A DNA stretch of 56,168 nucleotides, the filler included, from Asterionella formosa (lineage: Eukaryota), in NCBI GenBank assembly GCA_002256025.1. It is 6 parts of 6 records of this genome, joined end to end, with 100 filler letters (N's around TTAATTAATTAA, not from the genome) between each part and the next. Parts side by side here need not be neighbours in the genome. Positions count along the whole stretch, not along the records: positions 46,902 to 56,168 come from NKIB01010910.1; 5 more parts are not named here. One strand, given 5' to 3'. The position numbers were made by a program, and so were the translations under genes. This document shows positions 1 to 56,168 of the stretch, in pieces. The notes under the pieces were generated by a model. It saw nothing but the letters and a program-made list of their open reading frames with translations. It had not been told where the DNA came from and ran no database searches. Within the stretch, counting starts at the first letter, position 1; every line of letters begins with the position of its first letter.

Positions 1-14
1 CAGTCATCCTGGAT

Positions 15-2084
15 TTGCATGCACAGCAACGGGATGGAGGATGCAACAACATACCCAAGGAAGTACTAATGTCTGGTCATGTCAAAAGATTGCTGAAGAC
101 AGTAAAAATGAGAAAGACACAAATTGCAAAAAGCAATTTTGATGAAAAATTGACAAGTGAATTCACGCCATACACTGCTGCTCAAGATATACCAAGACTT
201 GAAGATTTTTTCTTTCAAAAAAATTCGTTATCCTCCATTTATTCAGTGGCTTCTTTACGTGATCGATATTGTCTTTTGATGACAACAAATGGGATCTTAA
301 GAGGCGAATCACTCTTTAAGTGCAAACTTTGCGATCTTTGTTCCTTGTTACACAAGGATAAAAATAGTCTAGAGGATATTTTAATTCATGTGATGCGCAT
401 TGCTACTGGGAAAACAAATGGGTTAAAGACTCTTTATGGACGTTGTATTCGACATCGTAATGTCAATGAGTGTGCTATTGGTGCTCTTGGATTTTATTTA
501 ATGGCAAGATTTATGCAGAGTGGAGAAGCAGAATCATTTTATTTTACTTCAAACAAAGCCTGGTTCAACATTAAGCTGTTGACAGATTCTCAGGGCTTCG
601 ACAACACTATTTCAGTAACTGATCAGGCATATGCAAGTAACATGAAGAATGCTTGCAGACACCTTGGCATTATTTCAAAACATTTCGTGCCTTTTGGTCG
701 ATTGGCTGGTTCAGTCAAAGCAGAATTGGATGAACTTGATGGCTATAACATCAATGACCTTGGAAATTGGAATGTGGATACTAGACGTGATGTTTACTCG
801 GCTAAACTGCCAATGAAAGCCATGCGTGTTATGGCTGGCCATCCAGATGAAAAAGGAAGTATTTTTTTCCACGAGATCATATCAAACCTTCAATGACCCT
901 GCAACAAACTATCTTTCCATTTATTGAAAAAAAATTGAATCTATTGATGCAGCTACCAATTCTACCGCCTTTGCTTTTCTTAATTTGCTCTCTTGCCTCC
1001 GTGTCGTCATTCTGCAAGATGCAGCAACAATGATATTGAATGGTTGGGGTCATTTTTTGTTCACATTGGATGTGGTTAACTGTGAAGAGTTCAAAGAATT
1101 TTGAAAGAATATGAGTCATCATCTGAATTTGGTTCAGGATCCAGTGGATCTTAGAATTGACTCTATTTTACCTGGTGTCAGAGATCGATTTACAAATTTG
1201 CATTCTGAAATGAGAGCAAAATTTTCACAGTTGAAAGACAGAGTTGATGGCTTAGTTCGACCACAACACTTACAGTCTCTTTTGAATCATTTGTTATCCT
1301 TAGATTTTTCATCCTCTGCACAGTCCTCGTCATCAATACAAAGAAATAGATCTTTGAATGATCAAAGCGTTCAACATCTGTTAGTGCCATTCACATGAAG
1401 AAAAATGATAATGGATGTCCAAGGTATGAACTCTATAAGAATCATTTGAGCTGCCTGTCGATTTGGCATGAATGGTTTGGTACACACTCATTTGATCACA
1501 ATAATAATCTAGGGTGTTTCCAGGGCGGCATTTTTCAGCTAGAAGCGAAATTCAAAAAACAATGGCGTTTCAATTTCACTCAAGCAGAAAGCAAACGATT
1601 TTCAAGAATCAAGCTAGCTGTTAAGCGCATTGAAGCCCTCATTTTGAAGACAAACAAAACATCAACAATTATTCTGCAAGTTGTAGATGATTCCTTAACC
1701 AGTTTCAATTCGAAAATGATTACCATAACAAACATTGAGCAGCATCTGACAACAAATTTTGACCATCTAGCATTGCAAATTTCTAATCAAGGTTTGACAT
1801 CTTCACCATCAGCTACTGAGATGCGTGCAGTGAAGTCAAAAAGTGTCATCAAACCTACAGATGAATTTGAATTGACAGCTAAAAAACCTGCATACAAGGA
1901 TCATATTTCACACACTACATTTGGAACCATTACTGAACCGATTGAAGCAGCCAAAGTTGATGATGCATACAATTCTACATTGATGACAACTGGTATGTGT
2001 GCTGTGTGTGGTGACACCATTCAATTGCATCATTGTATCATTTCTTACAAAAAATCATCTATCAGACTATCAAGTTGCAGGTGA
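15..2084 (+). pseudogene. Crypton tyrosine recombinase (Ndc10-domain-II-like YR) fused to C-terminal GCR1_C-like domain; disrupted, 5' end off contig
   Basis: YR motifs LRGES, GKTN, RH..C.IGALGFYL..RF, (H>P)FGR, LGNW, Y.AKLP..AMR.MAG in ORF 15-896. Continues via frameshifts at T-run 862-868 and A-run ~927-934 into PR..IKPS..LQ.TIFPF and LRVVILQDAA, with TGA at 1102-1104. ORF 1395-2084 carries IWHEWF...GGIFQLE..FKKQWR...KRFSRIK, the GCR1_C pattern. Confidence 0.85.
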
Positions 2085-2329
2085 GCAAGGAACAAAGTGT
2101 TCTAATTGTCTTGTCAAAAGTAAAAAACGTCGACTTGGATGAAGATAATTGAATTTAGATGAATTGAAAGTAAAGGAAGAGATATATTTATTCTACAACT
2201 GATAGAATGTAGAACAAGATCCGAATCTCACTCAGGAGCTTTGACAAATGCAAATGTGCCATTTTTACCATTAATTAGCATTTTCGCTTAAAGTTATTCA
2301 CTTAAACATTTTGGTAGTCTCAGTATTCA

Positions 2330-3343
2330 AAAAATCCATGTTTCGCTTCCTGAATTCACAGCATGTGCTTATATATTTGAAGCGCCTTTTTGTTTCTTCC
2401 CTTGTTGGACTTTGCGTGAGCATGATTTGAGAGCAAATTCACAACTATGTCATGGTCCTTCTGGGAGGCAGTTGATTGCAACTGAAGGGAATCAAATAGG
2501 ATTTTCTCAATTGGTAAGAATCAAAATTTCCCAAATACAGGAAAAAATATCCCAATGCAAGAAACACTTACCAAAAAGTTATCTTCATCAATTTAAATCA
2601 GAGCAGAGCATGCAGCTGCCAGCTCCATGAAATCATCTTTGTTTCCATTGCATGATGCTGTCTGCTGTGATTGCATTTGCGGCTTACTACTACTTCCTCC
2701 CCACATAGATTTCAACAACAAATGGACAGGCAACCATCCATCATCAGTCAACACTAAAGATGAAATGGGCGATGTATGTCCATCCACTACCACAGATCTC
2801 AGTAAAGGCGTTGATTCCATTACAACAGTCCACCATTCCTGTGGCAAATACCCTTCCAGCACCATTTCTGGCGGAACTTTTTCAGACAAGGTCCAAAGGA
2901 GTTCTTGAACCATAAATTCCGGAGTGAGCTTGATATGAAAGGAATCCAGCAATACATTCCTGCATGTCTTTCTCATGGCATTTTAAGTCAATTCTGCAGG
3001 ACCCAGGAACAAAACATCCCTGCAATCCAGTCGGCCCAAAATGGCAGCATCCTATCGATGATTTTCACTTCTTGCATTGGTCCTTGTTCTTGGTGATGGA
3101 TTTTTTACAACTAATTCCGACTTTTCTTGATTGACACCCGTGAATTTCTTCAATTGTGTTATTATTATTCATCTTGGCCTGTTGCATGAAGGTTTTCTGT
3201 CGATTTGAGACCTTAACAGTGTTGGTAGTATCGTTGCTAGCAATGGTCATATTGGCAATGGATCCGGTCAGGGATTGAATGACCAAATCAGACGAAATGC
3301 TTGCGCTGCCATAATCATTGTTATTCGACGCATTTGGATTCAT
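2330..3343 (-). pseudogene. Decayed ORF of unknown function convergent with the Crypton YR
   Basis: ORFs 3065-3343 and 2593-2976 join through a frameshift and in-frame TAG/TAA (..SENHR*DAAILGRLDCRDVLFLGPAELT*NAMRKTC..). A GTAAGT...CCCTTCAG intron-like segment lies at ~2482-2571. Confidence 0.35.
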
Positions 3344-3599
3344 CGCATTATGCTTGAGAAATAGATGAAAAGTGCTTGGTGGTACATTGATTGGACGCGT
3401 CGCTTGGATTGCTCACAGTTCATTCTCGATTGTTATGTGATTGATGACTGCCTGGATGGTATGGGTCGTGTTTCTTGCATGGTTGTCATGGCTCGCTATG
3501 GCTCTGAGATGGTGTGGCGACCTTCTTCTGTCATGCTGAGAGATTCAGCTTGTTGATTTATGACTCCGCAATTTACGATGACTTCGGGGCAAGAGGAAC

Positions 3600-3820
3600 G
3601 GATTGGGACAATTATTTTGCGATTTTGATGGAAGATGGGATTTACTTTCGATTATTATAGCTAGCTGTCCTACCTGGTACCAGGTACCCAGTAAGAATGG
3701 CAACGATCAGGTTTAAATGGATGACCATCACTGTATAATAGTGTATACCGGTAGTGCTTCTGACTTGGTATATAATAACCAGGTTATTAATACTGCTTTA
3801 CTAACGGTATAATTAACCAA
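3600..3820. repeat. ~220-bp dispersed repeat, copy A (inverted relative to 7603-7824)
   Basis: GGATTGGGACAATTATTTTGC...CACTGTATAATAGTGTA...TATATAATAACCAGGTTATTAATACTGCTTTACTA aligns to the reverse complement of 7603-7824. Confidence 0.8.
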
Positions 3821-5435
3821 GACTTTTATAGTAAATCTTAACTATATTCATGAGCTATAACAATGTAGAAACTAAGCTAACTCGGTGGATCTGACATCAT
3901 ATAGGGACAGTCAGTATACTAACACAGAAATATGATTCAGTTACAATGTCTAGGACCAACATTAAGCCTAGTGCGAGGCATTACCTTCAGACCACTTACT
4001 ACAATGTTTGATCCAACTTAGGGTATCATGCAGTGATTCCCTACTGGTTATAGCTAGGGTCGTCAATACCTAATTAATACTGTGCTCATTAACCGAAAAC
4101 CCATAAGTAAACTTAGTCTCTAAGTCAGGATCAAGCCTGACATCGAGCAACCAATGATTTATGATCTCCAATGTCTTGCTTACAATGGGTATTCAAATGC
4201 TAAATGACTAGAAAGGTTCATGTCATCACCTTTCCAAACCAGCTAGTGATAATAGATTAAATAATCGTTAACTCACTTTTTCTAATCTATACTCTGCTTA
4301 TACCCTGCTGTAAATTTGTTTATGACTGATCGCCTACATGATAGCCTAGTGGCAGCCAAGACCATTATCCGGATGAAGCATTTCCAACTACATTACATTT
4401 ATTATCGACGATGAAATCCCTTGATTGGTTCTGTGGTAACAGTACTATTATCCAGAAGAAGTCCAACTACAGTAAATTTCCTAATGATGATAGAAGCTCT
4501 TTTACGTCATATCCCAATGATATTAGAAGGAAGCAGAGAGGTTTATTTTCTGTTGTAATGTTGAATGAATACAATTATAAAATAATAATTGAGTTTCTCC
4601 TTTGTTATCCAAAGTTGTTGGACTTAGTACTGCCCAAATCATGACATACCACATGAAGTTTATCGATGGGAAAATATGCAATGGATATACATTCGTCCTT
4701 TTTTCCTATCGCGCTGATAAATTTTTGGATGGATTGCTTTTTGGGGTAACAGCAGCCACTTGGATAGATCGCTCTTATTCCCGAGGCATGCATTTAATCT
4801 GGAGTAAACGATCAAATGGAATCTTAAGTGGATTATTGATAGAGCAGTATATGCGGTATCTAGAAACATGCGTAGGAAGAGAAGACTTAATTAACTGGGC
4901 TGTGTGCAGTTTCCATGACAGGGAAAGTGGGACGGAATTAGCATACTTTCCCTTGTTTACAATCCTTTCCCAGGAACATGACAAAAACATACTGGATTTT
5001 CGCACACAAGCAAATTATAACAACTAAATGAGCATGATGGTTGATTGATGACGCCATATTTCTGGTATAGAGTTCTTGCATGCTCATGACCAAGGCCCCA
5101 TGATGACATTATTCATCATTCTTGCAATTTTGAAACATATTATTTGTTGTCAGTCTGCCACTTAAATTATTATATTTTTTGAGTACAATGACCATCATGA
5201 GTACCCTTACCAAAGAGCATCGCGACTGAGAAAAACGAAAAACAGGGGATGAAATGTGTTTATATGTACATGGTCAAATTTCGTAGTGCAAAGATTGGCT
5301 GTGCTGGGGTACCTGGTACCGTATATGGCACTAGTCAATTAATATTGAAGCATAGCTAGATATATAGATATCATACATATAAAGCTTATTTCATACATCA
5401 TTTTCATATTGGTGTGGAATGCATATATATGCATT

Positions 5436-5581
5436 GACTAGACTAGTACTAATTATTATTTTAACATGCATCACGCCATGATAATTATGGTAAATGATAC
5501 TGATCATGGTGACTAGACTATTAATTATAATTTTAACATGCATCCCGCAATGATAATTATGGTAAATAACACTTATCATGG
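5436..5581. repeat. Tandem repeat, 2 x ~73 bp
   Basis: GACTAGACTA..AATTAT.ATTTTAACATGCATC.CGC.ATGATAATTATGGTAAAT.A.ACT.ATCATGG occurs twice. Confidence 0.8.
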
Positions 5582-6705
5582 AGAGCTTGAAGCAACATTG
5601 CTCTATTTAAATGCTGTTTGACATTGTGAACAACCTGATCGGGTGGTAACTTTTCTAAATTTGATTCTTGACAGGTTTTTAATGAAATGACCCTAAATTA
5701 TAATGTATGCACTAATTGCTACCACCATGTGCATTAAGCTAAATTCACAAAAAAAATAGTGCCAATCCTTCTCACTGCAATGATGCTTCAAATTTGTAGA
5801 AATCGAAGGGCTCTGTTGTAGTGCTTAGGAGGGATGAGACAAGCAAAGATTTGACATTTACATTTGGGAAAAAATACTCGAAAGTGGTGCATGAATAATT
5901 AAGAAAACAATGCCACAGACAGCCATTAACTTGATGGCGAAAAGTTCCAATTGTTTTATTATTCCTATGGATATTGCAAAAACCTATCTCTGATGTTTTA
6001 AATCAATCACCTTATGTAGAAGGGCTTCGTCAAAGAAAAGATCATCTTGGCGGATCTTGAATAGCCCTCGTGGATGCCTGCAGTACACAATATTTGGATC
6101 GTAACACTCTTCCGTTGATCTTTGATCCATTGCAGTGTCCAACAGTCAGATGTACAATGTGAAGGTTCAAAATCATGAACTAGCCAAATAATTTTTGACC
6201 ATGTATGCATAGATTTTTGGTGTAGAAGATTCGCATTACATAGAAGAAGGAATAGGGCAGGAACAGCTAGGTTTTCAACCTCACCTCGTCTCTTTCATAT
6301 AGATATACCAAAACTTCTAATTGTTTCTGGTCATTTAAAGAAAGCATTAAAGGAACAGGTAAAAAGATGCAATGACCAATTCTTGCAGCCGGATGCATCA
6401 ACAACAAATGCTCCAAAGTGACTGCTTACACAACTTGTATTCCATAACAATGAAAAAGTGTTGCCACTGGAACGTGTCCCTTTTTGAAGCTAAGGAAAAT
6501 TGTCAAAAAGGTGCTGTAAAAAGGGAAGCTCCTGGTAGTTGCTAGTTCGAGGACATTTTAAAATTAAGATTGGAGGATTGGGAGTGTCCGGTGTCAATTT
6601 TTCATGGAATAGTTCCTTAAAGTAAGCTTGAAATCATCCCAGTATCCATTCCTCTTCATTCCAATCACTTTCGCTAGAGCATGAGTTTTGTTGTTGACCC
6701 TTGGA

Positions 6706-7192
6706 CTAATTTGATGGCGCTGGGCGACATCGCCATCGAACACCCCGATTCTCTAAGTCTTCCTCAATATCCCTATCAAACTGCCCCGTGACCGAAATAG
6801 CATAAACTCCAGGAAGATAGGAATCACACCTCATCCACTTAGCAGCCCAACTTTCCCGAGGATCCATTACTGCCGCTTGCCCTTCAAAGAATGCGGTCGT
6901 GCACAAATTACATCGTTCGGGGTTGTCTGCCTTTGTTGGCGATTAGATTAGCAAACAAAGTTGCAGCTTGACACCTTCCACCTTAATCTGTTGCACGTAC
7001 CATGTCTAGAAATGGACAATTTTCGCATCCTTCGTTGATGAATTGATCCACCGTCTTGAGGATTCCACAACGCTTGCAAGCACGAATTCCTCGCAGCGAA
7101 GATGGAACAGATGCTTGCGCGAGTTCAGCAACTTGTTCGGGAACATCTTCTTCTCCTTCTCCTTCTTCAGCATAGTTGCTAGATGATGCCAT
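6706..7192 (-). CDS. SPT4: Transcription elongation factor SPT4 (138 aa; exons 7192-7001 and 6930-6706)
   Basis: RACKRC..LKT.DQF...GCENC zinc motif, CTT.FFEG, SWAAKW, PGVYAISVTG. A 70-bp GTACGT...CTAAT...AAG intron (6931-7000) joins the two ORF pieces in frame. Confidence 0.96.
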
Positions 7193-7407
7193 TGTTGTAG
7201 TTGAAACTCGGATGAAACGGACGGCAATAGGCACTGGAAACAGCAAGAAAACAACAGAAAGACAATGACTGCTTCGACGTGTGTTCCATGTTCCGTCAGC
7301 ACGTCGCTAAGGTCAAGACTTGACAAATACGGACGAGTGCCAGGCGTTAATAAGCGTACATACCGATACGTAAATGTACACATGTATAGCATACACATCT
7401 TTAAAAT

Positions 7408-7502
7408 CAGCAAATTGCGGTAATTTTGTTGAAACTAAGCATTTAGCTATCTTTATCCCATATCAAATTGTTTGTTTAAGCAAAATGACCGCAACTTGCT
7501 GG
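7408..7502. mobile_element. MITE-like hairpin repeat, copy 1
   Basis: Arms CAGCAAATTGCGGTAAT / ATGACCGCAACTTGCTG. Closely similar to the reverse complement of 10731-10826. Confidence 0.7.
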
Positions 7503-7602
7503 TTTGTATCATACATACGGAAATGGAATGCATTGTTATTTATTTATACCAAGTCTGGACTTGAGTCCAAAGTCTGATGCCACCACGTCAGACTTCACGA
7601 CA

Positions 7603-7824
7603 AATAACCAAGGTTATTATAGTATTATAGTAAAGCACTATTAATAACCTGGTTATTATATAACAAGTAAGAAACACTTTACACTATTATACAGTGACGT
7701 CTGATGTACATCAGTATAAAGCGAATGGTCACAATTATAGTCTTACCAGTACTACCGGTAAGTTAAATCCAATATTGTAGTAATCATATCTCCCATTAAA
7801 ATAGCAAAACAATTGTCCCAATCC
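7603..7824. repeat. ~220-bp dispersed repeat, copy B (inverted copy of 3600-3820)
   Basis: Ends in GCAAAACAATTGTCCCAATCC and contains AATAACC(T/AA)GGTTATT palindromes. Confidence 0.8.
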
Positions 7825-8419
7825 AAAGTCATCATCATTGTGATTGTGCTTGTGCTTGACTGCTATTACCATCTGACGCTGCCGGGGGGGGGGCGGAGGG
7901 GGGGGGGGGGGGGGAGGGGTTCATTGTGGATTCTTTTTAGCAGGAGTGCGATGAGCCTTGGCTTTGTGTAACTTTTTCAAAAACAACTGCTGTGAGAGCT
8001 GTACCTCCTCGTTGTTGTGTTGTTGCCACACAACCACGTCGTCTTCATGTTATCCTTTGTTGTCTCGTTTTGAATGCACATTCAAATACAAATGCAAGAA
8101 ACATCGTCCTTTTATTGCACTTTGCAACAGATGCTCTGTTCCACAAGATTGCACAAAAACATGAACCTTTCCGTTGCAGACGACGACACAAAGGTATTCA
8201 GGCCCATCAATCGATGAAAATCGGTTGATAATGATGACAGACGAAGACGGTTGTGTGACTGCTCATCCTCACATGGCGGCTGATCTGATTCCTATAAGTA
8301 GTACGGAGGAGGACATGACAGTGGTTTAGCACATGGCCTTTGATCTGAAGTTGTGAGGTTGCTTCAATTCCCGCAATTTCTAGGGACCACATAGAAAAGG
8401 TAAAAGCATCTTTGATGTT

Positions 8420-8840
8420 GACGATTTTGCCTAGAAATATAAATAGCACAACTCTATATCCACATATATTCATCCTTCTTTTCTTTTTCTGCATAGAGTC
8501 TTTTAGCAGTTCAACAATGACTAGTACATAAGTACGATTCACACACTGTGCGTGCTGTCTCGATTTTGTCATGCGTAATTCTCCTGGCTGGAAAAGGTAC
8601 CCACCTCTGCACCTTTGACCTTGTGGATGGAGTTTATAGTCCTTTGTCACCTGGATTGCTTGCATCCTCGAGTTCTTGGAGGATCTTGTCCAGCATTGTA
8701 GCTAGCTAGTACACCAATTGAAGGTGACCAAAGATGCAGGCCAACTTTCACGGTTGATTCGCAACAGGCAGTGATGATGGGCACAGCTGCATCCATTATT
8801 GCTTGCCATTAAGCCAAAGATCTGACCATCAGGGGCAGGG
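8420..8840 (-). pseudogene. Decayed ORF, possibly of a diatom repeat-associated (HIRAN-like) family
   Basis: PDGQIFGLMASNNGCSCAHHHC followed, after a frameshift, by QAIQVTK...IVELLKDS. Resemblance is from memory only. Confidence 0.25.
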
Positions 8841-9283
8841 ATGTAAATTACATCAACATCCATTTAGATGATAATGATGCCAGTAGCTATGAATGAAATC
8901 ATTCATACTGCTGGCAAAATCAATGCATGAGCATTGCTGTATATATACATGTACCCAATGAATATTTGTATGTTTAAATCGTTTCGATTAATTTATTTAG
9001 ATGCTAATTATTTATTTACTGAAACTGAGTTTATAAACAGGCATTCTTTCAAGTATGCCGACCCTCACATAGGAAAATGGCATGTTGTCTGCGTAATCCG
9101 TCCTAATATACGTTGTTCGGCATTTAGGGTTGGGAAAATCGATGCAAGGAACCAAATACTAGATGCCACCAGTAGAGGGAGTACCGGTACCTGGAACCAG
9201 GGGTGGAAGAAGTTTAGGAAAACAAAGCTAAATTGCTCATTTACTGCAACTTGAAAGGGAGTATGTTTTATGTTCCACTGCCC

Positions 9284-9383
9284 NNNNNNNNNNNNNNNNN
9301 NNNNNNNNNNNNNNNNNNNNNNNNNNNTTAATTAATTAANNNNNNNNNNNNNNNNNNNNNNNNNNNNNNNNNNNNNNNNNNNN
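9284..9383. other. Artificial contig linker N44-TTAATTAATTAA-N44
   Basis: Identical 100-bp spacer with stops in all six frames. Confidence 0.98.
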
Positions 9384-10176
9384 GAGAAGTTGACCGGTAT
9401 GAAAATTAAGTCGTACGCAACGCCGGGCGTACCAGGAAAGACATTGAACAAGAATGACGGTGAAGTCATTATGGAAGGAGAATATCGAAAAATTGTGGGC
9501 AAGTTACTATCATGGTCTACAAAAAAGGATTTGCCGGACTGTGCGAATGCGGTTCGGGAACTATCGGCTCATTTAAGCTGCCCAGGTGAAGAACAATGGC
9601 ATGCAGTGGCAAGAGTCATTGGTTACCTATCCAATATGGAGGATAGAGTTCTCAAGTTGCGTAAGTCAAAAGAGTTAAGAGTCATTGCCTACGTGGACAG
9701 TGACTGGGCTGCTAATAAGGTTAACAGGTAAAGCACGACTGGCTATCTTATTACTATTTGTGGGGCACTTATCAGTTGGCAGTCGAAGGGACAACAAACG
9801 GTTTCGCTGTCCAGCACGGAAGCCGAGTATGTGGCGATGTCCCAGTGTGGACAAGAGATCAAGTTCATAGCAATGCTACTGAAAGGTTACTGGTGGTAAG
9901 GTCATGTTACCAAGTATCCTACGAGAAGACAATACAGGAGCTATTTTTATCGCGAAGAATCGGCAAATCAGAACCAGGACAAAACATATTGATATTAAGT
10001 ATCATCATGTAAAGGACATGACTGAGGATGAAGAATTGGAAGTCATTTTTATAAGGTTGGAAGATAATTTTGCGGACATTATTACCAAGAACGTGAAGAA
10101 ACAGATTCATACGAGATTGTCTGAACCAATTCAGAGTGGAACGATGTTACAGCCTCTTGAGCATGGCAATGGGTAG
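9384..10176 (+). pseudogene. Ty1/Copia pol, RT C-terminus plus RNase H (disrupted, 5' truncated by contig start)
   Basis: YRKIVGKLL, PD.ANAVREL, YVDSDWA, STTGY, ISWQSK.Q.TVSLSSTEAEY, EDNTGAI, RTKHIDIKYH, ADIITK. In-frame TAA at 9729-9731 and a frameshift near 9890. Confidence 0.95.
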
Positions 10177-10178
10177 GA

Positions 10179-10590
10179 TGTCAAGAATATTAGCCCGAGT
10201 CACAAGGATTGTGGACTCGATTGTAATTGAACGAGTCAAATATTGCATTGCCACGTCAATCAGCTGTCTAACGAGATCAAAGATTGAAGATTTCTATGGA
10301 AATGTTAAGTGGAAACTCGAAGAGAGTCTTAGAACGACTTTGCAGGAAGCAAAGATGCATGGAAAGGAAACATTTAGTTTAGCTTATAATTTAATTTGAG
10401 TTTTAGATTATCAACCAAGGAAACAGTCGTGTGTTAATTGACAGCAAGGTCAATTAGTCTATCTAGCAGGAAGGCTAGAAGCAGAGACAAGAGAGAAAGT
10501 AAGTGGTACTAGGTAGTACTACGATCACGTAAGAGTCTACGTGGTGAAGAGAGACCAAGCCTGCGGGAAGGAGTATGGACCATTTCAACA
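10179..10590 (+). mobile_element. 3' LTR of the Copia element (~412 bp)
   Basis: Purine tract GGGTAGGA (10171-10178) immediately precedes TGTCAAGA; candidate end TTTCAACA at 10590. Confidence 0.7.
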
Positions 10591-10730
10591 CGCTTGGTAT
10601 CCGGTCGTCTACCACTACCTGGTACCAGGTACTCCTACCATACAGCCGTACTTAATGATTTGACACACAAACAAACAAAACATATGACTCTTCTTATGAT
10701 ATATACATACAAGGTACCAGGTAGCAGGTA

Positions 10731-10826
10731 CCAGCAAGTTGCGGTCATATTTCTTAAATAAACAATATAATATGGGATAAAGATAGCTAAACTTTTAGTT
10801 TCAGCACAATTACCGCAACTTGTAGG
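10731..10826. mobile_element. MITE-like hairpin repeat, copy 2 (TA-flanked, CC...GG ends)
   Basis: TA|CCAGCAAGTTGCGGTCAT...ATTACCGCAACTTGTAGG|TA; reverse-complement homolog of 7408-7502. Confidence 0.7.
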
Positions 10827-11307
10827 TACCATACCAGGTTGTACCAGGTAACATTTACATACGAGGATATTTTTCCCAATATGTATACCCGGTAGTCAGC
10901 AACCGCTAAATTTCAAATATCACTTTGCGCCATGTCAACCACTTATTATGTGCATTCCGGCGCGCTTGACGGGTCCGCTGTCCACTGGACCATCACCTTC
11001 ACTACCGGTAAACTACCGGAACGGTAAACTTATTGCACCTGTAACGTACACGACAAAGCCAACCGATAGACTGCCTGGTATTCCTACCTGGTAGGTACCC
11101 TTACCAGTCACAGTGCCAGCGTACCAGTACTGCGTCTAGCACCGGGACGTTGTCCTACCGGTAAATGTAGCGGTACAAGTACCGGTAGCAATTTGATTTG
11201 ATTTGATTTGATTCCTTCATCCCACTAAAAAAAACAACCGGTATTTCATTCATAGTACCAGCCAGGTCATCCCGGCCCTGAAATAGTCAACAGAAAACCG
11301 ATTGACT

Positions 11308-12451
11308 ATGACGACCTTCCGCTGCTTTTTTGTCATTGTTGCTGCCTCCTCTTGCATGCAACTTGCCCACTCACAGGAGTCGGTAAGACACTGAACAACA
11401 TACATCCACGCTCAAATGATTTCCCGCTTCTTGCACTCACCGTTTACTGCTCTCTGCATTCCTCTCCTGCTCGTCGAACGTACATCAATCCCTCCATGCA
11501 CAGGTATTCAACACTAATGCCAAACTTCTCGTATCGTGGACCAGCAATAAAGGAGCAAACGCCTTTGGAGCCAATGATATTTACAGATTTGAAAACGTCG
11601 CTTCTTCCATGCTGACACAGCTTTTGAAGGATGAAGAACTTAATGGACTACTCTCTAAACAATCCGTCTTGTCTCTCGATGTCATCCTCACCGATCAGCA
11701 AGTCAACGCTTACAACAATTCCGGGACGAATTTTGTGACAACTTCCATTGTTGATTTTATATATGCTGGTCATGAGCAGCTAAACAAATTCGATGAATTG
11801 CTAACTTCGGTCGTAACCAATCAAAATGGGTCTGGTCTCCTGCAACTGCTCAGTGAAGTACAGTTGGTCGAACCAAACGCTCAGAACTTCCTTCTGTCCT
11901 TTGAAATTGAACAAGGAGCGATTGAGACGCTCACGATGTATTTCATGCAACAGGGAGTCACTCCTTCGACAACAGCGGCAGAGAAGGGCCTCATCGCATT
12001 TATTGTCATTTTACTTCTTGCTCTCATCATGGTGTCTTCAGTTCTCCTTTGGGTCTCTGGTGGTTGCATTTGGGTCAAGAGTGCCATCCCTTGGTACTTA
12101 CTAGATGGGATCCCTATGCCCTATGTTACAAAGCCAGGGGCAAACGGAGGCGAAACAGAGACCGTCATGACTAGTTCCTCTGGCATTCTTGGAGCCACCT
12201 CAAAGGACGAAGAAGAGAACAAGATACCAGCTGGCTTTACACACACACGTGGTATGTATCGAGACAACGATGACGTGTTTTCACCATTTTCCAATGTCAC
12301 AAATACCACGGAACAAACCAACGCGAACAACATCAACCCCCTCGGTATTATATCCATGCGCAAGTTGGGGCGCTTTGAGACGCCTGAAAAGCGACGTGCC
12401 GGGCATTTTCTTCAAAAGTCAAGAATCGCTTATAAGCATGACGAAAAATAG
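11308..12451 (+). CDS. Hypothetical type-I single-pass membrane protein (~340 aa; exons 11308-11382 and 11504-12451)
   Basis: Signal-peptide-like exon MTTFRCFFVIVAASSCMQLAHSQES. A GTAAGA...CACAG intron (11383-11503) splices in frame to ORF 11609-12451. TM helix GLIAFIVILLLALIMVSSVLLWV. Confidence 0.75.
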
Positions 12452-12717
12452 ACTACGGTGGTAAGGGCAGTTTGCTTTGTATCAACTGCCGGTAGCTTGA
12501 TCATTTTATTTCAAGATTGGAAAGGGTGGACGACGAGCAAATAAACATAAATTTTGTGCTGTCTGTGATCAATGCTGGCTCTTCATCGACAAATGTATCA
12601 TTTTGTATGTTCTCTAGTTTTCTTATTACTTTGTACCGTTTCTTATTCGCTCAACCAACGCGTATACCTGATATGTATACTTGTAGCGAGAACTCAGCAT
12701 TCTGCATAGTCTGCATT

Positions 12718-15202
12718 CTATTTCGTCCATTCAGGTGCTTGTCCCGGCACTTGCGCTGATACAGGTTCGAAGAATTCCTGAACAGCTCTCATGTCTCGAA
12801 CCATGAGCAGGGAAGCCAACCTTGCAACTGTTAGTTTCAAACCATAGACTATCTGCTTCTTCTCTTTGACAGTCCGCGATTGAAAGATGTAGGTGCAATT
12901 TCTGGTCACAACGGCAAAGCAAGACTTGGATTGGGCCAGAGGATGCGTACTTCTATCAATTGTGACGTCTTCCTGGACACGAGCAATTTCCAGCAAATCA
13001 ATAAATTCTGGCCTTGTCAAGGCAACATTAACCTTGCGCTCTCTTTCCAATCGAGACTCAAAGGCAGTCTTCCACATGAATTTGGGCTGGATATAGGTCA
13101 TACTGGACAGATATGTACCTCGTTCAATCCAGGCTTCGATACACACTGGCTTGCCTCCGTCCGGCGAGCCAGGGTTGGGATGCCATAGCAGCGTTAGAGT
13201 AGCTGCTTTCATGACCTGGAAATTCATAAATATTTTTGTTAGAGAAAAAGGTAGAGTACAGATGAATCGCAAGAAAATTTTGACAATCATCTTACATCAA
13301 CGACTTTTAAAACTTCTTCCTCTGCGATTTTTAGACCAACGTTCCGTGGCTTGAATGTAATACGATTTCGCTTCACTGTCGAGGATTTTCCGCCAGGTTG
13401 AATCATTGTCACGGCAATTGCTCGACTACTTTGTCCATTGAAATTGCGTGGTCGTACGTCTTCTTGATCGCTGTCATAGTACTTGATGCTGTTTTCATCA
13501 CAGTGCTCGGCTTCAGGAAGCAATTGATCCACCAACGAGCTCAGATACCCCGTCGCATCGAAGAATGAGATTTCCATTGGTTGCTCACTCTGCATGTACG
13601 ATAAGCCTTCAATGTCATCCATTGACTTGGTGGTTTGTATTACGTGCATGTGCTGTTTGGATCGTTCCAGAGCCGATGAAAACGTCATTTCACTCTGAAG
13701 CTGTTGCCACCTTTTCGCGGGAGCATTCAACAAGGAAGCGCGATTATGGAAATTTGGATTTGGGGCAGTCCCATCCGTTCTACTATCACTTTTATGAATT
13801 GATTTTGATCTCTCCTCGTTCGGGCTTGGTTGCACCGTGGAAGGAGCACCCAAAACATATGCAATGTAATTCGCAACTTCTTGTCGATTGTCTGCAGATT
13901 CCAATGAATTTTCAGGCGATGGGTTTGGTACGAAGATGCATTGAAACGTTTGGGAGAAGTCCTTCAGTGCACCAGAACAAATGTCGTCAGTGCACCAGAG
14001 GGTTGTAGATGACCCTCCAGAAATTATCGTCCCTTCTGGAAGACCGAACCAACCACTCTCCTGTATAAGTGGGCTTTCTCCCTCCTTCTTGTGCAAAACG
14101 GGTACAACGATTTCGTCTTCAATTGGTCTCTCCTCGGGTCCCAACATTTGGTCGTCACTATCAGGAGAATCAATCAAAGCCAACTCGGTTCCCTGGTCCC
14201 TTGGAGTCCTTGGAGTTCTTACAGTAGTTCCTGATTTCTCGGGGCGAGGCGGAGTTGATGCGTAAATTCTTGTTCGTTTTGACAAGTCCACATCCCTTGA
14301 TATCACATTCGAGTTAACCGAACTTGTGTCGTGTGAAGGAATCTGAGTTTGGATACCAGACTCGCTTAGAAAATGATTATAGCAAGGAGACTTTTGTGAT
14401 GCTAAATATTGGTCCGAACGAGGAAGGCGAGGGTGAAGGATCAGTGTTGGCCGTTCCTCTTCTTCAGGTTTGAGAACAATAGCAAGAGCTGAAAGGATGC
14501 TTTCACGGTCTGCTGTGGTGGCTGTGGTGAAGTCTAATTTTTGGAATCTGCCAATAGCCACCTTGGTCACAACGCAAAAACAAGTCATAGGGTTAACCCT
14601 TTCCAAAGTGAGGCATTTCGTTGCGTCGTCAGGAATGATTCCAATATCCAAACGAAGAATATTGCTGATCCGAATAAAGATGGAGTCACCTCTTTTCTCC
14701 TCTTCAGCACCATTTGATTCGGCAATACCAATAGACTCTCCGGTTACCCGCAAAAATTGGAAATCTTCCGAAAGAGACAGCACGCTGCTATGATAACTTT
14801 TTTCTGTATAGAGCATCTTGGGATGGAGAAAGTTAATGAACCAGGTCACAATAAATGCACCAGACGCAAACTTCGAAGGAATCAAGAACTTACCAAACGA
14901 TACCCTGCCTTCAGTCTCCGAAGAAGTATTTCAGATGTTTTCGGCGAAGGTAGTTTTGGACAAAAGATAGATAGCCTTGATGTCGATTCTCTCCAATCAT
15001 CATCTGAAATTGGATTTAGCAGTGATGGACTCGGACTCGCCCCGTGGTACGGCCTAACAGAGCTTGCGCTCGAGGGCGTTTTCGGTGGTTCATGCGCGCC
15101 AACAAAGGAAGAAGAGGAAGGCTGCACATCCACCTTCTTCTCCTCTCGCGGGGAAATGACGCCCATGTCTTGATCTACTTTGGCTGGACCGCAAAAGTTC
15201 AT
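12718..15202 (-). CDS. Hypothetical protein with N- and C-terminal PH-like domains (3 exons)
   Basis: ORFs 14882-15388, 13287-14885 and 12718-13290 are joined in phase 0 by GT-AG introns 14817-14893 and 13216-13295. Both end domains finish in the PH-like pattern CF.VVT...F...T..E/D plus a helix. Start codon uncertain. Confidence 0.75.
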
Positions 15203-16460
15203 GTGTTTGGTTCCTCTCCAAAACCAAGAAATGCTGCAATCCCTCTCTTTAGCCAGCCTATAGAACACCGAGATGATTGAAACGGTGCAGTGCAATAGTT
15301 GAAGAAAATGCAGGTCTTGAACGAGACAGACACAATGGTCAATAAAACGATAAATATTTTGTTTAATGTAGACTCCAAGAGAGTTCAAGTATTACAGCCC
15401 GGGTATACTGATTTTATCTAATGCGGCTGGGCTTGTTTCGCCTTCTCATCACTGAAAATATCAACAACGGCAGTTTCAAAACGGTATAGTGCATATAAAT
15501 ATAGAATGTACTTAGTGAGAAATGCGGGAACGACATGCGAAGTAATGAATTAAACTCATCGGTTACGAATACCGGTATAAATGAAAACTCTATGTATATT
15601 ATTTGTATAAATAACATGTGTACAAAGTAATTCCACTCATCATACCAAACTCTTCATACTGGCATATACTTCATTGTTGATTGACCTACCTGTACACAAT
15701 AAAACTGGAATACCGGTATGTGGCTGAAAATTTTGCAACCTTGCTTATTGACATCATCATGTGTGATGTCGTTGTTGTCATGGTCATGTAAAATCCCAAC
15801 ACAGTGAATTTAGTTGTATGTACGTAAGGTACTACACGACCACAGGTTGAGACTGCCGGCGAGGCAGTTGTACTCTAGTGTTCGAGGCATGTGAGGCCGA
15901 TGCAACTAATTTTGGACAGAGGGAGTACACAAAATTACGAGTAGGCAGACTTCTCCCAAGTAGGGTCATCACTAGTAGGCAATTCACAACCTACACAGAA
16001 ACAAAGTACCGGTACACTGTATCGGTACGTTTTCAACCAGTTTTCGTCCTCTAAATCCAGGCATACCTTGTATTGAGTGTTACAACATTTTTCAATTCAA
16101 GGTTGGTCATTATACAAGGTTATATTGTCTAATACAAGGTGAAATCATAATCAAATACAAAGTGCACCTTGAATTGGTAAAACACAGAAATCCAAATGTC
16201 AAAAAAGGTGCATTCGCATCCAGGTCTCTGTTCAATTCAAGGAAAAACTTTATTTGACATTATAATCAGTGCCGATACAAAGACCTTGTATTGGATTTGA
16301 ATTATTGCCAATACTAGGTCATAAATTCCAATTCGAGATTAATGATGATTTACCATTCAAGGTATTCCCTGTATTGGTTTTTGATCACTTACGCCCCAAA
16401 TTGCTTTATAAAACATTATACATTAACAACATACATGGAATCTTTCTCTTGTTATAAAGG

Positions 16461-17038
16461 GTATACTGATTTCATCTTGATGATGGTGGCACTTGATGTA
16501 TGAATGATGTTTTAATAATACTTTTTCTATACTAATGAGTTCTTAAACGTCAACTATTGATTGAATATTGATGGTGTTGTTTAGGAGAATCAATAGTGGA
16601 AATCTATCATTACCAAAATAGTGTAGCGGCATTGATATAATAATGATATACTGATTTCATCTTGATAATGGTACTTATTGCATGAGTGATGTATTAAAAG
16701 TACCTTATTCTTTACCATCTGTCAGTGAAATGAGTTGTTCAACCTCATCTATTGATTGAATATTGATGGAGTTATGGGAGAATCAAGAGTAATAGGGACC
16801 AATCATTACCAAAATGGTGTAGCATTGATATAAAATGGTATACTGATTTAATCTTGATGATGGTACTTGTTACACACCTGATAAATTATTAGTACCTTAT
16901 TCTAAACCATGTGCCAGTGAAATGAGTTGTTCAACCACATCTATTGATTAAATATTGATAAGGTTATTGGAGAATCAGTAGTGGGAACCAATCATTACCA
17001 AATGGTGTGCTGGCTTTAATATATGATAGTATACTGAC
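16461..17038. repeat. Diverged tandem repeat, 3 units of ~185-192 bp
   Basis: (G/A)TATACTGA(T/C) recurs at 16461, 16646, 16838 and 17029, with shared CTATTGATT.AATATTGAT, GGAGAATCA and ATCATTACCAAA blocks. Confidence 0.9.
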
Positions 17039-17346
17039 ATACAAATTGTTAAAGAAAATTTGTTTCTAATATTGTTTTCAATGAATCCTTTCATTATCAT
17101 AATGCTGACCAATAATATAGTGGTACAGTGGCTGGTACAGCAATCTCCTAATCTTGTTATATTGTGCACCATTCAGAGTCCACCGGTGTATAAAGTGAAT
17201 TTTCACTTTGTGGACGAGTATCACCAGTAGCATGAAGTCTTGGCAGAAAAATAAAGAAATTTTAATATTTTCTGTATCCAATGGACTGGTTTGATATTCA
17301 TTGATGGCAGGATTCGAAATGATGGTCCAAATATATACATAGATGT

Positions 17347-18103
17347 ATTACCATTTTTCTTGCTGGCATGCTAAAATCTGCAATTTTACTGCCAAAAATT
17401 CTGTGTCCCATATTGCTCTTAAATAAAAATTACATAGAGTATCAAACTTACTTAAAAGTACCCAAATGGCAACACAATAGCTGGAAGGTCTAGTAACGCA
17501 CATTCTATGCACACCTATTCAGTTTCAACTCACTCCCTATGATTAATTTCATGCTTGCCAGGTAAGAAAGGCCAGCTTTTGATTCCAAAATTCCGTGAAG
17601 TAATTTGGGAAACCTTTACTGTTATTGACCAGTGACAAGAATTTGCAGATGCAGACACTGAACATTACTGCAGAATACGTCTAGGTCTTGCTGAATGCCT
17701 AGTAAGTGAGGCGATGAACCAGTTGAGCAAACCATATTTTCAGAAAATGAATAGGAATTTTGTTCCATTTTTAGAACTTCCTGATTATTAATAGAATCTG
17801 CTGACTAGAAATAAGAATTTGCTGACAGTGACTAGAAATTGCTGAATATGAATAGATTTTCTGAATTACTCTTTTGCATATATGAAGTACATATTTTCAT
17901 AAAATACATACAACTGGTCTGATTGAGCATATATAAGAGCCATTCCCGCTGCAGCTATCGTCTTGCCGTTCGGGTACTTCTAAGTAATTTTTAGGCTCTA
18001 AGTAATTTCTTAAGTAATTTTTATTTAAGGGCAATATGGGGCATATCGAATTTTTCGGCAATAAAATTGCCGATTTTAGCATGACAACCAAAATAACGGT
18101 AAT
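17347..18103. repeat. Foldback-like structure with ~140-150-bp inverted arms (17347-17483 / 17952-18103)
   Basis: CATGCTAAAATC.GCAATTTTA.TGCC...CCCATATTGC.CTTAAATAAAAATTAC...AAGTACCC matches in inverted orientation. Confidence 0.75.
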
Positions 18104-18665
18104 ATGCATAGAGATGGTACAACAAGCGTAAAACACACAAGAATGATTGTAACATGCAACATCAATGAAAATTGAACATGATGTTTGGAGCAACCAAAGT
18201 ATGCAATGCGATGTAATAAGTAGCATCAAATGAGAAATAGAAAAAAAAATTTGGGTTAGAAATGAAATAAAAAATAAGAGTTCCAATGGAGACGTATGCA
18301 TTATGAATCATTGTAGTACTTACACACCAGCAGGCAACATTGACTTTCCATCACCACACAATCGAAGACCAAAATCCAATCTTGACCTACATCGTTATGT
18401 AGCGTAAATGGTCTGGTTTCTGCAACCATGCGCATCGCTGTAGTAGCCTGACACCAGTAGCAGTATTTCCGCCACAGTCATTGTTCCTCTCCGCTGCCCA
18501 CCAAACAAGCAACCCTGATCATTCCATTCTGAGCAAGTGTGATCGCCACGCTGCTCCAGAACTATTGACTCTCTCTAGCTGAGTATTCGTCATGTAGCTT
18601 CTGATACGAACTCGTAGTAGAAATGTAGCAAAGCGCGTTAGTACAAGAAAAGCATTGCTTGGCGG

Positions 18666-18765
18666 NNNNNNNNNNNNNNNNNNNNNNNNNNNNNNNNNNN
18701 NNNNNNNNNTTAATTAATTAANNNNNNNNNNNNNNNNNNNNNNNNNNNNNNNNNNNNNNNNNNNN
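18666..18765. other. Artificial contig linker
   Basis: N44-TTAATTAATTAA-N44. Confidence 0.98.
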
Positions 18766-18781
18766 CAAGCCCTCACACAAA

Positions 18782-18827
18782 CCCTAACCCTAACCCTAAC
18801 CCTAACCCTAACCCTAACCCTAACCCT
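18782..18827. repeat. Telomeric repeat (CCCTAA)7
   Basis: Seven perfect CCCTAA units plus CCCT, starting 16 bp into the contig. Confidence 0.92.
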
Positions 18828-18998
18828 TGAACTCATTAGAAACAGATACCGGTAGAATGACCATGTCCCAAATTAGGTATTGGCATGGTGTGAGCATTTG
18901 GGCAATCAATGAAATCTGTTGAACTCATTAGAAACAGATACCGGTAGAATGACCATGTCCCAAATTAGGTATTGGCATGGTGTGAGCATTTGGGCAAT
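18827..18998. repeat. Perfect 80-bp direct duplication (18827-18906 / 18919-18998)
   Basis: TTGAACTCATTAGAAACAG...GCATTTGGGCAAT occurs twice with a 12-bp spacer. Confidence 0.9.
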
Positions 18999-19061
18999 AG
19001 ATCCGGAAAAAATATAATACCATCGTTTAAGCTTCATATCACTGAATCATCCAAATTCATA

Positions 19062-20840
19062 TCACCAAAAAATGAAGACATGTGCAATAAACAATGCGAA
19101 AAAAGAAACCACGGATTCTCTCACAGAACCTGACGTTAAATTACTCTCCACCGCGACAGACTTCCCTCGGCAATTACCAATGTTGACAGGCAATCCAAAT
19201 GTTCGATTCAACGAAGAGGGAGACAGCAGCTCGTTGCGATAATACTCTGCCCCACAAGGTGGAAGTAAAGCACCTACACCATACCCACAAAGTAAAGGAA
19301 ATAATCCAAGAATTGTTTTGCGAGGATAATAGAACATAAAGGCAACACACATTTCATCTTGACTGCTGAGGCCAAATGTCTGGTTCTCCCCAGGACTATT
19401 CTCATAGTAGCAGGTGGAATGAAACGAGTCGCCAGCAAATATTTGATATGCCTCTTGTTGAAGGCTCAACACTCCATTCTGCGCAAAGTCAAAAAAATCC
19501 ACACTGGCTTCATGCACGACGGCACCATTTCGTTTCACCGTATTTGTTCCCCGTACCCCAGACTTATGCATATGCAATGCCTCTCGAAAGACCCATACGG
19601 GTTCATCGAGACCTAAGGACGAGCACGTGGATGGACAATCAAACTGCGCCGATGCTAGTCCTTCACCGACCCGTTGATCAGTTAGAAAGAATGCGGGATC
19701 GCCCACAGAAAATACTCCTGCGTCGTATTGGCGTTGATTAAAGGTCCAAAGGAGTCGAAAGCCACTGGTGTCAACCTCCATGTTAGTGTCCATACTGGGA
19801 TTGTTGTAATGAATTTGCAGGCGAAAGCGAGAGATGCCATCTTTACCAAGTGGGAGTCCAACGTTTTGTGGAAAAATTAATGGCGAGCCTCCAGGTGTCC
19901 AACCATATAAAACCTCATCATCGAGTTTCTCCTGGCAGAAAAATGGCTCAGAGTTTTCAGAAACACTGTGCGACGCCCACAAGAGGACATGATGGATATA
20001 TTTTCGTGTTGCTTTCGGCACAATAGCTTCAGCACCTATGATGTGGATCGATTCGTTCATGGGAACACCAAGGGCAATTAGATCGTTGGTATTCCAACAA
20101 AACTCTTGATAAGTCGTTTCATCGGAGGGAATTGTGAAATTATTGGCTCGTAATTCCAAGGCCCCATCAGCTTCTTCCAGTGTAGTCGCAAAGGATTGCC
20201 TCTCTGTCTGACCATCTCCAAAAATATGAAGATTACCTCGTACGAAATTGCTACCATGATAGGACCAAGTCTCAGTGTCCCCCCACGCCATGATGATCAT
20301 GCTGGCGGTGACACTCAAGTCCGTATCATTGAGTAGTCTCCGGTCTTGCAGATCGCCGGTATCAAGTTCTCTTGTGGCTTCAACAATGATAAATCCATCC
20401 TGTACTGTACTATTGACAAGGTCCCAGTTTTGACACTCGTCCTTTACGGGGTAAAGCTCTTGTAGCACATGCGCATCCGTCAGAGAACCATTCTTGTCCG
20501 CGGCAGCAAATAAAAACATGTCCGCTCCGCGCATTCCTCCGTTTTCGGACAATCCGAAACCCAGCCATCCATCAGCTTGCACAGCTACTGCAACACTCAC
20601 GTGGGTGGCGTTGGTGCTCCAATGAAGCGCGGCACCATGCGGGAAATCAGCACTAGATAGGCTAGACTCGAGAAATAGACATTTCTTGTAAAAGTCGTTC
20701 CTGTCATTTGCCACCCAATCGAGATACACTTGTTTCTCTTGGACGTTCGTTCCAAAATAGGACGTTGCATCAGCTTGACACAGAGCGAGAGATGCTGGAA
20801 CTGATGCCAAGAGGAGGAGAAAGCAGCGGTTGCAAGACAT
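19062..20840 (-). CDS. DBH-like copper type II ascorbate-dependent monooxygenase (DOMON + Cu2 monooxygenase N/C; MOXD1-like), secreted and probably GPI-anchored
   Basis: Signal peptide; DOMON motifs GWLGFGLSENGGMRGADM and R.LDTGD.QD; copper ligands IHHV, LQIHYNN, HMH, DEMC; hydrophobic C-terminal tail; intact 592-aa ORF. Confidence 0.92.
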   Translation of the reverse strand: MSCNRCFLLLLASVPASLALCQADATSYFGTNVQEKQVYLDWVANDRNDFYKKCLFLESSLSSADFPHGAALHWSTNATHVSVAVAVQADGWLGFGLSENGGMRGADMFLFAAADKNGSLTDAHVLQELYPVKDECQNWDLVNSTVQDGFIIVEATRELDTGDLQDRRLLNDTDLSVTASMIIMAWGDTETWSYHGSNFVRGNLHIFGDGQTERQSFATTLEEADGALELRANNFTIPSDETTYQEFCWNTNDLIALGVPMNESIHIIGAEAIVPKATRKYIHHVLLWASHSVSENSEPFFCQEKLDDEVLYGWTPGGSPLIFPQNVGLPLGKDGISRFRLQIHYNNPSMDTNMEVDTSGFRLLWTFNQRQYDAGVFSVGDPAFFLTDQRVGEGLASAQFDCPSTCSSLGLDEPVWVFREALHMHKSGVRGTNTVKRNGAVVHEASVDFFDFAQNGVLSLQQEAYQIFAGDSFHSTCYYENSPGENQTFGLSSQDEMCVAFMFYYPRKTILGLFPLLCGYGVGALLPPCGAEYYRNELLSPSSLNRTFGLPVNIGNCRGKSVAVESNLTSGSVRESVVSFFALFIAHVFIFW

Positions 20841-20905
20841 GAATCAATTTCTACTGATACAATTGCATTATTTTGTGCACTAATGTATCCATGATTAAAC
20901 ATTTA

Positions 20906-21033
20906 ATTCTCGTGCAGTCGTCGTTGAATCTTGTGCAATCATTGATGAATCTTTCATGCAATCCATGATGAAATAATTAATTCTCGTGCAGTCTTCGTTG
21001 GATCTTGTGCAGTCATTGATGAATCTTTCATGC
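20906..21033. repeat. Tandem duplication, ~73-bp period
   Basis: ATTCTCGTGCAGTC.TCGTTG.ATCTTGTGCA.TCATTGATGAATCTTTCATGCA occurs twice. Confidence 0.8.
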
Positions 21034-21379
21034 AGTCTTTCATCATACTTACAGCCGTTAAATAAAGTACCATGGGTACTTTGAGAAGTACACTTGCTTG
21101 ATCGAAATGATGAGCAACTCTCGATATCGGGTTCTTTGTGGCTCATTAGGCTGATTTCAGTCTCCCTTTGAGGCTCAATTTGAAAACCTTATGGTTACTT
21201 TCCTCGAACTTTTGATACATCGTTGGATAGTACTTTTTTCTTGATCGAAAGGGCTATACATGTTAAGACAAAGAATTGGAGGCATTGTCAACACTAATAT
21301 CAACAAATCTAGCTGGGATGGCAATATCGTCAGTGTCAAGAACTGCGCCAGTAGTACACTTTACAAGTTTGAGAAGCTC

Positions 21380-21653
21380 ATCCATCGGAAATGATCTAGA
21401 AGTGATTTTCAAGGGCATACAGCTCAGTTATATCAACATCATCTACAGTCCCGGGAGCAGTGACCATAATGGCCATTGCATCCTTACCTCTGATTTCCTT
21501 GAGCTCCCTCTGCCGAAATGTCATTTTTTCAAGTGGATGGTCTTTTGAGATGTTCACATGATGATTTCGGACCCACAGAGATGGGTGAATGTACTTGGAA
21601 AGGCATGAAAAGTTGGCACCTTTGCCCATTGTCAAATTTCGTTTTCGCACCAT
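21380..21653 (-). pseudogene. Relic resembling the N-terminal region of diatom piggyBac-like transposases
   Basis: MGKGANFSCLSKYIHPS...LEK...RELKEIRGKD...ELYALENHF*IISDG. Resemblance recalled rather than searched; no DDD core seen. Confidence 0.3.
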
Positions 21654-24084
21654 CCTGCACAGATTTTTTTGAGAGATTTTTTGGCATGCAGACTTCTCAT
21701 GTATCTGAACTTTTTAAACATATATAAGCTTATTGCCATTCATACCTCCGGAAACATACAGTTCTCTAGATTTAGATTAACTTTTCAGAAATGAAATATC
21801 CGTTGAATTGAGCTAGGGCAAGAGATTGAAAACCCAGAATGAATCCAGTCTATTAAACTGAAATCAGTCTAGCCGGAATGAATACAATATAGTATCTCAT
21901 AATTTTCAGTTTAACCCGATCTCTATTTTTGGGACTCACGTTGTCTTACTCTACCTGTAGTTGATCATTCTATCGATAATAGGTACTGGGTACTTGATTT
22001 GAGATTATAACGAAATTTACAAAGTAAAAAAGGGAAAAACAACACTTGGAGGAGCTTTGCAAGTTACCTGGTACCAGGTACAAGGGGTACAACTTAAAAA
22101 GCTGAAAGGCAATGTGAAATTGTCGGCCGAAGTTTCTTAAATGATAAAATTCGAAAAGATTGTGAATGTTATTTTAGTTGACCAATAGAAAGGGGATAGC
22201 TATCATTTAATCAGTTCTACAGTACACCTGTGAATAGATTTTCCATTAGATCTAACGTTTTACTCAGCATACGTTAACAAACTGATTGATTATTCAAATA
22301 TTTTGACATGTTGATTACAATTTTGATATATCACAAGCCGTGTCTGTATGATCAATCAAATATGTATGTTAGGTAACTAGCATACACACGTTAGGTTATG
22401 CGTATATAAGAACTTGTAAATATTAGTTGCCAAATCTAACCCATTAACCAAAATGGTTGATATATTGATCAAATGTTTTGTTATGTTGATGATAATTTTG
22501 ATATTGGTACTCCCCAATAAGCGAAATGAGCTTTTGCATATTGAATCAACGGAGAAGAAAGGAAACGTGCACTTAGTTTACAATTTGTTGATGTCCTCCC
22601 AACGATTGTCATCCACGTACCACATTGATGGCTTCATTAGCTTAAACATACTCCATCCTTCGAAGGCGCAATGTATAAAAGTTACAATGTTTTTCGTTAT
22701 TGCATAAACTTTCCTTGGTATATTCTTTACTTTGATATTTCTTTTCACAAAGCAGGCATTGTTTGTCAACATGACAGAACGATTTCAATTATATTTGCCA
22801 TGTATATAGTTATAAAATTTGTTAATATATAAATATATCAAGTGTCATACATTTATAAAATTCAAAGACACTCTCATTCGGTCCAACCTTTGGAATCCTA
22901 ATATCAAATAGAATTTGTAGCTTTTGATCTAACGTTCATGACAACTTATCTAACTAATTTTTCTCATTGATCAAACCTATTATCATGTTCGATCAATGAT
23001 GAACACAAAACGATTTAAATGGATTGTTATTTAATACTCAAATATTATACTTCTGGTCACCCATACTTTCCACTGTGCATCCTCTATCAGAACGAGCAGA
23101 CAGTGGTCTCCAACACCTTAATTTTCACTTCCGGTATCTATGTTTAGATCATTGCCTTCTCAAAATGAAATGAGAGAGTATACGAAATTGATGATGTTTT
23201 ATTCGAAGCTCTACCATTGCGAATGGCAGCAAGTCAAATTCTCTAATGTTCTTGTACAACTTTCCTGTACGAGATAATAACAACAATGTTAGCAAAACTG
23301 TTACATCAAGTGAGCAAGACAGCCATCTAAACGAAGATATGTGCAATAAAACGATCACATGAACAATCCATCACTCCAATTTCCATATGAGCAGGCAACT
23401 CGCATATTACTTACCTGTGCGAGAGTTGTACCGCACACTGCCACTATGTTGTTCACTAATTCTGGAAAGAATGGCTACCCAAAACATCAGAAACCACACC
23501 AAGATTATACACCGACAGAATACGAAAGGGAAACTCCTATGCCTTTGGGAATGATGATGTCCTTGTCTTTAGGAGGGAACTGTTTAAATATATGGGATAA
23601 TTGTGCGGATGAGAATCATGCAATACATTTGTCCATATCATTCAAATTCATCTTTCTCATGCGTGGAGATATAGTCAATGGAGAAATGGACACTCTGTCG
23701 CCGAACTGAAACGACAGGATAACAACATACACACTGATGGATCAATATTTGGTCGTAACTAAAAAATTTCGTCATTCTTATTGCAACATGACGGAATAGG
23801 GTGGTCTATTGATCTAATTTCATAAAAACCAATCCAAAAATAAGTTTTTGGGCTTTTGTTGTTAGTAACGGCCGTAAAGTAACCTTCAAAAACATAAGAG
23901 ATTCATCAATGGCATGAGGAATACCGCAATACTGGTAGGGCAAACCTACTGTTTGAGAGTACCGACAAATTATACAGTATTTTAACATGAATGTTTATTT
24001 GGTACCGATGCGTATCATCATGAAACTTAGTTACAAGTGCAGACGAATTCATTTCATTCGATGGCTAATGGTATTGGTTGACAA

Positions 24085-25840
24085 ATGTTATCAGGTGCTA
24101 CACGAAGGATCTATAACTGGTGTCCACTATATGGCTACAAAGTGAGGAAAAATCGGAAACCATCGAGAATGCATCACAATATTTGCTCGAATCATTCTTT
24201 CGTACCATTTAGTTGGTGTCGTGTTTGTTATCAAGAACACCAGCTAGATCCCTCGATCGTGGCATCGTCGGAATTCTGTTTTAAAACTCCCTCTGAACAC
24301 CTTATCACGAGCAGACAAACATTGGAAGGCATTCACCAACCAGCCTGTGATGTTTCTTTCCCCGAAGGAAATAATAGTTTCCAAGATGATGATGATATTA
24401 TCTCGACAAAGGACCGAGAAGAGACTATAAAGTTTGAATCGATTTCCGGAAAAACATACAGTATTTTGAAAACAATGAACAAAGAAGCAGGACTTTTATT
24501 GGATCAATCAAAGCATATTCCTCTGCCATACAACTTGTCTATTCCCACTAGAGAAACATTGGCAATGGACCCAATCGAGTTAGAGCTAATGGTATTTATC
24601 AACAAACATTTCTTGCCACCATCATAATTTGACCATATAATGAATTGGGCTTTCAAGGCTCATGATGATGGCTATTTCTAGAAAAAGCAATATACACCGT
24701 CCCATCAGACATTTAGTTGTTGGTAAAACAATGGCAAAGTGAACCTAATTTAGGATTTCAACTACCCTGCACTCTGCATTATTTCGATCCTGTTGGGTTA
24801 CTGGGTTCCATGCTATGAGATCCTGACGTGATGAAACATTTTGTGTACTACCCGCAAGAGAAATTCACAACTTGCGGAAAACGCATCTACGATGAAACTA
24901 CTTCTGCAGAATGTTTTCACTCAGCTTTTAATGAATCAATTTGTCTATCGAGTGTAGGAAAAAGGTGGAAGCATGGCAATTGGTGTCGTTGTTACCTGAC
25001 GTAGAAGTTAGTAATTTACAAAAAAATTCAAATATATCAGATTTGAGTACTAAGGTACGGTTTGCTCAATATCATCGGTCTACAGGATTTTTATTGGAAC
25101 TTTTTCGTGATCCAAACAAAAGGTTATGAATTGCTTGCTCATGGATTGGGTAAAACGAAAGATTTCTTTCAAATTGGAATGATCATTGGTGATACAGATG
25201 AAAACAACAAAATATGCGGTTGTCGAGCGGGGAATGGAAAATACAGACTTCATACCTGTAGAGACTGTACAGTTACTACTCCGAACTCTGATAATCCATA
25301 TGCAAAATGCGAACCACGCCTTGTGAACTACACTAAACCATATCTGGAATGGGTTTTGAGAAAAATTCATCATTCAGATGGAAAGTTACCAAATTTACCT
25401 GATTCCTTTGATATAACAAAGCAAAGTTGCAGATATGCAGACCAACCAAAGATGAATGGTGTCGACAAATATCACAAAACACGATTATTCCAGCCCTTTT
25501 CTACCACTATTTCGGTGGTGATAAGCAGGGAGTCCTTGGTGCTACCCCTTTTGAAACTCTGCACCAATTTCTACAGATCAGTCACTGAAGTTTGGAAACA
25601 ATTTTTGAACAAACAAACATGTCCAGATGTACCTGAACCATACAAAATTAGAAAAGGAGATATCCAAGAAGAAAAAACATGACAAGAGTGGTGGGGAAGA
25701 ACTACCAATTACTGACGATGATACATGTTCTGAACAACAACGATATCTACATTGGCAAAAGTCTAGACCGAAGTTGGAAAATCAAAATCATAATATATTT
25801 TCAAAAATATCTTTTGAAAGGATAGCAAGATTCATCAATG
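24085..25840 (+). pseudogene. Plavaka-like (CACTA-related) transposase relic, copy 1, internally deleted and 3'-truncated
   Basis: PCTLHYFDP, KHFV..PQ.K.TTCGKRIYDE.TSA, AWQLVSLLPD, IIGDTDENNKICG, CRDC, GATPFETLHQF. Homologous to 34150-37410, with many stops and frameshifts. Confidence 0.75.
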
Positions 25841-27271
25841 GTGGCCGAGTGTAGTTATTGTTGAACAGAGCAAAGCAGCGTAATTTGCATGTTCCGCCAG
25901 TGTAGTTTTTACACAATACACATGCCGGAATAAATACAGCTATAACAAAGAAAAACGACATGACAATGAACGTGATGGCTGGATACCGTATGTGATATGC
26001 ATCAATCCATATCAAAAATCATATTTTACTGATGTACATATCAACGCATCTGTATACTTAGATCCTATCCACTGTATATTACTAACATATTAACTATTGG
26101 CTTTTACTGTATACATTAAAAGTCGATTTTATATATTTAGTAACAAAATTATGATTGATTTATTAATTTTTTAAATTTTCTGTGATGTATCCATAACACT
26201 TGCGTACATATTTTATCGTATTTTATTGTCATTGTATTATTTTAACATAATCATATTTTGATCAAAATTATATGATAAACATTTTATAAAATAATCATAG
26301 TTTTATGATCAATGCATCGTAGCTATACTTTATTCAATATTACGTATCATACTTTGGTGATTTATGCATCGATGTAAACCTATCGTGATATCACATTATC
26401 ATCTTATCAATCATGATGAGATGATTGGCTGGGAACTGTAGTATTCTGCATCGTACTACGGAGTTCACATACCGGTACTCACACGCTAATCAGGTTTGAG
26501 GCAACGGACAGTGGTTCGAACGAGCGAATGATGGTACAACGGGTACCAATTTTTCCAGCGGCAAACCGCAATGATGAAGGACACTTGTCCCTCTATTGAT
26601 GAGGATGACATGCCAGACACCGACTTTTTCAGTAGTAAACAACAATGAAGAGACCCACTTGTCGCTCTATTAATAATGTTCACAAAGATACAGACAAGTT
26701 CAACGTTGAATACAAAAACAACATACCAATGAAAACAAGTCGACAATGGCTGTGTGTACGCACACGCCAAGCAGGTTTGAGGCAACGGACAATTCCAACA
26801 AGCAAATGACGATACAGATATCAATTTCTTCCTACGAGCAAACAACAATGAAAAGAGCCACTTGCTTTCGCTCTCTTGCTTGTTGGTATCAAAGATGCGG
26901 ACAAGTTCAATAGTTAATTCAAGTACAGTATGCCAAATGCAGAAACGAGCGAGCGATATGAAAATGAAATGCGTTCTAATCAGAATCATTCTATAACTAT
27001 AGCTATGTGGACAGTAGTCTGTTACGCACATTTTCGTATCCCCTTCTATGCTGAATCTCAATAGTAGATGTAGTATCATGTGAGAATTGAAAATGTCAAC
27101 AAGAACAAGTAGAATGTGTTTGTTTACGGGACAGGTTGATTGGTGAGATTGTCATGCTGAAGTGGACAAAACGGATATACTTTGTGCGCTGTGTGCGGAA
27201 ACATTACGAGTTCGAATGGTTTCTTCTCTCCTGTAAACTCTTGATGGAATGATTATGAAGAAAGGTTCACT
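25839..27271. repeat. ~1.4-kb non-coding repeat, inverted homolog of 30290-31762
   Basis: Collinear, high nucleotide similarity. The spurious ORFs 26486-27079 and 30357-31037 give near-identical translations. Confidence 0.92.
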
Positions 27272-28045
27272 CATCAGTAGACATAATTCCACCAGTGTTG
27301 ATTTTGAGTAATAAAAATCACGTAAAAAAATTGGGTTGCCTGCCACTGGCTAGAAGTACATTTACCTAGTACCGGTAATAACCTACATAACATGAAAACT
27401 GGGAAGAGGGAGCTTTTTTACCGGTAAGTGTGAGTTCTTCATGTGATGTATCTCAGATGGATGACATTAGACACCACAAATATCCTTACTATTTCATTAA
27501 ATAAAATGCGTGTTGTGAATGTATTAGCCTCAAGAGCAGGATCTTAGTTGAACTTTCAAATGAATGATTTGAAACATCAACTAATTCAGTCTCACGTTCA
27601 AAATTCATTGTGAAAACTTTACATGAAACAGTTAAAACTTCACATGAAACCGTTAAAAGTAATCTTTTTACGTGAAGAGGGGCATTAATGCATGCGAAGT
27701 ACCACATAATTAACACTCATACATAGACGAAATTTCGAAAAGTCAAATGAATTATTTGAAACATCAACGCGTTCAAAATTCATTGTGAAAACTTCACAAG
27801 TGGCGTATTTCGCTACTTAGATGTTGTTGACGACGATGTTGATTTTGAATGGATCTAATAGAATCCAATGCATACTTAGTAGTTACATAATAATTATAGT
27901 TAGTGTGAGACTTCTACAAATGCAAGCCATATCATAGATGATAGGAAAACATTGATTCTGCTCTATACTACTATTACTATTAGTGCCGCCTGTACTACAT
28001 GTAGCGGTATACCTCCATTTTTACTACTATAGTGGAGTGATAATT

Positions 28046-28145
28046 NNNNNNNNNNNNNNNNNNNNNNNNNNNNNNNNNNNNNNNNNNNNTTAATTAATTA
28101 ANNNNNNNNNNNNNNNNNNNNNNNNNNNNNNNNNNNNNNNNNNNN
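28046..28145. other. Artificial contig linker
   Basis: N44-TTAATTAATTAA-N44. Confidence 0.98.
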
Positions 28146-28488
28146 TATTATGACTATTCTATTGCTGTTCCAAGTACATCGTTGTCAGCACTCACGCATG
28201 TACCTAATCTGGTGGCTGCGCCGGTATGGTTCGTACGGCGCATGTATGGAGCATCATATGCAGATATTAACACTTACAATGGAATTTTTCGGACAGGAGA
28301 TTTTAGGACTAAAAATTCCGGCACACGACTGCCATTCCAATGATGACGTTTTGGCACTTAATAATTCTGATTCCGATATTTTGGCGACCGTAGAAAAGGC
28401 CGATTTTGTCGAGTTTTTGGACGACGATAGCTAAACGTTGGCTGGGTCTGATGGCGATTTAGATACATAGGCAACTTTCAAATAGCAC

Positions 28489-28641
28489 CAGTATATAACT
28501 TCTGGCGAGAAACTGCAGAAAGGAACTTCGGTTTTTTTACTATGCCAAATAAACAGATTTCCCCCGAAATTTCGAGTCTTTTTAGCGTAGCTAAAAAACC
28601 GAAGTTCCTTTCTGCAGTTTCTGACCAGATCCTATATACTG
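28489..28641. mobile_element. 153-bp MITE-like hairpin with CAGTATA...TATACTG ends
   Basis: ~55-bp inverted arms with a perfect core AGAAACTGCAGAAAGGAACTTCGGTTTTTT / AAAAAACCGAAGTTCCTTTCTGCAGTTTCT; no clear TSD. Confidence 0.7.
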
Positions 28642-30289
28642 ACAATATATTGAGTGAACCTACAGCCCTACTTTGTCCGAAGACTGTATTTAAGCATATG
28701 GAAAGGGTGTGTATTGGTGAAAGCTCCGTTGAGCGTTATACATTTTTAATTTATATGTGTAAAGTACGTGTTTGATTAGTCTGACTGAATATTATTTTCT
28801 TAACCCTACCTCGAGCTATGGGTTCAAATGCAGCAACCTTAAATTTGGACCAACGGTACTTATGATCGGACCGCCAGGCAGACGCGTAAAACGCACGAAA
28901 TAAGCGCAAAGATTCGCTTGTGCAAAGCAGTATATTCCTCTACGCAAGTTTGTAGCGTAGGATGTAATATGACAAAACGAACGAATATGTTGATTTTAAA
29001 TATTAGACAGCCTGGTCCAAACAGGTACTGACGAGCGGGGAGGGCTGGCCGAAATATGTACCAGCGAACATGGACTGTGTACACAAATAGCAAGGAGGCC
29101 GATTCCAGCGAAATTATCGTTTTCTTGAGTACAATTTTTGCTCTATCGTGAACAATGATGAAGCAGAGAAAACGAACAAGCCAGCACGATGATCGCCGGT
29201 GGAGCTTCCAGTGCACACGTGAGCCAGACAACGCTCAGGAGGACTAGCAACGTAAGTGTGCTATGTTGTAGTAAGCCAATACAATAGTGCGTAGGTTTAC
29301 TAGTACAAAGAGTACGAAGAATGACGGATGTGCTGTGGTGGAACGGATATAGATCATTACACGAAGATCTGGTTCAACGAGAATGAACCAATTATCTACC
29401 AGATACTCGTACACAGGTTTACGTATGACGATCGATGCAGCAAAAATATGCTCAAGAATGAGAAGGATTTGCGACGAAGCCAAAAACAAAACGCTGATGT
29501 GTTGCGAAGAATGAAAGGAAGGCAACCTTAGAATGCCAAATAAAACTCTTTTACTCAATACAATTGTGTACTGCTGCTGTGTAGTGTAGTATATATCTAG
29601 ACTGATGTAGCAGACAAATGAACGACGTAAAAACAAGCGAATACGAATGAGATTTTGTGGTCAGCACCAATGGTGAAATCGAATTAACAATCAACAATGT
29701 CGTTTTGTTCAAGGAAACAGCTTGAGCTCATAACCCGTCATGAAAGAGGATAAGATAGCGAACGACGATGATGACGAAGGAGGAGGAGAGTAGGGTAAGT
29801 CAATTAACGAACCTGACAAGCTCAATAGGAGTTTGTAAGGGCTATGTTAAATAGAGTGATTATAGTAAAGTAAAAGTAAATAGACACAAACATAGAAGAA
29901 CAGCAACACAGGTAGAGGCAACCGTCTGCAAATAAAAACTATCATATTTCCATGATGCATCATAGGATTGTGATCATCTGATCATAATATTTTGTTATAT
30001 CATCTAATAATTTTGATAAATGCCTTTGTAATTTAATAGTAACCCTTTTGACTACATATATTTAATTATTATATGTATTGTTTCTATTTGATTCCTGTAT
30101 TCGAATTTCTTGGTAGGATAATGTATCAGTTCAAGTAATGTAATTTGGCTCGTCATTTCCATCCGTCATCACTCCGATTTTTGCAACAACAACGAAATAC
30201 TAGTGATGACAAGTGGAATGAATGTTTGCGATAATGTCTTCAATTTGTTGGTCAAGTGATCATTATATCTTCGAGTAATCGTCACGTGC

Positions 30290-31762
30290 AGTGAGCCTTT
30301 GTTCATAATCATTCAATTAAGAGTTTACAGGAGAGAAGAAACCATTCGAACTCGTAATGGTTCCGCATACAGCGCACAAAGTAAATCCGTTTCGTCGACT
30401 TCAGCATGACAATTTCGCCAATCAACCCGAAAACAAACACATTCTACTTGTTCTCGTTGACATTTTCAATTCTCACATGATACTACATCTACTATTGAGA
30501 TTCAGCATAGAAAGAGATAAGAAAATGTGCGTAACAGACTACTGTCCACATAGCTATAGTTATAGAATGATTCTGATTAGAATTTCATTTTCATATCGCT
30601 TGCTCGTTTCTGCATTTGGCATACTGTACTTGAATTAACTATTGAACTTGTCCGCATCTTTGATACCCTCAAGAGAGCGAATGCAAGTAGCTCTTTTCAT
30701 TGTTGTTTGCTTGTAGGAAGAATTTGATATCTGTATCGTCATTTGCTTGTTGGAATTGTCCGTTGCCTCAAACCTGCTTGGCGTGTGCATACACACACTG
30801 TCGACTTGTTTTCATTGGAATGTTGTTCTTGTATTCACTGTTGAACTTGTCCGCATCTTTGTTAACACCAATAGAGCGACAAGTGGGTCTCTTCATTGTT
30901 GTTTGCTCCTGGAAAAGTCGGTGTCCGTGTCCATGTCATCCTCATCAATAGAGAGACAAGTTCTTTCACTGGAAAAATTGGTACTCGTGGTATCATCATT
31001 CGCTCGTTGGAACCACTGTCCGTTGTCTCAAACCTGATAAGCGTGTGAGTATGTGCACTGTCGACTTTTGTACATTACAGGCGGAATGACTTAGCTACTA
31101 AATTGCGTGATACAATAATATACCCCATAAGCACGATGCAGAATACAGTTCCCAATCATCTCATCATGATTGATAAGATGATAATGTGATATGTGATATC
31201 ATGATAGGGTTACATCGATGCATACATCACCAAAGTATGATATGTAATATTGAATAAAGTACATCACATAGCTATGATACATTGATCATAAAACTATAAT
31301 GATTTTATAAAATGTTTATGATATAATTTTGATCAAAATATGATTCTGTTAAAATAGTACAATGACAATAAAATACGATAAAATATGTACGCAAGTGTTA
31401 CCAAGACATCATAGAAAATAAATCAAGCAATCATAAAGTATGTTAATTAATATATGTGTTTGTCGTTTAATTTATACAGTTAAAGTCAACAGTTAATATG
31501 ATAGTATTATACAGTGGATAGGATCTAAGTATACGGATGCGTTGATATGTACATCACTATAATATGATTTGTGATATGGATTGATGCATATCACATACCG
31601 GTATCCTCAACAACCGGCCATCACGTTCATTGTTGTGTCGTCTTTCCTAGTTTTAGCTATATACCGGTATATGCCAGCATGTGTATTGTGTAAACACTAC
31701 GCTGGCGGAACATGCATATTACACTGTGCTCTGTTCAACAATTACTGCATTCGGTTACCATC
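30290..31762. repeat. ~1.47-kb non-coding repeat (homolog of 25839-27271) upstream of the Ulp1-like ORF
   Basis: Contains two internal diverged units (TTGAACTTGTCCGCATCTTTG; TGTCCGTTG.CTCAAACCTG) and an AT-rich ATCAT/ATGAT-rich block. Confidence 0.92.
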
Positions 31763-31857
31763 ACACCAGTTCCACCTCCACAAACGCCGCAAAAAGCTCC
31801 GCATTTCCATTCCACTGTTTTACATCATAGTCTTCTGGCCCTTTGACAACTTTCCAA

Positions 31858-34059
31858 ATGGCATTTGACGGATTTCATGGAAAGGATCAGTCAAACAAGA
31901 AACGAGACTTACTTCCATTGTTTACACTACACGACTTTATGTTTTCGGAAAAGAAGAAGAAGAAACTTATGAAATCAATCGAAGATTCCTTTGAATACAC
32001 TCAAAGATCAAATGAATTTGAACAGATTCATAATACTCCAGAAAAAATAATGAAGCAAGTATGCCGATACAATAGTGGCTGAGATTGAAAAGAAGGAAAG
32101 ATTGCTTTCGAAGAGGAAACCCAAACAGTTGTTCTTCACAGATCAAGACTCTATTCGTACAGAGTCACAGTTCCATCCAGTGTCGTATTTTGCTCATTCA
32201 CCCGAAATCGATGATAATGAAGAAGAACTCAGTGATTCTCATTCATTTGATGAAAAAAATCATGCGATGAAAGAAAATATCGGCGGAAATGTGGCAGACA
32301 TCACTTCTGAAGTAGAAATGGTTGAAAAGTTGCAAAACCAAGAAACATATCTCACTATCCGTCCAGAACATCAAGATGATCATCATGAAAGCAGAGAAAC
32401 TATTGCATTTCTAAAAGAAAAGATATTCAAGAAAAAGTCTGATCTAGATCAAGACCTCGCTCGAATTCAAGAAGATCAATGCAGACAGAGATGTGATGCT
32501 GGCTAAGGCAGTTGATGCTCTGATTAGGGAACGAAGTCTGAAGCACAAAATTGAATTTTTTCCAAATCATACATGGAAGAAAAAGAATTTCTTTGTAAAA
32601 TCATTAAAAACAATCCAGAAGGCAGCTACTTTTGTGAAGAGTTGGCATGTGAAATGTGTGGAGTTATTATGCCAAAGCAAACGGCATTTTCCTTGAGTTT
32701 GCCGAAATCGCATGGACAACTAAAATTGTGGAAAGAGTTGTACACTCATACCCCACAAGATATATTAAATTACCCCTCTTTATTTGATGGAGTCAAAGGT
32801 ATCAAAAAATCATCTTCAGATTTTAAAGATCTTGCATATTGGGACCTTGGAACAATTACCTTGCTCTATGATCCATTATATAATTCATTAACTTCATCAA
32901 ACTGATGTAAAGGTTGTATTTGATCTGGATGAGAACCCAGAAAAGGGTAATAACAAGCCATATATATACCAAGGTGATTGTAATCCACTTCATTATGACA
33001 GTAACTATGTGCTAATTGTTTATTGCAAAAGATCAGATGAGGAGGAAAACAATCATTTTGTGCATTATCTTTTTGCTATAATAGATGGATTATGTCAAGT
33101 CCGTGACCCAGGAAAAGATGCAAGTGTGGATGAACATTATAATCAAGTATTTCACCTTGCCTGTAAGTACTGCATCATCCCTGGATGCACCAAACAATTG
33201 GAATTGTTATGCACCAATACAGGGTATCTTCCACAAGAATCCCATATACCTGAAGAAATTGGGTTCTTGGAATCTTTCTATACTGGCACCAAACAAGCAC
33301 CATTGCAGATCAGTATGGCCACTGAACACGATTCCATGTTATTTCAACCAGAAGATGACAGTGGATCGTCATGTGGACCTTTTACAATTTGTGAAAGTGT
33401 TGGAAACTCTATTGCAATGAGAAAGGAATGGCAAAAGCAAATTTCTTGGCAAACGGTCACATTTCCGTTTGGAGACTGAGTCCTGGAAAGCTTTAAAACG
33501 TCAGGTGGCAGCAACAGATCGAACAGACGTTTTTTAATCTGTTACATCTGACCCACCAACCAAGTCAACTTACTTTCATCTTGGAACAGTTTGGCCTCAA
33601 GTGACAACGACAAACATTCATGAGGATATGTTTCAGTTGGAAATAACTGTTCTTCAATTTTGTATCGACAAAATTTTGAGCTCCTATTTAGATTTAAAAA
33701 TGTTGAACGAAGTATTTGGACGACTTCCTTGCAATTCATCTTTCAAGAACGATGATGTTGTCAAGGTGAAATCCATGATCCAACAAATGAATGAAAAAGT
33801 TGCTCCCTTCAAATGGTATAATCATGCACCTCTTGGCCAAATTTCTGGATGCATCAAAATTGACAAAAAGTTGAAAAAATATTTTGTAAGTGATGATAGC
33901 CCTTCTGGAATCAAATTGAAGAAGTTTGCAGACTCGCTCTTATTGATCTGCAGTTGAAAAGTGGAGAAGCAAAATTTCGGACAAAACGAGAAGGACCATC
34001 TTTGGTTCTTTGGGAGTGAAAAAGAACAAATAATGGACCATTGGATAATCATTTCTTAG
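31858..34059 (+). pseudogene. Fragmented ORF with Ulp1/SENP-like (C48) cysteine protease domain, convergent with the Plavaka-like transposase
   Basis: Chain of frameshifted ORFs from 31843 to 33957. KVIVI/PLHYDS(N)YVLIV...IIDGL...FQPEDDSGSSCGPFTI follows the C48 order IP.H...HW.L / D / Q..D..SCG, with N at the catalytic His position. Confidence 0.6.
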
Positions 34060-34149
34060 GAAATTGTAGTTTGTGAAAACCTCATAATAACCAATTTAGT
34101 ATGCGAAACTAAATTGTTACCATTATCATTTATATTATTCTTATATATT

Positions 34150-46801: not shown

Positions 46802-46901
46802 NNNNNNNNNNNNNNNNNNNNNNNNNNNNNNNNNNNNNNNNNNNNTTAATTAATTAANNNNNNNNNNNNNNNNNNNNNNNNNNNNNNNNNNNNNNNNNNN
46901 N
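46802..46901. other. Artificial contig linker
   Basis: N44-TTAATTAATTAA-N44. Confidence 0.98.
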
Positions 46902-47597
46902 AATTCGTCACCTTCGATGGCGCCTTCATTCGGTCCTGAATCTTGCTGGTCAACCATCTCTAAATCTTCCGAGTCCGTTAAAGACGCATTACGCCTGATA
47001 GCTCCAATATTTGCCTTTCTCTGATCGAAAAGCGTCGTGGTGCTTCTCTTCTGTCGTCGGACCATGAAAAGAGAAATCGAGCCCAAGAGGAAGCACATGA
47101 CTTGCAGTCGAATCTGGGACAAAGCGAATACAATCCAAGGAGTCAGCCCAAGTTTCCACCAGTTTCGACATAATTGCCCTTCACACTTACCACTAGAAAC
47201 TCTTCATCTGTTTCAGTCCTTGCACAGCTCCTGAACTGCACAATGTCAGCTGAGTCTGCGTACGGAGCAAAGCTAGAACTGAGACAATAATGAAACAAAA
47301 CTCAGATAGGGAAACGTAGCTATTTCGCTTACCTTCCTTCTCTGCCCTACACGAAAATAGTTGGATCCTGGAAGTTGCCTTGCACTCATCTTGAGCGTTT
47401 AATTGAGTTGCTGTGCACATTTCGCAGTCGCCTCTCGGTTCACAAAACGATAACGATTCATCGTTGGACAGAAATCGTTGAAAGAGGGGAAATGGAAGAT
47501 CTTCTTCCATCCAAGGCTCATGCATTGCCTGAGCTTGTGATCCAAGGACTGTTATCAGCGAGAGAATGATGGGCTGGTAGCGTCTCCGTGTGTTCAT
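46902..47597 (-). CDS. JTB (jumping translocation breakpoint)-like membrane protein; 3 exons, runs off the contig edge
   Basis: Signal peptide; C...GDCEMC......C..T......C...FRSC cysteine pattern; TM followed by VRRQKR. Two 77-bp GT-AG introns (47256-47332 and 47114-47190) give one continuous frame. Confidence 0.7.
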
Positions 47598-47950
47598 TGT
47601 GCTCGCCGTCGTCTCCTGGCAAGAAATATCTGATTTTCATAAATACCAATTCATGTCACATCTGATATGGACAAGGGGAGAGGGGAGAGGGGGGAGGGGG
47701 TCTTACTACTACCATGGTACCAGGTACTGGTACCTGGTACCAGATACCAGTTACCAGGGGTATATATAGTACCTGGGATCGCACCTGAAACTACGATATA
47801 ATGTATACTCATGTTCCAGGCACATAGTACCAGGTACCTGGTACCTGGTACTACGGCTACAAATTCTGCCTGACTGTACACAAGTATTATGCTGCGTATT
47901 TTAAATCACTCCATCACAAATCGCAGGCAACCCGCCCACATTATCATCAT

Positions 47951-50900
47951 TTATTCAAAGAACTGCTCACGGGTTAGTAAAACAGCATAAGTGCTCGTCT
48001 TGTTGGTGAATGTACCAGTCAAAGAGTGTGCGTCTTTATGAAATCGAGGTGTTACAAGAAACATCTTCGTCTCCTTGCCTACAGCAAACATAGCAATCCG
48101 CATCTTTGCCTCGTAGTCCTTGTAAAATCCCTTGTACGCATCAGATTCAGATGTTACACTTAGGCGAAGTGAGACTACTGTCCAACGACCCCCGTCAATC
48201 TTTTGACGAATAAACTTTTGAAACTCTGGAATGGACAGGCGACCCCTTTCGGAAAAAGTGTCCGGTAAAAAGCCGCTGCGAATGTGAGACAACGAATCAC
48301 CTTCATACAGCAACTTCCCTCGAAACGTATTTCCGTTGACGCTAAACGAGAATTTTTCAGAACCAGAAGCTGAAGCGACAATACCTTGCCTAATTTGCAC
48401 TGTAGAAGGAGAAAATGCACCTGAATTACCCAGAGGAGGGGGCGGTGGAGGCATGGAGCTCAATTTCCGGAGTCTACTAGCGATTCCCGGTGATGTAGAG
48501 TTGGGCGACAATGGCGAGAGGTTTGAAGTTGACACATCAAAGTCGGCATTGTCGTCTTTGTGAGTACTCAAAGCTAGTAGTGCAAGGGGTGGTGGAGTGT
48601 GGGATATCGTTTTCTTGGAAGGAACGAATTGAGACATACAATCTACCTCATCTTGAGGTGGAGTTTCTGGCTGCTTGGTAACCACAGGTAATGTCTCCGA
48701 CAACGATCTCATGGCAGCCTTAAGAATATTCTTTACTGAGCCATTTCCTATGGGGGAGTTGCTGATCGTTGCAGGAGCAATGACAAGATTCTTCGTTCTC
48801 TCCTCTTCCGCAGCAGCCTTCACGTGTCGAACATGTGGGATGACCATGTCCTCAGGGGTCATTGCTACGAGGGCTTCCGCACTGAGTATGCTCAACAAGT
48901 ATCGGGCAGCAACAGTCGGATTCCTGACATCTTCTATATTTGATCGCAAGCTGATCACCTTGTCACGATAATCGGCTTGGCTGTCTTTATTTTTATAAAA
49001 AGTGGCGCTTTCAAGGTCGAACGCTTTCAGTGTGCACAATAATGCTACATCCGTAGCATTCAATTGAATAATTCCCATCATCTTCATGCCCTTGATCAGC
49101 GCCTTTTCAAGGATTGACCTTGCTTTGTCCCTAGAGGTAGTATCAACTGTCGATTGTGTCGAAGACAGCCCCCTACTTTGGGGCTGAATACGGCGACGAT
49201 TCAACAAATCCATCAGGACGTCTTCACGTTCATCTACTGCGAGATGTCCATCTTCGTAGCGCCGCCTCCTTAGATTCTCTAGCGTGATGATACCATTGGA
49301 GGAATTAACGCAAATTTCAACTTGTTGATCAATTTTTGTATTCATAGCAAGTAATTCATCAATCAAGCCGATATGCGGAGTAACAACCAAAGAATTTCGC
49401 CCTTCGTCAATGAGGCGTTCTGTCTCTTCTCGGAATCTATATAATTGATATATTGCTTCCTCATCCATTGAAGCATCTGCCTGTGACAAAGGGTAATTTT
49501 CTGTCTGTAGAGTGCACCGGCTTTCCCACTCCAACATCCGTGATACGTCTTCCTTCAACCAATCATGGAGAAGGGCGCACCACTTGAGACAAGTACCACC
49601 CATGCTATGATGGGCACCACCCTTCCCTATCAAAACGGTCAGCTTATTTGTCTGTTTGTTGGTTGTTACAAATATCCTATGGCTGGAGAGCGTTTTTCGT
49701 ACGCCGTCTGAGATTCCATCAAGGAACAAGGTATTTCCATCAATTAGTATCTGGTGAGCTTTAATAGCAGGAATTGAAAGGGTTTTGATGCTACCAAACG
49801 AAGATTCACCAACTACTGAATCATTCAGAGACTTCACCCACTGCATTGCACGTCGGATCCACTCAAACACAGCTTTACCCGGGGTATCAGCATAAATGTC
49901 ATTGGCGATCTTTTCGATTCTTCTTGTGGCACTAAGCAATTCCTCGAAAAGTGGACTCCCAGTCAATCGATACAAGTGAAAGTCTCCGTTATCGCCAACA
50001 AGCGAGTCAGAGTCAGGGTAAGGCGCTTTGTCTGTTGCTGATATCGCAAAATCTTCACCTAACAAATTGTGAAGCTCGATTTCGAAAGCGTGGACGTTCT
50101 CCAGGACCTCTCTGACAGCGGCTTCTCGTGGCATCGACACCATCGTCAAGATAGAGTTCCTCGCCAAATCTGCTAGTTTTGACAGATCTATCTGCTCTTG
50201 AGCCTCAGGCTCATTCAAAAATGACAGCTTGCAAGGAGAACCTACAGGAGCCCGTCGTTTTGAGCCGCGAAAGGACAATGCAAGAAGTTGGGTAACTTCT
50301 TCTTGCCATGAGCTTGCCGAATCATGTAGTTCTCTTACTCGTAAGGCAACTCTGGCAATATCAGTGGGGTTCCCGTCGTCGGCTGATGCTGGGATCCTTT
50401 CAAACAGTGTCACGAGTACATCCCATGGCAATGTACTCGACTTAGTCAAGCTTTCAAGGTTGGCATCATCGAAGTGTAGCACAGGGTACGAAAGAGTCTT
50501 AATTAACCAGCTTAAATCTTTGATGAATTGGTCGAGTTGCTGTTCAAGGTCGATATTGAGAACAAAGCCAGGACCAGATTGCGATCGCGCTTTGAAGTTT
50601 GACTGAATTTCTTTAAGGTGCAAAAAATTCTGCCGCAACGAGTCAGTATTTTTGTACGATCCTCGAGTCAATTCCTTTGTCGCAGCCAATATCATCCTTG
50701 CTGTCGCCTCTACTTTTTCCGCGTCATCAATCAACGTTTTATAACTTTCCAGTTCAGAGGAAGGAATCTTCCTGATAAATCGAAGGAACACCAGATATTC
50801 ATCACTACGGGTCACAGAGACACAAGGCTGAGCATTCAAAAGACCCTTGGCACTGAGCAATGTTGGTCGACATGGGGATTTCTCCTGTCCAGTACATTTA

Positions 50901-53900
50901 CAATTTTCTAATAGATCAAGAATTTCAATTCTCCACAAAATGAAGGCAAGGCATAGAAGAGCGTGTTCGTTGTTATCATCGTCAAGAAGCCTTGAGAAAA
51001 TAATCTTGCCAAGCTCGGTTGTCTCCAGCTTTGCTTTCGAAAGTTGCCGTAATTGTCGGTGAGAATCCATTAGTGCGGTAATGTGTTTTATACTATTCTC
51101 TGGATTGACAACGAATCTCCTGTCGTCGGAAGTCTCGTGGCTACATGAAAACGCCACGACAACGTCCATGCCTTCGAGGATTAGTGGGTAAAAGGTTGAC
51201 AAGTCTATGTCTTCAACCAAGAAAAGATGCAGCGTGGTGGTGACTCTATTTTGCCAATCAAGGGCCTCAATCCATGAATCAACAACGTGCCTTGTCGGCT
51301 CCATCATAAGGCCTTTAGGCCTTTGCTCCCTAGCTTTCACTAAATTGGTATACAAGTTATTTTTCCCATTTATAACATCTGAGACTTTCCACGACCACTC
51401 TTTTGCTTCCCGCTGGACTCGAAGGATGATCTCGAGCTCGTTTGAAAGCGTGATATTCAACTTTGGATATTCTAACAGTAGATCGTCAATTCTTTTTAAG
51501 TCAACCATTGCAGCTGTCTTTGTTGATAACATAGGAGATCCTACCAGAAGGTTGCCATGCACTCTCAAGGCCGAAACAATTGAGTCTGCTCGTTTCTTCC
51601 ATTCGTGACTACAATTAAAGAGCTCCTTCACTTGGCATTCCGCAACCCTTGCAAGCATTGTTGCATCAAAGGCAGCGAAGGCCCGGATTTCCTTATCGAC
51701 AGATTGATTAGTTTCTAATCTTGTCAAGAGATCGATTCTTGTTTGATTCTCTCCCGCAAGGATCCTAACTAGCTCTTTGTAAAGCTCCTCGATTATGCTG
51801 TACTCATATGGCGGCCCAAAAGAAAGTTGCCTTTCCGCTCTTATTTTCCAGTTTATGATATCAAGGCGGACAGCGAGCTTCTCCTCAACAATCGAGAGAA
51901 CGGGAATTGATCGGATATGATTAAAGGCTTGAGAGATTCCTTCTATGCTCCTGAGACTTTCGGGGTCGGCGGCAGAAGTACAGCTTTCCGCTACAAGTCT
52001 TTCAAATTTAGTGAAGACATGAAGGTTTGCATAGAGACTGCTGGACACTTTTTGAACGTCAACCATAACCTTTGCAAGCCGCATTGGTACCGAATCCTCA
52101 CCATCTGGAGAGTTTGGTGGTGAAGGAATCTGAGGCAAATTCGGCGCTCGTGATACAACTCCTTGGACAAACGGAACGCGCTCCCGAGAATTCACGCAAT
52201 GCCGCAAATCGACTACCCACTCGCGAACTGCAATGGCATCTAGGAGAACGGCGCGATTCATCTTGGAGCACCTTGACGAACCAAGTGGATCAATATTCGT
52301 GTATTGATTATTATTTTCAGCAGCATGTTTGAGACCTCTCAATGCAATAAGAATTTCGTCCTCTTTCTTCAATGCACCCTCTTTAGGCTCTTGCACTAGA
52401 CAAGATATTAATTTCCAAGCCTGATTTTCGAAGCTTTGAATGGATTCAAGCTTTATTTTTAGCCTAGATGCAAGGTTTGAAAGATCACACCCTCGCAAGA
52501 CTTGATGATTCAAGTATTGTTTGTAACATGAATTGACGTCTTCAAAGGAGAAGAAACGTTCCTCCCCATCTTGTTCTTCGGAAATCGATCTAACTGAGTC
52601 GCTATCTTCCTTCGTAATACATATTTCACCACATGTCTCCGTCTCGCTCTGCTCCTTAACTATGGTTGTGTAATCGCCAAGCACAGTTTCCGCTTGTCGC
52701 TTCCATCGAATAATTGGCTCTTGTATATGAAACGAAGTGCTACGAAGCATTTCAGCAAAGATTTTCTGGAACCAACGTGTATCATTTTCAACAATCTTAG
52801 CTGCAATATTTTGAATGCATTTGTCATTGATGAATTGGCCTTCTGTAACTATAGAAAACTGATCTTCGTCGGGGGAGTCTGGTGATCCAAGGGCACCTTT
52901 AGATGGTCCAAAACCAGTTTCTTTGGGTATCCGTCTTCGTTTAGTCTTTCTGGATCCACATGGAACATTAGTGGGTTTCCTTTTCGATCCTCTATGGGTT
53001 GCATCCATTGCTACTAGTTTGGTTAGTTGCACTCTACCGTCCTCGATGTAGCTTTCCTGCAAACTTGTCACATCGGCTAGCGATGAGTTTTCTCCTGACC
53101 CAAAAATTTGCTGATGAAGAATGAAGCATTTCTTGTACCAAATACTCGCATTGTATAATTGGTCTAAGCAGGCAACGAGATGATTAACGTACGCTTCAGT
53201 TGGGTCGTCTAAGCCTCTGTCCCCGTGATCAGTGATAGGTGCAAGCTTCGTTCTCAAGTATAACTGCGCTTGAAGATGAAAGATCAGAAGTTTAACCTTA
53301 ATAAAGTCTTGTTTCAGAGGCCGAGTTACTGCCCCTTCCTCGTCAATAATTCCACCATTTCCCGCATATGCGAGTTCAGTATTAGTCGCATCATGAATCC
53401 TTTGCAGTCGCATCATCGCCGGAACATCGTCTAGTGTCATAGTGTCAGCCGGCAATCTATTCTCCAATATATTGAATTCTATACTCGGAAACAGAATTAC
53501 TCTCGTACGCCGAATCCATGCCCGAGCGGATGGTCTGACGAGTTCGCGCTTCAAAGTCATATCGTAGATTTGATCGTCGCCAACAAACTTTATGAAAAAG
53601 AGGAATTGGCCCTCTACACATTTTTTAGCGGAGATGATGAAGCCGTCATACCAATCCGATGGTTCTGCTTCATTCTCCTCATTTTCATCGTCATCATCAC
53701 TTGTCGCGACGGTTCTTTGTTGTGCCGCCGCTCGTTCAATATCGCCTTGCACTGATGATGATGGAATATCAGAAATGACTTCGTTCGTTATGCTTGCAGC
53801 AGTTGCTTTATCATGCGTTAGATCGCCCCCATCACTGTCCCAAAATATTTCCCAATCTCTTTCAATAAGGCTGCGGGCCCATTCTTCTTCTGTGTGGTGA

Positions 53901-53905
53901 CTCAT
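47951..53905 (-). CDS. 1984-aa nuclear protein with TFIIS central domain and C-terminal SPOC (PHF3/DIDO/Bye1-like), N-terminal Tudor-like fold and helical repeats
   Basis: R.KAR.IL.KAL...AFDLESATF...YRDKVISLRSNIED.RNP...LVAMTPEDM (TFIIS_M). LPDTFSERGRL...F.KFI...Y..FY..YE.K.R.AM....MFLV.P (SPOC). WEIFW...WYDG.I...F.IKF.GD (Tudor-like). Confidence 0.85.
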   Translation of the reverse strand: MSHHTEEEWARSLIERDWEIFWDSDGGDLTHDKATAASITNEVISDIPSSSVQGDIERAAAQQRTVATSDDDDENEENEAEPSDWYDGFIISAKKCVEGQFLFFIKFVGDDQIYDMTLKRELVRPSARAWIRRTRVILFPSIEFNILENRLPADTMTLDDVPAMMRLQRIHDATNTELAYAGNGGIIDEEGAVTRPLKQDFIKVKLLIFHLQAQLYLRTKLAPITDHGDRGLDDPTEAYVNHLVACLDQLYNASIWYKKCFILHQQIFGSGENSSLADVTSLQESYIEDGRVQLTKLVAMDATHRGSKRKPTNVPCGSRKTKRRRIPKETGFGPSKGALGSPDSPDEDQFSIVTEGQFINDKCIQNIAAKIVENDTRWFQKIFAEMLRSTSFHIQEPIIRWKRQAETVLGDYTTIVKEQSETETCGEICITKEDSDSVRSISEEQDGEERFFSFEDVNSCYKQYLNHQVLRGCDLSNLASRLKIKLESIQSFENQAWKLISCLVQEPKEGALKKEDEILIALRGLKHAAENNNQYTNIDPLGSSRCSKMNRAVLLDAIAVREWVVDLRHCVNSRERVPFVQGVVSRAPNLPQIPSPPNSPDGEDSVPMRLAKVMVDVQKVSSSLYANLHVFTKFERLVAESCTSAADPESLRSIEGISQAFNHIRSIPVLSIVEEKLAVRLDIINWKIRAERQLSFGPPYEYSIIEELYKELVRILAGENQTRIDLLTRLETNQSVDKEIRAFAAFDATMLARVAECQVKELFNCSHEWKKRADSIVSALRVHGNLLVGSPMLSTKTAAMVDLKRIDDLLLEYPKLNITLSNELEIILRVQREAKEWSWKVSDVINGKNNLYTNLVKAREQRPKGLMMEPTRHVVDSWIEALDWQNRVTTTLHLFLVEDIDLSTFYPLILEGMDVVVAFSCSHETSDDRRFVVNPENSIKHITALMDSHRQLRQLSKAKLETTELGKIIFSRLLDDDNNEHALLCLAFILWRIEILDLLENCKCTGQEKSPCRPTLLSAKGLLNAQPCVSVTRSDEYLVFLRFIRKIPSSELESYKTLIDDAEKVEATARMILAATKELTRGSYKNTDSLRQNFLHLKEIQSNFKARSQSGPGFVLNIDLEQQLDQFIKDLSWLIKTLSYPVLHFDDANLESLTKSSTLPWDVLVTLFERIPASADDGNPTDIARVALRVRELHDSASSWQEEVTQLLALSFRGSKRRAPVGSPCKLSFLNEPEAQEQIDLSKLADLARNSILTMVSMPREAAVREVLENVHAFEIELHNLLGEDFAISATDKAPYPDSDSLVGDNGDFHLYRLTGSPLFEELLSATRRIEKIANDIYADTPGKAVFEWIRRAMQWVKSLNDSVVGESSFGSIKTLSIPAIKAHQILIDGNTLFLDGISDGVRKTLSSHRIFVTTNKQTNKLTVLIGKGGAHHSMGGTCLKWCALLHDWLKEDVSRMLEWESRCTLQTENYPLSQADASMDEEAIYQLYRFREETERLIDEGRNSLVVTPHIGLIDELLAMNTKIDQQVEICVNSSNGIITLENLRRRRYEDGHLAVDEREDVLMDLLNRRRIQPQSRGLSSTQSTVDTTSRDKARSILEKALIKGMKMMGIIQLNATDVALLCTLKAFDLESATFYKNKDSQADYRDKVISLRSNIEDVRNPTVAARYLLSILSAEALVAMTPEDMVIPHVRHVKAAAEEERTKNLVIAPATISNSPIGNGSVKNILKAAMRSLSETLPVVTKQPETPPQDEVDCMSQFVPSKKTISHTPPPLALLALSTHKDDNADFDVSTSNLSPLSPNSTSPGIASRLRKLSSMPPPPPPLGNSGAFSPSTVQIRQGIVASASGSEKFSFSVNGNTFRGKLLYEGDSLSHIRSGFLPDTFSERGRLSIPEFQKFIRQKIDGGRWTVVSLRLSVTSESDAYKGFYKDYEAKMRIAMFAVGKETKMFLVTPRFHKDAHSLTGTFTNKTSTYAVLLTREQFFE

Positions 53906-54355
53906 GGTGAGTTGTTTCTACAATCCCATTGTGGTGGCAAATACGAGTTTGGTGGTGACATAACCAGGTATGAGAGAATATACGAGTGGTACTGGTACCT
54001 GGTACCTGGTAACGTACCCCGGTAGTTATGATACGTAGTCGAGTGAGTCGACTTTGGGTGGACCAAGCTCCGATGATCAACCGTCACACAATTTTATTCT
54101 GCATGATGTATGAGCTGGTGGACAAGGTAGACTACCGGTACCTAATGAATAGACTGATAGTTTGAATCTAATGGTCAATGTTATAAAACCATGATCAATT
54201 AATGTGAGATAGGCATTGGTCTATCTATAAATGAATGATCTGACAAGTGCAAGTGACAGTTGGAGAGTTGTTTGTTGGATTATTCAAACTGAACAAAAAT
54301 AAAAACTAGCTAGCTTAGTAGTATGTTTTAATTCACAGCAAAATAAAGCAATTAG

Positions 54356-54778
54356 NNNNNNNNNNNNNNNNNNNNNNNNNNNNNNNNNNNNNNNNNNNNN
54401 NNNNNNNNNNNNNNNNNNNNNNNNNNNNNNNNNNNNNNNNNNNNNNNNNNNNNNNNNNNNNNNNNNNNNNNNNNNNNNNNNNNNNNNNNNNNNNNNNNNN
54501 NNNNNNNNNNNNNNNNNNNNNNNNNNNNNNNNNNNNNNNNNNNNNNNNNNNNNNNNNNNNNNNNNNNNNNNNNNNNNNNNNNNNNNNNNNNNNNNNNNNN
54601 NNNNNNNNNNNNNNNNNNNNNNNNNNNNNNNNNNNNNNNNNNNNNNNNNNNNNNNNNNNNNNNNNNNNNNNNNNNNNNNNNNNNNNNNNNNNNNNNNNNN
54701 NNNNNNNNNNNNNNNNNNNNNNNNNNNNNNNNNNNNNNNNNNNNNNNNNNNNNNNNNNNNNNNNNNNNNNNNNNNNNN
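54356..54778. other. Intra-scaffold gap (423 N, no linker)
   Basis: Pure N run lacking TTAATTAATTAA. Confidence 0.9.
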
Positions 54779-55328
54779 ATGTGTTTTGATACTTTCAACT
54801 GCAATTGACTTTGGTATTTGGTCGATGTGGTGGAGATGCTCATAGCAAGCTTCTTGACATGGAAACACAACATTTCACTCATTGGACTATAATGGTGTCC
54901 ATTAACAGTGCAAGCGAGCCTTTTAGGGCCGTTCTTATCAGTCTGTCATTGGTCGTCATTGGTGTATCCTCATCTCCGAAATGTGATTCAAAAATAGCGG
55001 ATTGGTTTTTTTGTGTATCACAAACGGTTCTTTTGGTCTGATCACCGGTGTATCATGGGTGTATGCATCACTAAGGATACAGTTTTTGGACACCTGACCA
55101 ATGCTGTATCAGTGATAAAGTCGTTGATCGCTGTGTATCAACCATGTCCATTGGCAATGATAAAATAACTGTAAATACACAAGCACAACACTACATAATA
55201 AATATTGCGCCAACTAAATTTTTTGTTATATATATACTATGTATACACTAGCTACCTTTCAGCTTTTTCAGTAAAAACAAGAATCAGTAGTCCGCTAGTC
55301 TCTATACCTGTCTTCCAAGTAACATTGC

Positions 55329-55880
55329 TTGACTATATCTCGATTAATTGGCGCAATCAGCAGCAAAGTAGTGGATATAGTAGCTGAAACTTCTGATGCT
55401 GCCAATACTCCCATTTCGGAAAAGAATCAATGGCGTGTAGCTAATGAGGATGTCGAAGGTATTGTTGAGTCGTCTACTACTGGTCCAACCGATATTGACA
55501 AGATGGGTTTTGTTGAAAAGAGGAAGTCTCCAACTGCTGGTACACTTGACATTGACAAGATAGGTCCACCTGAAAAGAAAATACATCCAACTGCTGGAAC
55601 ACTTGATGTTGACAAGATGGATCCATATGAAACTAAAATACCTCCAACTGCTGGTTCACTTGACATTGACAAGATGGGTCCACCTGAAAAGAAAATACCT
55701 CCAACTGCTGGTACACTTGATGTTACGGCATGGAACCATGTCGTCCATCTGCATCTGGGAGTTATTAATGGTATTATCGACAGGAGCCATTTTTTTGTAG
55801 CAGCGACTGAAGAAGAAATGTCATCATTGCTTTCAGTATCAATAAGGGGATCCTGTGTAGCTGATTTTGTTTTGGGCTGA
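55329..55880 (+). CDS. Probable exon with in-frame 57-bp/19-aa tandem repeats (PTAGTLDIDKMGPPEKKIP); gene model unresolved
   Basis: About 4.5 repeat units at ~55475-55725. The period is a multiple of 3 and the frame stays open. Confidence 0.45.
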   Translation: MTISRLIGAISSKVVDIVAETSDAANTPISEKNQWRVANEDVEGIVESSTTGPTDIDKMGFVEKRKSPTAGTLDIDKIGPPEKKIHPTAGTLDVDKMDPYETKIPPTAGSLDIDKMGPPEKKIPPTAGTLDVTAWNHVVHLHLGVINGIIDRSHFFVAATEEEMSSLLSVSIRGSCVADFVLG

Positions 55881-56168
55881 TCCAAGGTGCCAGCAAGAGA
55901 AAACCTTTCCGGCCGCTTTGCCCATTTGCCCCATCGATGTGGGGTGCTTGGGGGGCATCATGGGAGGATGTTAACTCCTCACACCATTACACGTAATCAG
56001 AGGAATGGTTTTGAAGCACCCCGTCATCCAGCATTTATGTCCTGGTGTCCAGTGAGGCACCCCGCCCCTCCACCTGGGCGACGTCAGTTGACACAAGAAA
56101 TTGGAAAACGAGGTATTATTTTCTAACCGTTTACCATTAAAAGAAATATATACATGACGAAAAGTATA

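Follow-up and report, generated by a model that had tools for sequence, protein, structure and literature searches.

The DNA analyzed in this study, referred to as the window, is a stretch of 56,168 nt from the freshwater diatom Asterionella formosa composed of six contigs joined by N spacers. At the locus of primary interest, two arrays of short palindromic units, A and B, lie between two minus-strand genes (Table 1). The ATG of the gene below array A was placed from its sequence context at 47597 as the probable start codon, and the spliced RNA contig of this gene comprises 46902-47113, 47191-47255, and 47333-47647; the TFIIS_M gene on the other side is represented by RNA contigs at 47885-53917 and 50394-53954. 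The units belong to the family TA-(CCGG/CCWGG/CTGG/CCAG)-TA. The initial annotation had reported this family on all six contigs, which was confirmed, contig 4 contributing just two single TACCGGTA copies, and the runs it had quoted (GGTACCAGGTACTGGTACCTGGTACCAG at 47716-47743 and GTACCAGGTACCTGGTACCTGGTAC at 47827-47851) or listed elsewhere were likewise found in the sequence. Array B is inverted relative to array A, with arms at 47712-27 and 47841-56, and both arrays fold into stable hairpins when single stranded (z -3.85). Palindromes of 16 nt occur five times in the window (at 3671, 10616, 22065, 42749, and 47828), three of them being TACCTGGTACCAGGTA.

Table 1. Positions of motif arrays, islands, palindromes, and MITE-like elements in the window
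Feature	Position	Strand	Basis or context
TACCTGGTACCAGGTA (16-nt palindrome) at 3671 (run 3671-93) and single TACCGGTA at 3746	3671..3753	.	
Second MITE-like copy	7405..7502	-	Outside arrays; without TA flanks
Island with 9 family matches	10616..11187	.	Upstream of ORF 11609-12451 (+); run at 10713-32
TACCTGGTACCAGGTA (16-nt perfect palindrome)	10616-31	.	Inside island 10616..11187
MITE-like element, 15-nt TIR CCAGCAAGTTGCGGT...ACCGCAACTTG(T/C)(A/T)GG	10731..10829	+	Flanked on both sides by TA of array units (GGTA before, TACC after)
Two single TACCGGTA, one per copy of a 92-bp tandem unit	18847..18946	.	Adjoins telomere-type repeat at start of contig 3
TACCTGGTACCAGGTA (third copy of 16-nt palindrome)	22065..22080	.	
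Array TACTGG-TACCTGG-TA	39219..39233	.	13 bp upstream of first ATG of methyltransferase ORF 38081-39205 (minus)
Island with the highest density in the window, 12 matches to the family and many degenerate ones	42539..43187	.	Upstream of 767-aa ORF 43172-45475 (+)
Palindrome TACCAGGTACCTGGTA	42749	.	Inside island 42539..43187; runs at 42539-53 and 42741-64
Array A, TACCAGG-TACTGG-TACCTGG-TA, then degenerate units (CCAGATACCAGTTACCAGG)	47716..47760	.	Sequence; ssDNA hairpin
TATATATA stretch between arrays A and B, possible TATA box of minus-strand gene	47761..47770	-	Sequence
Array B, (TACCWGG)3-TA, W = A, T, T	47827..47851	.	Sequence; ssDNA hairpin
Array TACTGG-TACCTGG-TACCTGG-TA	53990..54011	.	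84 bp upstream of ATG (53905) of 1984-aa TFIIS_M gene, minus strand

Locus-specific RNA cover ends at 47647, restarts at 47885, and stops at 53954, leaving the arrays at 47716-47851 in a gap that proves nothing, as contigs break at repeats. Other RNA contigs contained array-like stretches, some of them in the contig interior, which indicates that elsewhere arrays can occur in RNA libraries. Summed depth over the array bins was 314 for X11 and 209 for X13 compared to ~5 beside them, values that do not represent copy number and to which other organisms may contribute. Among the contigs placed at the locus, 217 of 291 (X11) and 140 of 199 (X13) fitted only partly; together with the high depth, this indicates that array-like stretches are common to many other contigs. 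Neither an Rfam family nor a tRNA was found in the window, and the MITE-like hairpin element (Table 1) is therefore not a known RNA gene.

The family is strongly over-represented. The window was compared with 200 shuffles preserving dinucleotides, and 57 family units were observed where 1.77 ± 1.34 (maximum 7) were expected. TACCGGTA occurred 23 times (0.23 expected) and TACCWGGTA 22 times (0.30 expected) against the same shuffles, and the units comprised 23 CCGG, 14 CCTGG, 8 CCAGG, 7 CTGG, and 5 CCAG. Each of eleven palindromes that were similar in composition and served as controls (AACCGGTT, ATCCGGAT, TAGGCCTA, TAGGWCCTA, and others) was present 0 to 2 times, about as expected, and palindromes with flanks other than TA stayed at background level. 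CCGG and CCWGG are also classical 5mC sites.

A metagenome scan uncovered the same motif family in another diatom, of raphid type (diatom 2), where it is dense across intergenic islands on the promoter side. Its best matches were Seminavis and Nitzschia at 40-50%, and diatom-type DUF6824, HSF, and bHLH-PAS genes adjoin its islands; the best named matches of the window diatom were Fistulifera and Thalassiosira at 38%. No protein homologues common to the window and the metagenome loci were found, and a search with the methyltransferase added nothing on taxonomy. The motif family is present in at least two diatom lineages. Both have the core in common but differ in the favored spacer, CCGG accounting for 51% of CCGG plus CCWGG units in the window and for 0-21% in diatom 2 loci. 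Diatom 2 moreover shows a wider TA-C/G-TA dialect (TACTACTA 58 times, TACTAGTA 45 times), with S-T-A at bases +1 to +3 after the unit. Under a first-order Markov model, TACCGGTA was enriched 91-fold in the window and TACCWGGTA ~330-fold in diatom 2.

The motif is also sharp. In diatom 2, 385 perfect 9-mers compared to a total of 148 for all 24 one-mismatch variants, and no position was relaxed. Variants at the four TA positions numbered 0-12 each, and change was tolerated about equally little at the TA flanks and at the CC/GG core. The center base of the TACCWGGTA-type unit was A in 194, T in 191, C in 3, and G in 2 cases in diatom 2, and A/T in 22 versus C/G in 2 cases in the window.

Coding DNA is largely free of the motif. 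Only 2 of the 57 matches lay inside the 12 ORFs of at least 200 aa, which together account for 18.6 of the 55.3 kb, in agreement with the initially reported rarity in long coding sequences. Seven of nine cellular genes had a match in the 500 bp preceding their presumed ATG, compared to 20.6% of random 500-bp windows, in a test for which the gene list and the ATGs were chosen by the analyst and the gene models were crude ORF calls; none of the three transposon ORFs had a match at this distance. The location of the units upstream of cellular genes, for the most part at no more than 500 bp, in intergenic DNA of the promoter type, was thereby corroborated. We then considered a subset of 28 of the 123 metagenome loci (at least 4 kb, GC content 0.40-0.48, at least 8 matches, duplicates dropped). 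ORFs of at least 150 aa in these loci contained 9 matches in 70.8 kb (0.13 per kb), compared to ~8 per kb in seeded intergenic islands. Of the 15 seeded intervals, eight were divergent, seven tandem, and none convergent, compared to 5, 11, and 15 of the unseeded intervals, and the unseeded convergent ones held 8 matches in 7.7 kb. Tandem intervals, divided into quartiles starting at the stop codon of the upstream gene and ending at the ATG of the downstream one, contained 10, 27, 50, and 31 matches. The motif is thus biased toward promoter-side intervals, a bias that also fits neutral repeats, since compact genomes offer hardly any other free DNA.

In such a neutral explanation, the units would be a self-propagating palindromic simple sequence with no reader, spreading locally and turning over by slippage, by copying through fold-back or template switching, and by templated end-joining, and tolerated only in free promoter-side DNA. 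The islands of diatom-type loci (~2 kb with ~8 units per kb) resemble expanded filler, the arrays fold as hairpins, both unit orientations occur, as expected from template switching at palindromes, and the (TAC/TAG)n dialect of diatom 2 is lineage specific, being near absent in window-like loci. Pure slippage, however, gives homogeneous arrays, as seen in GC-rich non-diatom loci, where adjacent W bases were the same in 78 and different in 9 cases, unlike the 150 and 85 cases in diatom-type loci. In the window, W differed in five of seven adjacent CCWGG pairs; the arrays are therefore mixed, as initially described, and not homogeneous 7-mer expansions. Neutral spread furthermore leaves unexplained the 90- to 330-fold enrichment of isolated perfect 8-9-mers in unique contexts, the TACC(W)GGTA core with its A/T-only center in two diatom lineages, and the non-enrichment of palindromes of the same composition.

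In the near-identical alleles of the L042/L109/L108 trio, all four indels were located inside arrays, and three of them comprised whole 7-bp units; the fourth was an exchange between TA and TACCGGTA, i.e., GGTA[CCGGTA]GG (unpolarized). The whole-unit indels are slippage. In one X11 DNA contig, 7 nt were missing somewhere in 46902-47873 relative to the window. In one more distant locus pair, L042 versus L052, motif columns were 74% identical with 32% gaps and other columns 87% identical with 15% gaps. Two arrays were kept in position, one unchanged and one with altered content, at least three were present in one locus only, and a second TA/TA-N4-TA polymorphism was found, ACCTA[CAGGTA]CG (unpolarized). 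Whole arrays were present or absent, and a 25-bp block duplication was seen. One array of 26-29 bp was restricted to a single haplotype, the empty site joining GTCTGC directly to TGC without TA. Arrays change faster than neighboring noncoding DNA, unlike sites under strong purifying selection. Strain SNPs, of which five lay between arrays A and B (47777-47809) and none inside the arrays, were too few to test constraint. The concentration of hypervariability in the arrays and the gain and loss of whole blocks speak for neutral spread, which we nevertheless regard as somewhat unlikely.

The initial annotation had interpreted the arrays as stacked excision footprints. In this model, a TA-targeting cut-and-paste element with CC..GG ends would insert into open promoter DNA, preferring earlier scars, and leave TA, 4-5 terminal bases, and TA on excision, slippage then acting on the stacks. 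The excision footprint of Sleeping Beauty is TAC(A/T)GTA, and the units resemble Tc1/mariner footprints in consisting of a short palindrome with an A/T center between strictly conserved TA dinucleotides. The enrichment is confined to TA-flanked palindromes, joining the first bases of CCAG(G) to the last bases of (C)CTGG yields every unit type, and a palindromic overhang with an unpaired center would, by the logic of the Sleeping Beauty footprint, yield a near-random center restricted to A/T. Singles outnumber arrays both in the window (34 singles, 7 doubles, and 3 triples, i.e., 34 of 44) and in diatom 2 (305 of 391). The two TA/TA-N4-TA polymorphisms also match this interpretation, but both are equally explained by deletion between GGTA or TA microhomologies. 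The inner part of the units differs from that of known footprints, with 4-5 instead of 3 nt, and the units occur by the tens per 55 kb, up to 6-7 deep, and slip. Staggered cuts of 4-5 nt would be unlike those of Tc1/mariner elements, which are 2-3 nt long, or 4 nt in the case of Minos. Scars would exceed elements by more than 25 to 1, for which we know of no precedent. Three of the four fresh indels are unit slippage inside arrays. The TA punctuation and the two polymorphisms stand in favor of the footprint proposal, and the slippage and the TA-less empty site against it.

A MITE-like element of ~100 bp with ends CCAG...CTGG was identified, and four of its seven ends abut the TA of an array, the 10731-10829 copy on both sides, whereas three are not TA flanked. 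Its termini read CCAGC and not CCAGG; they fit the CCAG, CTGG, and CCGG units, and CCWGG only if bases were lost. No element with unique TIRs starting with CCWGG directly after TA was found in ~440 kb. The proposed Tc1/mariner/pogo transposase was not found: none of 46 window ORFs and none of 136 locus ORFs, representing less than 1% of a diatom genome, encoded one, and the transposases present in the sampled ORFs were Plavaka, Crypton-like, and one Harbinger-type DDE_Tnp_4. Taken together, we judge stacked excision footprints to be unlikely.

Alternatively, the units might be transposon-end relics or transposase-binding sites, derived from or mimicking the outermost bases of mariner-like TIRs and serving a transposase, active or domesticated, as favored targets or binding sites. 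Mariner TIRs begin with YYAGGT (CCAGGT in Mos1), and TACCAGGTACCTGGTA can be read as TA + CCAGGT + ACCTGG + TA. The fivefold occurrence of 16-nt palindromes, the contiguity of MITE ends with arrays, and the inverted array pairs bracketing 85-175 bp at 47712-47856 and 42533-42763 would suit such an origin. The bracketed segments, however, have no sequence in common with each other or with the MITE, the order of the ends in the commoner palindrome TACCTGGTACCAGGTA is not that of an end-to-end relic, and the same ORF sets yielded no transposase of the mariner class. We consider this origin very improbable.

A further reading holds that an enzyme, and not selection on individual sites, writes a TA-punctuated promoter dialect, each round of cutting and rejoining at TA inserting a short palindrome, in either orientation, together with another TA. 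A TA-targeting mobile element, such as the CCAG...CTGG MITE family with a putative transposase, would be responsible, or else a nuclease related to it. Promoters would be continuously built and remodeled by transposon traffic and subsequent slippage, with scar alphabets differing by lineage (CCGG versus CCWGG plus C/G). This is improbable in our assessment; should the units prove to be scars written by an enzyme, we know of no earlier case of transposon excision visibly shaping promoter sequence genome-wide.

Our preferred reading, to which we assign a probability of roughly 40%, is that the units are dyad-symmetric protein-recognition sites in promoter DNA that multiply and shrink in number through unit slippage. 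A putative dimeric DNA-binding protein of pennate-type diatoms would bind the half-sites TACC and GGTA, which lie next to each other or one A/T apart, in promoter-side intergenic DNA. As successive units share GGTACC, a single site readily becomes a 7-bp tandem repeat. Replication slippage would add or remove whole units, rendering arrays hypervariable between strains, and arrays may offer an adjustable set of binding sites, for instance to a general promoter factor or a factor of nucleosome-free regions. We infer that the motif is read by a protein, that this reader acts on transcription or chromatin and is neither a transposase nor a nuclease, and that copy number influences expression. Two further observations argue against protein-recognition sites: the sharp site population with its near-random orientation, apparent from the W comparison above, looks more like copying or insertion than point mutation, and a single transcription factor leaves the TA-C/G-TA dialect around diatom 2 units without explanation.

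Several known readers were considered. SBP-box (GTAC core), RFX X-box, HSF, and CArG were rejected, as single TACCGGTA lacks GTAC and the half-site lengths do not fit. The Grainyhead/CP2 family recognizes AACCGGTT, which matches the unit in the central ACCGGT and the dyad symmetry; the variant it tolerates, AAC(C/T)GGTT, parallels TAC(C/T)GGTA here. The units differ by the outer TA...TA, and the consensus AACCGGTT was dismissed as the unit, occurring 0 times in the window and twice in 180 kb of diatom 2, compared to 23 and 20 copies of TACCGGTA; ACCGGT alone is shared. To our knowledge, a form with a one-base A/T spacer is not a feature of Grainyhead, and we know of no member of this family outside opisthokonts.

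General or pioneer factors such as yeast Reb1/Abf1, or GAGA factor on (GA)n, mark many promoters. The motif resembles their sites in being a sharp sequence found at a considerable fraction of unrelated promoters and frequently present in multiple copies, in the case of GAGA also as a simple repeat. Yeast promoters reportedly contain hypervariable tandem repeats whose copy number differs between strains by slippage and may adjust nucleosome occupancy and expression (Vinces et al. 2009, Science). The arrays are similar in that three of four allelic indels are whole units and in their location upstream of genes, but here one specific palindrome recurs across hundreds of loci of two diatom lineages, mostly single and in both orientations. 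REP/REPIN sequences are bacterial intergenic palindromes spread by RAYT transposases that occur alone, paired, and in arrays. They are likewise short and intergenic and are made by a dedicated enzyme, not by copy-wise selection; the sequences described here differ in their eukaryotic nuclear genome and their 8-9-nt unit. In a literature search, no paper connecting the motif letters to diatoms was found; passages of PMC3491386 concern a different palindrome, ACACGTGC, and those of PMC11267843 contain none of the motif letters.

The presence of a sharp 8-9-nt palindrome before most sampled genes and in a second diatom makes it a candidate for a general element of promoters or chromatin. Strains that occur together differ in its copy number, which may provide fast regulatory variation in natural populations. 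The motif is also a practical marker, as a simple pattern search recovered diatom promoter islands from metagenomes.

The motif family TA-(CCGG, CCAGG, CCTGG, CTGG or CCAG)-TA occurred 57 times in the window, compared to an expectation of 1.77 ± 1.34 (maximum 7) from 200 shuffles preserving dinucleotides, which confirmed within the window the excess expected from the arrays described in the initial annotation; the runs quoted there were found in the sequence as written. TACCGGTA was present 23 times (0.23 in the shuffles) and TACCWGGTA (W, A or T) 22 times (0.30), and eleven control palindromes of similar composition showed no excess in the window, with 0 to 2 copies each, matching expectation. 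All five unit types claimed to be mixed were counted (CCGG 23, CCTGG 14, CCAGG 8, CTGG 7, CCAG 5). In addition to 34 single units there were 7 doubles and 3 triples; the perfect 16-nt palindrome TACCTGGTACCAGGTA recurred at 3671, 10616, and 22065, and another, TACCAGGTACCTGGTA, at 42749 and 47828. The reported scarcity in long coding sequence held true, as 2 of the 57 matches were located inside the 12 ORFs of at least 200 aa, which represent one third of the window sequence. Clustering upstream of genes was likewise observed: with the gene list and start codons chosen by us, 7 of 9 cellular genes had a motif in the 500 bp preceding their presumed ATG, versus 20.6% for randomly placed stretches of 500 bp. 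The three transposon ORFs of the window all lacked a motif at this distance.

The six contigs of the window (1-9283, 9384-18665, 18766-28045, 28146-37425, 37526-46801, and 46902-56168, with an extra N gap at 54356-54778) have a GC content of ~40% and long, intron-poor ORFs, one of which encodes a DOMON/copper monooxygenase; its best matches with a name are diatom proteins (Fistulifera and Thalassiosira, 38%). On contig 6, array A (47716-47760) and array B (47827-47851) flank a TATATATA stretch (47761-47770). Based on the extents of the RNA contigs, both arrays lie in the interval separating the RNA-covered 3′ portion of one gene from the RNA-covered 5′ portion of its neighbour, where uncovered stretches are not evidence of missing transcription. 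RNA contigs of the TFIIS_M gene span 47885-53917 and 50394-53954, and the small minus-strand gene contains two GT..AG introns of 77 nt each according to its spliced RNA contig. As single strands, arrays A and B gave hairpin folds (z, -3.85). Contig 6 is present in public lake and freshwater metagenome and metatranscriptome runs, which, together with the diatom relatives of the monooxygenase, identifies the source as a diatom from fresh water. In run X11, one DNA contig was 7 nt shorter than the window across 46902-47873, the exact place not being displayed. A G-rich purine tract with GGGGAGA-type repeats (47664-47700) directly adjoins array A; it was treated as a repeat in the read comparison, and RNA contigs end nearby. 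All four public runs compared on contig 6 had 21 extra bases after 48586 (7 codons, in frame) in the TFIIS_M gene, so that the window assembly represents a shorter allele or dropped a repeat.

Coordinates of genes, arrays, and mobile elements in the window and in two metagenome loci (L007, L052)
Feature	Coordinates	Strand	Location	Details
TFIIS_M-domain gene	47951-53905	minus	contig 6	1984 aa
Small gene downstream of the TFIIS_M gene	46902-47113, 47191-47255, 47333-47647	minus	contig 6	spliced RNA contig
Array	53990-54011		contig 6	84 bp upstream of the TFIIS_M gene ATG
Crypton-like mobile element	3-2084		window	NDC10_II ORF (E 1.7e-12), then GCR1_C ORF (E 6.7e-6)
Plavaka/KDZ-type transposase remnants	34292-37001		contig 4	Plavaka domain, E 3.5e-6
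Paralogous Plavaka/KDZ fragment	25047-25682		contig 3	50% identical
MITE-like element copies	10731-10829, 7405-7502		window
MITE-like element copy	871-982		L007
MITE-like element copy	~376-410		L052

A scan of metagenome contigs with a seed of three consecutive TACCWGG units yielded at least 123 loci. Among the matches listed, two classes were apparent: loci with a GC content above ~0.55 contained the seed array only and no other copies, whereas loci with a GC content of 0.42-0.47 contained 13 to 25 further TACCWGGTA per 8 kb. Judged by their sequence, the latter come from another diatom, here termed diatom 2: the best named matches of its furin-like protease are from Seminavis and Nitzschia (40-50%), and genes beside its motif loci encode diatom-type DUF6824, HSF, bHLH-PAS, ORC2, and cyclin proteins. 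Homogeneous (TACCAGG)n arrays occurred as isolated tandem repeats in L001, L003, L004, L017, L028, L037, L073, and other loci with a GC content above 0.55; these contigs are apparently non-diatom and, among the matches listed, lacked surrounding motif copies.

For positional analysis, 28 of the at least 123 loci were used (at least 4 kb, GC 0.40-0.48, at least 8 motif matches, four overlapping duplicates removed). This set had 9 motif matches in 70.8 kb of ORFs of at least 150 aa and ~8 per kb in seeded intergenic intervals. The 15 seeded intervals were divergent in 8 cases, tandem in 7, and convergent in none; the unseeded ones were divergent in 5, tandem in 11, and convergent in 15 cases, the last not being empty (8 matches in 7.7 kb). 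Within tandem intervals, the quartile counts from upstream stop to downstream ATG were 10/27/50/31 among the matches listed.

Among the matches listed for diatom 2, the centre of the 9-mer was A in 194 and T in 191 cases versus C in 3 and G in 2, and 385 perfect 9-mers compared with 148 for the 24 one-mismatch variants summed, every position being strict, including the TA flanks. In the window, the centre was A/T in 22 cases versus C/G in 2. Enrichment between two TA, again among the matches listed for diatom 2, was ~330-fold for CCWGG, 20- to 26-fold for CCAG/CTGG, 14-fold for CCGG, and 5- to 7-fold for CGG/CCG and CWG; the window values were 91-fold for CCGG, 68- to 119-fold for CCWGG, and 9- to 12-fold for CYGG. 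The diatom 2 units listed sit within a wider TA-(C/G)-TA dialect (TACTACTA 58-fold, TACTAGTA 45-fold, TAGTACTA 25-fold, CTAGCTAG 21-fold), and S-T-A was preferred in the three bases following a single unit. Intergenic islands of diatom 2 (L006-L079, e.g., L038 3700-5110) consist largely of such words, with (TAC)n, (TAG)n, and the palindromic junctions TACTAGTA, TAGTACTA, and CTAGCTAG in patches of ~100 bp. The dialect is nearly absent in the window's diatom and, among the matches listed, largely missing from the window-like loci L007, L012, L022, L034, L042, L052, L108, and L109, which are richer in TACCGGTA and poor in extra dialect. Adjacent units listed had the same W in 150 and a different W in 85 cases in diatom-type loci versus 78 and 9 in GC-rich loci; ordinary tandem repeats are therefore far more uniform than the diatom arrays, which are nonetheless non-random.

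A specific molecular reader or writer, and not slippage by itself, is indicated by the enrichment, by a strict dyad whose centre is A or T only, by the confinement to forms flanked by TA, by the location on the promoter side of genes, and by a core that persists in both diatom lineages. Our first-ranked explanation, with a probability of about 0.4, is a dyad-symmetric candidate protein-binding unit in promoter DNA, which would be the recognition site of a protein, while slippage would add and remove units and thereby let arrays grow and shrink. It would be a variant form of the hypervariable repeats known from yeast promoters, and we class the motif as a variant among promoter-associated hypervariable repeats or general promoter motifs. 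The Grainyhead site has a core, ACCGGT, identical to that of the motif, but unlike the motif, AACCGGTT was not enriched in the window or among the matches listed for diatom 2. Among the literature entries listed, PMC3491386 and PMC11267843 included, no paper tying the motif letters to diatoms was found; a preprint describes the diatom cis-regulatory code as largely unknown (10.64898/2026.03.25.714157). For promoter sequence written by an enzyme, something more unusual, we see roughly one chance in five.

A protein-binding unit fits less well with a turnover faster than background, an unusually sharp motif, units that point both ways, and the broader TA-(C/G)-TA dialect of diatom 2. These features agree better with copying or insertion than with selection on point mutations. 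They keep alive two rivals, a neutral palindromic simple sequence, which we regard as unlikely but deserving serious weight, and the stacked excision footprints proposed in the initial annotation. L042, L109, and L108 are near-identical versions of one metagenome locus (3 mismatches in ~1150 bp), and all four indels between them fell within motif sequence. Three were +7 (TACCAGG, GGTACCA, TACCAGT), and the fourth was +6, GGTA[CCGGTA]GG, i.e., TA versus TACCGGTA; of the three mismatches, two affected a single unit, in which W was flipped (CCTGG/CCAGG) and a base 4 bp from it differed as well. Comparison with L052, a more distant version of the region, revealed arrays confined to one haplotype, a difference of the form TA versus TACAGGTA, a duplicated 25-bp block, one unchanged array, and another that kept its position while its sequence went from degenerate to (TACCTGG)4. 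For one of the arrays confined to one haplotype, the empty site was GTCTGC|TGC, without TA. Motif columns showed 74% identity and 32% gap columns, the other columns 87% and 15%. Slippage acts on the arrays, as the polymorphism in whole-unit steps shows. Two TA versus TA-N4-TA cases have the form predicted for excision at TA; three of the four indels between near-identical alleles are 7-bp units within arrays, and one empty site lacks TA.

Pfam scans of 46 window ORFs and of 136 diatom-type locus ORFs among the matches listed detected no Tc1/mariner/pogo transposase. The mobile-element domains of the window were a Crypton-like pair (NDC10_II and GCR1_C) and Plavaka-type remnants, and one diatom-type locus among the matches listed had a Harbinger-type DDE_Tnp_4 (Pfam). 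The Plavaka/KDZ remnants of contigs 4 and 3 had no motif unit within 500 bp upstream. A search for TA-CC.G...C.GG-TA elements in which another 14 bases matched returned low-complexity sequence only. A MITE-like hairpin element of ~100 bp with the 15-nt TIR CCAGCAAGTTGCGGT was found, with 84-90% identity among copies and no matching Rfam family; it is often located within motif arrays. Of its seven observed ends, four border an array unit at its TA, and three lack a TA flank; the copy at 10731 has TA on both sides. The postulated CC..GG ends are present in this repeat, but with C instead of G as the fifth base, and the three ends without TA do not conform. That the units are relics of TIRs or transposase-binding sites seems quite improbable to us.

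The excision scar of Sleeping Beauty arises from palindromic overhangs with an unpaired centre. By analogy, stacked footprints would yield A/T-only, randomly oriented centres, and every unit type can be written as a prefix plus suffix of CCAG(G)/(C)CTGG. The mechanism is coherent, a candidate element now exists in the MITE-like repeat, and two polymorphisms have the appropriate form, but both are equally explicable as microhomology deletions, the ORFs scanned contained no Tc1/mariner/pogo transposase, the element search gave none with exactly matching ends, and the model fails at one empty site. We consider stacked footprints doubtful, and a shade less probable than neutral simple sequence.

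Two further observations concern the window itself. A class I SAM methyltransferase gene (38081-39205) may be of bacterial origin, judging from its matches below 60% identity, among which those with a name are mostly bacterial, plus one green alga; most matches are unnamed. Contig 3 starts with telomere-type (CCCTAA)x8 (18783-18827), followed by a 92-bp subtelomeric tandem unit present in two copies, each with one TACCGGTA, and this region (18783-19012) is probably a chromosome end.
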